From assembly GCF_044324785.1 (NCBI RefSeq), contig NZ_CP172127.1: a stretch of DNA of 64,000 bases. One strand, written 5' to 3'. The notes under the pieces are model-generated. The model made no database searches. It was given only the letters and a program-made list of their open reading frames with translations, and was not told the DNA's origin. A program made the position numbers and the translations under genes. Below, one piece after another: positions 1 through 64,000 of this stretch (positions are counted from its first letter, which is position 1; every line of letters begins with the position of its first letter). The DNA is from Escherichia coli (GTDB lineage Bacteria > Pseudomonadota > Gammaproteobacteria > Enterobacterales > Enterobacteriaceae).

Positions 1-568
1 AGATGAAATCCCCACCGGTCCCATCTCACCAGATTGTTGACGATAATTTTACTGCCAAATTTACAGGGGCAATTAGTTTTGTAATTCCAGCTCAATCCCC
101 TGAAGACGTTGATCACCCCTCGCTCAAACACTTCATCTTTGTTCTGGTGCAGTTGTTCAAATGTGCTCAGAATGTTCGCTTCACTGACTTCCGGAAAATT
201 ATCATACTCCAGTGACCGGTACCATGTATCACGGGCCTGTGCATCCATTAAGGAAAGCATCCCTGAACGTTGCATCAGGTCACGCCAGATTTCTCGGTCA
301 AGATTCCGGGTAATGGCTTTCATTGCTGTTTCGGGTTTCTCCATCAGCCAGCAACCGCAGCGAAAATCCTGTTTCATGGCCCAGTCCGGGGCGGTTTTAC
401 CTCCAATACTTTCTGTCATTGATGAGATTTCAGCCAGTTGCCGGATAAGTGTGTCGATTTGCAGCAGTGTACTCTTTCGTACAGCCAGAATGTGGCTGAC
501 TGAGGTTGAGCAGATAACGTCCGTATGCCCGTTGACCACTTCCGGATGGGAGAGTGTGATTGCAGACA
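1..568 (-). CDS. DUF4942-like island protein, first 189 codons only (gene runs off the left edge of the window)
   Basis: Not in the supplied ORF track because it has no stop in the window. The reverse complement from the ATG at 568-566 reads MSAITLSHPEVVNGHTDVICSTSVSHILAVRKSTLLQIDTLIRQLAEISSMTESIGGKTAPDWAMKQDF... with no stop down to position 1. The listed + ORFs 3-215 and 109-594 are its antisense shadows. Family name from memory of CP4-type island ends. Confidence 0.6.
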
Positions 569-589
569 TAATTGATATTCCTTTTGGTT

Positions 590-625
590 TATAAACGAAA
601 ACGCCAGCCGTATTCAGGCTGGCGT
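590..625 (-). terminator. Possible intrinsic terminator after the DUF957 gene
   Basis: Inverted repeat acgccagcc (601-609) / ggctggcgt (617-625). On the minus strand it is followed by tttcgtttat. Confidence 0.4.
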
Positions 626-653
626 CAGTGGAATGAAGTCTGGTGAGTAAGAC

Positions 654-851
654 TCACCTGTTCTGTTGCAGAAGCTGCTGTTGGCGCAGGGTACGGATAT
701 CTTCCCTGGCCTGTTCAATGCAGGGCAGCAGTGCTGCTGAATCCGTTTTATCCTCATCGTTGTCGAAGATAATCCCTGATTCGCAGTCAATATTGTCCTG
801 CAGCCACGCAATCAGAATATCCAGCGCCGTTTCTGTGGTTAATGATTTCAT
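654..851 (-). CDS. Small acidic DUF957-like island protein (65 aa)
   Basis: ORF MKSLTTETALDILIAWLQDNIDCESGIIFDNDEDKTDSAALLPCIEQAREDIRTLRQQQ. Lies downstream of the toxin/yeeW genes, as in CP4-type islands. Family assignment from memory. Confidence 0.6.
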   Translation of the reverse strand: MKSLTTETALDILIAWLQDNIDCESGIIFDNDEDKTDSAALLPCIEQAREDIRTLRQQQLLQQNR

Positions 852-867
852 GTTGTGAATTTACGGG

Positions 868-1356
868 TTACCAGTCGAAAGTGGGGAACCCCGGCAGACA
901 TTCTGCGCCGGCGTCCAGATGAATGAGACTGACGCCATAACGCCGGGTGAGAGTGACGACCAGACGACGGAACGTTCTTGACAGGCCCAGGCGTTTAAGC
1001 CGCAGAACCGGGTACGACCATGCATCGGTACGTAACAGATAGCCGCTGCCTGTAAAATGAATCCATTCTGTTTCGCCGTCGTCATTAGTCTGGTGTGACA
1101 GCGAGTACAGCCAGGCGTTGTCCGTTTCCGTGATATGTGCGGTACTGCAACGTATGCCGGTAAGGGTTGTTAACGGTGGTGGTGTACTGGTTGACTGCTG
1201 GTCGGATTTATCGACCACGCGGAGTGAATAACCGTTTTCAGAGACCTTGTTAATCAGTTCAGCGAGATTAACACCATCGACGTCAACGACAATGCGCCCC
1301 ATGTTCAGCGCCTGCATGTTAATGCTGTCGGCTTCCGGCGTCAGGGAAAGGTTCAT
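868..1356 (-). CDS. YeeW-like protein (162 aa), third gene of the cbeA-cbtA operon
   Basis: Start overlaps the cbtA stop (1353-1356), suggesting translational coupling. Position matches yeeW in CP4-44. Function unknown. Confidence 0.6.
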
Positions 1357-1736
1357 TGTTTCGCCTCCTCCGGATGCTTGCCCAGGGTAATGTTATTTAC
1401 CATTCTGTAATTGTCCCGGGTCATCAGGCCGGTCGCCCTGCGAGCCCGGAGAATATCAATGCTGTTGATTAACTGAGACGACGGGGCTCCTGCGCTGAAT
1501 CCCGGCTGGTCAGTTCGTACCAGCACGTATTTTTCAACGAGAAAGTTCACCGCGTCACACAGTGAAATCCCTGCCTCAATATGCTGCTCAATCACACGTT
1601 CATCAGCGAACGGTGTGTCATTCAACGTAAGGCCATAGTGCTGGTCCAGCAGTCGGGTGAGCAGTGTCTGCCAGATTTCAACCGGAGACGGGCAGCGCGA
1701 TGCCGCCCGTACGTGTGTGTCGGGTAATGTTTTCAT
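1353..1736 (-). CDS. cbtA: CbtA/YeeV-family type IV toxin (127 aa)
   Basis: Within ORF 1353-1895 the internal ATG at 1736 gives [70 protein letters not shown]..., near-identical to my recollection of K-12 YeeV/CbtA. The longer listed ORF is an upstream extension overlapping cbeA. Confidence 0.85.
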
Positions 1737-1812
1737 ACTGAAGGTTTTCCTGATATGCAGAGATGAAAAATGGAAAAGTGGCGTGGTGAAAGCACCAGGC
1801 CGGAGCAGAAGG

Positions 1813-2193
1813 CTATTCCGGAGGGTTACTTTCCGTTTCGGTCGCAGGATAAACAGCCAGATAAACGTAACCACAGGAGCCGAGGGTGTCGGCATCGCAG
1901 GTCAGCCCTTTCGCATACAGCGTGACGGTATGCTGATGCCGGGGATTCAGTTCACCGCTGGTGAGCATGAGTTCCAGTTGTTTCATCAGCAGTGGAAAAG
2001 CCTGGTCCAGATGGTATGCATCCGCATTGCTGAACCGGCCTCTGATACCGGCGCGGTCTGCAAGGTAATGCAACCGGTTACCCTCCTGCACCAGACGTGC
2101 CCCGAAACAGGGCGTCACGATGCAGGGCAGCCCCCACCAGGGGCGGTCTTTGTTGTCGTCGGGAAGCGTTGTCCCGGGGAGTGTGTCTGACAC
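1813..2193 (-). CDS. cbeA: CbeA/YeeU-family antitoxin (126 aa, GTG start)
   Basis: The GTG at 2193 gives [54 protein letters not shown]..., the YeeU/YfjZ/YagB family signature. Lies immediately upstream of cbtA. Confidence 0.85.
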
Positions 2194-2203
2194 GATAAAA
2201 TCC

Positions 2204-2887
2204 TCACAGAAAATCGGTGAATGATAGTTTAACGATGACGGGGCAGCCGGCGCGCAGACCGGCTTCGGTGAAGGTATATTCGTTGATGAGAAGGGCCTCA
2301 TCCACAGCGGCGTCTGAGGTCAGCCAGTCGTACTCGTTTTCCAGTTGACGGTACAACCAGAAGGCCAGGTCGCGCAGGGCTTCGCTGACTGCGGCTTCCG
2401 CATCGGTTGTCATAGCCTGACCAGTCGGACTGTTCCGGGTGACGGTGATATCCATGCAGTACGGATGGCAGTAACGTCCCCGGTGGTGGATTTCAGCCTG
2501 CAGTTGCCAGAAGTTACGCTTCTGCACCGCCTGCAGGGCATCCGCGATACGATGAAGCTCACGGTCCTGCGGGGCATACACCCCGACTCTCCTGGCTGTT
2601 GCTGACTGCCAGTGCCAGCGTCCTTCAAAACAGGCTCCGTCCCCCTGGCTGCAGAATCCGCTGAACCAGATGCACGGCTCTTCCATAAACCTGCCGTTGC
2701 TGAGCCGGATAACACGCTGGCGGAGGTCAATCCCGAAAATGCCACAGACCTCCCTGAAGTCCCCATACACGTTTTCATACCAGTTGCTGTCAGCATGATG
2801 CTGACGGTACCAGTCGCGGGCTTTTTCCTGTGCGGTGGAGGATAGCTCATTCAGTGTATACACAGTGGTGGTGATAATTCTGCTCAT
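2204..2887 (-). CDS. Conserved-looking hypothetical protein (227 aa), Cys/His-rich, inserted between the yeeT-like gene and cbeA
   Basis: Tightly packed in the operon (19 nt after the yeeT-like stop, 10 nt before the cbeA start). Contains CIWFSGFCSQGDGAC and HHRGRYCHPYC clusters. I cannot name the family. Confidence 0.55.
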   Translation of the reverse strand: MSRIITTTVYTLNELSSTAQEKARDWYRQHHADSNWYENVYGDFREVCGIFGIDLRQRVIRLSNGRFMEEPCIWFSGFCSQGDGACFEGRWHWQSATARRVGVYAPQDRELHRIADALQAVQKRNFWQLQAEIHHRGRYCHPYCMDITVTRNSPTGQAMTTDAEAAVSEALRDLAFWLYRQLENEYDWLTSDAAVDEALLINEYTFTEAGLRAGCPVIVKLSFTDFL

Positions 2888-2905
2888 CAGAGTGCCCTTA
2901 CTGAC

Positions 2906-3127
2906 TCAGTTCAGAGTGACGTTCATCAGCCGGACATACGGGCCAAAACTGTCCTTACGGCGTTCAGCAAACACGGCCAGCACACCGGGAATATCCTGCA
3001 CTTCACGACCGGTATACGCCTCAGCACTGCCGTGCCAGCGGTATTTGCCGGTACAGAAAGGAAAAAGACGGGATGCCGGATGTTGTTGGTGAATACGCAT
3101 GGCTTCACCACGGGTGATGATTTTCAT
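2906..3127 (-). CDS. YeeT/YkfH-like DUF987 protein (73 aa)
   Basis: MKIITRGEAMRIHQQHPASRLFPFCTGKYRWHGSAEAYTGREVQDIPGVLAVFAERRKD... resembles K-12 YeeT. Synteny radC-like > yeeT-like > antitoxin. Confidence 0.7.
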   Translation of the reverse strand: MKIITRGEAMRIHQQHPASRLFPFCTGKYRWHGSAEAYTGREVQDIPGVLAVFAERRKDSFGPYVRLMNVTLN

Positions 3128-3189
3128 AGTGTGATACCTCTGAAGACAGAAGATAAAAGTGCAAACAAGCGTGATGTGGTTGTGACGGG

Positions 3190-3666
3190 TTAAAGCAGAC
3201 CATGTTCGGCAAAGGAGAAAACCTGGTTGCCACCGACTATCAGATGGTCCGGCACCCGGATATCCACCAGGCCCAGTGCCTGTACCAGACGTTCCGTGAT
3301 AAGGCGGTCTGCCTTGCTGGGTGTGACTTCACCGGACGGGTGATTGTGCGCCAGCACCACGGCAGCGGCATTGTGGTACAGGGCGCGTTTAATCACTTCC
3401 CGGGGATGGACTTCCGTGCGGTTGATGGTGCCGGTGAAGAGGGTTTCACCGGCAATCAGCTGATTCTGGTTGTTCAGATACAGCACCCGGAATTCTTCAC
3501 GCTCCAGTCCCGCCATGTTCAGAATCAGCCATTCCCGTGCCGCACGGGTGGAGGTGAAGGCCACGCCGGGTTCATGAAGATGGCGGTCCAGAGTTTTCAG
3601 GGCCCGCAGAATGAGACTGCGCTCGCCGGGCGTCATCTCTCCGGGCAGAAAGGAAAGCTGCTGCAT
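3190..3666 (-). CDS. RadC-like JAB/MPN domain protein (YeeS/YfjY/YkfG family)
   Basis: HNHPSG JAMM-type motif. MQQLSFLPGEMTPGERSLILRALKTLDRHLHEPGVAFTST... matches YeeS as I recall it. The ORF track starts 5 codons earlier, at 3681. Confidence 0.8.
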   Translation of the reverse strand: MQQLSFLPGEMTPGERSLILRALKTLDRHLHEPGVAFTSTRAAREWLILNMAGLEREEFRVLYLNNQNQLIAGETLFTGTINRTEVHPREVIKRALYHNAAAVVLAHNHPSGEVTPSKADRLITERLVQALGLVDIRVPDHLIVGGNQVFSFAEHGLL

Positions 3667-3681
3667 TGTCCCTGCCTCCAT

Positions 3682-4167
3682 TCAGTCGATGATGCGCATA
3701 ATGGCGCTGCATTCCGGATGCTGCAGGGCGTAATCCCGCAGCCGGTAATAATGGACCGTCATGGCATAACACTCCGTACGACAGGCGTGATGACTGTACG
3801 TCATCAGACAGGCAGCAATGCCGGCAGCTTCCGGACTCATTTCAGCGCGGTTACCGTTCATGGCATTGAACAGTACCCATGTTTCGTCATCATCGTCATC
3901 CGGTTCGGGTGCCATAAATGCCCCGCCGTTGTTCAGGGTGTACAGATTCCAGATACCACCGCAGTAGTCTTCACACAGACGGTCCATCCAGCCGAAGACA
4001 CGGGGCTCCAGGGCCACCCACTGTGGAATGAGGCCAAAGTGCTGCGGCCAGAAGCTGATGCGCTGTTCATCAGGGACTATGGTGGCAACCAGCTGAGGCT
4101 GGTCATTCCCTGATGCAGCGGTTACGGAAACAGAAGGAGTGGTGGAATTATGCAAGACGGTTGTCAT
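3682..4167 (-). CDS. Antirestriction protein (YfjX/YafX/KlcA, ArdB-like family), 161 aa
   Basis: Sequence ...FWPQHFGLIPQWVALEPRVFGWMDRLCEDYCGGIWNLYTLNNGGAFMAPEPDDDDDETW... is typical of the CP4 antirestriction genes. Synteny with the radC-like gene. Confidence 0.75.
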   Translation of the reverse strand: MTTVLHNSTTPSVSVTAASGNDQPQLVATIVPDEQRISFWPQHFGLIPQWVALEPRVFGWMDRLCEDYCGGIWNLYTLNNGGAFMAPEPDDDDDETWVLFNAMNGNRAEMSPEAAGIAACLMTYSHHACRTECYAMTVHYYRLRDYALQHPECSAIMRIID

Positions 4168-4258
4168 GAGATTATTCCTTATAAAAAGTAAATGAATGGA
4201 AGAAATCCCGGGGGAAGGGACAGACGTGAGTCAGAACTGCGCTTTCAGGGAAACGGCA

Positions 4259-5077
4259 TCAGCGCATACTCTCCAGCAGCGTTTCAGCCATCACCCACAA
4301 TGCGCGGTTGAGCTTAATGTCGGTGTCGATGCTGTGAATGGCACGGGTATGGATACGTTTTCCTCTGGCACTGCGACCGGAAATCCCGCCTTTCAGCATA
4401 TTCTCCTGAATGGTCTGATAAGCACTCCACAGGTCCTTACCGTAATCCTCCCGGCGTCGTGGCGTCAGAATGTCGGCGGTGGTGACGGGCCGATGTTCGT
4501 CACCATAACGGTAAGTCAGTGCCGCCTGTGCCAGCGCCTGGCGTGCCGGTGGCGGCAGAATCAGCGACTGCATGGCATCACGCTTTTCCTCAATCCGGTC
4601 AAAAACCCCCACCACCTCGTAAGCCCCTTCAATAACTTTCTCCACCACATTTCCCCGGTGCGGAACACGCACTTCCCCCAGAGACTGACCACAGACGCAT
4701 CCGTTCTGACAGACGAACCTGAAGTAACCCGGCAGCATCTGGTAGCTGGAGGTACCGTCATGGGAGTTGAGCAGAATGATTTCAGGGACATGTTCTCCGT
4801 TTATCTCTCCGGCCCGCCGCAGACGCAGCATATGTTTTGTGTATCCCCGGCGGCCCGGGTCGCGCACACGGGTCTGGCAGGCGAAGAATGGCTGAAAGCC
4901 TTCCCGCTGCAGGCTTTCCAGTACGGTGATGGTGGGAATGTACGCATATCGTTTACTGCGGGAAGTATGCCGGTCTTCACCGAAAATACTGGGAACATAG
5001 TGCATCAGTTCTTCGTGTGTCAGCGGACGGTCACGGCGTATCTGGTTCGTATAACCAAAACGACTGGCTAGTCGCAT
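4259..5077 (-). CDS. DUF932 protein (YfjQ/YafZ family), 272 aa
   Basis: MRLASRFGYTNQIRRDRPLTHEELMHYVPSIFGEDRHTSRSKRYAYIPTITVLESLQREGFQPFFACQ... matches YfjQ/YafZ from memory. Confidence 0.75.
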   Translation of the reverse strand: MRLASRFGYTNQIRRDRPLTHEELMHYVPSIFGEDRHTSRSKRYAYIPTITVLESLQREGFQPFFACQTRVRDPGRRGYTKHMLRLRRAGEINGEHVPEIILLNSHDGTSSYQMLPGYFRFVCQNGCVCGQSLGEVRVPHRGNVVEKVIEGAYEVVGVFDRIEEKRDAMQSLILPPPARQALAQAALTYRYGDEHRPVTTADILTPRRREDYGKDLWSAYQTIQENMLKGGISGRSARGKRIHTRAIHSIDTDIKLNRALWVMAETLLESMR

Positions 5078-5403
5078 AATTTGCTCCTTATGAATGAGTT
5101 AGCGGTATAAATGAAAAAGCCGCGTCTCCCGGAGAAGACACGGCCTGACAGATGAAATGAATGACGTTTATTGTCTGAGAAGCCCTTCACTGGCGAGCTG
5201 CGTATTTTTATGGAAGGAGATCACCCAATAACCCCATCGGGATCGGGTAATAACCGGCCAGACTGTGATCGATTCAGATGCCATTTGGCAGCAAAAGAGC
5301 CTTCGGCAATAAACGTGATGTACAACCCGGCATATCTGTTACTCCCTGAAAGTAAAAGGCCCCGGTCATTATGACCGGGGCCTGAAGGGGAGTGACCTGA
5401 TTA

Positions 5404-8250
5404 TCAGAAAGTCACATTCAGCGTGGCCTGACCGTTATAGCCTTCGGCGCTGCTGCCGCTGACGCTGTGGGCATAACCGGCCTGAACGCCCAGGGTGATA
5501 TTTTCCCGGACACGGGCTTCCAGTCCGGCCTGCAGGTCCAGTGACGTGCCATTCTGGGACGGTGAGAACGTCATGTTACTGCCGGCGGCGGCTGTCCCCA
5601 TGCTCATGTCACCCCGGGAACTGAAGGTGCGGATAACAGAAGGCTGTACCCACCAGTTCACCGGCAGTTCACGCACACGGTGTTTTGCACTGTCGCGCAG
5701 GGTGTCACGGGATGAGGTGCCTTCACCAAAGCTCATATCGTTGTGGCTGCCCAGACGGAAGCCGGCACGCATATGTTGTGCACTGCCATGCCCGAACTTC
5801 ACATAACCGGCGTTATCCTGGCCGTCATCCAGGGAAAGTCCCTGCCAGGTGTACTGCAGTTGTGGTTCCAGCATCAGGTTGTCAGTGATACTGAAGGGCA
5901 GACCGGTTTCCAGTGAGCCCAGCCAGCCCCAGCCCCGGGCGCGGAAGTCGTTATTGTCCGATGACGCTTTCATGCTGTGGCGGGTTCCCTGTGCCATAAT
6001 GTCAGCCCACAGGCCGGAGGACGTGTGTACCAGATTCAGGTATCCGCCCAGGCTGCCGGCATCATCCCGGACCGTGCCGGCGCGGGAGCCGTCATCATCC
6101 TTAACATCAACGGAAGAATGGCCAGCAGCACTATATACCCCCGCGGTCACAGACATACCGGCAACCTCTGTTCTCAGCAGGTCACTCTCCAGACGGACGA
6201 AGCCATAGCTGCCGCTGCTTTCCGGCGTGGCCCCACGGGCAATACCGCCGTTGTTATCGTGACCGAGATGACCGCCCTGAATGCTGAGACGGACGCTGTT
6301 ATTTTCACCGTTTACACCGGTCTGATGGCTGCGGGAGCCTGCCAGAATCCGGTCATAGTCCATTGCCTGTGTCAGCATGGAGGCATACAGGGGGACTTCA
6401 GCACGATAAGCATTTTCACTGCGCAGGTACCAGTCTTCATCGCTGTCACGGTTCAGGGTGTAGTTAAAGGCACCGGCCTGAAGCGGGCGACTCAGGGCAA
6501 ACGCACCTTCTTCTGTGGTGGCACCATTCTGTGCATCCACAACCCGGATACCCTGTCCGGAAGTTGCCACCCCGAGGTTACTGTTTCCGACATTTGTGAA
6601 CGCAAGCCAGGTTTTGCCGGTTGCCTGACCACCATTAATCACCAGCTGGTCAGAGGCATTGCTGCCATCAAGGCGAACACGCATATTGATGGTGCCACCC
6701 TGACCGGTGAGGTTACTGGTGGTCAGTTTATGGAACGTTACCGGGGCGTCGCCTTTTGCAACAGCACGGCTCAGGACGGCATCCTGTGTCGTCTGATTAT
6801 CAAAGCGAATCTCCCCTGCGTTAACAATATCGCCGGTACTGACCACATCACCATTCAGTACCATGCTGGCGCCTTTACTGAGCTGTGTTCTGCCACTCAG
6901 ACTTCCCCCGGCAGCCAGCGTCAGTGTTCCACGATGTCCGACAGTGGTGTTGCCAGCCTGTCCCCCGGCATTAACCGTAAAGCTGCCGCCATTTTCCAGC
7001 AGCAGGCCGCTGGCCTGACCGGATATGCCATCAATACTGAACTTACCGCTGGCATTGGTCCCCTCAACAGTGGCACCACTGTCTGCAATCAGGGCACCAC
7101 CGGATGTCATGGTGACACCTGTCGCCTTACCACCGGCAGACACTGCCAGGGTACCGCCGTCATCCACCCGTGTTTTCTGCGCTGAATGACCCTCCAGTAC
7201 ATCCAGACGACCGCCGGACTCCAGAACAACACCGTCAGCCTTACCGTTTTCCACCGCGAAATTGCCCAGACGGTTGCTGCCGGTGACGGTTGCCGCCGTA
7301 CTGGTGACCAGTGCGCCTCCCTGCTTCAGGGTGACATTCGTGGCTGTACCACCGGCGTTCACCTGCAGTTTGCCTTTCTGGTTAACGGTGGTGAAATCCG
7401 CCAGACCACCTTCCTTGATAATCTGCCAGCCGTCACTGTTCACAACAGTGTCAGACGTTGTACCGCCGTTGTGTACATACTGGTTACCGCCATTCAGCGT
7501 GGTATCCAGTGCGTGGCCATGTACCGTCTGGTCGCCGCCGGCATAAACCACAGTGGTATTTGCTGTTCCTTCAACAGTCACAATCTGACGACCATTTTTA
7601 TTGATGGTGGTACGTACGGCATTTCCGCGAACAAACTGCCCGGTATCACCATTTTCTGCATCCGGTCCTCCTTCTGCGCCGGTATTCACAACGGTGTCTG
7701 TTGCCACTGCGCCGGGTTTGACGACCTGCCAGCCCTTATCATTAATGACGGTTCCTGTGGCTATCGCACCTTCATGCATCCACTGCTCGCCACCATTCAG
7801 CGTGGTGTTCAGTGCCAGTCCCTTCAGGCTTTGTCCGCCTCCTTCATTGATTATTGTGTCTGTAGCCTTTCCCCCGGCACCTACAAACTGGAGCCCGCCG
7901 CTGCTGATGGTGGTATTACTGGCTGTGCCGCCATCCTGTACCCATTGCCCGCCGGTATTGGCCTCGTTATCCGTCCCATACTCCAGCCCGGTACTGATGG
8001 TCATTCCGTTGGTCGTACCGAAGACAATCTGGTTGTCATGATTTGTCAGTGTTCCGCCGTTCACGGTTTCTCCCGCCTCTACAACCGTGTCAGCAGCCAG
8101 TGCCGGGACTGGCGTGACAGCAGCAAGAGACAGCGCAACCGCCACACCGGCGCGTTTTCCCCGTGAGCGGGCCAGTTCGGAAGCCACCACCAGGGTGCCC
8201 GTAATGTGATTCCATACCAGCCTGTAGCTGGTGTTCAGATGTCGTTTCAT
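5404..8250 (-). CDS. flu: Antigen 43-type self-associating autotransporter adhesin (948 aa from the MKRHLNTSYRLVWNH start)
   Basis: Extended signal peptide MKRHLNTSYRLVWNHITGTLVVASELARSRGKRAG. Gly/Thr/Asn-rich beta-helical repeats. C-terminal barrel ends ...GQATLNVTF. The track ORF begins 25 codons upstream, at 8325. Confidence 0.88.
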   Translation of the reverse strand: MKRHLNTSYRLVWNHITGTLVVASELARSRGKRAGVAVALSLAAVTPVPALAADTVVEAGETVNGGTLTNHDNQIVFGTTNGMTISTGLEYGTDNEANTGGQWVQDGGTASNTTISSGGLQFVGAGGKATDTIINEGGGQSLKGLALNTTLNGGEQWMHEGAIATGTVINDKGWQVVKPGAVATDTVVNTGAEGGPDAENGDTGQFVRGNAVRTTINKNGRQIVTVEGTANTTVVYAGGDQTVHGHALDTTLNGGNQYVHNGGTTSDTVVNSDGWQIIKEGGLADFTTVNQKGKLQVNAGGTATNVTLKQGGALVTSTAATVTGSNRLGNFAVENGKADGVVLESGGRLDVLEGHSAQKTRVDDGGTLAVSAGGKATGVTMTSGGALIADSGATVEGTNASGKFSIDGISGQASGLLLENGGSFTVNAGGQAGNTTVGHRGTLTLAAGGSLSGRTQLSKGASMVLNGDVVSTGDIVNAGEIRFDNQTTQDAVLSRAVAKGDAPVTFHKLTTSNLTGQGGTINMRVRLDGSNASDQLVINGGQATGKTWLAFTNVGNSNLGVATSGQGIRVVDAQNGATTEEGAFALSRPLQAGAFNYTLNRDSDEDWYLRSENAYRAEVPLYASMLTQAMDYDRILAGSRSHQTGVNGENNSVRLSIQGGHLGHDNNGGIARGATPESSGSYGFVRLESDLLRTEVAGMSVTAGVYSAAGHSSVDVKDDDGSRAGTVRDDAGSLGGYLNLVHTSSGLWADIMAQGTRHSMKASSDNNDFRARGWGWLGSLETGLPFSITDNLMLEPQLQYTWQGLSLDDGQDNAGYVKFGHGSAQHMRAGFRLGSHNDMSFGEGTSSRDTLRDSAKHRVRELPVNWWVQPSVIRTFSSRGDMSMGTAAAGSNMTFSPSQNGTSLDLQAGLEARVRENITLGVQAGYAHSVSGSSAEGYNGQATLNVTF

Positions 8251-8467
8251 CAGCTTTTCCTTACAGAGGGTGAATAAAAAAGCCGGTACCCACAAATGTG
8301 GATACCGGCAGGTACAAAACAGCATGGTCAGATAAAGTGGTTTTTCCCGGACATAAATGCTTCCCCTCTCTCATCCGCCAGAGAAGTATCAGTCCGTTGT
8401 GTGCAATTCCGTTCTGCATGATGAAGAGATTCAGCTGCCTTTTCGCAGACCATTAACCACCATAAAC

Positions 8468-8503
8468 GATCGATGACAACGATCGATACCTGTTTTATCG
8501 ATC
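8468..8503 (-). promoter_or_regulatory. agn43-type Dam/OxyR phase-variation switch (three clustered GATC sites)
   Basis: GATC at 8468-8471, 8481-8484 and 8500-8503, within cgatcgatgacaacgatcgatacctgttttatcgatcg. About 220-250 nt upstream of the flu start. Confidence 0.65.
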
Positions 8504-8621
8504 GTTTTATTCTATTAACAGCAAGGCAGTCACGCAAGAGAAAGAGGTGGGTATGAGGTGTTTGTATCATGTTTTCAGTTGGTTAACGCAATGTAATCAG
8601 GCATTTCCCCTGGCAGAATGT

Positions 8622-9494
8622 TCAGAAGAAAATCCAGTTCCATACAGCGCGGGCAACAGAGACCACCGTGTCACGGACGACACGCAGAACCGTACGAGCC
8701 ACAGAGGCAACACAGACGCTCTCCGCCGTGTCAAATATCCGGTCCACCGCACCGGTAAACTGTTCACGGGCCTGCCCCCGGACAGATTCCGTGCACAGCT
8801 CGTCCTGCAGGCGGGTCATCAGGGGACTGGCGGCATGGTCGGGAAGTGCTGTCATGAGCGCACTGACCAGCGTATCCAGTTCCCAGCCGGTGCGGGCCGA
8901 TACGGCCACAACCGGATGTACGGGCCGGAACAGACGGAATACCGCCTCCGTTTTTTCGCGAATGTTCTGTGCCTGTGCGGGAGAAGGCTGAATACCGGCC
9001 ATATCCCATTCATGGCAGGGCTCCGTTTTATCGGCCTGCGTCACCACAAACAGCACCTGCTGATGTCCCCGGTGCAGGATGTGTCGCCAGAAATACTCAT
9101 CCACAGACAGGGCACGGTCATCGGCTTTAATCAGCCACAGTACCAGGTCAAGTTCAGGCAGAATGTCACGGTACAGGGCTTCATACTCTGCATCCCTGTC
9201 CCGGCTCTCGCCCACCCCGGGCAGGTCAGTGATAACCATGCTGTGACCGTGGCCACTCAGACGGAAGCGCCGCACTTCCCGGGTGCCGGCGTGAACATCA
9301 CTGACCGGGGTGACCTCCCCCTGAAACAGTGCATTACAGAGTGAGGATTTACCGGCCCCGCTTTTCCCCATAATGCCAATCACGGGTTCGTGACTGGTGA
9401 GTTTACGCAGATGTTCCAGGATGTGACGGGAAAGTGAGTAAGGCAGGGAAGAAAGTGGTTTTTCAATTGCCTCAATGGCATCAGACGGATTCAT
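8622..9494 (-). CDS. YeeP/YfjP/YkfA-family GTPase (290 aa from MNPSDAIEA)
   Basis: P-loop GKSGAGKSS, DLPG switch motif, CP4-type synteny upstream of Ag43. The track ORF starts 13 codons earlier, at 9533. Confidence 0.75.
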   Translation of the reverse strand: MNPSDAIEAIEKPLSSLPYSLSRHILEHLRKLTSHEPVIGIMGKSGAGKSSLCNALFQGEVTPVSDVHAGTREVRRFRLSGHGHSMVITDLPGVGESRDRDAEYEALYRDILPELDLVLWLIKADDRALSVDEYFWRHILHRGHQQVLFVVTQADKTEPCHEWDMAGIQPSPAQAQNIREKTEAVFRLFRPVHPVVAVSARTGWELDTLVSALMTALPDHAASPLMTRLQDELCTESVRGQAREQFTGAVDRIFDTAESVCVASVARTVLRVVRDTVVSVARAVWNWIFF

Positions 9495-9757
9495 ACATGT
9501 ATTCCCGGTGAAAAAAGACAAAACCCCGCGCACCGGAAAGGTGGCGGGGGATTCACGGAGATAATATCTGTCTGAAATTATTTAGAATGCACCTGGTGCA
9601 CTGCAAAGGAAAGGCAATATTCCGTTCCTCCTCCTTGTCGTGAATACCCCAGGTATCTCACAATGTACACCGACTTACTCCGGGGCTGCCTGAACCACAA
9701 GATTGCTGTAGAATTGCCCCCAATGATTCAGGTCCAAACCAGGAAAATGGATTAAAA

Positions 9758-11167
9758 ATGACAAGTATTCAACAACGAGCAGAACTGCACCGCCAGATAT
9801 GGCAAATTGCCAATGATGTCAGAGGTTCTGTTGACGGATGGGATTTTAAGCAATACGTTCTGGGCGCGCTTTTCTACCGTTTTATCAGCGAAAATTTTTC
9901 CAGCTATATTGAAGCCGGTGATGACAGTATCTGTTATGCGAAACTGGATGACAGCGTAATTACTGATGACATTAAAGACGATGCCATCAAAACTAAAGGC
10001 TACTTCATCTACCCAAGTCAGCTTTTCTGCAACGTAGCTGCGAAAGCAAATACCAATGACAGACTGAATGCAGATTTAAACAGTATCTTCGTTGCTATCG
10101 AAAGTTCTGCTTACGGTTACCCTTCAGAAGCTGACATCAAAGGTTTGTTTGCTGATTTCGATACCACCAGTAACCGCCTGGGTAACACCGTTAAGGATAA
10201 AAATGCCCGCCTGGCTGCGGTTCTGAAAGGGGTTGAAGGGTTAAAACTTGGTGACTTCAACGAACATCAGATTGACCTGTTCGGCGATGCCTATGAGTTC
10301 CTGATTTCTAACTATGCGGCGAATGCTGGTAAGTCAGGCGGCGAGTTTTTTACACCGCAGCATGTCTCTAAGCTGATTGCACAACTGGCTATGCACGGGC
10401 AGACCCACGTTAACAAAATCTACGACCCAGCCGCAGGTTCCGGTTCGCTGTTGTTACAGGCGAAAAAGCAGTTTGATGACCATATCATCGAAGAAGGCTT
10501 TTTTGGTCAGGAGATCAACCATACGACCTATAACCTGGCGCGTATGAACATGTTTTTGCACAACATCAACTACGACAAGTTTGATATCAAGCTGGGCAAT
10601 ACGCTGACTGAGCCGCACTTCAGAGATGAAAAACCGTTTGATGCCATCGTTTCTAACCCGCCGTATTCAGTGAAATGGATTGGCAGCGATGACCCGACGC
10701 TGATTAACGATGAGCGTTTTGCCCCGGCTGGCGTCCTGGCCCCCAAATCAAAAGCTGACTTCGCGTTTGTATTACATGCGCTGAACTATCTTTCGGCCAA
10801 AGGTCGCGCCGCGATTGTCTGCTTCCCGGGTATTTTTTACCGTGGCGGCGCAGAGCAGAAAATCCGTCAGTATCTGGTCGATAATAACTATGTCGAAACC
10901 GTGATTTCACTGGCACCGAACCTGTTCTTTGGCACCACCATTGCCGTAAACATTCTGGTGCTGTCTAAACATAAAACGGATACCAAAGTTCAGTTTATTG
11001 ACGCCAGCGAACTGTTCAAAAAAGAGACTAACAACAATATCCTGACCGATGCCCATATCGAACAGATTATGCAGGTATTTGCCAGCAAGGAAGATGTTGC
11101 TCATCTGGCGAAATCTGTTGCGTTTGAGACTGTTGTCGCGAATGACTATAACGGCTTTGTTGAATAA
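9758..11167 (+). pseudogene. hsdM: Type I restriction-modification methyltransferase HsdM, 3'-truncated by IS903 (last 5 codons and stop come from the IS)
   Basis: HsdM N-terminal domain ([35 protein letters not shown]), AdoMet motif [11 protein letters not shown], catalytic NPPYS. The reading frame enters the IS903 inverted repeat at 11153 (...NDYN|GFVE*). No hsdS or hsdR follows. Confidence 0.8.
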
Positions 11168-12209
11168 ATCAGATTTCGGGTAAGTCTCCCCCGTAGCGGG
11201 TTGTGTTTTCAGGCAATACGCACGCTTTCAGGCATACCTGCTTTCGTCATTTTGTTCAGCGCTCGTACCAGGGCCATAGCCTCCGCAACCTGACCATCGT
11301 AGTCACGCAGCGTCAGTGAACCCCCGAACAGCTGTTTTACCCGGTACATCGCCGTTTCCGCTATCGAGCGACGGTTGTAATCTGTTGTCCATTTCCACCG
11401 CGCATTACTCCCGGTCATTCGCTGATTAGCCACTGCACGGTTACGGTCTGCATATTCACCGGGCCAGTAACCCGCACCTTTTCGGGGAGGGATAAGCGCG
11501 CTGATTTTCTTACGCCGCAGTTCATCGTGACATAGCCGGGTATCGTAAGCGCCATCGGCGGCGGCTGACCTGATTTTCCGGTGGGTTTGCCGGATTAACC
11601 CGGGGAAGGCCTCTGAGTCCGTAACGTTGTTCAGCGACAGGTCAGCGCAGATGATTTCATGTGTTTTACTGTCAACGGCGAGATGCAGCTTACGCCAGAT
11701 ACGGCGGCGTTCCTGGCCATGCTTTTTGACTTTCCACTCGCCTTCACCGAAGACCTTCAGCCCGGTGGAATCAATTACCAGGTGTGCGATTTCACCCCGG
11801 GTGGGCGTTTTGAAACTGACATTAACCGACTTTGCCCGCCTGCTGACACAGCTGTAATCCGGGCAGCGTAGCGGAACGTTCATCAGAGAAAAAATGGAAT
11901 CAATAAAGCCCTGCGCAGCCCGCAGGGTCAGCCTGAATACGCGTTTAATGACCAGCACAGTAGTGATGGCAAGGTCAGAATAGCGCTGAGGTCTGCCTCG
12001 TGAAGAAGGTGTTGCTGACTCATACCAGGCCTGAATAGCTTCATCATCCAGCCAGAAAGTTATGGAGCCACGGTTGATGAGGGCTTTATTGTAGGTGGGC
12101 CAGTTGGTGATTTTGAACTTTTGCTTTGCCACGGAACGGTCTGCGTTGTCGGGAAGATACGTGATCTGATCCTTCAACTCAGCAAAAGTTCGATTTATTC
12201 AACAAAGCC
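11153..12209 (-). mobile_element. IS903 (IS5 family), complete 1057-bp copy with no flanking target duplication
   Basis: Terminal inverted repeats ggctttgttgaataaatc at 11153 and gatttattcaacaaagcc ending at 12209. Flanking 9-mers differ (gactataac vs gttacccgc). Confidence 0.9.
11209..12132 (-). CDS. IS903 transposase (307 aa from the VAKQKFKITNW start; track ORF extends to 12177)
   Basis: ...AKQKFKITNWPTYNKALINRGSITFWLDDEAIQAWYESATPSSRGRPQRYSD... matches the IS903 transposase as I recall it. Confidence 0.9.
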   Translation of the reverse strand: MAKQKFKITNWPTYNKALINRGSITFWLDDEAIQAWYESATPSSRGRPQRYSDLAITTVLVIKRVFRLTLRAAQGFIDSIFSLMNVPLRCPDYSCVSRRAKSVNVSFKTPTRGEIAHLVIDSTGLKVFGEGEWKVKKHGQERRRIWRKLHLAVDSKTHEIICADLSLNNVTDSEAFPGLIRQTHRKIRSAAADGAYDTRLCHDELRRKKISALIPPRKGAGYWPGEYADRNRAVANQRMTGSNARWKWTTDYNRRSIAETAMYRVKQLFGGSLTLRDYDGQVAEAMALVRALNKMTKAGMPESVRIA

Positions 12210-13339
12210 GTTACCCGCTCTTCAATCTCATGCAATTGATTATGCAATATCGCATTTTCATCCTTTTGCCCGGCTAATGAGTGGGTAAGCGTCTCAACTT
12301 CTTGCTGTAATGCGGAGCTCCTGGCCTGGAAAAACTCAAGTTCCTTCAGAACCCGATCTTTAAGAGAGAATAGGTACTCTTCAGCTGACAGCGTGGTGAT
12401 CCTATGATGGGCGGCGGCGATAAATTCATCATAAAAATCATCACTCTTTGCATCCAGGGCAACAACAAACTCTTTCACTTGCTGATAAAACGGGTGAAAT
12501 GCCGGACCAGAAATCGTGTTTAAATGCCACTCAAGGAACACGACAACATAGTTTTTATAATCTCTGAGACGGTGTTCCATCATCCCCTGCTGACAGATAA
12601 ACGCTTTAAGCGCCACCAATGCTTCAACAGCACAGCGGTGCGACTCTGCTCGCGTGGCGGATAGGGATTCACTACGGTTGATGGTATGAGAAATTAACGT
12701 TTCATTTAAGACCGAAATTCTGTTCGCCATGAGCATAAATGCGCAGACGAAGAAAAGATCGTTGGTCGTCCTGATTTCCTGAAAGCGAAGCTGATGACTA
12801 GTAATAAATTGACGCCTGAGAAGCTTGTCCCATGGCCACCAGACAAAGGTGCGGAAAAAGTCAGAGGGAATATCCTGGGATGAAAAAAACTTGAGATCAG
12901 GTAACAGCTCCTGGCGCACTGACCACGGCATCGGAGCATAAACCTGCAAGGCGGGATCAAAAGACTGGCTGCGACAGATAACGACATCCGCTTGTATATC
13001 GCTAGCACGTGCGTACATGCGCTCCAACATCATGTTATCGACATAATCGTCGTCATCAAGAAAAATAACGTACTCACCGGTAGCAGCATCCAACCCGATG
13101 TTTCTTGAGCCTCCCCCACCAAGATTTGTCGTGTTGTTAATGACTCTAATTCGTGAATCAGTTTCAGCCAGCGCCGAGACAATCTCTAAGGTATTATCGT
13201 CAGAACAATCGTTGACAATAATGATTTCAATATCATTTAATGTTTGCGACAAAACAGTGCTCAATGTGTCGGAAATATATCCCGCCGCATTGTGCACAGG
13301 GATAATAACGGAAACAGCTATACTCTCTTTTTCAGACAT
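12179..13339 (-). CDS. Family-2 glycosyltransferase with C-terminal coiled coil (KfoC-like position after wbbO); extreme 3' end replaced by IS903 sequence
   Basis: GT2 N-terminus VSVIIPVHNAAGYISDTLSTVLSQTLNDIEIIIVNDCSDDNT and a DDD motif (FLDDDDY). The last ~9 codons (ALLNKSNFC*) read out of the IS903 inverted repeat at 12209. Confidence 0.7.
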   Translation of the reverse strand: MSEKESIAVSVIIPVHNAAGYISDTLSTVLSQTLNDIEIIIVNDCSDDNTLEIVSALAETDSRIRVINNTTNLGGGGSRNIGLDAATGEYVIFLDDDDYVDNMMLERMYARASDIQADVVICRSQSFDPALQVYAPMPWSVRQELLPDLKFFSSQDIPSDFFRTFVWWPWDKLLRRQFITSHQLRFQEIRTTNDLFFVCAFMLMANRISVLNETLISHTINRSESLSATRAESHRCAVEALVALKAFICQQGMMEHRLRDYKNYVVVFLEWHLNTISGPAFHPFYQQVKEFVVALDAKSDDFYDEFIAAAHHRITTLSAEEYLFSLKDRVLKELEFFQARSSALQQEVETLTHSLAGQKDENAILHNQLHEIEERVTALLNKSNFC

Positions 13340-13460
13340 GCAATCACCTTGACGCTTAGCTTATAAACGTAATTATATTTATTTATGGGTAGCGTTTAAT
13401 TTGTAGGTTGCCAGTTTATTAAGGATGGGTAAGATGAAAGCGACTGAGCTTCATCAAAAA

Positions 13461-14594
13461 TTACTCTTCAACAACATCACGATATGTTTTTAATGTTTTA
13501 TTAATGATCATCACACTCGAGAATTTATCTTGAATGCGTTTTCTGCCATTGATACCCATTGCGACGCGCGTTTCTGGGTTATCCAACAGGAAACCGAGTT
13601 TCTCCGCTAATTCCTCGACAGATTTACTTTTTACAATCAACCCATTATAGTTATTGATAATTAAGCTATCACAGCCACCAACATCATAAGCGATACAAGC
13701 GCGCCCGACAGAGGAAGCTTCCAGCAAGATACGCGGTACGCCTTCGGCGTAGACCGACGGCAAAGCAACGATATTTGATTCTTCAATTAAATCAAATACA
13801 TTAGAGCAATGACCGAGCCAGTTAATCACGCCTTCGCTTTGCCACTTCTGTATCGTCGCCAGCGGAATTGCGTCTTTATCATTCTCAACTAAAATACCGG
13901 CAACATTCAGCGTAAAGTGAATATTTTTATTACTCAGTATTTTTTTGGCTTCAATCAGGTCACCCAGTCCTTTACTCCACAGCATACGGCTGGCAAAAAG
14001 GACGACCGGAACATCACGCTGCTGCTCCAGAGAGTATTTGTAAATCTCTGGATTAATACCCGCGCCATCAATAACAATAGTCTGTTTGTAATCGATACCA
14101 ACCAGATCGGCAAGTTTAGCTCTGTCTTTATCATGTTCGAACATAAACAAACTGCATTTGTTACTGGCGATATACTTATATGCCATAACAGTAAAACTTC
14201 GCAGCAGCTTAAGACAGGCAGACTCTGCGGAAAATACTCGGCCCAAACCGACAAAACTCAGAATAACAGGACGATGGGTACTTTTAGCCAGAAAACCGCC
14301 GATCAAACAGGGCTTGATGGTAATGCAGTGCAACAAATCTGGATTGATGTTTTGAATAATTTTCCGAGCCTTAGAAAAGGCCCGAAAGAAAATCAAAACG
14401 TTGAATGATTGGGCGACAAGTGGAATGTTATGGCAAACAAAACCTAATGTCCTGAATTTTTCCGCTATTTTATCATCGACAAAATGGCTAATAATGTGAA
14501 TCTCATAACCGGCATCTCGGGCGGCAATTGCACGATCGGTCCAATGCAAATCAAAATACCAATCCGAATTTATGAAATAACACAGTTTTTTCAT
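13461..14594 (-). CDS. wbbO: WbbO-like galactosyltransferase (GT4), 377 aa from MKKLCYFINSDWYF
   Basis: GT4 C-terminal EX7E-type region (EGVPRILLEASSVGRACIAYDVGGC). Size and position match Klebsiella rfb(O1/O2) WbbO from memory. The track ORF starts at a GTG at 14606. Confidence 0.75.
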   Translation of the reverse strand: MKKLCYFINSDWYFDLHWTDRAIAARDAGYEIHIISHFVDDKIAEKFRTLGFVCHNIPLVAQSFNVLIFFRAFSKARKIIQNINPDLLHCITIKPCLIGGFLAKSTHRPVILSFVGLGRVFSAESACLKLLRSFTVMAYKYIASNKCSLFMFEHDKDRAKLADLVGIDYKQTIVIDGAGINPEIYKYSLEQQRDVPVVLFASRMLWSKGLGDLIEAKKILSNKNIHFTLNVAGILVENDKDAIPLATIQKWQSEGVINWLGHCSNVFDLIEESNIVALPSVYAEGVPRILLEASSVGRACIAYDVGGCDSLIINNYNGLIVKSKSVEELAEKLGFLLDNPETRVAMGINGRKRIQDKFSSVMIINKTLKTYRDVVEE

Positions 14595-14606
14595 TGCTAT
14601 GTCCAC

Positions 14607-16666
<2,060 letters not shown>

Positions 16667-18559
16667 TTAGCCAAGAATCGAACGGCGAACTTTATAATAA
16701 TATTTGATGAGCTTATTTCTTCTTGGCGAACCGACAGGAGCATATTTGTTAACATATGGCATTAAAGCTCTTTTAATCTTTGTCTGCAGTAACACGGTTT
16801 GCTGCAGTTCAGTATGTTGGTTAGGTACTACCGTGGCCACAGGTAACTGGCGATAGTAGATTTCTTTCTCCCATGGCGTACTTAAAACATTCTCAAGAAA
16901 ATCATCATAGAAATCGACTTTCTCAGTATTCCATGGTTTGTTTTCACCCGCATAGTGAATCATTTTTGGATTTCTTCTGGCTTGCAAAAAGCGCATATAG
17001 GTTGAAAACTTGAGATTCGGGAAGAAATCATCGGTATTACCATTACCATGGTACACGTTCCATTCTAATGGTAAGAATTTGACTCGGCCAAAGAAGACTT
17101 TGTTCATGATATCCTGATCTAAGAACCAATACTTTTTGGCTTTCAATGCTGACATCAATTGAGCAAAGGTATTCTCTGTAACCATTTGTTCGACATTAAA
17201 AACAATAATCCCGGCCTGAAAATATTCGTCAGGATTAGTCATTCCTAATGTCTTTTTCAGGTATTGCTCTGCAGGCATAATGCCATCATCTGATTCTGAC
17301 ATGGTACCAAACTTCACAAACCCTTCCATGACGATGTCTTTAACAGCGGCAACCAGGTTAGTGCCGATCTCGACATCCAGAAGTGTCGCCAAATCAGCCT
17401 TCACCACGGTGTCAGAATCGATAAACACAACTTTTTTATACTCGCGGAAAAGTTGCGGGATGAACAAGCGCGCATAGGTCGACGCACTAAAATGTGCACG
17501 GGTATGAACATCACTCATCTCAGTGAATGAATTCACATCAAAAAAGCGCAATGATATGTTGTTATGACCAGCAACTAGCTTGATAAGGCGTTGTTTATTT
17601 AAATGACTGACCTTATTTTCCAGAACAACGATATCATAGTTTCTGCTCGCATCAGAATGGAGAACAATTGAATTGATTAATGCCCCGCCACTTAATGCAT
17701 AGTTATTATCAAAACTAATAACAACCGGTACGCTTTCGTCAAAAACGGGCTTTAATTTACCATTAAATGTTTCAGCAGTAACAAACGTGCGCTGTAGTTC
17801 TTTTATTTTTAGCTGTTTATCTTGTTGACATTTGATGATATAGATATTGAATAAACGCTCAGCAATGTGTCCTATAACTCGTTTTTCTTGAGCGTTGTAG
17901 TTATTCATCGAAATCCGATCTTCAAGATTAGACAAAATAGCAAAAAGCCATTCAGAATAATCCAGGAACATGTCTTTGCGCATAACAAACATGTTCGTAT
18001 AATAACCATCAGTTGCATTATTGAATTGTTGAATCGCAGCTTTATATTGTGGATACAGCTCTTCAACGACATCCAGGGCAGACTGATAGTCTTTAATGTG
18101 TAAAAACTCACCTTTTGCATAATGATCAAGGTTATTCTTACTTCCTGCCGATGTTACCGACCATTTTTTGGGTAACAGCAGATCATATCCATCGACGCAG
18201 GTGCTTATGGATTCATCACTTAATCCAAACTGGCTTTCGTATTCGGCATTGATGAGCGGGTAGTTGACTACCCCCCAGTTATCCTCAGGATGATTTTGTT
18301 GTTCTGCAAAGTTCAAGTGTCTGCGGTAATGCATGAATCCCACATAGTCAGCCAGAGATTCATTCTTCCACACCCAGTAGTGGGCCGTCAGCTCACAATA
18401 GAAGGGGTTTTTAAAGGAAATGTTGTCTCCGCTATCATCCCCTTCACAGCCAATATCATTATAAGTATTAGCCTTCCCGACATGCAGTGGTTTAATAATA
18501 GAGGCATTTAGAAAAGCACTGGGTTTGTGGTGACATGTATAAATTTTGATACTATTCAT
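16667..18559 (-). CDS. wbbM: WbbM-like bifunctional galactosyltransferase (N-terminal DUF4422-like domain plus C-terminal GT8), 630 aa
   Basis: GT8 motifs FIDSDTVV (DxD) and HYAGENKPW in the C-terminal half. Size and order as in the Klebsiella D-galactan I cluster. Confidence 0.78.
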   Translation of the reverse strand: MNSIKIYTCHHKPSAFLNASIIKPLHVGKANTYNDIGCEGDDSGDNISFKNPFYCELTAHYWVWKNESLADYVGFMHYRRHLNFAEQQNHPEDNWGVVNYPLINAEYESQFGLSDESISTCVDGYDLLLPKKWSVTSAGSKNNLDHYAKGEFLHIKDYQSALDVVEELYPQYKAAIQQFNNATDGYYTNMFVMRKDMFLDYSEWLFAILSNLEDRISMNNYNAQEKRVIGHIAERLFNIYIIKCQQDKQLKIKELQRTFVTAETFNGKLKPVFDESVPVVISFDNNYALSGGALINSIVLHSDASRNYDIVVLENKVSHLNKQRLIKLVAGHNNISLRFFDVNSFTEMSDVHTRAHFSASTYARLFIPQLFREYKKVVFIDSDTVVKADLATLLDVEIGTNLVAAVKDIVMEGFVKFGTMSESDDGIMPAEQYLKKTLGMTNPDEYFQAGIIVFNVEQMVTENTFAQLMSALKAKKYWFLDQDIMNKVFFGRVKFLPLEWNVYHGNGNTDDFFPNLKFSTYMRFLQARRNPKMIHYAGENKPWNTEKVDFYDDFLENVLSTPWEKEIYYRQLPVATVVPNQHTELQQTVLLQTKIKRALMPYVNKYAPVGSPRRNKLIKYYYKVRRSILG

Positions 18560-18573
18560 CTTATTACCAATTA

Positions 18574-19314
18574 TTAAGCCATTGCTTGCTTGTAAAGTTC
18601 AATGATTCTCTCTGCTGAGCCAATTTCGCGGAGTTTATGGTTTTCGATCCAAACAACTCTGTCACAGATTTTTTCAACATCACTCATATTGTGGCTAACG
18701 AATAATATCGTTACACCCTTATTTTTGAAGTCTCGTATTGTTTGTATACATTTGGCCTGGAACGAAATGTCACCGACAGCAAGTACCTCATCGATAATAA
18801 GTATATCGGGTTCTACCTGGCTGATGACAGAGAATCCAAGCTTCGCAAGCATACCACTTGAGTACACGCGAATAGGTTCGTCAATGAAATCACCCAGCTC
18901 GGAGAACTCAATTATCCGATCCATCCGTTGCTGAACCTCTTTGCGGCGTAGCCCAAGCAGGGTCGCATTGAGATAAATATTTTCTCGCCCGGTTAATTCA
19001 GGGTGAAAACCGCCGCCTAGCTCAAGCATTGAGGCAACGCGTCCCTGGGTTGTAACAGTGCCTTTTGTAGGCTTAATGACGCCGGCCACCAGCCCGAGGG
19101 AGGTACTTTTCCCTGCGCCGTTACGACCAATCAGCGCTACGGCCTCGCCTTTACCCACGGTGAAGGTAATGTCTTCGATCGCAAGATATTTACGCCCTTT
19201 TAACAGCTGAAAAGCTCTTTTAGGGTGAAATACGAGATCCTTAATTCCTGAGCCAATATGGTGGTAAAGAGGATACTCTTTCGTAACGTGACTAAAGTTT
19301 ATTACTGGTTCCAT
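18574..19314 (-). CDS. wzt: O-polysaccharide ABC transporter ATP-binding protein Wzt (246 aa, no C-terminal carbohydrate-binding domain)
   Basis: Walker A GRNGAGKST, signature YSSGMLAKLGF, Walker B ILIIDEVLAVGD. Start overlaps the wzm stop at 19314. Confidence 0.88.
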   Translation of the reverse strand: MEPVINFSHVTKEYPLYHHIGSGIKDLVFHPKRAFQLLKGRKYLAIEDITFTVGKGEAVALIGRNGAGKSTSLGLVAGVIKPTKGTVTTQGRVASMLELGGGFHPELTGRENIYLNATLLGLRRKEVQQRMDRIIEFSELGDFIDEPIRVYSSGMLAKLGFSVISQVEPDILIIDEVLAVGDISFQAKCIQTIRDFKNKGVTILFVSHNMSDVEKICDRVVWIENHKLREIGSAERIIELYKQAMA

Positions 19315-20093
19315 TACAAAATCTCTGCAAATCGATATTTTAATTTATTAAAAATACTCAGGCCCACAATTGTCAGGACTAAACCTGTAATGTAAAGGAT
19401 TGAAATATATTCATAATTTAAGACGCCATCCATGAACAGCTGCCGCCAGCTGAGGATCATGCTTGCCAGAGGATTATAGGTAATAATCCAGCTAAATTTT
19501 TCAGGAATCATATCTGACGCATATAATATCGGCGTGCAATAAAACATGAGCATGATACCAAGGCTGACAAATCGCTCTAAATCCCTGAAGAACAGATTTA
19601 GCGTAGAAAATATGATTGAAATACCAAATGTAAAAATCACCTGACCAAGCGCAATAATTGGTACGCCCCAGAGCCATGAGAGCGATGGACGCATACCATA
19701 CACGAACAGGAATGCAATAATCACAGGAATTGTACACAAGAAATGTACCCCTTCCATCATGACATTACTCAATGGAATAACTGAGCGCGGAAAAACTGTT
19801 TTTTTGATTATTTGCGCATTGGCTATAAACGAAAACAAGGAATTTGTCGCCGAGCTGGCAAACCATTGCCACGGAAATAAACCGGTAATCAAGAAAAGGG
19901 TATAATTCGGGATCTGCACTCGCATAACGAGCTTAAAAATGAAATAATATATCATTGCAAAAAGCAGTGGATTCGCAATTGACCATAAGTAACCAAATAC
20001 GCTGCTTTTATAACGTACCTTTAAATCTTTGTTTGTTATAACAACAAGAAGATCAAACAAATACCCTATATTATACTTCATTTTTATACTCAT
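19314..20093 (-). CDS. wzm: O-polysaccharide ABC-2 transporter permease Wzm (259 aa)
   Basis: Multi-pass hydrophobic ABC-2 type protein (...DLKVRYKSSVFGYLWSIANPLLFAMIYYFIF...). First gene of the cassette. Confidence 0.88.
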   Translation of the reverse strand: MSIKMKYNIGYLFDLLVVITNKDLKVRYKSSVFGYLWSIANPLLFAMIYYFIFKLVMRVQIPNYTLFLITGLFPWQWFASSATNSLFSFIANAQIIKKTVFPRSVIPLSNVMMEGVHFLCTIPVIIAFLFVYGMRPSLSWLWGVPIIALGQVIFTFGISIIFSTLNLFFRDLERFVSLGIMLMFYCTPILYASDMIPEKFSWIITYNPLASMILSWRQLFMDGVLNYEYISILYITGLVLTIVGLSIFNKLKYRFAEIL

Positions 20094-20390
20094 AAATTAT
20101 TCTACAAAAAATTCCGTACGTAATATGTATCAAACAGAATTATCGATAAGATCTGCTGTGCTCGAGAGACGAACAGCTATTCCCATAAACAAAGACCAAT
20201 TGTAACATCATTTTGCACAAGCAATATGTAAACAATCTTTCCTGCGCATTAGCACTCCGGAATCGGAGATGATCGCTAACCTCAGTAACCGCTGAATGAA
20301 AATGTGATTCTCGTGGAAGATACATAAACCATCCTTTAAGATTGTAAATAAAATGTTAAATCGAACAATGAGTTTATTCTAAAATTCAGA

Positions 20391-20402
20391 CACGCTACCG
20401 CC
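20391..20402 (-). promoter_or_regulatory. ops element (RfaH recruitment site) within a JUMPstart-type leader of the wzm operon
   Basis: The plus strand reads cacgctaccgcc, whose reverse complement is GGCGGTAGCGTG, the canonical ops 12-mer. It is on the coding strand of the cassette, ~300 nt upstream of the wzm ATG. Confidence 0.8.
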
Positions 20403-21021
20403 ATTGGCTATCGCAACCAAAATGCGGACTCCCCTCTCTAAAGTGTCTGTCTTACCCGGTCTTACCGTAACGAAGAGGATACGCTCGTCGTTAGCTCCAC
20501 AAGCATTACCGGCGCAGCATTCATGAAGCCACAAACAGCCTAGTCAGCGTTCGGCAAAAAAGCTAAAAACAAACGGATATCTGTACTCAGCGCCCCTCTC
20601 CGGACTCACATCCATCGCTACACCGCAACAAATGCACCGCTACTTTCCCCAGTTTATGGCATCCTATCCATCAGGACTTTCTCATTTCACCCTTGAAACC
20701 AACAAAAAGCGTCACTCTCGGCAGTATGACTTCAACAGCCATGTAGCTGGGCGCTCCGCATCTCTACATGAGTCAGGCAGAGTATTAAGTTCGCGGGCAG
20801 GCAGCGGCAACACCACCAGGATAACGTACTTCCTCATCCTATCTTGCATAAAAGTGAATTTGACTTTTCTTCAAAAGTGGTCAAATCCGAGCGTCGTAGG
20901 GTACGTTTGCTGCGCATTATCAATAATGCATCCGTAGGACGTGAATTACGCGCGCATTATAGCTCTGGTCTGGAAGAATAAAAATGAAAAAGCATGACCA
21001 ATCCATCCAGCCAAAAAATAC

Positions 21022-21454
<433 letters not shown>

Positions 21455-21621
21455 TGTAAGCGTCGTCTGAGTACCGTCTGGTCCCGAATCCAGGATCCTG
21501 TAACTTAAGCACCCACTTATTTTGCAGGTGGACACCTCATGCGCACCAAAGAACGACTCCCCCGGAAACGCTATTCTCCTGAATTTAAAATGGAACTGGT
21601 CAGGCTGGCCCTTGAACAAGA

Positions 21622-23384
21622 TGTCACGAACGGTGCAATAGTGGTTCTTCCGCAACTTGGGTGGAAGAAAATGGATGAAACTTTCTGGTGAACAAGGATC
21701 TAAGCTGTTTTAAGTTATGGGCAACGCAATGCACTCTCTTAAGACACTTCTACAGTTACCTTGCGGATGGCGATGCAGTCGACAAATTATTAGCTCTGAC
21801 GGTATCACCCTCCATCTCCACGGAAAACGCAAAACAGCACAATGTCCTGAATGCTCTAAGCGTAGCGACTCTGTTCATAGTTCTCGTCGGCGCCGGATAC
21901 AGCATCTACCCTGCTCCGGGCAGACGCTATGGCTTGTATTTTCCGTCCGCCACTGGTACTGCCGTAACCCTGTTTGTTCACGAAAAATTTTTGCCGAGTC
22001 GCTTGCTCCCTTCGCCGGTTCACACCAGCAGTCTTCACAGGCGTTACAAAATTTACAACGTCAACTGGGATTAATAGCCGGAGGTGAGGCTGGAAAACGG
22101 GCTGCAACGGCAGTGGGTCTCCGTTGCAGTGCAGATACTCTTCTTCGCAGGGTTATCAATACCCCGGGGACGAAACAGTCAGGCGCGCCTCATGTCGGTA
22201 TTGATGAGTGGGCGTGGCATCGGGGCCACCGTTACGGTAAGTTAATCGTCAATCTTGATACTCACCGTCCCCTCGTCCTGCTTCCCGGTCGTGATCAGCG
22301 TACGCTGGCGACCTGGTTCAGAAAATATCCGGAAATACAGGTTGTCTCGCGTGATCGCAGTGGAGTCTATGCAACAGCAGCACGTGAAGGTGCACCTCAG
22401 GCCAGACAGGTGGCCGATCGATGGCACCTGCTAAAAAATATTGGCGATGCGCTTGAACGAATGATGTACAGACATATACCTCTGATACGTCTTGTTGCCA
22501 GTGAGTTGTCACTAAAGAAATCACCTGAGCCAGAACTGTCTGTGCCTGCAGTATCGCTCCGTCGTCCGGAACGCCTTAAACAGCAAACCCGCAAAAAACG
22601 GCATCAGCGTTGGACAGAGGTTATGGCCCTGCATAACAAGGGATGTAGTTTCAGGGAAATATCCCGTATTACAGGCCTGTCGCGTGTGACAGTCAGTCGC
22701 TGGGTGCGTTCAGGAACATTCCCTGAAATGTCAACCCGACCTCCAAAGCGAGGGCTTCTGGACCCATGGAGGGAGTGGTTAAAAGAGCAACGAGAAAGCG
22801 GTAATTATAACGCCAGCCGGATATGGCGGGAAATGGTGGCCCGGGGGTTTACAGGCAGTGAAACCATCGTCAGGGATGCTGTTGCCAAATGGCGTAAAGG
22901 CTGGATCCCACCGGTTACTACTGCCGCCAGACTTCCTTCAGTGTCCCGGGTAAGCCGGTGGTTGATGCCCTGGAGAATAATCAGGGGGGAAGAAAATTAT
23001 GCTTCCCGATTTATTAGTCTGATGTGTGAAAAAGAACCGGAGCTGAAAATAGCGCAGCAACTGGTACTCGAGTTCTACCGTATTCTGAAAACCCAAAATA
23101 AATCACAGCTTAGCAGCTGGTTCACTCGAGTCCACGAAAGCGGCTCAGCAGAACTTCGGCGCGTGGCTGCGGGGATGGAAGCTGATGCTGCGGCTATATG
23201 TGAGGCAATCAGCAGTCGCTGGAGTAATGGTGTTGTCGAAGGTCATGTAAATCGCCTGAAGATGTTGAAACGCCAGATGTATGGTCGAGCCGGATTTGAA
23301 CTGCTCAGGCAGAGGGTCATGAGTCCACTGGCATGAAAATCTCCACCCAAGTTGCGGAAGAACCACTTTTCATCCGTCGTTGAC
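21622..23384 (+). mobile_element. ISL3-family insertion sequence nested in IS66 tnpA, flanked by a 6-bp direct repeat ACAAGA
   Basis: 25-bp perfect inverted repeat gtggttcttccgcaacttgggtgga (21641-21665 and the complement of 23342-23366), with imperfect extension outward to ~21622 and ~23384. ACAAGA at 21616-21621 and 23385-23390. Removing the element restores cttgaacaagagggcagt (LEQEGS) in tnpA. Confidence 0.8.
21717..23336 (+). CDS. ISL3-family transposase (539 aa)
   Basis: N-terminal zinc-finger CPECSKRSDSVHSSRRRRIQHLPCSGQTLWLVFSVRHWYCRNPVC and a DDE region (...IDEWAWHRGHRYGKLIVNLDTHRPLVLLPGRDQRTLATWF...) typical of the ISL3 family. Confidence 0.85.
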   Translation: MGNAMHSLKTLLQLPCGWRCSRQIISSDGITLHLHGKRKTAQCPECSKRSDSVHSSRRRRIQHLPCSGQTLWLVFSVRHWYCRNPVCSRKIFAESLAPFAGSHQQSSQALQNLQRQLGLIAGGEAGKRAATAVGLRCSADTLLRRVINTPGTKQSGAPHVGIDEWAWHRGHRYGKLIVNLDTHRPLVLLPGRDQRTLATWFRKYPEIQVVSRDRSGVYATAAREGAPQARQVADRWHLLKNIGDALERMMYRHIPLIRLVASELSLKKSPEPELSVPAVSLRRPERLKQQTRKKRHQRWTEVMALHNKGCSFREISRITGLSRVTVSRWVRSGTFPEMSTRPPKRGLLDPWREWLKEQRESGNYNASRIWREMVARGFTGSETIVRDAVAKWRKGWIPPVTTAARLPSVSRVSRWLMPWRIIRGEENYASRFISLMCEKEPELKIAQQLVLEFYRILKTQNKSQLSSWFTRVHESGSAELRRVAAGMEADAAAICEAISSRWSNGVVEGHVNRLKMLKRQMYGRAGFELLRQRVMSPLA

Positions 23385-23691
23385 ACAAGAGGGCAGTATC
23401 GCTGCTCTGGCCCGTCAACATGACGTCAACGATAATCTGCTCTTTAAATGGATAAGGCTCTAGCAACGTGAAGGGCGGGCGGGTCTGTCGACCCCGAAAA
23501 AATGCATCGTCGCTTCCTACCCTGATACCCGTGCAACTTCAGGCGGAGCCTTCTCTCCCGGAATTCGAACCACTATCCTGTTCACCTCCCACTGCCTGCC
23601 ACATAAAATGTCGGGGCGGAGAAATAACGCTGACCTCTCCCTCAGTTGAGCTTATGAGCACTGTCCTGCGCGAACTGATGCGGGGGTCTGT

Positions 23692-24057
23692 ATGATAAAT
23701 CTTCCCGCAGGCACAAAAATCTGGCTGGTTGCCGGTATCACCGATATGCGCAACGGCTTCAATGGTCTCGCCGCAAAGGTGCAGACAGCGTTGAAAGATG
23801 ACCCGATGTCCGGCCACGTCTTCATCTTCCGGGGCCGCAGCGGCAGTCAGGTCAAACTGCTGTGGTCCACCGGCGACGGACTGTGCCTGCTGACCAAAAG
23901 GCTGGAGCGTGGCCGCTTCGCCTGGCCGTCGACCCGCGATGGCAAAGTGTTCCTGATGCCGGCGCAGCTGGCGATGCTGATGGAAGGTATCGACTGGCGA
24001 CAGCCAAAGCGGTTACTGACGTCCCTGACATGTTGTAGCCCAGGTCTTCTTCGTTGA
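23692..24057 (+). pseudogene. IS66-family TnpB, near full length, with a chimeric C-terminal tail across the deletion junction
   Basis: MINLPAGTKIWLVAGITDMRNGFNGLAAKVQTALKDDPMSGHVFIFRGRSGSQVKLLWSTGDGLCLLTKRLERGRFAWP... is a classic IS66 Orf2. The last 8 residues (CCSPGLLR) read into antisense of the neighbouring gene. Confidence 0.75.
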
Positions 24058-24926
24058 TAAAGTTCACATCCAGAGGATGGATACTTCCTGTAGCCCGTAA
24101 TATCGTCGATTCAATATCCTGCACATTCATCGGGATCACCGATGCAAGAAAAGCCCATTGATCAGAATAAGGCTGGAAATTAATATCAACAAAAACGCTT
24201 CCCCCCGATGCACGCGGTCTTTTTTGCAGAGGTAACGCGATAAGATTACCAAATCCTCCTTTTGGCATAGTATCCTGATTAGGAAATAATCGGTCATAAG
24301 AACTCAATTGCAGCTGTCGGGTCCGGCTGCACGTATAGCTAATAATAGCAGTCCCCAGACGGCGAGCTTCGCGGGCCGAAACTCGTGAAGCAAAAAATAT
24401 CCAGACATGCGCTCCCTGACGTGAGCGGGATATTTCCAGCGCAGCAGGTACACTCAGCTCATCACAGGCTCGCATGAACGCGGATGCATCCTTCTGCCAT
24501 TCAGCTTTATCAAAATCAACAGCCAGAAAATAACAGGAATCATCTTCCAGCAACGGATATAACCCGGCAGTATGCGTGCCTGCCAGATGCTGGTAGATGA
24601 CAAGATCAGATACAGGGAGTAACTGACGGTGCGTACAGTCCCCGCATTTTATCCGGGGTTTACCGCATATTCTCGCCTGCCATTCGTTAGCGCAGGCAGG
24701 AGAGTACCCTGATTTGCCGCTGGTTTTACTTTCCCAACGAAGGGCCCATATATCATCACGCCCACGAAACAACCGACGAAATAATGCAACCTTCTCGTCG
24801 GTGGATAATACGGAAACGCGCTGCACAGGGCTCGGCGGTTTACGTCGCCATTCCAAGTAATGAGACCAGACGGGCATTTTCTGCCCTCAATGCAGCTAAT
24901 TCATCGCTGTCAGATTTATGAACCAT
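24033..24926 (-). pseudogene. Remnant of a large primase-polymerase (AEP)-domain protein, probably originally fused to a helicase; 5' frameshift and 3' truncation
   Basis: AEP motifs FLAVDFDKAEW (DxD) and RQGAHVWIFF. The upstream ATG at 24926 gives MVHKSDSDELAALRAENARLVSLL, then a +1 shift (an extra g in cttGgaatgg) into ORF 23852-24877 (EWRRKPPSP...). Homology ends at ...INEEDLGYN (~24033), where antisense IS66 tnpB begins. Confidence 0.6.
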
Positions 24927-25080
24927 ATTCGTTACCTGTATCCGATCCACTGAGGCACCACGGCAGAAATTCGGGTCCCCTACACTGATGACAAAGCGCC
25001 CCGCCCTCTTCTGCCTATTAACTCAAGCACCTCCCAACAACTTACAGAAACTTAATTCTAATACCTAATACAGCTGTAAT

Positions 25081-25644
25081 TCAGTTGTGTCGTGGTCGGC
25101 CCCGGTTACTTTTTTCGGGAAGCCTGCTACGGCCCAGAATAATACCGTGTTCTTTCTGATCCTGTTTAGCCAGGTAGCTGAGGGCGTAACGTAAGTCGTC
25201 TACTGCGGACTTATCACTATAGTGAATCACGTGATCGATACGCACCGGGTATTTATCTTTAGCCCGGCACAGATGAAAATAACCCTCCCCTTCCGTGATC
25301 CGCCTCCAGATATCCCCCAGTTGCCTGGATATCTGATAAGAGTTCTTGTGACGTTGCCCATCCAGATAGCCGATAAAATGAATATGAAGCCCTTTGTCTG
25401 GTGTATATTCCATAACCCAGTAATATCCTGCCAACATCGTCTGGGTTTCGCTAAGTAAACGGTATATTTCCATACACATACTGTGCTTACAGGAATGCCC
25501 GAAACTGGGCGTGTCTTTCCTGTAGGCAAAATCAATTCTGAAAGGTAACAGTTTAGAAAAACGTTGAAACAATCCCTCCATGTGTTCATTCACATCTTTC
25601 AGAATCGCGAAATTCATTTCGTAATTGGGATTGGCATTATACAT
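25081..25644 (-). CDS. YfjJ/YagK-like protein (inovirus Gp2-type domain), 187 aa
   Basis: Pattern ...LLPFRIDFAYRKD...GYYWVMEYTPDKGLHIHFIGYLDG...IWRRITEGEGYFHLC... resembles the YagK/YfjJ family of CP4-6/CP4-57. Assignment from memory. Confidence 0.6.
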   Translation of the reverse strand: MYNANPNYEMNFAILKDVNEHMEGLFQRFSKLLPFRIDFAYRKDTPSFGHSCKHSMCMEIYRLLSETQTMLAGYYWVMEYTPDKGLHIHFIGYLDGQRHKNSYQISRQLGDIWRRITEGEGYFHLCRAKDKYPVRIDHVIHYSDKSAVDDLRYALSYLAKQDQKEHGIILGRSRLPEKSNRGRPRHN

Positions 25645-26775
25645 TTTATAGTCCTTAATTTATAAAACTCACAGGAAGAGGAAATTATGTAAATACTGAG
25701 AGAACATAAACGCCGTAGCACGGCATTAATAAACGAAGTAAACCAGCAGCACAGACACCCTGATAAAACTGTTTTGTATTACCGCATCGCTGTAACGAGG
25801 TAATACTTCAGAATTCAGTGAGGCTCTCTTAAACAGAGGACCAGTAAGAATTACAATGGTAAAAACACACCTCATAGAATTGAGTTTAAGGAAGCACCAT
25901 TCACTCAACCTGACATTCACAAAAGTCAGTACCAGGTGGCCTCAGGTAACATCGCTATTAATATTATCCTGCCATTAAGTAAAAACAGAAACTCTGTGAG
26001 GAAGTCTCACCAATATTTGACCAGTAGCATAAAGAATAACGATATGAGAGATACGCCCACACCAGAGATGATTACCCCATACAAAAAGATAATATTTATT
26101 AATACCACCGCACCTCAATAGACTAATAACACACTAATAGCGTTTTGGTACACACTTAACACTAACTATGCACCAGACACATACTCAGGATTAACATTCC
26201 CAACATTTATGGTACTCTCAAAGAGTATAATTCACCACACAGGTAAACTCTCACACCAGTAGTATGGAGATAATGCTGTACACATACTTACAGAGTAAAG
26301 TGTACAGTTAGCATACAGTGGCGAGCAGACATTACAACATAAAGACATAAGATAGCATAATAAGAACATAACAAAACTCCCACTAATAATACTAATTAAC
26401 CTTAATTCTTTTTTGAACAGGAAATCAACATAGCTCCAGACCTCTTCAGGTCATACACTTTTGTATTGGATGTTCAATGTGTACTTCTGCACAAACAAAA
26501 AAATAAAACCCGCAAAATAAAATATCAGCCCCAAAAATACAGCGTGAAACACCACGTTATGGATATGTTTTCATATCACCAGAAGCATATTTCACACATA
26601 CAATACAGAAACAATTCATCATATAATCAGGGTTACTGTTCACTCCTCTCGGTTATCCGCGAGACGATAAAACATGACACTAATCACAAAAACGAGAGAT
26701 AGTATTTGCGAAATATAAACAACATAAAAATCAATGCGTTGCGATTTTTTATTTTTTCAGACATGCATGCCCCCT

Positions 26776-26811
26776 CTGCTATTGTTGCTAGCCGGCTAGC
26801 AACAATAGCAG
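26776..26811. repeat. Perfect 36-bp palindrome
   Basis: ctgctattgttgctagcc|ggctagcaacaatagcag, with the two 18-nt halves exactly reverse-complementary. Lies 43 nt past the stop of the 607-aa gene. No U-tract on either strand. Confidence 0.95.
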
Positions 26812-26853
26812 GGATATACAAACATCGGATGCCAAAAACACGTTCCGATAATA

Positions 26854-28677
26854 TCATCGAGGATCTGACTGGTTGTTTTTAGTATCATCACCACAAATGA
26901 TGGTTAATGCGTTGTAGATCAGTCTGCGTCTGTTCTTGTTTTCAGCATTATTTCCATACAACATCATGACGTTTTTAATATCATCAACCGGTGATATTAC
27001 ATAATCAACCAATACGCCAAGCTTCTCAATACATTGCAGTAAAGTATATTTGTGTCTGCCCGTAAATAATCCTATCAGGTTTTCTTTACTTTCACGACTG
27101 GATAATATTTTGTTCTCTGTAATTAATTCAGCCAACGTTTCACCATCGTAAACACGTTCTTTATCTATCAGAATATTTATCTTATCTAACGCCCTCTCTA
27201 CATTATCAAGAAGACCTGTAATATACGGAGGCTGAATATCTGACTTTGTACTAATATTTGCAAGCATCGAATTATACATTTTAATGACACGCATCAGAGT
27301 AAAATTATTCGCATCATATTGTATTTCATCTTCATTATACGCAGGATCCGTCACGACCCTTAAGTCCATAAATGCATCCTGATAAGCTTTTACATAATCA
27401 AGTAATTCGAACAGTGAACCATGCTTTATTTTCTCCCTGTTTAATTTGATCTCCAGCGCTATCCTGAGAACTGAAAAAGCGCCGGGAAGATACCCAGAAG
27501 GTAACTCGTATTTTGGGGATTCATCATAAAACCGAAGAGCTTTGTGGAGTTTGTTCCGCCGAATCAGATAAATAAGGACGGCCAGTAACATGTAGCACCT
27601 GGTCACATAACCACGGGCATTCTGCAACTGTTCAAAATAATTAATAATGTTTTCCAGATATACATCATCATAACTTTTCTTATCAGAAAGATTAAACACC
27701 ATATCTTTTAAAGATTCGATATATTCTTGTGATTTATCATCAAGTGACACAATATAACGAGTTAATGCTCCTTTGGGGCCACTCTCAAACTCATGAAACC
27801 GTTCAAGTAATGCTCTTGCATAAGGCGTTGTGTCAAAAATATTAAAATCATAAAGATAGCGTGCAGCGTAGCCATACAACCCATGTACCCAAAGCCCTTC
27901 TCTTATCAGCACTCTGAGATAATATGCAATACTGTCAAGTATCTTTACCTTCCGTTGCATATCAAGCAAAATACTTAATGAATAAAATGCATAATAGAAC
28001 TTGTCAATGTTGTTGAGTATTCTGTCCAGCTCACTCTTATCAAGCTTCTTCTCTCTGTAATCCTTCTTGTATTCATTCTTACAGGCCTTTATATATTGTT
28101 TCATAAGGCTCTTCCTTTTACCGTACCCTTTTCGAATAGTTCCCTGGTATTTTCCCAGCTCATACATTTTTCCGTTTTCCCGAAAATCTTCTCTGTTAAA
28201 TCCCAGTTCAGCAAGATACTCCCGGAGATAACGTTTAACGGCAGCCTCATCGCTTTCTGTACCAGAGTAATCCAGGCAGGGACAATATGATTTTTGCAAA
28301 AAATTATAGATATGATAATAAAACCCTGTTTCATTCTCCGGACGATATGTGTTATATATATCCAGCACAATAAAAACAACTCCAAAGCTTTTCAGAAAAT
28401 AGTTACGGATATATTCGGACTTTAATGTTGAATACACAGGGTAAGAATTCATCATGTAATAAAAATATTCATACCGGGAAAATATAATTCGCCGTTGTTC
28501 CAGACTATACACCCCTTCAGCATCAATAATTTGACTGAGCTCATTATAACGTTGATCCCAGAATCTTTGATGCGCTCCAAAATCAGTACTCTTCCGCTTA
28601 TCTCTCGGACTCTCTCCTTCCTTAAACAACTCAAAAACTGTACAAATATCATACAAAAGATTTGTAAACATGCGCAT
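26854..28677 (-). CDS. Orphan hypothetical protein, 607 aa, AT-rich, predicted helical, no motif I recognise
   Basis: Longest uninterrupted ORF in an AT-rich stretch where random ORFs should be short. Divergent from alpA across an 88-bp gap. Tyr/Lys/Leu/Ile-rich. No Walker A, nuclease, DxD or HxH signature that I can identify. Confidence 0.65.
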   Translation of the reverse strand: MRMFTNLLYDICTVFELFKEGESPRDKRKSTDFGAHQRFWDQRYNELSQIIDAEGVYSLEQRRIIFSRYEYFYYMMNSYPVYSTLKSEYIRNYFLKSFGVVFIVLDIYNTYRPENETGFYYHIYNFLQKSYCPCLDYSGTESDEAAVKRYLREYLAELGFNREDFRENGKMYELGKYQGTIRKGYGKRKSLMKQYIKACKNEYKKDYREKKLDKSELDRILNNIDKFYYAFYSLSILLDMQRKVKILDSIAYYLRVLIREGLWVHGLYGYAARYLYDFNIFDTTPYARALLERFHEFESGPKGALTRYIVSLDDKSQEYIESLKDMVFNLSDKKSYDDVYLENIINYFEQLQNARGYVTRCYMLLAVLIYLIRRNKLHKALRFYDESPKYELPSGYLPGAFSVLRIALEIKLNREKIKHGSLFELLDYVKAYQDAFMDLRVVTDPAYNEDEIQYDANNFTLMRVIKMYNSMLANISTKSDIQPPYITGLLDNVERALDKINILIDKERVYDGETLAELITENKILSSRESKENLIGLFTGRHKYTLLQCIEKLGVLVDYVISPVDDIKNVMMLYGNNAENKNRRRLIYNALTIICGDDTKNNQSDPR

Positions 28678-28765
28678 CTGCTCTGATCTCCGGTTGGTTT
28701 CCGTTTTATCACAGGGGACATTCTGGCCTTAACGTAGCAAATTAATGACATAGCCTTCAACTCAC

Positions 28766-29026
28766 ATGGAGAACAATATGTCAACCCAGACCGGACATTT
28801 TTATACCCCCTCACGCATCCTGCGTATGGCTGAACTTACCCGACTCCTTGGTATATCAAGATCGACCATCTACGAAAAAATGAATCCGGCATCAAAATAC
28901 TACGATGCCACCTTTCCCCGGCCTGTCCGGCTTGGGAGTTCGGCTGTAGGCTGGCGGGCATCTGCCATTGATGAGTGGTTAACTTTACATACAACACCAA
29001 CCAGATCCGTAACTAAGGATAAATAA
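28766..29026 (+). CDS. alpA: AlpA-family phage/island transcriptional regulator (HTH)
   Basis: ...RILRMAELTRLLGISRSTIYEKMNPASKYYDATFPRPVRLGSSAVGWRASAIDEWL... is the AlpA/Phage_AlpA signature. Followed 16 nt later by the yfjI-like gene. Confidence 0.8.
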   Translation: MENNMSTQTGHFYTPSRILRMAELTRLLGISRSTIYEKMNPASKYYDATFPRPVRLGSSAVGWRASAIDEWLTLHTTPTRSVTKDK

Positions 29027-29041
29027 GGAAAACTGTACGCC

Positions 29042-30607
29042 ATGACAAAATTATCCCCCCCTGAACTTGACATAACTAAACTGCCTGACAGGTGCCAGGC
29101 ATTACTTGATGAAATGCATGAAGAAACGGGAATAAGCCGTGAAATACTGCTGTCTGTTATGCTGACGGTCAAGGCTGTCTCGGTCCAGGATACGCATGAA
29201 GTTGAACTTTCTGGAGGGCAGCGTACCAGTCTTCAGATATATATGTGTCTTTCATCAGCATCAGGCAGTGGAAAAACCTCTGCCTGCGCAAAATTAATCG
29301 CCCCTGTTCATGAAACAGAAGAAGAACTACATCAGGCATATATCGACGATAAAAAAAACTATGATCGCATGATGGAAATGTGGACAACAGATAAAAAAAT
29401 CCTGGAGCGGAGATATAAAAAGGAAATGGAAAGATCCCCGGAAAATGCTGCTGCTGCACGAGCAGCGCTTGAAAAGTGTATAGCAAATAAACCCGTACCT
29501 CCCGTACAACAGGTTCTCATCGTGAATGACGCGACACCAGAAGGGATAGCTTTGAAACTCAGCCAGTCACCTTCTCTTCTGTTGCTGTCTGATGAAGGAG
29601 GAACTATTCTGGATAAGCGTTTCGAACGCAAATCGGCGCTGTACAACACATTATGGAGTGGGCAACCAGTCACCGTAGAACGGGCATCCAGACCCGGGTT
29701 CCGGGTAAAGGATTCCCGTCTCACTATGCTTATACTGACTCAACCGGTAATATTTGATAAGTTTTTTACTCTCACTGGCGACCAGATCCGGGGCAATGGC
29801 TTTCTGGCCCGGGTGCTATTTTGCGAACCCGGAGCAAATAAAATAATGACGACAGAACCGCATACTGCCACTCCTGTTGTAACGCAGCAATGTGCAACCT
29901 GTTTTCATGAGAAAAGTTTTGGCAGTCAGATCAGAGACTCTCTGAGAGCGTCCCGGGAAAGGCGTGCAAAAGGTGAGCAACGCATCCGCATGACATTATC
30001 ACACGCAGCATCCCACGATCTGGAAATCTTTCACGAAGAAAATATGAGTGCTGTCAGGCAGAACCCACGTATGACCACTTTCGAAGACATTATCGTCAGG
30101 AAAAGAGAACAGGCTGTTCGAATAGCCGCACTTCTGGAGCTGGAGAACAATCCACATGGTACAGTAATAACACGAGAAAGTATCAATAGTGCTATTTATC
30201 TCGTTGATTTTTATTTTCAGCATCTTATATCCAAACTGGAATCACTTCGGGAAATATCTCCTGCAGAAAAACTGGATAAATGGCTCAGAGAAAATATCAT
30301 CCGGGTAAAAGGATACGAATATCAAAAAAGCCATATACTACAATATGGTCCATATGCTCTCAGGAATAAATGTGTTCTTGATGAAGCACTTGATATACTT
30401 GCAGAACAGAAAAAAATCGTAATTGATTATTCAATCGGCCAAAAAATCATTTATATCGGTGACGCGATTACACCTTGTGAATTAGCAAATGAGGCAAACA
30501 TCCCGATAATGGAGCGTGGAATGTTTATAGTCTGTTGGGACCATAAGCTGAATAAGTACAGAAATGAAGAACAGACTAAAATATGGAACATAACTACAAA
30601 AAATTAA
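29042..30607 (+). CDS. YfjI-like DUF3987 protein (P4-type replication/helicase-related), 521 aa
   Basis: P-loop-like SASGSGKTSA. ...VNDATPEGIALKLSQSPSLLLLSDEGGTILDKRF...GQPVTVERASRPGF...LTMLILTQP... is typical of DUF3987. alpA-yfjI synteny as in CP4-57. Confidence 0.7.
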   Translation: MTKLSPPELDITKLPDRCQALLDEMHEETGISREILLSVMLTVKAVSVQDTHEVELSGGQRTSLQIYMCLSSASGSGKTSACAKLIAPVHETEEELHQAYIDDKKNYDRMMEMWTTDKKILERRYKKEMERSPENAAAARAALEKCIANKPVPPVQQVLIVNDATPEGIALKLSQSPSLLLLSDEGGTILDKRFERKSALYNTLWSGQPVTVERASRPGFRVKDSRLTMLILTQPVIFDKFFTLTGDQIRGNGFLARVLFCEPGANKIMTTEPHTATPVVTQQCATCFHEKSFGSQIRDSLRASRERRAKGEQRIRMTLSHAASHDLEIFHEENMSAVRQNPRMTTFEDIIVRKREQAVRIAALLELENNPHGTVITRESINSAIYLVDFYFQHLISKLESLREISPAEKLDKWLRENIIRVKGYEYQKSHILQYGPYALRNKCVLDEALDILAEQKKIVIDYSIGQKIIYIGDAITPCELANEANIPIMERGMFIVCWDHKLNKYRNEEQTKIWNITTKN

Positions 30608-30649
30608 AGTTCCCGTCTTTTATCATTCAGTTACCAACCTGAATATCTG

Positions 30650-30689
30650 AAACAATGCCAGACATCGGTTACAAACTGGCATTGTTTTT
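30650..30689 (+). terminator. Intrinsic terminator after the yfjI-like gene
   Basis: 12-bp stem aaacaatgccag (30650-30661) / ctggcattgttt (30676-30687), running into a T-rich tail. Confidence 0.5.
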
Positions 30690-30830
30690 ATCATTCAATT
30701 TATAAACTACAATATTACGTATTATTTTTACATTTATGTCATTGCAAATATCAGACAAACAAGCATTATAACTCAATAAGTATATTTTTCGTGATTACAG
30801 ACGACATCTGCAAATCTGTGAGATGTGATT

Positions 30831-32039
30831 TCATCGCTGGTTTTCCATAATCTGAGACATCACATAATCCGCCCATGCCTGCATCATCGGTATACGCTGA
30901 TCCAGCAGATCAGTCCGGTGATATGCCGCCTCAACCTTATTTTTCAGCGTATGGGCAAGCGCCCTTTCCGCCAAATCCCGCGAATATCCCTGTTCGCTAC
31001 ACCAGTCCCTGAATGTTGAACGAAAACCATGTGCTGTAGCCACTCGTCCGGGTATATCACTGATGGCCTTCTTTTTACGCAGAAAACTCGTCAACACCAT
31101 ATCTGAAAGGATCTGCTGCTTTCTGGGAGAAGGAAACACCAGTTCGTCATGCAGACCACGTATATTTTCCAGAACGTGAATGGCCTGTCGGGATAAAGGA
31201 ACACGATGCTGTATCCTGGCTTTCATTCTTTCTGCGGGTATCGTCCATATCCGCTTATGAAAATCAATTTCAGCCCAGCGCATTCCCCTTGCTTCGCCCG
31301 AGCGGGTTGCTGTCAGTATCACCATTAATAACAGTGCCCGGGTAACATTATAAGGTTCATCTGTATACACACTGGTCGCCACAAAAAGCGGTAACTGCCT
31401 CCAGGGCATTGCCGGCTGGTGTTCATCACGTCCTCTTGATTGCTGTGGAAGCAAATGATCAACCACATCAACAGGATTCGCCACACAAAAACCATGCGCC
31501 CAGCCCCACTGCATAACAACATGAATGCGCTGTTTAACCCGGCTTGCCGTTTCTGACAAGGTTAACCAGACTGGACGCAGTGTTTCTGCCACGTCCGCAG
31601 CCGTAATCGAATCCAGCGTTTTTGCTCCCAGTTGAGGAAACGCGTAATTCTCAAGCGTCGATAACCACTGCCTTACATGCTTTGGATTTTCCCATCCAGG
31701 AGACAGTTCTGCATGTACACGCCTGGCTGCATCGGCAAATGTTGGGATAACAACTTTTTCAGCTTCAGCCTTTTTAATCTCCAGAGGATCATCACCTGCA
31801 GCAAGTTGCTCTCGCATTATCCGGGCAGTACGTGCAGCTTCAGCAATACTGACCTCAGGATAAGTTCCCAATCCAGCATTACGCCTTTTTTGTGTCACCG
31901 GACTTACATAACGAAAAACCCATTTACCCCTCCCCTTTACTGAAGAAGGATGAAGAGTCAGTCCTGTAATTCCCCCATGGGGCAATGGTTTGTCATCAGG
32001 TTTGATATGCCTTGCTTTAGTATCCGTCAATACTGCCAT
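30831..32039 (-). CDS. int: P4-type tyrosine integrase (402 aa)
   Basis: N-terminal MAVLTDTKARHIKPDDKPLPHGGITGLTLHP... (P4 integrase DUF4102-type arm-binding domain). Catalytic R (TRSGEAR), HGFRSTFRDW and the tyrosine in AAYHRTDLL. Next to tRNA 3'-end repeats. Confidence 0.92.
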   Translation of the reverse strand: MAVLTDTKARHIKPDDKPLPHGGITGLTLHPSSVKGRGKWVFRYVSPVTQKRRNAGLGTYPEVSIAEAARTARIMREQLAAGDDPLEIKKAEAEKVVIPTFADAARRVHAELSPGWENPKHVRQWLSTLENYAFPQLGAKTLDSITAADVAETLRPVWLTLSETASRVKQRIHVVMQWGWAHGFCVANPVDVVDHLLPQQSRGRDEHQPAMPWRQLPLFVATSVYTDEPYNVTRALLLMVILTATRSGEARGMRWAEIDFHKRIWTIPAERMKARIQHRVPLSRQAIHVLENIRGLHDELVFPSPRKQQILSDMVLTSFLRKKKAISDIPGRVATAHGFRSTFRDWCSEQGYSRDLAERALAHTLKNKVEAAYHRTDLLDQRIPMMQAWADYVMSQIMENQR

Positions 32040-32198
32040 ACGCTAATTCCTGTTACTCTGGTATGCCATTCAGTATGCCATTAGTCTCTCACTTCACTAA
32101 GAATACATTAGATAACATCGGACAGAAAAAATTGTAATGCATTGTTTATAATAAGGTTATATAACACTCCCGGATTAAGTCAGATTTATTTCAGGCGG

Positions 32199-32258
32199 TC
32201 CCCCTCACCGCCATATTTAAAGAAAAGCTCGTACGAAAGTACGGGCTTTTTTTTCGCA
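32199..32258 (+). repeat. Direct repeat 1: copy of the serW 3' end (tccccctcaccgcca) plus a terminator-like hairpin (island att junction)
   Basis: cccctcaccgccatatttaaagaaaagctcgtacgaaagtacgggcttttttttcgca. About 60 nt, near-identical to repeat 2. CTCACCGCCA matches the tRNA-Ser(GGA) acceptor 3' end as I recall it. Confidence 0.75.
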
Positions 32259-32374
32259 TATTGCACTCCAGGGGGGATGAGAAGCCCCGACCGGGGTTCG
32301 ACAACTGGCGCAGCCAGTTGGACAGACCACGAACGCAGTGAGTGGGCTGCCCGCAGGGCGAGCGAAGCGAGTCT

Positions 32375-32436
32375 ATCCCCCCCTCACCGCCATATTTAAA
32401 GAAGAGCTCGTACGAAAGTACGAGTTTTTTTTCGCA
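32375..32436 (+). repeat. Direct repeat 2: 18-nt serW 3' end (atccccccctcaccgcca) plus the native serW terminator; no 5' part of the tRNA is present
   Basis: atccccccctcaccgccatatttaaagaagagctcgtacgaaagtacgagttttttttcgca. Hairpin ctcgtac-gaaa-gtacgag followed by T8 (32406-32431). The sequence upstream lacks the GGTGAGG acceptor 5' arm. Confidence 0.75.
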
Positions 32437-32612
32437 TTTTATCTGCCTGTACGGCAGTGAACTCAAATACTACACGTTTAGTCCGTTATTAATAAAGCAA
32501 AGCCATCTCATTTTCCTGCTACCACCCTTTTTTATCCTTACCTTCCCGCAGCACTAATTATCAACAACTTACCATCATCATCAAAAAAAGGGTCTGAACC
32601 TCCTCCACCCCA

Positions 32613-32650
32613 TAAACAAAAAGTCCGTAACCTCTTTCGAGATTACGGAC
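32613..32650 (-). terminator. clpA intrinsic terminator
   Basis: The minus strand reads gtccgtaatctcgaaagaggttacggac followed by tttttgttt. Lies 26 nt after the clpA stop. Confidence 0.65.
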
Positions 32651-32675
32651 TTCACCAACCTACCTAACAATTAGA

Positions 32676-34952
32676 TTAATGCGCTGCTTCCGGTTTGTGC
32701 TTTTGCGCACTCTGGAATCCGTAAGTCAGCTCATTTTTCTCTTTATCCAGCGCGACGGTGACCTGACCGCCGTCCACCAGCGAACCAAACAGCAGTTCGT
32801 TGGCGAGCGGTTTTTTCAGGTTGTCCTGGATGACACGCGCCATCGGACGTGCGCCCATTGCCCGATCGTAACCTTTCTCGGCCAGCCAGTTACGCGCTTC
32901 CTGGCTCACTTCCAGAGAAACACCTTTCTGATCCAGCTGAACCTGCAACTCGACGATGAATTTATCCACCACCTGATGGATCACGTCGGTTGACAGATGA
33001 TCGAACCAAATAATGTTGTCGAGACGGTTACGAAACTCCGGCGTAAAGATCTTCTTGATCTCTTCCATCGCATCGGTGCTGTTATCCTGGTGGATAAGAC
33101 CAATCGATTTACGCTCAGTTTCCCGTACCCCGGCGTTGGTGGTCATCACCAATACCACGTTACGGAAGTCCGCTTTGCGTCCGTTGTTATCGGTCAGCGT
33201 ACCGTTGTCCATCACCTGCAACAGAATATTGAACACGTCCGGGTGCGCTTTCTCGATTTCGTCCAGCAGCAGCACCGCATGTGGATGCTTGATGACCGCA
33301 TCAGTCAGCAAACCGCCCTGATCAAAACCAACGTATCCCGGAGGCGCACCAATCAGACGGCTGACGGTATGGCGTTCCATATACTCGGACATATCAAAGC
33401 GCAGAAGCTCAATGCCCAAAGCTTTCGAAAGCTGTACCGTCACCTCTGTTTTCCCGACCCCGGTAGGGCCGGCAAACAGGAACGAACCGACCGGTTTATG
33501 TTCGTGACCTAAACCTGCACGCGCCATCTTAATGGCTTCAGTCAGCGCCTCAATGGCTTTATCCTGACCGAAGACCAGCATTTTCAGGCGATCGCCGAGG
33601 TTTTTCAGGGTATCGCGGTCACTCTGAGAAACACTCTTCTCTGGAATGCGCGCAATACGGGCCACCACGGACTCAATATCCGCCACATTAACGGTTTTCT
33701 TGCGTTTGCTTACCGGCATCAGGCGTGCGCGAGCGCCCGCTTCGTCGATAACGTCAATGGCTTTATCCGGCAGATGACGATCGTTAATGTATTTCACCGC
33801 CAGCTCTACCGCTGCACGCACCGCTTTTGCGGTATAACGCACGTCGTGGTGCGCTTCATACTTCGGTTTCAGGCCATTGATGATTTGAACAGTTTCTTCG
33901 ATCGACGGTTCAGTAATATCAATTTTCTGGAAGCGACGCGCCAGAGCACGGTCTTTCTCGAAAATGTTGCTGAACTCCTGATAGGTTGTCGAACCAATTA
34001 CGCGAATTTTACCGCTGGAGAGCAACGGTTTGATTAGGTTAGCCGCATCGACCTGGCCACCAGACGCTGCACCCGCACCGATAATGGTGTGGATCTCATC
34101 AATAAACAGGATGCTGTTAGTGTCCTGCTCCAGCTGCTTGAGCAACGCTTTAAAACGTTTTTCAAAGTCGCCGCGATATTTTGTGCCCGCTAACAGAGAA
34201 CCGATATCGAGAGAGTAAATCGTACAGTCAGCCATCACTTCCGGCACATCGCCCTGAACAATTCGCCAGGCAAGACCTTCCGCAATCGCGGTTTTACCGA
34301 CACCAGATTCCCCCACCAGCAGCGGGTTGTTTTTACGGCGACGGCAGAGAACCTGAATAGCACGCTCCAGCTCCTTCTCACGACCAATCAGTGGGTCGAT
34401 TCCGCCCACACGCGCAAGCTGATTCAGGTTCGTCGTGAAATTCTCCATACGTTCCTCCCCACCAGCTTGTTCTTCGCTGTTTGGCTGGCTGCCAGGATCA
34501 GAAGACTGTGTCGGCTCGTCTTTACGCGTGCCATGAGAGATAAAGTTCACCACATCGAGACGGCTGACTTCATGTTTACGCAACAGATATGCCGCCTGCG
34601 ACTCCTGTTCGCTAAAGATAGCGACCAGAACGTTTGCACCGGTAACCTCATTGCGACCGGAGGACTGGACATGGAAGACCGCACGTTGCAGTACACGCTG
34701 AAAACTCAGCGTCGGCTGTGTGTCGCGCTCCTCTTCACTGGCAGGCAGAACGGGTGTGGTTTGTTCAATAAAGGCTTCCAGTTCCTGACGGAGCGCAACC
34801 AAATCCACAGAACACGCTTCCAGCGCCTCCCGGGCAGATGGGTTACTGAGCAGCGCCAGTAACAAGTGCTCGACGGTCATAAACTCATGACGGTGCTCGC
34901 GCGCTCTGGCGAAAGCCATATTTAAACTGAGTTCCAGTTCTTGATTGAGCAT
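32676..34952 (-). CDS. clpA: ATP-dependent Clp protease ATP-binding subunit ClpA (758 aa)
   Basis: [35 protein letters not shown]..., two AAA+ modules ([16 protein letters not shown]). Matches K-12 ClpA. The track ORF adds 5 upstream codons. Confidence 0.97.
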
Positions 34953-34982
34953 AGGCACCTCCCCCAATTTTTATGCCTGCAT

Positions 34983-35303
34983 TCAGGCTTTTTCTAGCGT
35001 ACACAGCAATGGATGCTCATTCTCCCTCGCGTACTTGTTCACCATCGCCACTTTGGTTTCTGCAACCTCGGCGGTAAAGACTCCGCAAATGGCCTTCCCC
35101 TGGTAGTGAACAGCGAGCATCAATTGCGTTGCACGTTCTACATCATAAGAAAAGAATTTTTGTAACACGTCAATAACAAACTCCATCGGAGTGTAATCAT
35201 CATTGACTAATATCACTTTATACATAGATGGCGGTTTTAGCGCGTCGCGAACTTTTTCTTCCGCCAGTTGATCAAAGTCCAGCCAGTCGTTCGTTTTACC
35301 CAT
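34983..35303 (-). CDS. clpS: ClpA adaptor ClpS (106 aa)
   Basis: [51 protein letters not shown]... Synteny with clpA. Confidence 0.96.
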
Positions 35304-35625
35304 TGTCAGTTATCATCTTCGGTTACGGTTATCGGCAGAACGCCCTGCCGCTGACAAGAGCTTATTTGCCTGACCAATCTACTCCACATGATAGATAACT
35401 ATCATCTATCGTTGGCATCAGCGACATCTGTCACATTCCTGTCAATAGCGTTAACTGCTTCAAATTTTTGATTCATACCTGCCCCCTGGCCCCTGTCAAA
35501 TGCTTGACGGCTCGCCCTAATTCTCTAAATTGTATTTCTAGAGTTGGCGAGGTTTTGAACAGCCCCCTCTCTGACCCCGGTTTATTCCATCTTACTTGTA
35601 TAAGATTTGCGAAGGATGTCGAAGC

Positions 35626-35850
35626 ATGGAAAAGGGTACTGTTAAGTGGTTCAACAATGCCAAAGGGTTTGGTTTCATCTGCCCTGAAGGCGGCGGCGAA
35701 GATATTTTCGCTCATTATTCCACCATTCAGATGGATGGTTACAGAACGCTAAAAGCTGGACAATCCGTTCAGTTTGATGTCCACCAGGGGCCAAAAGGCA
35801 ATCACGCCAGTGTTATTGTGCCCGTCGAAGTAGAAGCAGCAGTCGCATAG
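35626..35850 (+). CDS. cspD: Stationary-phase cold-shock-domain protein CspD (74 aa)
   Basis: MEKGTVKWFNNAKGFGFICPEGGGEDIFAHYSTIQMDGYRTLKAGQSVQFDVHQGPKGNHASVIVPVE... Confidence 0.95.
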   Translation: MEKGTVKWFNNAKGFGFICPEGGGEDIFAHYSTIQMDGYRTLKAGQSVQFDVHQGPKGNHASVIVPVEVEAAVA

Positions 35851-35882
35851 CTCTTCTGTCTCATTGTGTACATCCTAAAGGC

Positions 35883-35912
35883 AAAATGCCAGCCCGATCG
35901 GCTGGCATTTTT
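35883..35912. terminator. Bidirectional hairpin terminator between convergent cspD and macB
   Basis: atgccagcc (35886-35894) / ggctggcat (35900-35908), flanked by an A-run and a T-run. Confidence 0.6.
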
Positions 35913-35922
35913 ATCTCAAAAA

Positions 35923-37869
35923 TTACTCTCGTGCCAGAGCATCTACTGGATCCAGTCGTGCCGCATTTCGTGCGGGTAACCAGCCAAATAAAATCCCGGT
36001 GACCGTCGAGCAGAGAAACGCCAGCAGCAGCGCCAACGGTGAAAAACCAATCTCCCAGCCGGGTAAGAAAAGCTGTAAGGTGAAAGCAATTAACAGTGAC
36101 AGTGTTATTCCCAACGCGCCACCGACCAGGCAAACCAGTACGGCTTCGATCAGAAACTGTTGCAAAACATCGCTTGCTCGCGCACCTACAGCCATGCGAA
36201 TGCCAATTTCCCGCGTCCGCTCGGTCACTGACACCAGCATAATATTCATTACACCAATACCGCCCACCACTAGCGAAATCACCGCCACCAGCGTCAGAAA
36301 CAGTTGTAAAGTACGTGTGGTCTTTTCAACGGTTTTCAAGACGCCGTCCATGTTCCAGGTAAAGAAATCCTTCTTACCGTGACGCAGTGAAAGTAAACGC
36401 GTGAGTTGCTGTTCCGCCTCGGCGCTGTCAAATCCTTCTTTCACCCTGACAGTAATGGAGTTCAGCCACGACTGGCCCATAACTCGCCCGGACATCGTGC
36501 TGTAAGGTAGCCAGACACGCAGCACTTTACTGCTACCAAACATCGACTGTTTTTCTTCCGCCACACCAATGACTCTGGCGGGCATATTGCCGACCAGAAT
36601 CACCTCGCCAACCACATCTGCTTTATGGGGGAAAAGCTGGCGACGAGTATTACTGTCGAGAACCACGACCTGCGCACGACCGTTCAGCTGCTCCTGATTA
36701 AAGGTGTTCCCTTCACTGAAGGTCATGCCATAGACATTAAAATAATCGCCGCTCACGCCATTGGCACTGGCAGCCACATCAACATTGTTATAACGCAGGC
36801 GCAGGTTTTGCGAGACGGCAGGTGTGGCTGAGGCGACCCACGGTTGTTTTTGGATGGCGATTAAGTCGTCGTACTTCAGCGCCTGCTGATATTGCGGATC
36901 GTCATCGCCAAAATCTTTCCCGGGATAGACATCAATAGTATTCGTACCAATAGAACGAATATCCGCCAGCACCATTTGTTTGGCGGCGTCACCCACCACG
37001 ACAATGGAAACCACCGACGCAATACCGATAATAATCCCCAGCATGGTCAGTAAAGTACGCATTTTATTCGCTGCCAGCGCCCGCCATGCCATCGTCAGCG
37101 CCTCGTTAAAACCACTGACAAACTGCCGCCAGCCAGACGCCGTGTTGACAGCAGGTTCCGTCCCGCCAGCAACATTCACTTTTTCAATGGCGGGAGGATT
37201 GCGCACAATTTCGCCGTCGCGAATTTCGATCACCCGCTCGGCCTGAGCAGCGACCTGCGGATCGTGGGTAACGATAATCACCGTATGCCCGCGATCGCGC
37301 AGCTGATGCAGGATCGCCATCACCTCTTCGCCAGAATGGCTGTCCAGTGCGCCGGTCGGTTCATCGGCAAGAATTACCTGACCGCCGTTCATCAATGCCC
37401 GCGCGATGCTGACGCGCTGTTGCTGACCACCCGAAAGCTGTGCCGGATAATACTCTGTACGGTCTTCCAGCCCCAGTCGTTGCAGCAACTCCTGGGCGCG
37501 AAGCAGCCGCTGTTTCCGCTCAAGACCAGCATAGACGGCGGGTACTTCAACGTTCTGCTCGGCGGTTAAATGCGAAAGCAAATGGTAACGCTGGAAAATA
37601 AAGCCGAAATGCTCGCGGCGTAGTTGCGCCAGCGCATCGGCGTCCAGCGTGGCAACATCCTGACCGGCGACGCGATAGGTGCCGCTGGTGGCCTTATCCA
37701 GACAGCCGAGAATATTCATCAGGGTCGATTTGCCGGAACCCGAAGCGCCAACAATCGCCACCATCTCACCCGCATAAATATCGAGGCTGATGCCCTTCAG
37801 CACCTCAACCTGCTCATCACCGGCAGGATAGCTGCGACGAATATCCTTTAATTCGAGCAAAGGCGTCAT
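35923..37869 (-). CDS. macB: Macrolide export ABC transporter MacB (648 aa)
   Basis: N-terminal ABC ATPase ([18 protein letters not shown]) plus a C-terminal FtsX-type permease. Overlaps the macA stop. Confidence 0.95.
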
Positions 37870-38981
37870 TGTGCAGCTCCTGGTTTGGCCTCACCAATCA
37901 CCACTTCATCGCCCGCTTCCAGCCCTTTGACAATCTCAACATCGGTATCGTTACGTGCGCCAATCGTCACTTCACGCTCGCGTGTTTCACCATTACGCAA
38001 CAATTTGACTTTATAACGATTATCGCCAACCGGATCGCCTAACGCCGACAGAGGGATCGTCAGCACATTTTTCACATCGGTGAGCTGAATATGCACTTGC
38101 GCAGTCATATCCAGCCGCAGCAAACCATTGGGGTTGGGGACTTCAAAACGGGCGTAATAGAAAATAGCGTCGTTAACCTTTTCCGGCGTCGGTAGTACAT
38201 CCTTGATTTGCCCCTCGTAGCGCGTCAGTGGATCGCCAAGTACCGTAAACCAGGCTTTTTGCCCCGGCTTCAGGTGGATTACATCCGCTTCAGAAACCTG
38301 CGCTTTTACCAGCATGGTGCTCATATCTGCCAGCGTCAGAATGTTCGGTGCTTGTTGTGCGGCAATCACCGTCTGGCCTTGCAGAGTGGTGATTTGCGTG
38401 ACTTCCCCGGCCATCGGAGCAACGATGCGGGTGTAATCGAGATTGGTTTTAGCCGTATCGAGAGAGGCCTGATTGCGCTTGATTTGCGCGTCAATGGTGC
38501 CAATTTGCGCCTGTTTCACAGCCATCTCCGTCGCGGCGGTATCGAGATCTTGCTGTGAAACCGCTTGCGTTTGTGCAAGACGTTGCTGACGGGAATACGT
38601 CACCCGCGCCAGTTTCAGCTCCGCTTCCGCCTGCTGCCGCTGCGCGCGTAGCTCCATCAGCGTTGCTTCGACCTCCTTGATCTGGTTTTCAGCCTGTTCA
38701 GGATCAATAACCCCTAAAAGCTGGTCTTTTTTAACTTTATCGCCAATCGCTACCGACAGCGTTTTCAACTGACCGCTGACCTGCGCGCCCACGTCAACCT
38801 TACGCAGCGCGTCCAGCTTTCCGGTCGCCAGCACGCTTTGCTGTAAATCACCGGGGCGCACAATCAGCGTCTGATAAGTCGGAACGGGTGCGTTAAGAAT
38901 TCTCCATAATGTAATCAGTCCGGCGATGACTATCACCAGCGCAATAACGTAACGCTTCTTCACGGTTTGCCGCTTTTTCAT
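37866..38981 (-). CDS. macA: Macrolide export periplasmic adaptor MacA (371 aa)
   Basis: [50 protein letters not shown]... The track ORF begins 9 codons upstream. Confidence 0.95.
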
Positions 38982-39095
38982 AAATATTCTGAATACTCCA
39001 TATGCCAATCCGGGTCATTAACTTCAACGAAATATCAACAAAACCCTAAAATTTACGTTAGTAATCACACTATTGATGTTTGGTTAAGATACGCA

Positions 39096-40088
39096 ATGGT
39101 GAAATCGACGTCATGTATAACCATTGATTTCATGAATATGTCGCAGCTAACTGAACGGACCTTTACGCCATCTGAATCTCTCAGCAGCCTGTCACTTTTT
39201 CTTAGTCTGGCACGTGGACAGTGTCGGCCGGGTAAATTCTGGCATCGCCGTAGTTTTCGCCAGAAATTTTTGCTGCGCTCGTTGATTATGCCGCGTTTAA
39301 GCGTTGAGTGGATGAACGAACTTTCCCACTGGCCTAATCTCAATGTGTTGTTAACGCGCCAGCCGCGACTGCCTGTGCGTCTGCATCGCCCTTACCTTGC
39401 GGCGAATCTTAGCCGTAAGCAATTGCTGGAGGCGTTACGTTACCATTATGCGTTACTCCGCGGGTGTATGTCGGCGGAAGAATTCAGCTTATATTTGAAT
39501 ACCCCCGGGCTGCAACTGGCGAAGCTGGAAGGCAAAAACGGCGAGCAGTTCACACTTGAGCTGACCATGATGATCTCAATGGATAAAGAAGGTGACAGCA
39601 CAATCCTGTTCCGCAACAGCGAAGGTATTCCTCTGGCAGAGATCACGTTTACCCTGTGTGAATATCAGGGGAAAAGAACAATGTTTATTGGCGGACTGCA
39701 AGGCGCAAAATGGGAAATTCCACATCAGGAAATCCAGAATGCGACGAAAGCCTGCCACGGGCTATTTCCCAAACGCCTCGTGATGGAAGCGGCCTGTCTG
39801 TTTGCCCAACGTTTGCAGGTAGAGCAGATTATTGCCGTCAGCAATGAAACGCATATTTACCGCAGCCTGCGTTATCGTGATAAAGAAGGCAAGATCCATG
39901 CTGATTACAACGCTTTCTGGGAGTCGGTTGGCGGCGTATGTGATGCTGAACGCCATTACCGCCTTCCAGCACAGATAGCACGAAAAGAGATTGCCGAAAT
40001 CGCCAGTAAAAAACGGGCTGAATACCGTCGGCGCTATGAGATGCTCGACGCTATTCAGCCACAAATGGCCACGATGTTTCGCGGTTAA
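39096..40088 (+). CDS. ybjX: VirK-like DUF535 protein YbjX (330 aa from MVKSTSC; alternative start MNMSQL at 39132)
   Basis: ...MNMSQLTERTFTPSESLSSLSLFLSLARGQCRPGKFWHRRSFRQKFLLRS... matches K-12 YbjX. Synteny between macA and ybjD. Confidence 0.85.
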   Translation: MVKSTSCITIDFMNMSQLTERTFTPSESLSSLSLFLSLARGQCRPGKFWHRRSFRQKFLLRSLIMPRLSVEWMNELSHWPNLNVLLTRQPRLPVRLHRPYLAANLSRKQLLEALRYHYALLRGCMSAEEFSLYLNTPGLQLAKLEGKNGEQFTLELTMMISMDKEGDSTILFRNSEGIPLAEITFTLCEYQGKRTMFIGGLQGAKWEIPHQEIQNATKACHGLFPKRLVMEAACLFAQRLQVEQIIAVSNETHIYRSLRYRDKEGKIHADYNAFWESVGGVCDAERHYRLPAQIARKEIAEIASKKRAEYRRRYEMLDAIQPQMATMFRG

Positions 40089-41743
40089 TCCGCGCGACCG
40101 CGCGCCAGCCACAGCACGCGTGAGAACATTTTTTTCAGCAGCGTCGGTACGGAGTCCACACCACGACGTCCGGCCTCCATTGCCACTTCAATGGCAAGAT
40201 CGGGTTTGGAAGAGCGATGGATCGCTTTCGAGATAATTTTGCGCAGATTCATCGGTACATTTTCCGGGATTTGCGCCACGCGGTGGAACACATCGGAAAA
40301 TCCCTGGCGATACATAAAATGTTCCATATCCAGCGCCGGTAACGCCGTTAAATGTTCTCGTTCGGCTTCCCGATCGTTATTCAACAGGCTGCGTACCGTA
40401 GCGGCATATTTCTTCCCTGCTTCATCGCCATCGACCAGTACATGCCATTCAATCCCCATTCGCCGGGCAAATTTAACCAGTGGCTTTAGCCCGGACTGGG
40501 CAAACTCAATGACCTTGATCCCTTCGGCATCAAAATGATGTCCGCACTGACGCGCCAGTTCATTGATAACCCAGGTTTCCGTTTCCCCTTCCACCAGCAG
40601 CCAACAACGGGCAAACAGCGATGACGGACGGTTAAAACGAATGTGAAAGGATATGCGTCGGCTATCTTCGGTACTCAAGCCACTCGGTCCCAGACGCCAG
40701 GCGGCAACGCGAGAGGACTCACGTACCAGTCGGCAAACATGCTCTACCGGCGTTAACGAAAGCAACTCTCCCGAGTTGGTAGTAGCGATGCGCTGCAAGG
40801 GCAGAAGATTCAACAGATGCCAGGCAACTGAAAGCATAATGGGGTGTAAACGGGTTTCTGGATCTTCAATCAGCAATAATGGACGGGCGTCTTTATCCAG
40901 CCGCAATGTGCCTTTTGCCTGCAACAAAGTAGCAAACAGGCCGAGCAAAATAACCCGATACGAGCGCCCACCAGGTCGGTCAATCATCCGGTTGATGATA
41001 TCCAGATAGCGCCAGCTTCGTTGCTCATTGCTGGCTCGCCGCCGCATTAAACGATATCGCGCCTGTCCGGCCCCCTGCTCAGAGAAATAATGCTCAAGCA
41101 GCTGTACCATTGCGGAAAGTCCCTGACGAATCTGTCCATCAGAGAGATTTTGCGGATGTGAGGACAACTCACGGGCGAGGAAATCGAGCTGGCGCGCGGT
41201 GACTTCCACATTAGGGACATTTGGCACCGTGCCGTTACGAATACGGCGCATAAAACGGGCATCACGCAAGCGCAGCACCGGCATTAAACGCACCAGATGG
41301 CGTGCCTGATCGTTAATATCCTCGACATCAATCGGATGTCCGTCTTTATCGAGAAAACTGCGCAGTGTCATCACGCTGCCGTCTTCCGCACTCTCCCCTT
41401 CCAGACGATAAAAAATACGGTGATAGCCATCGGTGCATGGCGTCCAGCACGCTTCCAGTGGCCGATAGCGGCGTACCCGATGTCGGCCTGGCAGCGATTC
41501 GCGGAAGGTCAAAATAATATGCAGATGATGTTCTCGCCCGTTGATATCTCCCGGCGGGAACCAGAAATCGTCGCGCTCAAAATGGTAGAGATCTGATTCT
41601 GGCGATAGCAGCAGGGTTAAGGCGTCCAGCAAGCTGGATTTACCCCACGCGTTCTCCCCAATCAGGACGTTGTTTTGTTCCAGCATCAACGACAAACGGT
41701 TGATACCGCGAAAACCCACAATTTCAACGCGCTCAAGAATCAT
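40085..41743 (-). CDS. ybjD: OLD-family ATPase/TOPRIM nuclease homologue YbjD (552 aa)
   Basis: MILERVEIVGFRGINRLSLMLEQNNVLIGENAWGKSSLLDALTLLL..., C-terminal TOPRIM-like region. Conserved core position. Confidence 0.9.
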   Translation of the reverse strand: MILERVEIVGFRGINRLSLMLEQNNVLIGENAWGKSSLLDALTLLLSPESDLYHFERDDFWFPPGDINGREHHLHIILTFRESLPGRHRVRRYRPLEACWTPCTDGYHRIFYRLEGESAEDGSVMTLRSFLDKDGHPIDVEDINDQARHLVRLMPVLRLRDARFMRRIRNGTVPNVPNVEVTARQLDFLARELSSHPQNLSDGQIRQGLSAMVQLLEHYFSEQGAGQARYRLMRRRASNEQRSWRYLDIINRMIDRPGGRSYRVILLGLFATLLQAKGTLRLDKDARPLLLIEDPETRLHPIMLSVAWHLLNLLPLQRIATTNSGELLSLTPVEHVCRLVRESSRVAAWRLGPSGLSTEDSRRISFHIRFNRPSSLFARCWLLVEGETETWVINELARQCGHHFDAEGIKVIEFAQSGLKPLVKFARRMGIEWHVLVDGDEAGKKYAATVRSLLNNDREAEREHLTALPALDMEHFMYRQGFSDVFHRVAQIPENVPMNLRKIISKAIHRSSKPDLAIEVAMEAGRRGVDSVPTLLKKMFSRVLWLARGRAD

Positions 41744-42168
41744 ATCCCCTCCAGAAATATGTGACTTATCCTTTACGCTGGCAGTATAACGGGAAAGGCC
41801 TTACTAATACGTGATGACATCACATTTAAGCATGGCAAATGTCTGAAAAATGAGCGAATAATCGCGTTATACTCCCTCTTGCTGATAAGCCTGCAAAAAC
41901 AACAAAATCAAATAATTAGCATGATAAATTATTTTTTATTACGCCTAAAGGATTAAATCTTTCGCTTGCACTACACTGTCAATCAGACAAATGACTATAT
42001 GGGGCAACCCGCTGTTGCCCTAAATCAAATTTACTGGATTTATTTATCTGGCGAATGATTTGCCTTCGTTTTTAAAATAGCCGCGCATTATTTCCGTCGT
42101 CACTTTTTTACGACGACCCTATAAAACGACCATATTTTTCACAGGGTCAATTTTTAATTGAGGTGGAT

Positions 42169-42864
42169 ATGTTCAGAAAATTAGCAGCTGAATGTTTTGG
42201 TACTTTCTGGCTTGTTTTTGGTGGCTGTGGTAGTGCCGTACTGGCCGCAGGCTTCCCGGAATTAGGCATTGGTTTTGCCGGCGTGGCGTTGGCGTTCGGT
42301 CTGACCGTTCTGACGATGGCCTTTGCTGTTGGTCATATTTCTGGTGGTCATTTTAACCCGGCGGTCACTATTGGTTTATGGGCTGGCGGACGTTTCCCGG
42401 CAAAAGAAGTCGTTGGCTACGTAATTGCCCAGGTTGTCGGCGGTATTGTTGCGGCGGCGCTGCTGTATTTAATTGCCAGTGGTAAAACGGGTTTTGACGC
42501 GGCAGCCAGCGGTTTTGCTTCTAACGGTTATGGCGAGCATTCGCCAGGCGGTTATTCCATGCTTTCCGCGCTGGTAGTTGAACTGGTATTGAGTGCAGGT
42601 TTCCTGCTGGTGATCCACGGCGCAACCGACAAATTCGCTCCTGCTGGTTTTGCGCCGATCGCTATTGGTCTGGCCTTAACCCTGATTCACTTAATCAGTA
42701 TTCCGGTGACTAACACTTCTGTTAACCCGGCGCGCAGCACCGCGGTTGCTATCTTCCAGGGCGGCTGGGCATTAGAACAACTGTGGTTCTTCTGGGTGGT
42801 GCCAATTGTCGGCGGTATTATCGGTGGTCTGATTTACCGGACCCTGCTGGAAAAGCGTAATTAA
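42169..42864 (+). CDS. aqpZ: Aquaporin Z (231 aa)
   Basis: [21 protein letters not shown]..., with two NPA motifs (HFNPAVT, VNPARS). Confidence 0.96.
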
Positions 42865-42969
42865 TTAGCATTGGCATTTTATCTGCCCTGGTTGTTTTAT
42901 CTTCGACGTTACAAACCGCACGGGTGTTGGTGGCGTCAAAATCGCTGAAGCGTTCCCCGAAGGCCGGGG

Positions 42970-43126
42970 CAGCCCACATGGATGTGGGCTGAGGGCGCGT
43001 CTTACAGGACGTTACCTCGCGCCCGACCCGGTAGCCGAAGGGGATAAGCTGAAGGCACCGCGCAGCGGCGATTTTGTTCGCCAGAGCCCGGGGGTGCAGG
43101 GGGCGGCGGCGACTGGCCGCCCCCTG
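42970..43126. repeat. GC-rich intergenic block with three strong hairpins between aqpZ and lysO
   Basis: cagcccacat/atgtgggctg (42970-42991), gggcgcg/cgcgccc (42993-43024), cagggggcggc/gccgccccctg (43097-43126). No credible coding frame. Confidence 0.5.
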
Positions 43127-43320
43127 CGCGCTCCCTGCGCCAGTGGCTTTATATGGCATTGCACATGAAAGGAGCGCAACAATGCTAAACACTCATATAG
43201 AATTAAAAATCCCCCTCTGATGCATAACATTTCCTTTTAATTGCAACTTTACTCGTCCTTCCGCTTTCAGTAGTGTGTCATCGCGCATTTCGACTTCATC
43301 TTTGCAAGGACTGGGTTTTC

Positions 43321-44220
43321 ATGTTTTCTGGGCTGTTAATCATTCTGGTTCCCCTGATTGTGGGTTACCTCATTCCGCTTCGCCAAAAAGCTGCATTAAA
43401 AGTTATTAATCAGCTATTAAGCTGGATGGTTTACCTTATTCTCTTTTTTATGGGTATCAGTCTGGCGTTTCTCGATAACCTCGCCAGTAACCTGTTGGCG
43501 ATTCTGCATTATTCTGCCGTCAGTATTACCGTTATTTTACTGTGTAATATTGCCGCCCTTATGTGGCTGGAGCGAGGCCTGCCATGGCGCAACTACCACC
43601 AGCAAGAAAAACTCCCGTCGCGTATTGCGATGGCGCTGGAGTCGCTAAAACTGTGCGGCGTAGTAGTGATTGGTTTTGCCATTGGCCTGAGTGGACTGGC
43701 TTTCTTACAACATGCGACCGAAGCCAGTGAATACACCTTAATTCTGCTACTTTTCCTCGTCGGTATTCAGTTGCGCAATAATGGCATGACCTTAAAGCAG
43801 ATTGTCCTTAATCGCCGGGGAATGATTGTCGCCGTGGTGGTGGTTGCCAGTTCATTAATTGGTGGTTTAATTAACGCCTTTATTCTTGATCTTCCCATCA
43901 ATACCGCGCTGGCAATGGCCTCCGGTTTCGGCTGGTATTCTCTTTCCGGTATTTTATTGACCGAATCTTTTGGTCCGGTAATCGGGAGCGCGGCGTTTTT
44001 TAATGATCTGGCCCGTGAGCTGATTGCAATTATGTTGATCCCTGGGCTGATTCGCCGCAGCCGCTCTACCGCACTGGGCTTATGCGGTGCGACGTCGATG
44101 GATTTCACCCTGCCCGTTCTTCAACGTACTGGCGGGCTGGATATGGTCCCGGCGGCAATTGTTCACGGTTTTATTCTTAGCCTGTTAGTGCCGATCCTCA
44201 TCGCCTTTTTCTCTGCATAA
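43321..44220 (+). CDS. lysO: L-lysine exporter LysO/YbjE (299 aa)
   Basis: MFSGLLIILVPLIVGYLIPLRQKAALKVINQLLSWMVYLILFFMGISLAF... Polytopic membrane protein. K-12 synteny. Confidence 0.9.
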   Translation: MFSGLLIILVPLIVGYLIPLRQKAALKVINQLLSWMVYLILFFMGISLAFLDNLASNLLAILHYSAVSITVILLCNIAALMWLERGLPWRNYHQQEKLPSRIAMALESLKLCGVVVIGFAIGLSGLAFLQHATEASEYTLILLLFLVGIQLRNNGMTLKQIVLNRRGMIVAVVVVASSLIGGLINAFILDLPINTALAMASGFGWYSLSGILLTESFGPVIGSAAFFNDLARELIAIMLIPGLIRRSRSTALGLCGATSMDFTLPVLQRTGGLDMVPAAIVHGFILSLLVPILIAFFSA

Positions 44221-44363
44221 TACCTCTCTGGCGGTAGATCCCTGCCGCCAAAATTGCGCTAAATCAATCTCCCTTAAAGTTGCATAAAAAATCCCTTTTA
44301 TCCCCGCGTTAAGCGTCTTAACCTTAAACATGTATATTAAATATAACTTTAAAAGGTGTGATC

Positions 44364-46016
44364 ATGTTTTGTGTGCAATGTGAACAAACTATCCGTACTC
44401 CGGCAGGAAACGGCTGCTCATACGCGCAGGGGATGTGTGGTAAAACGGCGGAAACCTCTGACCTTCAGGATTTACTCATCGCGGCGCTGCAAGGGCTTTC
44501 GGCCTGGGCGGTAAAAGCGCGTGAATACGGCATCATCAACCACGATATAGACAGCTTTGCGCCACGCGCATTTTTCTCAACCCTGACCAACGTTAACTTC
44601 GATTCTCCGCGTATTGTCGGCTACGCTCGTGAAGCAATTGCCCTGCGCGAGGCGCTGAAAGCACAATGCCTGGCTGTAGATGCCAACGCCCGCGTCGATA
44701 ACCCGATGGCTGACCTGCAACTGGTGAGCGATGATCTCGGCGAGCTGCAACGTCAGGCGGCAGAATTTACCCCTAACAAAGATAAAGCGGCGATTGGCGA
44801 AAACATTCTCGGCCTGCGTCTGCTGTGCCTGTATGGCCTGAAAGGTGCGGCGGCCTATATGGAACACGCGCATGTTCTCGGTCAATACGACAACGATATT
44901 TACGCCCAGTACCATAAAATCATGGCGTGGCTGGGAACCTGGCCTGCCGATATGAACGCGCTTCTTGAGTGTTCAATGGAAATCGGCCAGATGAACTTCA
45001 AAGTGATGAGCATTCTGGACGCAGGCGAAACCGGTAAATACGGTCACCCGACCCCAACCCAGGTCAACGTCAAAGCGACGGCAGGTAAATGCATTCTGAT
45101 TTCCGGTCACGATCTCAAAGATCTCTACAACCTGCTGGAACAGACCGAAGGCACGGGCGTTAATGTCTACACCCACGGTGAAATGCTGCCTGCGCATGGC
45201 TACCCGGAGCTGCGTAAATTCAAGCATCTGGTCGGTAACTACGGCAGCGGCTGGCAGAATCAGCAAGTGGAGTTCGCTCGTTTCCCTGGCCCCATCGTGA
45301 TGACCTCGAACTGCATCATCGACCCAACCGTAGGCGCTTATGACGATCGTATCTGGACCCGCAGTATCGTTGGCTGGCCGGGTGTGCGTCATCTGGATGG
45401 CGAAGATTTCTCTGCGGTCATCGCCCAGGCGCAACAAATGGCGGGCTTCCCGTACAGCGAAATTCCGCACCTGATCACCGTGGGCTTTGGTCGTCAAACG
45501 CTGCTTGGCGCAGCGGATACGCTGATTGACCTGGTAAGCCGTGAAAAACTGCGTCATATCTTCCTGCTTGGCGGCTGTGACGGCGCACGCGGCGAGCGTC
45601 ACTATTTCACCGATTTCGCCACCAGCGTGCCGGATGACTGTCTGATCCTGACTCTCGCCTGTGGTAAATATCGCTTTAACAAACTCGAGTTTGGCGATAT
45701 CGAAGGTCTGCCGCGTCTGGTAGATGCTGGTCAGTGTAACGATGCTTACTCAGCGATTATTCTGGCGGTAACGCTGGCAGAAAAACTGGGCTGCGGTGTC
45801 AACGATCTGCCGCTGTCGCTGGTGCTCTCGTGGTTTGAACAGAAAGCGATTGTCATTCTGCTGACACTGCTTTCTCTGGGTGTGAAAAATATCGTCACCG
45901 GCCCTACTGCACCAGGTTTCCTGACACCAGACCTGCTGGCGGTGCTGAACGAGAAATTCGGCCTGCGTTCTATCACCACTGTTGAAGAAGACATGAAGCA
46001 ACTGTTGAGCGCGTAA
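44364..46016 (+). CDS. hcp: Hybrid-cluster protein / hydroxylamine reductase Hcp (550 aa)
   Basis: [38 protein letters not shown]... N-terminal Cys cluster. Confidence 0.96.
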
Positions 46017-46027
46017 GGAGTTTGTCG

Positions 46028-46996
46028 ATGACGATGCCAACGAATCAATGCCCGTGGCGGATGCAGGTTCATCACATCACGCAAGAAACGCCGGATGTGT
46101 GGACGATTTCCCTGATTTGCCACGATTACTACCCATATCGCGCCGGGCAATATGCACTGGTCAGCGTGCGAAACTCAGCGGAAACGCTGCGTGCTTACAC
46201 CATTTCCTCCACGCCAGGCGTCAGTGAATACATCACCCTGACTGTGCGGCGGATTGATGACGGTGTCGGCTCCCGGTGGCTGACGCGCGATGTAAAACGC
46301 GGTGATTATCTCTGGCTTTCGGACGCGATGGGGGAATTTACCTGCGACGATAAAGCAGAAGATAAATTCCTGTTGCTGGCGGCAGGCTGCGGCGTCACGC
46401 CGATTATGTCGATGCGTCGCTGGCTGGCGAAGAACCGTCCGCAGGCCGATGTGCAGGTGATCTACAACGTGCGTTCGCCGCAGGATGTTATTTTCGCCGA
46501 TGAGTGGCGCAACTATCCGGTGACGCTGGTGGCAGAAAATAACGTTACCGAAGGCTTTATCGCTGGTCGTCTCACTCGCGAACTGCTGACTCGCGTTCCT
46601 GACTTAGCTTCACGTACCGTGATGACCTGCGGCCCGGCTCCGTATATGGATTGGGTAGAGCAGGAAGTGAAAGCGCTCGGCGTGACGCGTTTCTTTAAAG
46701 AGAAATTCTTCACCCCAGTAGCGGAAGCGGCGACCAGCGGTCTGAAATTCACCAAACTGCAACCGGCACGAGAATTTTACGCCCCGGTTGGCACCACGCT
46801 ACTGGAGGCGCTGGAAAGCAATAAAGTTCCGGTTGTCGCCGCCTGCCGTGCAGGTGTTTGCGGCTGCTGTAAGACGAAAGTGGTTTCCGGTGAATATACG
46901 GTGAGCAGCACAATGACGCTGACCGACGCCGAAATCGCTGAAGGTTACGTGCTGGCCTGCTCCTGCCATCCGCAGGGAGATTTGGTTCTCGCATAA
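46028..46996 (+). CDS. hcr: NADH oxidoreductase for Hcp, Hcr (322 aa)
   Basis: MTMPTNQCPWRMQVHHITQETPDVWTISLICHDYYPYRAGQYALVS..., C-terminal 2Fe-2S motif CRAGVCGCC. Confidence 0.95.
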   Translation: MTMPTNQCPWRMQVHHITQETPDVWTISLICHDYYPYRAGQYALVSVRNSAETLRAYTISSTPGVSEYITLTVRRIDDGVGSRWLTRDVKRGDYLWLSDAMGEFTCDDKAEDKFLLLAAGCGVTPIMSMRRWLAKNRPQADVQVIYNVRSPQDVIFADEWRNYPVTLVAENNVTEGFIAGRLTRELLTRVPDLASRTVMTCGPAPYMDWVEQEVKALGVTRFFKEKFFTPVAEAATSGLKFTKLQPAREFYAPVGTTLLEALESNKVPVVAACRAGVCGCCKTKVVSGEYTVSSTMTLTDAEIAEGYVLACSCHPQGDLVLA

Positions 46997-47128
46997 TCGC
47001 CTTATGCCCGATGATATTCCTTTCATCGGGCTATTTAACCGTTAGTGCCTCCTTTTTCTCCCATCCCTTCCCCCTCCGTCAGATGAACTAAACTTGTAAC
47101 CGTTATCACATTCAGGAGATGGAGAACC

Positions 47129-48847
47129 ATGAAACAAACGGTTGCAGCTTATATCGCCAAAACACTCGAATCGGCAGGCGTGAAACGCATCTGGGGAGTC
47201 ACGGGCGACTCTCTGAACGGTCTTAGCGACAGTCTTAATCGCATGGGCACCATCGAGTGGATGTCCACCCGCCATGAAGAAGTGGCGGCCTTTGCCGCTG
47301 GCGCTGAAGCACAACTTTCAGGAGAACTGGCGGTCTGTGCCGGGTCGTGCGGCCCCGGCAACCTGCACTTAATCAACGGCCTGTACGATTGCCACCGCAA
47401 TCACGTTCCGGTACTGGCGATTGCCGCTCATATTCCCTCCAGCGAAATTGGCAGCGGCTATTTCCAGGAAACCCACCCACAAGAGCTATTCCGCGAATGT
47501 AGTCACTATTGCGAGCTGGTTTCCAGCCCGGAGCAGATCCCACAAGTGCTGTCGATTGCCATGCGCAAAGCGGTGCTTAACCGTGGCGTTTCCGTTGTCG
47601 TGTTACCGGGCGACGTGGCGTTAAAACCTGCGCCAGAAGGGGCAACCTCGCACTGGTATCATGCGCCACAGCCAGTCGTGACGCCGGAAGAAGAAGAGTT
47701 ACGCAAACTGGCGCAACTGCTGCGTTATTCCAGCAATATCGCCCTGATGTGTGGCAGCGGCTGCGCGGGGGCGCATAAAGAGTTAGTTGAGTTTGCCGGG
47801 AAAATTAAAGCGCCTATTGTTCATGCCCTGCGCGGTAAAGAACATGTCGAATACGATAACCCGTATGATGTCGGAATGACGGGATTAATCGGCTTCTCGT
47901 CAGGTTTTCACACTATGATGAATGCCGACACGTTAGTGCTACTCGGTACTCAGTTCCCCTACCGCGCCTTCTACCCGACCGATGCCAAAATCATTCAGAT
48001 TGATATCAACCCAGCCAGCATCGGCGCTCACAGCAAGGTAGATATGGCACTGGTCGGCGATATCAAGTCGACTCTGCGTGCATTGCTGCCATTGGTGGAA
48101 GAAAAAACCGATCGCAAGTTTCTGGATAAAGCGCTGGAAGATTACCGCGACGCCCGCAAAGGGCTGGACGATTTAGCTAAACCGAGCGAGAAAGCCATTC
48201 ACCCGCAATATCTGGCGCAGCAAATTAGTCATTTTGCCGCCGATGACGCCATCTTTACCTGTGACGTCGGCACGCCAACGGTGTGGGCGGCACGTTATCT
48301 GAAAATGAACGGCAAGCGTCGTCTGTTAGGTTCGTTTAACCACGGTTCGATGGCTAACGCCATGCCGCAGGCGCTGGGTGCGCAGGCAACCGAGCCGGAA
48401 CGTCAGGTGGTCGCCATGTGCGGCGATGGCGGTTTTAGCATGTTGATGGGCGATTTTCTCTCAGTAGTGCAGATGAAACTGCCGGTGAAAATTATCGTCT
48501 TTAATAACAGCGTGCTGGGCTTTGTGGCGATGGAGATGAAAGCAGGTGGCTATTTGACTGACGGCACCGAACTACACGACACCAACTTTGCCCGCATTGC
48601 CGAAGCGTGCGGCATTACGGGTATTCGTGTAGAAAAAGCCTCTGAAATCGATGAAGCCCTGCAACGCGCCTTCTCCATCGACGGTCCGGTGTTGGTGGAT
48701 GTGGTGGTCGCCAAAGAAGAGTTAGCCATTCCACCGCAGATCAAACTCGAACAGGCCAAAGGATTTAGCTTGTATATGTTGCGCGCAATCATCAGCGGAC
48801 GCGGTGATGAAGTGATCGAACTGGCGAAAACGAACTGGCTAAGGTAA
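47129..48847 (+). CDS. poxB: Pyruvate:ubiquinone oxidoreductase PoxB (572 aa)
   Basis: [51 protein letters not shown]... ThDP/FAD enzyme; matches K-12 PoxB. Confidence 0.97.
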
Positions 48848-48883
48848 AAAGGGTGGCATTTCCCGTCATAATAAGGACATGCC

Positions 48884-49885
48884 ATGATTGATTTACGCAG
48901 TGATACCGTTACCCGACCGAGCCGCGCCATGCTCGAAGCAATGATGGCCACCCCGGTTGGGGACGACGTTTACGGAGACGACCCTACCGTTAATGCTCTG
49001 CAGGACTATGCGGCAGAGCTTTCCGGTAAAGAAGCCGCCATTTTTCTGCCTACCGGCACTCAGGCCAACCTGGTCGCTCTGCTCAGTCACTGCGAACGCG
49101 GCGAAGAGTATATCGTCGGTCAGGCCGCGCATAATTATCTGTTTGAAGCCGGTGGCGCAGCGGTGCTGGGCAGTATTCAACCGCAACCTATCGACGCGGC
49201 TGCTGACGGTACGCTACCGCTGGATAAAGTGGCGATGAAAATCAAACCCGACGATATCCATTTCGCCCGCACCAAATTACTCAGTCTGGAAAACACCCAC
49301 AACGGCAAAGTGTTGCCGCGTGAATACCTTAAAGATGCATGGGAATTTACCCGCGAGCGCAATCTGGCGCTGCATGTGGACGGTGCGCGCATCTTTAATG
49401 CCGTGGTGGCTTACGGCTGCGAACTAAAAGAGATCACGCAATATTGTGATTCATTCACCATTTGTCTGTCGAAAGGTCTTGGTACGCCAGTCGGTTCGTT
49501 ACTGGTCGGTAAGCGTGACTACATTAAACGTGCAATTCGCTGGCGGAAAATGACAGGGGGCGGGATGCGCCAGTCCGGCATTCTGGCAGCCGCCGGGATG
49601 TATGCGCTGAAAAATAACGTCGCACGCTTGCAGGAAGATCATGACAATGCCGCCTGGATGGCGGAGCAGTTGCGTGAAGCAGGCGCGGATGTGATGCGTC
49701 AGGACACCAATATGCTGTTTGTTCGCGTCGGGGAAGAAAATGCTGCCGCGTTAGGCGAATACATGAAAGCGAGAAACGTGCTGATTAACGCCTCGCCGAT
49801 TGTCCGCCTGGTGACGCATCTCGACGTCTCGCGCGAGCAACTAGCTGAAGTCGCCGCCCACTGGCGCGCATTCCTGGCGCGTTAA
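48884..49885 (+). CDS. ltaE: Low-specificity L-threonine aldolase LtaE (333 aa)
   Basis: [63 protein letters not shown]... Confidence 0.95.
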
Positions 49886-49895
49886 GGAGGGAGAC

Positions 49896-51326
49896 GTGCC
49901 GCAACGCATTTTAGTTCTCGGTGCCAGTGGCTACATTGGTCAGCATCTGGTGCGAACTCTCAGCCAGCAAGGGCATCAGATCCTGGCGGCGGCACGTCAT
50001 GTCGACAAGCTTGCAAAGCTGCAACTGGCAAACGTCAGTTGCCATAAAGTCGATCTCAGCTGGCCGGATAACCTTCCGGCCCTGTTGCAGGATATCGATA
50101 CGGTCTATTTTCTGGTGCACAGCATGGGCGAAGGCGGCGATTTTATCGCTCAGGAGCGCCAGGTGGCTCTCAACGTCCGCGATGCGCTACGCGAAGTCCC
50201 TGTTAAGCAATTAATCTTTCTCAGTTCGTTGCAGGCCCCGCCACATGAGCAGTCGGACCATCTGCGCGCCCGTCAGGCTACGGCGGATATTCTTCGTGAA
50301 GCGGGTGTCCCGGTGACCGAATTGCGTGCCGGAATAATCGTTGGCGCAGGTTCAGCGGCGTTCGAAGTCATGCGCGATATGGTCTACAACCTGCCAGTGT
50401 TAACGCCGCCACGCTGGGTTCGTTCACGCACCACGCCCATCGCGCTGGAAAACTTGCTGCACTATCTGGTGGCGCTGTTAGATCATCCGGCCAGCGAACA
50501 TCGCATCTTCGAAGCCGCCGGACCAGAAGTGCTCAGTTATCAGCAACAGTTTGAACATTTTATGGCGGTGAGCGGTAAGCGCCGCTGGTTGATCCCCATC
50601 CCCCTCCCCACCCGCTGGATTTCGGTGTGGTTTCTCAATGTGATTACTTCCGTACCGCCCACCACCGCCAGGGCGTTGATTCAGGGGCTGAAACATGATC
50701 TGCTGGCGGATGACACCGCACTACGTGCACTCATCCCACAACGGCTGATTGCTTTCGATGACGCGGTACGTCGCACCCTGAAAGAGGAAGAAAAGCTGGT
50801 CAACTCCAGCGACTGGGGATACGACGCTCAGGCCTTTGCCCGCTGGCGACCGGAGTACGGTTATTTCGCCAAACAAGCGGGGTTTACCGTTAAAACGTCT
50901 GCCAGACTTGCGGCTTTATGGCAGGTGGTGAATCAAATCGGCGGTAAAGAGCGTTATTTCTTTGGCAATATTTTGTGGCAAACCCGGGCGTTGATGGACC
51001 GCGCGATCGGTCATAAGCTGGCGAAAGGCCGCCCGGAGCGTGAATATTTGCAGACCGGCGATGCGGTGGATAGCTGGAAAGTGATTGTCGTTGAACCGGA
51101 AAAACAACTTACGCTGTTATTTGGCATGAAAGCGCCGGGGCTGGGACGACTGTGTTTTACCCTGGAAGATAAAGGCGACTATCGTACTATCGATGTTCGT
51201 GCATTCTGGCATCCGCACGGTATGCCGGGGCTGTTTTACTGGTTATTGATGATCCCCGCGCATCTGTTTATTTTTCGCGGAATGGCAAAACAAATCGCCA
51301 GACTGGCAGAACAAAGCACAGATTAA
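49896..51326 (+). CDS. ybjT: NAD(P)-binding Rossmann / DUF2867 protein YbjT (476 aa, GTG start)
   Basis: (M)[34 protein letters not shown]... K-12 synteny. Confidence 0.9.
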
Positions 51327-51424
51327 TCGACAAAACCTGCGTTATTCTTTCATGTTTCCCATTGCATCATGGGGGAAATCACGGAAGAATGCGCACGTCA
51401 TTTTCTCAACAACAGTGGATTGAT

Positions 51425-52438
51425 ATGAAGGTACTGGTTACCGGCGCCACCAGCGGCTTAGGTCGAAACGCGGTAGAGTTTTTATGCCAGAAAGGCATCA
51501 GCGTGCGAGCGACCGGTCGCAACGAGGCAATGGGTAAATTGCTGGAAAAAATGGGCGCAGAGTTTGTTCCGGCGGATCTGACCGAGCTGGTCTCATCACA
51601 AGCTAAAGTGATGCTCGCGGGCATTGATACGCTGTGGCACTGCTCCAGCTTTACCTCGCCCTGGGGGACACAACAGGCTTTCGATCTGGCTAACGTTCGC
51701 GCCACTCGCCGCCTGGGTGAATGGGCTGTCGCCTGGGGTGTGCGTAACTTTATTCATATCTCTTCACCCTCCCTGTACTTCGATTATCACCACCATCGCG
51801 ATATTAAAGAAGATTTTCGCCCTCACCGCTTCGCTAACGAGTTTGCCCGCAGCAAAGCAGCCAGCGAAGAAGTGATCAATATGCTTTCGCAGGCGAATCC
51901 ACAAACGCGCTTTACTATTCTGCGCCCACAAAGTCTGTTCGGACCGCACGATAAAGTCTTTATCCCCCGTCTGGCGCATATGATGCACCACTACGGCAGC
52001 ATTCTGTTACCACACGGCGGCAGTGCGCTGGTCGATATGACCTACTATGAAAATGCCGTGCACGCCATGTGGCTAGCAAGCCAGGAAGCCTGCGATAAGC
52101 TACCTTCCGGGCGTGTGTACAACATCACCAACGGCGAGCATCGCACACTGCGCAGCATCGTGCAGAAGCTGATCGACGAGTTGAATATTGACTGTCGTAT
52201 TCGTTCCGTCCCCTACCCGATGCTGGATATGATCGCCCGCAGCATGGAGCGTTTAGGCCGCAAGTCAGCAAAAGAGCCGCCGCTGACCCACTACGGCGTC
52301 TCCAAGTTGAATTTTGACTTTACGCTGGATATTACGCGTGCGCAGGAAGAGTTAGGTTATCAACCAGTCCTCACCCTGGATGAAGGTATCGAGAAAACTG
52401 CCGCCTGGCTACGCGACCACGGAAAACTGCCGCGCTAA
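51425..52438 (+). CDS. ybjS: NAD-dependent epimerase/dehydratase family protein YbjS (337 aa)
   Basis: [40 protein letters not shown]... The track ORF starts 21 codons upstream. Confidence 0.9.
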
Positions 52439-53265
52439 TCCTGCCCGTATTTCTCCAGCAACGCTTCGGCAATCGCCTGAGTTTCTGCATCCGCTTCGCC
52501 GTTGTATAACGTCGGGCGGAAATGCATCTGGAACGCCATAATCACGCGCCGCTGCTCGCGCGGTGTCATATCAGGTTTAACGTCATAACCGTAGCGCGCC
52601 AAAAGCTCCAGTAATGATGCGGTATCTACCGGTGTGTGCGGCGCGCGCCCGGCAAGGTAAAAGTTCACCCGCTGCGCATCCGGCCAGGCACCAATCCCCT
52701 GCTGCGCCAGTTGTTGCCAGGGGAATAACGGCCCCGGATCGTCTTTGCGCTGCGGCGCAATATCCGCATGCGCCACTACGTTTTCCGGCTTGATGTGATA
52801 ACGGGCAATAATATCTTTCGCCAGCGGAATAAGCGCCTGAATCTGTGCCTGTTCAAACGGGGCAAAATATTTCACTCCGGATGATTTTTGCCAGCCACGG
52901 TTTTCCAGCTCAATGCCAATAGAGGTGTCGTTAAGACGCGTTGCCCCGCGCCAGGCGCTAATCCCCGCATGCCAGGCCAGCTCCTGTTCCGGCACCAGTT
53001 GCCAGATGCGCGGTTTACCGTTGTATCGCGGTGGCACAGCAGGGACCAGATAATGCGAACTGACCTGCTTATCGGTCAGTGTCGCCAGCGAGCTATCAAA
53101 ATCATCTGCGGTGTAGTGGATCACCAGCACTTTAATGCGCGGATACGCCGCCTGTGCCTGGCGTCGGGTATCAAGCTGATATCCCTCTTTCTCGACAATG
53201 CCTTTTTCGCCTGCACACCCTGCCAGTAACAGAGCGACAGCGATCAGCCAGAAGACTCTTCTCAT
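52435..53265 (-). CDS. amiD: N-acetylmuramoyl-L-alanine amidase lipoprotein AmiD (276 aa)
   Basis: Lipobox LLLAGCAG, Amidase_2 domain, C-terminal peptidoglycan-binding domain. Overlaps the ybjS stop and the ybjQ stop. Confidence 0.92.
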
Positions 53266-53585
53266 CGACGCGTTTTCACCGCCGTACCGCTGACGCTAAC
53301 CATCAGCATACTGCCGTTTTGCCCGACCGTTTCGTAGTCGATATCAATACCAACCACGGCATCGGCCCCCAGTGCCCGGGCCTGGGAGCCTAGTTCCTCA
53401 AAGGCGATCTCCCGCGCTTTACGTAGCTCTTTTTCGTAGGCCCCGGAGCGTCCACCAACGATATCGCGGATACCGGCAAAGAAATCACGGAAAATATTGG
53501 CACCTAAAATCGCTTCGCCGGTCACCACACCGCAATATTCGACGATGGTCTGGCCTTCCAGAGTTGGGGTTGTAGAAAATTGCAT
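53262..53585 (-). CDS. ybjQ: YbjQ (UPF0145) protein, 107 aa
   Basis: [59 protein letters not shown]... Confidence 0.92.
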
Positions 53586-53795
53586 GATCGATCTCCTTGT
53601 TTGTTAAGCCTTCGATCTCTAAAGCATTATCGGACTGATATGCCATGTTGGGAAGAAGGTTTTGATCAGTTTAGGAAATCATCTCATTGTGTCAAAAACA
53701 CCCACTTAAGTCTTTACGATTATCCGTTGCATAACCCGATATTAGTTTCATTATAGGGCACCGCTTACCTGTCGTATTATGTAGTACCAGCAACA

Positions 53796-64000: not shown

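Follow-up and report, generated by a model that had tools for sequence, protein, structure and literature searches.

A laterally acquired Klebsiella O2a-type rfb operon of probable Raoultella origin in the serW island of Escherichia coli

Seven genes lie on the minus strand between 12179 and 20093 of the window, which is the whole 64,000-nucleotide stretch of Escherichia coli DNA that was analysed. The ORF map gives them as wzm-wzt-wbbM-glf-wbbN-wbbO and a seventh gene for a GT2 glycosyltransferase. The first, wzm (19314..20093, 259 aa, PF01061), encodes the ABC-2 permease of an O-polysaccharide exporter; RefSeq places its start at 20081, which gives 255 aa. Its partner ATPase is encoded by wzt (18574..19314, 246 aa). 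ABC_tran (PF00005) was the sole domain found in Wzt, which lacks a C-terminal carbohydrate-binding domain and over its whole length is 95% identical to K. pneumoniae RfbB/Wzt, also of 246 aa. wbbM (16667..18559) encodes a two-domain galactan polymerase of 630 aa, with DUF4422 (GT111, PF14393) at residues 5-243 and GT8 (PF01501) at residues 279-545, and residues 2-576 matched the solved structure of the “WbbM protein”, PDB 6U4B (E=0, 1082 bits). The UDP-galactopyranose mutase encoded by glf (15494..16648, 384 aa) scored 321 bits on TIGR00031, for which the curated cut-off is 303.75. The remaining genes encode the GT2 glycosyltransferase WbbN (14607..15497, 296 aa, PF00535), the GT4 glycosyltransferase WbbO (13461..14606, PF00534/PF13477; 381 aa from a GTG or 377 aa from the first ATG at 14594) and the truncated GT2 protein of the seventh gene (12179..13339, 386 aa, PF00535), which is called kfoC in Kaptive. 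An earlier, sequence-only reading of this DNA had listed seven co-oriented genes of these sizes, start/stop overlaps at 19314 and 15494-15497 and the same domains, and all were recovered by the ORF map and the domain searches. A check for overlooked frameshifts found none in the six essential genes. The block is also AT-rich, as claimed, with 41.7% GC compared to 49-51% in the flanks.

The cassette shares its gene order and domain architecture with rfb-2a of K. pneumoniae O1/O2 variant 1 (wzm-wzt-wbbM-glf-wbbN-wbbO-kfoC), which directs D-galactan I. This supports the proposal that the operon is of the D-galactan I type and depends on an ABC transporter. K. pneumoniae rfb-2a likewise has a Wzt without a carbohydrate-binding domain, a two-domain WbbM and an identical 36-nt JUMPstart/ops block, and the genes of strain 176 and ATCC 13883 matched those of the window one to one in synteny. 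Protein identities to K. pneumoniae ranged from 54% to 95% (Wzm/RfbA 92%, WbbM 77%, Glf/RfbD 85%, WbbN 65% with the syntenic gene, WbbO 79% and the seventh gene 54%), and nucleotide identity was 72-76%. It had been suggested that identities under 40% for the three transferases would argue for a different polymer; WbbM, WbbN and WbbO are all far above this level. The 65% identity of WbbN to the characterised K. pneumoniae enzyme was weighed against the D-galactan I explanation. The features of an rfb O2a locus found here were the gene set and order, the DUF4422+GT8 WbbM, the Wzt without a binding domain and a UDP-galactopyranose mutase encoded within the operon. The Raoultella and Klebsiella loci lie next to his, whereas the window’s cassette lies in the serW island, a difference of place and not of function, and has its seventh gene cut by IS903.

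The direct donor is not K. pneumoniae, contrary to what had been supposed. Over 8812 bp, the cassette is 99.3% identical in nucleotide sequence to the rfb locus next to his in R. ornithinolytica NBRC 105727, the type strain, and 95.2% identical over the whole 8812-bp block to R. planticola ATCC 33531. The proteins are 99.3-100% identical to those of R. ornithinolytica (Wzm 99.6%, Wzt 100%, WbbM 99.4%, WbbN 99.3% and WbbO 99.7%). Colinearity with the annotated locus of K. pneumoniae puts the NBRC 105727 operon between two neighbours, ugd/epimerase-like ORFs on one side and the his operon on the other. It is effectively the same operon as the window’s, but its upstream region measures 1366 nt, its seventh gene is full-length (434 aa) and one further ORF is present. 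These comparisons point to a his-linked locus like that of R. ornithinolytica as the direct source.

Upstream of wzm, the cassette retains 928 nt (20094..21021, minus strand) of the donor’s 1366-nt intergenic region as its leader. A single exact copy of the ops 12-mer, GGCGGTAGCGTG, was found in the window, at 20391-20402 on the minus strand, with 0.03 matches expected by chance. It lies 298 nt upstream of wzm, in agreement with the earlier estimate of about 300 nt for a perfect ops. The 12-mer forms the end of a JUMPstart element (20391..20427, minus strand), assigned by Rfam RF01707 and by the conserved 36-nt block. The Rfam match was full-length (1-38) with 25.6 bits and E=0.004; the gathering score, 35, is higher. 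K. pneumoniae rfb carries an identical 36-nt block in a leader that has otherwise diverged. This is probably a conserved ops/JUMPstart leader upstream of a long operon, and recruitment of RfaH to it is putative. Homology of the leader to the Raoultella locus (L005) ends at 21021, where IS911 has shortened it, and the leader of a plasmid copy (L003) runs 240 nt beyond the cassette’s upstream end. Promoter-like matches in the leader did not rise above chance level. This result, the shortening by IS911 and the low Rfam score were counted against the D-galactan I explanation.

Both edges of the cassette fall at insertion sequences, as the sequence-only reading had described. On the upstream side, a degenerate IS911 remnant of the IS3 family (21022..21455, minus strand; a RefSeq pseudogene) adjoins the leader and is 98.2% identical over 434 nt to annotated IS911, from the first base of IS911 onward. 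On the other side is a complete IS903B of 1057 bp (11153..12209, minus strand), with an IS5-family transposase (357 bits) and the terminal repeats GGCTTTGTTGAATAAATC; RefSeq also annotates the corresponding element of strain SMS-3-5 as IS903B. One end of IS903 cuts off the seventh gene and its other end is the end-point of a deletion. Residues 1-377 of the seventh protein are native (12210-13339) and identical to the plasmid copy at 376 of 377 positions; the final nine residues and the stop are encoded by IS903. Compared to the 434-aa Raoultella homologue, 57 residues (13%) are gone. The truncation by IS903 is therefore real, but it removes more than the extreme C-terminus that was thought to be lost. 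A composite transposon was considered and rejected, and with it the idea of an IS-boxed mobile unit, since the flanks are two different elements, IS903 and a degenerate IS911 fragment, and no target-site duplication was found at IS903, where the flanking 9-mers differ.

The cassette was correctly placed in the serW-clpA island and not at galF-gnd. The tRNA gene itself is outside the window: ARAGORN found no tRNA genes within the window, and serW (tRNA-Ser) sits 424 nt before the window start in SMS-3-5. At the clpA-side end of the island, the 3' end of serW recurs as a direct repeat of 18 nt, ATCCCCCCCTCACCGCCA (32375..32392, plus strand), which equals the last 18 nt of the SMS-3-5 tRNA-Ser exactly and is unique in the window. 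A tyrosine integrase adjoins clpA at 30831..32039 on the minus strand, with coordinates transferred from the SMS-3-5 annotation (38653-39861 of its island region, L001) through a colinear alignment of 99.99% identity. The features of a tRNA-integrated island are all present: insertion at the serW 3' end, the direct repeat at the far end and the tyrosine integrase. Many IS elements and pseudogenes are annotated in this island in SMS-3-5.

The island backbone is shared with SMS-3-5 (EcSMS35_2255/2256 region) at 99.98-99.99% identity, and the IS903/IS911 junctions are the same in SMS-3-5 and in the strains of Table S2 of PMC10629545. Window positions 1164-11152 correspond to L001 1-9989 and positions 11153-32259 to L001 18975-40080, leaving a deletion of 8985 bp in the window with its junction at 11152|11153, exactly at the IS903 terminus. 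The deletion has truncated an orphan hsdM (9758..11152, plus strand; TIGR00497 and SMS-3-5 annotation), which lacks its 3' end together with the next 8.8 kb (IS1, wbbY, wbbZ and IS remnants). In SMS-3-5, this stretch holds wbbY, wbbZ, IS1, IS256, ISKpn26 and IS3. The window has thus lost the D-galactan II polymerase (wbbY) and the pyruvyltransferase (wbbZ). Its exact junction was absent from all 5426 complete genomes searched; WCHEC050613, with the cassette-only layout hsdM'-IS903-cassette, and CREC-2 have similar yet distinct deletions. The IS903-adjacent deletion is what sets the window apart from the SMS-3-5-type island.

The sequence-only reading knew of no such cassette in a serW island and named annotation of the arrangement in many E. 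coli genomes as what would remove its novelty. This proved to be so: the cassette is already known, both from dozens of annotated E. coli genomes and from the literature. It was found in 52 of the 5426 complete E. coli genomes, from varied hosts. In SMS-3-5, sequenced in 2008, it is 100% identical, leader included, and in the same serW-clpA island; the identical cassette is annotated in this island in at least 35 other complete genomes as well. Kelly et al. 2023 (PNAS, PMC10629545) described, for these strains of E. coli, complete rfb-2a clusters beside wbbYZ and suggested co-expression of two O antigens. A second O antigen in E. coli that cross-reacts with Klebsiella has been discussed there and by Hsieh 2014 (PMC4237132).

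Most probably, this is a laterally acquired Klebsiella O2a-type (D-galactan I) rfb operon, derived from Raoultella and lodged in the serW island, with uncapped D-galactan I as its predicted product. The his-linked operon of a R. ornithinolytica-like donor was probably taken up with hardly any change and placed in the island by IS activity. Gene content, orthology, donor, island context, deletion and leader were obtained here; expression, polymer structure and ligation we infer from the analogous system of K. pneumoniae. The strain’s native O locus, rfaH, wecA and waaL are all located outside the window. By this analogy, host WecA would prime undecaprenyl-P with GlcNAc-1-P, WbbO and WbbN would add the galactose adaptor, and the GT8 and DUF4422 (GT111) domains of WbbM would build the [->3)-beta-D-Galf-(1->3)-alpha-D-Galp-(1->] polymer with UDP-Galf from Glf. 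The chain would be exported by Wzm/Wzt without a carbohydrate-binding domain and ligated to lipid A-core by host WaaL, and host RfaH, acting through ops in the JUMPstart leader, would allow read-through of the ~8-kb operon. The SMS-3-5 island represents the ancestral form, in which the adjacent wbbY and wbbZ would cap the polymer with D-galactan II and pyruvate to give an O1-like antigen. D-galactan I serves as the acceptor on which D-galactan II is built. Since wbbY and wbbZ are deleted here, the predicted product is uncapped and O2a-like, not O1-like, and it may be made alongside, or compete with, the antigen of the strain’s own galF-gnd locus. A plasmid-borne K. pneumoniae rfb-2a locus did confer O2a antigen on E. 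coli DH5alpha (PMC10629545).

Another possible explanation, which we consider unlikely, is that the cassette is intact but untranscribed, its promoter lost to IS911 or its AT-rich DNA silenced by H-NS, and that it persists through recent acquisition rather than function. The end of the leader at 21021, at least 240 nt short of its extent in plasmid copies and the donor, would fit this, as would promoter signals no better than chance, the low GC content relative to the surroundings and the many IS elements and pseudogenes across the island. However, none of the six essential ORFs is disrupted and their identity to the donor’s is 99.3-100%, the ops/JUMPstart element is intact, and the identical cassette is retained in 52 complete genomes of diverse host origin. 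SMS-3-5 also argues against silence: it was reported as O19:H34 (PMC4237132) while its own O locus was typed O153 (Table S2, PMC10629545), and D-Gal II was found by immunological means in the reference O19ab strain, F8188-41, a wbbYZ carrier (PMC4237132). The shortened leader of SMS-3-5 is the same as the window’s. Given an identical cassette and leader and the acceptor role noted above, the O19 type of SMS-3-5 would imply expression of the cassette from exactly this leader.

That an expressed operon yields a polymer other than classical D-galactan I, through diverged Raoultella-type transferases or the shortened seventh GT2, is very improbable: the identities to K. pneumoniae WbbN, WbbM and especially the seventh protein and the 57 missing residues speak for it, but there is full conservation of synteny and domain architecture, Kelly et al. 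2023 count these E. coli clusters as complete rfb-2a (PMC10629545), E. coli O19 shows D-Gal II, which needs a D-galactan I acceptor (PMC4237132), and kfoC is outside the “mandatory” wzm-wbbO genes (PMC7556023).

The cassette was also found on plasmids of Citrobacter, Enterobacter and E. coli, such as the conjugative IncFII plasmid pSTW0522-27-3, and these copies are 99.5-99.8% identical to the window’s. The L003 copy differs from the window cassette in its insertion sequences and end-points, a further point against a composite transposon. Besides its longer leader, it keeps 138 nt more of the seventh gene, has IS1 and ISKpn26 at its flanks and adjoins gtrA/gtrB/gtrC-like modification genes.

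Seven co-oriented genes had been described in the sequence-only reading, and all were confirmed by an ORF map as minus-strand ORFs at 12179-20093. Pfam and NCBIfam assigned an ABC-2 permease to wzm (19314-20093, 259 aa), only an ABC ATPase domain to wzt (18574-19314, 246 aa), DUF4422 and GT8 to wbbM (16667-18559, 630 aa), and GT2 domains to wbbN (14607-15497, 296 aa) and to a seventh gene, "kfoC" (12179-13339, 386 aa). glf (15494-16648, 384 aa) encodes a UDP-galactopyranose mutase, scoring 321 bits with TIGR00031, above the cut-off, and wbbO (13461-14606) encodes a GT4 protein of 381 aa from a GTG start or 377 aa from the first ATG. The start/stop overlaps reported earlier were also found, 1 nt at 19314 and 4 nt at 15494-15497. 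For the 630-aa protein, the match to 6U4B, the solved structure of WbbM, had E=0. Matches to the NCBIfam galactan export ABC models NF050108 and NF050109 were far under the cut-offs (184 of 400 and 56 of 380 bits, respectively) and were discounted as evidence.

The cassette block has a GC content of 41.7%, compared to 49-51% in the remaining island and the core genome. On one side is IS903 (11153-12209, 1057 bp, with canonical terminal repeats), which removed the C-terminal 57 residues from the 434-residue product of the seventh gene and added 9; this gene lies outside the mandatory wzm-wbbO set (PMC7556023). On the other side is a degenerate IS911 fragment (21022-21455), 98% identical to IS911 starting at base 1. 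A composite transposon was ruled out since the flanking ISs are unlike, the target is not duplicated and the cassette on the plasmid ends elsewhere.

Syntenic orthologues of all seven cassette proteins are encoded in the his-linked rfb O1/O2 locus of K. pneumoniae, with identities of 92% for Wzm, 95% for Wzt, 77% for WbbM, 85% for Glf, 65% for WbbN, 79% for WbbO and 54% for the seventh GT2. A donor scan in which each bacterial species was represented by one genome identified the Raoultella ornithinolytica type strain, whose chromosomal locus is 99.3% identical in nucleotides across the whole 8812-bp block (12210-21021) and 99.3-100% identical in the proteins. Raoultella planticola showed 95% nucleotide identity. 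K. pneumoniae, at 72-76% nucleotide identity, was ruled out as the direct donor. The Raoultella operon has ugd/epimerase-like ORFs on one side and the his operon on the other, which is the native O-antigen position; these flanking ORFs were assigned from their colinear counterparts in the annotated K. pneumoniae locus. The cassette therefore belongs to the Klebsiella O2a rfb family and is of the Raoultella type. The functional interpretation proposed earlier, an operon of the D-galactan I type, was supported, with the donor corrected from K. pneumoniae to Raoultella. A literature search on Raoultella and galactan I returned no account of a Raoultella origin. The 5.37-Mb chromosome of K. pneumoniae strain 176 (CP125156.1) is filed among plasmids as "plasmid unnamed2", and its wbbM (L002, the strain 176 sequence, 9200-11110) appears disrupted, with only a 533-aa ORF and no CDS listed.

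E. coli SMS-3-5 matches positions 1164-11152 and 11153-32259 with 99.98-99.99% identity, and in that strain the region is bounded by tRNA-Ser (serW) and clpA. serW itself falls outside the window, 424 nt ahead of its start, and its last 18 nt are repeated at 32375-32392, beside the integrase and clpA, marking the far end of the island. Therefore, the earlier description as a serW island is correct. The serW 3'-end motif occurs twice within 32200-32392, as 13 nt near 32200 and as the 18 nt at 32375-32392. The roughly 175 nt enclosed by these copies are absent from SMS-3-5, and another element that targeted serW may have left this scar.

The arrangement had been thought to be new, but the identical island arrangement was found in many E. 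coli genomes. SMS-3-5, whose genome dates from 2008, has a 100% identical copy of the cassette. Of 5426 complete E. coli genomes, 52 contain it, and at least 35 of the 52 carry the same island (at least 80% of positions 1-25000). Ten plasmids from E. coli, Citrobacter and Enterobacter have the cassette as well. Both the SMS-3-5 genes and E. coli O19 have been tied to the Klebsiella O1 antigen (Hsieh et al. 2014; PMC4237132). Kelly et al. (2023) described complete rfb-2a clusters beside wbbYZ in such E. coli strains, listing SMS-3-5, MRSN346647, CFSAN061769, THO-010, YD786, C21, EC21 and GD33 in a table, and pointed out that a native rfb is also present and that two O antigens may be co-expressed in such isolates (PMC10629545). 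These genomes were the top matches of our searches. A literature search for wbbM together with serW returned nothing specific. The observation is confirmed, and the island and cassette are already known; the Raoultella-type operon source and a recurrent IS903-adjacent loss of wbbY and wbbZ (wbbYZ) were not found stated in the literature consulted but are small increments that leave the known picture unchanged. On the conjugative IncFII plasmid pSTW0522-27-3 (L003) of Citrobacter portucalensis, gtrA/gtrB/gtrC-like O-antigen modification genes (gml-like; 1324-5449) interspersed with ISEc68 adjoin the cassette, which here extends further at either end than in the E. coli island.

The wbbYZ loss lies at the junction 11152|11153, where 8985 bp of SMS-3-5 (L001, its island region, 9990-18974) are missing. 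In SMS-3-5, this segment holds the hsdM 3' end, IS1, genes for a 740-aa glycosyltransferase and a pyruvyltransferase, and several IS remnants. The two genes, EcSMS35_2255/2256, share 99% identity with WbbY and WbbZ of K. pneumoniae (PMC4237132), of which WbbY polymerises D-galactan II and WbbZ is the terminal pyruvyltransferase (PMC10629545). Because the deletion stops exactly where IS903 has its outer end, and the 9-mers on either side of the element differ, the loss appears to be an IS-mediated adjacent deletion. The exact hsdM'|IS903 junction, sought as a single-piece match, was found in 0 of 5426 complete genomes. WCHEC050613 has hsdM'-IS903-cassette with an end-point unlike that of the window, and CREC-2 has a similar deletion with yet another, giving at least three distinct end-points. 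Since the end-points differ and the cassette is in 52 genomes compared to 35 for wbbYZ, the loss is recurrent. The island may be a two-donor mosaic of R. ornithinolytica rfb and K. pneumoniae-type wbbYZ, in which recurrent IS903-adjacent deletions would switch the acquired antigen from O1-like to O2a-like.

The ops 12-mer GGCGGTAGCGTG noted previously was verified as a single occurrence in the 64 kb, against 0.03 expected by chance; it lies on the coding strand at 20391-20402, 298 nt upstream of wzm. A 36-nt block, CGCATTTTGGTTGCGATAGCCAATGGCGGTAGCGTG, is identical between the cassette leader and the K. pneumoniae rfb leader, with surroundings that can barely be aligned. The Rfam JUMPstart model aligned over its full length (1-38) at 20391-20427 with E=0.004, although its 25.6 bits are below the gathering score of 35. 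We took this sequence as a probable JUMPstart/ops element and infer RfaH dependence of the leader from established knowledge. IS911 shortened the leader, leaving 928 nt of the donor's 1366 nt; in a plasmid copy of the cassette, the leader runs 240 nt further. A promoter scan of the leader was uninformative, with 29 sites compared to 23 expected, and picked out no promoter. Many plasmids from E. coli, Enterobacter and Citrobacter, 36-116 kb in size, contain unannotated stretches 93-98% identical to the 46-nt JUMPstart/ops segment (20381-20426), and this segment is probably also behind most of about 250 partial E. coli chromosomal matches.

A probable mechanism can be proposed by analogy with the K. 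pneumoniae system, drawing on established knowledge, the literature (PMC10629545) and the 6U4B match. Host WecA would supply Und-PP-GlcNAc, to which WbbO and WbbN would add the adaptor galactoses. WbbM would then polymerise the Galf-Galp repeat with UDP-Galf from Glf, Wzm/Wzt would export the chain, and host WaaL would ligate it onto lipid A-core, with host RfaH keeping transcription from ending early. As wbbYZ are missing, uncapped D-galactan I (O2a-like) is the predicted product. Expression is supported indirectly. The K. pneumoniae rfb-2a locus is functional in E. coli DH5alpha (PMC10629545), and D-Gal II was detected immunologically in the wbbYZ-carrying E. coli O19ab reference strain F8188-41 (PMC4237132). 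SMS-3-5, whose own locus was typed O153 (PMC10629545), is cited as reported O19:H34 in Hsieh et al. (2014; PMC4237132), and its cassette and truncated leader are 100% identical to those of the window. As D-galactan I serves as the base for D-galactan II, we infer from these findings that the cassette is active from the same truncated leader. A silent cassette, against which the O19 report speaks, is unlikely. A structurally different polymer is highly improbable.

The practical relevance of the finding is limited but real. Island strains may bear a Klebsiella O2a- or O1-type antigen that is overlooked by E. coli O-typing based on galF-gnd sequences. If the cassette is expressed, about 1% of complete E. 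coli genomes would display Klebsiella O1 or O2a epitopes invisible to such in silico serotyping, and Klebsiella O-antigen vaccine antibodies would hit, or be absorbed by, these strains. Since Klebsiella O1/O2 antigens are targets for vaccines and antibodies, cross-reactive E. coli matter for specificity and as a gut epitope reservoir.

Elsewhere in the window, a minus-strand ORF at 23852-24877 has an AEP-TOTE domain (TOTE conflict system archaeo-eukaryotic primase, E=5e-100) and is annotated in SMS-3-5 and WCHEC050613 as a truncated pseudogene. A 539-aa ISL3-family transposase (21717-23336, plus strand), whose 370-position model match is broken by an IS21/HTH-like stretch (residues ~303-394), may be chimeric or insertion-bearing. 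SMS-3-5 (L044, 2311000-2336000) is rearranged past aqpZ, with IS110 followed by dusC-mgl-cirA genes, and this rearrangement is absent from the window (42867 onward), so the strain of the window is distinct from SMS-3-5. Lastly, a 31% GC, 600-aa ORF at 53796-55598 (minus strand) gave only weak pentapeptide-repeat matches and lies between what we take, from ORF sizes and K-12 gene order, to be amiD-like and ybjP-like core genes. We know of no such insertion in K-12, and the ORF looks like a small foreign insertion.

Follow-up and report, generated by a model that had tools for sequence, protein, structure and literature searches.

A conserved 22-bp box upstream of YfjJ-type genes in a strand-skewed, gene-free tract of a CP4-57-like integrative island of Escherichia coli

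In rolling-circle modules, such as inovirus gene II with the f1 intergenic region, or the Rep gene and nonanucleotide origin of CRESS-DNA viruses and plasmids, the gene for an HUH Rep protein is preceded by the origin. Rep proteins often autoregulate at their own origin. A different arrangement is that of regulated promoters in mobile elements with long leaders and attenuating terminators, such as the phage P4 PLE leader and lambda PR' with tR'. In these, a conserved -10-like element adjoins an operator-like inverted repeat, and a long untranslated stretch with terminator-like hairpins comes before the first gene. In P. aeruginosa, the AlpA antiterminator is 21Q-like and carries its HTH near the C-terminus, at about residues 128–142 (PMC9371919).

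We analyzed a 64,000-nt stretch of an Escherichia coli genome (GCF_044324785.1 NZ_CP172127.1; hereafter the window), in which a tract of 1.2 kb separates a gene of the YagK/YfjJ type from a gene for a 607-residue protein. Like the rolling-circle modules, this locus has a non-coding region upstream of, and co-oriented with, a gene for an HxH/YxxK protein of Rep-like fold, and a conserved AT-rich box with TAGTATTAT or TAATATTAT, which in some lineages short direct repeats adjoin. It is unlike them in that no conserved stem-loop occurs at the putative nick site, nicking and replication being hypothetical here, and in that the element resides in a tyrosine-integrase island and not in a plasmid or phage. 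In addition, the box is located 62–1138 nt from the gene, with another gene between the two in one lineage. The locus shares with the P4 and lambda systems the -10-like element beside an operator-like inverted repeat and the long untranslated stretch with hairpins, and with P4 also the setting of the tract in a P4/CP4-57-like alpA-helicase module. Unlike those systems, it lacks a -35 element and matches no Rfam family, C4/CI included, and its leader is putative. An analogy with the P. aeruginosa AlpA antiterminator was rejected because the AlpA of the island is an 86-residue PF05930 protein that is not 21Q-like. E. coli-type AlpA (PF05930, ~70–86 residues) differs from P. aeruginosa AlpA, and the mechanism is not transferable by name (PMC9371919).

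The islands CP4-57 (yfjI-yfjJ) and CP4-6 (yagK) of E. coli K-12 resemble the host element in having an integrase, AlpA, DUF3987/YfjI and an HUH-like YfjJ/YagK protein. However, K-12 YfjJ is just 23% identical, and the K-12 yfjI-yfjJ gap is only 152 bp. K-12 YfjJ and YagK both have the HxH and Y..K motifs, but neither has the RGRPR tail discussed below, and the box is absent from both loci. Island-borne hha paralogues (Hha/YmoA, PF05321) fill the slot between box and yfjJ in a sister lineage, which we refer to as lineage B, and have left no detectable trace in the tract of the window, whose own lineage is lineage A.

Our analyses indicated that the tract, which lies between genes of a CP4-57-like integrative island, is composite and is neither a gene nor a single RNA. 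It consists of three parts, namely the trailer of the 607-aa gene, a 22-bp box, and a 741-bp spacer that is responsible for the skew (Table 1). The plus strand of the tract (25645–26853) contains 38.5% A, 21.5% C, 15.1% G and 24.8% T. Its G+C content is 36.6%, as opposed to 49% in the window, and it has a GC skew of -0.17 and an AT skew of +0.22. The combined skew is the highest among all 1209-nt windows in the 64 kb (0.08% of windows reach it), and every 200-nt sub-block of the tract keeps it. A preliminary description had called the region gene-free, AT-rich, A/C-rich and strand-skewed, and both this and the flanking genes that it named are borne out. The same description had put the limit on open reading frames at ~78 codons. 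This holds for ORFs with a start codon, the longest of which encodes 78 residues (26466–26702, plus strand), but not for stop-free stretches, which reach 99 and 98 codons on the plus strand. The peptide that had been quoted for a minus-strand mini-ORF contained a frame slip after residue 24, and the real product of 26232–26369 (minus strand) is MFLLCYLMSLCCNVCSPLYANCTLYSVSMCTALSPYYWCESLPVW. This mini-ORF was also said to have no convincing start context. In fact GGGAG is present 7 nt ahead of its ATG, although its reading frame is not conserved. The hydrophobic nature of the minus-strand peptides is explained by the minus strand being 39% T. The skew and the hydrophobic mini-ORFs are products of a fast-evolving GT-rich spacer, and of neither a hidden gene nor a structured RNA.

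Table 1. Positions of the features in and around the tract, counted from the first nucleotide of the window.
Feature	Position	Strand	Remark
YfjJ-type gene (YagK/YfjJ-type), 187 aa	25081–25644	-	tract upstream of gene
Lineage-specific non-coding spacer, putative untranslated leader, 741 nt	25645–26385	-	
hp1	25709–25727	-	conserved hairpin, terminator-like
hp2	25776–25806	-	conserved hairpin, inverted repeat
hp3	26030–26064	-	G-U-rich hairpin, terminator-like
Box and downstream RRAGT	26376–26407 (box 26386–26407)	-	conserved
3' trailer of 607-aa gene	26408–26853	-	similarity break at 26428
Perfect 18+18 palindrome	26776–26811		arms 100% complementary
607-aa hypothetical gene	26854–28677	-	divergent from alpA-DUF3987

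The window is identical to E. coli CFSAN061769, and the host element in it is a CP4-57-like integrative island. Read along the plus strand, the island region begins with ISL3 and IS66 remnants, a truncated TOTE-type archaeo-eukaryotic primase pseudogene, the yfjJ-like gene (minus strand) and the tract. These are followed by the 607-aa gene (minus), alpA (plus), a DUF3987 helicase gene (plus) whose product is assigned to the PHROG "DNA helicase", a tyrosine integrase gene (minus) and ycdU. Comparison with related islands had been suggested at the outset, and it showed that parts of the tract are conserved in ~1,500 E. coli genomes and the box across genera. Of 5,426 E. coli genomes, 1,498 match the tract somewhere and just 155 contain it in its entirety; almost all other matches are to the yfjJ-adjacent part (25645–25996, ~84% identical) and to a short block at 26368–26428 (~87%). 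No RefSeq annotation lies inside the tract in any of the 1,498 matching genomes. Searches of phage collections found no match to the tract. Plasmid collections gave a few, none covering more than 47% of it, in records of up to 4.8 Mb that are possibly mis-assigned chromosome.

In the other matching islands, alpA, yfjI, a gap of 820–1010 bp and yfjJ are arranged on a single strand throughout, and BLAST similarity to these islands ends exactly at 26428. An alignment of eight such yfjI-yfjJ gaps defined three zones: next to the gene, a conserved block whose small indels are not multiples of three; in the middle, a hypervariable stretch with large indels; and a near-invariant core at 26376–26408. 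Based on these zones and the break at 26428, we assigned 26408–26853 to the module of the 607-aa gene and 25645–26407 to that of yfjJ.

The segment 26408–26853 is the trailer of the 607-aa gene and carries a conserved perfect hairpin, or palindrome, with the arms CTGCTATTGTTGCTAGCC|GGCTAGCAACAATAGCAG. This 36-bp palindrome had been reported to end the tract. It is indeed a perfect 18+18 repeat, but it lies 42 nt inside the tract, the same distance beyond the stop codon of the 607-aa gene. Both strands lack a T-run after it, and it is therefore not a canonical terminator; a terminator-like hairpin was found elsewhere in the trailer, at 26543–26556. The 607-aa protein matches no Pfam, NCBIfam, PHROGs or PADLOC family. 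The gene order recurs at a Citrobacter locus, where DUF3987 and AlpA are encoded on one strand and the other strand has a gene for a 627-aa protein, then a gap, then yfjJ. The 607-aa protein and its 627-aa counterpart share 32% identity. At the same place this locus has the palindrome CCCTGCTACAGCTGCTAC-AC-GTAGCAGCTGTAGCAGGG, which shares the ends CCCTGCTA...TAGCAGGG with that of the window, the inner arms having been altered together. The retention of the palindrome in Citrobacter with paired arm changes indicated that the hairpin is a conserved partner of the 607-aa-type gene.

The box (26386–26407, minus strand) has the sequence AATTAAGGTTAATTAGTATTAT and contains an inverted repeat, AATTAA-GG-TTAATT, and a -10-like hexamer, TATTAT. 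It matches once in the window, where 0.01 matches are expected. A scan of contigs with a single YfjJ protein identified close relatives only, and distant ones were obtained through protein searches followed by contig retrieval. These searches identified distant YfjJ-type proteins (34–58% identity) in Erwinia, Citrobacter, Yersinia, Limnobaculum and Rouxiella, all of whose genes have long, gene-free upstream regions. The box was the sole sequence common to the window and these regions, in the orientation of the gene, and it is kept ahead of YfjJ-type genes in four genera, among them Erwinia, Citrobacter and Yersinia, at 42–58% protein identity. Exact-pattern scans for the box returned 67 loci (1 viral and 66 metagenome). 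A YfjJ-type gene is present downstream on the same strand in 54 of these, 103–1138 nt away, and in all 54 the orientation and upstream position of the box are constant. Among the others, the contig ends before the gene in 11, one is interrupted, and one is a chance match in an unrelated low-G+C organism. The distances from box to ATG fall into classes of 103–104, 133–136, 164–177, 250, 566–787 (lineage A) and 903–1138 nt (lineage B), and in one more distant relative a degenerate box stands just 62 nt before the ATG. Between lineages, similarity starts abruptly at the first A of the box, the sequences upstream being wholly different; on its 3' side a variable 5–7 nt precede a semi-conserved, purine-rich RRAGT. 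On these sequence comparisons, the box is conserved across enterobacterial genera and is nearly everywhere upstream of, and co-oriented with, a YfjJ-type gene.

The TATTAT hexamer of the box is conserved and matches the -10 consensus at five of six positions. No conserved -35 element accompanies it, the sequence at that position differing in every lineage. A consensus promoter scan made no call at the box, and a pair of -10 and -35 hexamers spaced at 16–18 bp was not found there. Resemblances to Xer/dif, MqsA and IHF sites were weighed by eye and dropped. A second -10-like element (TATAAT or TATTAT, ~26089–26094) is present in a conserved patch of the mid-spacer. An internal promoter-like site at ~26089–26118 was considered and rejected, as the spacing to its -35-like TTACAG varies with a hexamer repeat. 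The best reading of the box is as a control site of the YfjJ-type gene, either a promoter/operator or a replication origin.

The YfjJ-type protein was examined in alignments of 17 and 25 sequences. Residues W76, V77, E79, H87, H89, Y157, K160 and R181 are invariant in both, Q163 is invariant in the larger alignment and at least 90% conserved in the smaller, and the C-terminal G-R-P-R after R181 is conserved in at least 90% of the sequences. In an AlphaFold model (pLDDT 89.8) the HxH motif is on a beta-strand and Y157 on a helix, in a fold that matches Rep and NS1 nucleases. There is also a weak Pfam match to REP_ORF2-G2P; searching PDB sequences with the YfjJ profile turned up nothing significant. 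An HUH metal-binding motif and a catalytic tyrosine (YxxK) are found together in a Rep-type fold. The invariant motifs, their placement in the predicted structure and the Pfam match support the YfjJ-type protein as a candidate HUH single-tyrosine nuclease similar to rolling-circle Rep proteins. RGRPR is the core of an AT-hook. This tail is present in the box-associated subfamily and, if it acts as an AT-hook, would be suited to the AATTAA and TTAATT tracts of the box.

The spacer that separates the box from yfjJ is non-coding and restricted to a single E. coli/E. albertii lineage, and it evolves via indels and the expansion of short repeats. It measures 579 nt in E. coli O157:H7 Sakai/EDL933 and 730 nt in Nissle 1917. 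Its gene-proximal 350 nt are ~84% identical among relatives and its middle is hypervariable, with large indels. Related copies have short tandem repeats just after the box (e.g., GTTATGTTATCT twice), and a mid-spacer hexamer microsatellite, TATAGG, is present in 0 to 9 copies. The sense strand contains 39% T, 21% G, 23% A and 16% C. This composition is shared by all lineage A spacers (T 38–41%, G 19–22%, A 23–26%, C 15–16%) even where they cannot be aligned. The spacer of lineage B is mildly T-rich. The short leaders (103–250 nt) of other lineages are G-poor with a strongly C>G sense strand, and several are A-rich, so that their GC skew is opposite to that of lineage A. Neither lineage B nor the short leaders showed DNA or tblastx similarity to lineage A spacers.

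Rho loads on C-rich, G-poor RNA. On the sense strand of the spacer, the mean of C minus G is -5.6% and no 78-nt window exceeds +10%, as against 28% of the 78-nt windows on the antisense strand. An independent, ORF-less leader of 937 nt in Limnobaculum is C-poor too. From the preference of Rho and the C-poverty of these long leaders, we infer a pressure on a long untranslated sense transcript to stay C-poor. The T>A bias of the spacer more likely reflects inheritance from the GT-rich repeats that build it. This bias is specific to lineage A, and the Rho argument, which covers C<G alone, draws on two independent long leaders; both points weigh against the leader model below.

Three hairpins were identified in the spacer. 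The first, hp1, is GCCGT-GCT-ACGGC, extendable to 8 bp and followed on the sense strand by GTTTATGTTCTCT; it is positioned 65–85 nt ahead of the ATG and was detected by a terminator scan. One of its stem pairs has compensatory changes, from CG to UA in two sequences and from CG to AU in one. The second, hp2, is an inverted repeat of up to ~13 bp (~11 in the consensus), with TATTACCTCATTA...TAATGAGGTAATA in relatives and a partly degraded copy in the window. In its helix 1, 96.5% of cells are paired and five pairs vary one-sidedly in a manner that keeps G-U on the sense strand. Across hp1 and hp2, 95% of alignment cells are paired, and the shuffle control for covariation is modest, with 14–18 of 500 shuffles reaching the observed value. 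Wobble pairs point to the sense strand for hp2 and to the antisense strand for hp1. The third, hp3, was also detected by the terminator scan. It folds on the sense strand only, is followed by TTATTCTTTA, and has an energy of -4.6 to -10.7 kcal/mol on that strand vs. 0 to -4.4 on the antisense strand; most spacer variants have it, and in the others it is deleted. The scanned region contains five terminator-like sites, where 1.2 are expected, and three of these are on the minus (sense) strand.

Based on these observations, we propose tentatively, and at a little under an even chance, that the yfjJ operon is controlled from the box and has the spacer as its untranslated leader. TATTAT would serve as a -10 element without a conserved -35, and transcription would be expected to start near 26379; a variable 5–7 nt followed by RRAGT is what would be expected around a transcription start. 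Lacking a conserved -35, such a promoter would need an activator or derepression. The AATTAA-GG-TTAATT repeat would be the operator, to which the AT-hook of YfjJ or the AlpA-type regulator of the island could bind. The spacer would be transcribed as a long leader in which the terminator-like hp3 and hp1 damp read-through into yfjJ. The skew of the tract would then be that of a G+U-rich, C-poor leader built by GT-rich short repeats. Such a leader may be tolerated or favored because C-poor RNA loads Rho poorly, the C-rich, G-poor complementary strand having the composition that Rho would prefer. With the second -10-like element in the mid-spacer, the real start could lie elsewhere, which weighs against the model as drawn, as do the missing -35 element, the negative promoter scan at the box and the conflicting wobble pairs of hp1 and hp2. 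A literature search returned no transcript data for the region of the tract, and the model is built on a predicted start site, promoter and leader. The sRNA Esr41, considered as an RNA of the tract, was set aside because it is encoded in O-island 43 (z1181–z1182; PMC8565820), a different region. In lineage B, an Hha-family ORF (PF05321, Pfam E 2.4e-26) is located between the box and yfjJ, intact at 107–117 aa in ~9 loci and frameshifted or fragmented in many others. This arrangement would fit a two-gene operon with the box as its promoter.

The decay of hha in lineage B suggests another origin for the spacer, namely as one or more fully eroded genes between the box and yfjJ, such as an hha-like gene or a T-rich membrane-protein gene. 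We consider this improbable. It is true that the G>C, T>A composition of the sense strand resembles AT-rich membrane-protein genes, that two sub-windows give a modest signal (z 2.5–3.0) in a weak and ambiguous period-3 spectrum, and that the plus-strand stretches of 98 and 99 codons exceed chance by a rough base-composition estimate. However, these stretches match no protein family, protein searches returning only translations of the same DNA, and they are restricted to the sub-lineage of the window, a 13-nt indel breaking them elsewhere. A tblastn search detected no hha remnant in the tract (best E 0.2), tblastx to the other lineages was negative, and translated searches recognized no degraded known gene. 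Variable sites in the mini-ORFs are spread over the three codon positions (33/29/33 and 29/30/33 in 25 related sequences) with no periodicity, and spacer indels are mostly of 1, 4, 8 or 13 nt, i.e., mostly not multiples of three. Neither the translated similarity nor the codon-structured substitutions of a pseudogene were found, and these results do not support the decayed membrane-protein gene of the preliminary description. AT-rich acquired DNA is generally bound by H-NS, and by analogy generic H-NS binding to the tract is likely. There is only a slim chance that the tract is mainly a nucleation or silencing platform for H-NS (with Hha), or curved DNA, for the island, since this accounts for neither the strand asymmetry nor the orientation-specific box. 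Its 36.6% G+C in a 49% window and the Hha paralogue encoded at exactly this slot in the sister lineage would suit such a platform. However, phasing of AA/TT A-tracts at ~10.5 bp is not above shuffles (z at most 1.8), and TCGATAAATT, the high-affinity H-NS motif, has a single 8/10 match in the tract; the suggestion of curved DNA or a high-affinity H-NS site is not sustained. Least probable of all, and in our view hardly to be expected, is that one of the strands encodes a long structured non-coding RNA. In its favor are 1.2 kb without genes, partial retention in ~1,500 genomes and two conserved hairpins; against it, a scan with Rfam 15, a check proposed in the preliminary description, gave no match at E up to 1 on either strand of 24500–29500, the structure conservation index from sliding-window RNAalifold is ~0 over most of the spacer on both strands, conserved fold is confined to the last ~200 nt near the gene, and the middle is hypervariable with large indels. 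Of the long non-coding RNA or leader that had been suggested, only the leader is plausible, given that the gene is preceded by a co-oriented, conserved box with TATTAT at its end.

A different role for the box itself, which we consider rather unlikely, is that of a double-strand origin at which the YfjJ-type HUH protein would start rolling-circle replication. The nick would be in or near TAGTATTAT, the repeats after the box would be Rep-binding iterons, the gene-proximal hairpins could be a single-strand origin, and the strand displaced would be the sense strand, G+T-rich and C-poor. The protein is well suited to this role, with HxH on a beta-strand, E79, YxxK on a helix, a fold like that of Rep and NS1 nucleases, and an AT-hook-like tail that suits the AATTAA/TTAATT of the box. 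The same module encodes the DUF3987 helicase, and lineages recombine immediately upstream of the box. The box stretch TAGTATTAT resembles CRESS-type nonanucleotides; TAGTATTAT and TAATATTAT match the CRESS/nanovirus nonanucleotides TAGTATTAC and TAATATTAC at 8/9 positions. However, no conserved hairpin presents the putative nick site, the sole possible stem in the box (TTAAT/ATTAA, 4–5 A-T pairs) not being kept across lineages, and the window has a single copy of the box. Tandem repeats directly after the box are lineage-specific: a 13-nt unit is present eight times in lineage B (TRF score 109–136), units of 12–14 nt twice in some lineage A members, and two 15-nt direct repeats, read by eye and unscored, in Citrobacter. 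Those of the window itself are weak, TRF finding none after the box at score 30, and k-mer enrichment, which is confounded by shared ancestry, revealed no clear iteron. In addition, the hha gene separates box and rep in lineage B, and a skew arising from single-strandedness should mark the neighboring genes too, whereas the AT skew is confined to the non-coding part. The promoter and replication-origin roles of the box are not mutually exclusive, given the frequent autoregulation of Rep proteins at their origins. The preliminary description had thought of the tract as the remains of a replication or recombination region. It is no remnant, but the part of that suggestion which points to replication gains from an intact, deeply conserved 22-bp box beside an HUH Rep-like gene.

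If the origin role were correct, the box, the AT-hook YfjJ-type HUH protein and the DUF3987 helicase could together form an undescribed rolling-circle module of a very common family of Enterobacterales tyrosine-integrase islands, a speculation that we regard as unlikely. In such a module the box would be the nick site and origin, the G+T-rich strand would be displaced, and the gene-proximal hairpins would be the single-strand origin. Taken alone, the skewed tract is an untranslated, rapidly evolving spacer of an ordinary kind together with a gene trailer, and attention is deserved by the box and its link to an HUH-type, AT-hook-tailed family rather than by the skew. YfjJ/YagK-type proteins are widespread, and a subfamily of them is now seen to combine HUH hallmarks and an AT-hook-like tail with a preceding AT-rich box. 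We hypothesize that this box is a cis site, whether promoter/operator or origin, for switching on or replicating these islands.

In the sister lineage of the window's spacer lineage, the slot between the conserved 22-bp box and the yfjJ-type gene can hold an Hha-family (PF05321) gene. Besides L054, this gene was identified at L021, L026, L034, L043, L049, and L071, and at many other sister-lineage loci (e.g., L065, L069, L074, and L079) it was broken up or frameshifted. The same lineage carries a tandem array directly 3' of the box, in which units of consensus CTGTAATTCTACC alternate with units of the TGTAAATGAAC type. This array resembles an iteron array.

Coordinates of features noted around the box and the neighboring genes
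Feature	Locus and position	Strand	Remark
Tandem array, ~8 copies of a 13-nt unit	L038 and other sister-lineage loci		Occupies the ~130 nt directly 3' of the box
Hexamer microsatellite, TATAGG or TATAAG	L032, spacer positions 294-349; also L042, L007, L031		Window equivalent ~26100
Hha-family gene, 107-117 aa	L054, 8637-8987; also the six further loci named above		Between the box and the yfjJ-type gene
57-codon ORF	Window, 26684-26857	-	Start codon overlaps the 607-aa gene's stop codon (ATGA)
Inner ORF	Window, 26684-26764	-	In-frame ATG within the 57-codon ORF
TOTE-type archaeo-eukaryotic primase gene, truncated and frameshifted	Window, 23852-24877	-	Pfam AEP-TOTE, E 5.5e-100
Box-like site and ORF-less spacer	L085 (Limnobaculum parvum), 3042-4000		yfjJ-type gene lies 937 nt downstream of the site
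Exact 22-nt box	L067, 386-407		Low-G+C organism; precedes a gene for acyl carrier protein

The spacer of the Limnobaculum parvum locus is independently long and lacks ORFs, and a second, degenerate box-like site lies ~130 nt upstream of its yfjJ-type gene. No yfjJ-type gene was present near the exact match at L067, and we took this occurrence to be a chance match in AT-rich DNA.

On the other side of the box, the 57-codon ORF at the end of the 607-aa gene traverses the palindrome, and the in-frame ATG of the inner ORF is preceded by GAGGGGG. The predicted product of the inner ORF, MSEKIKNRNALIFMLFIFRKYYLSFL, is 26 aa long, charged at its head and hydrophobic in its tail; this peptide was not conserved in the Citrobacter homologue. 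Beyond yfjJ, IS66 and ISL3 elements interrupt the primase gene of the window; other strains, O157:H7 among them, have an intact gene (786 aa) immediately after yfjJ.

In E. coli NCTC10444 (L004), the island sequence ends ~25 nt upstream of the box, where putP-adjacent DNA is joined to the island at a breakpoint at ~3030-3060. Considered alongside the window's own junction at 26428, this break suggests recurrent recombination just upstream of the box. Within the spacer, the hexamer microsatellite varies from 0 to ~9 copies between lineages; it is flanked on one side by TTACAG, which is -35-like, and on the other by TATAAT or TATTAT, which is conserved. Because the microsatellite sits between these two motifs, the spacing of the promoter-like site is altered.
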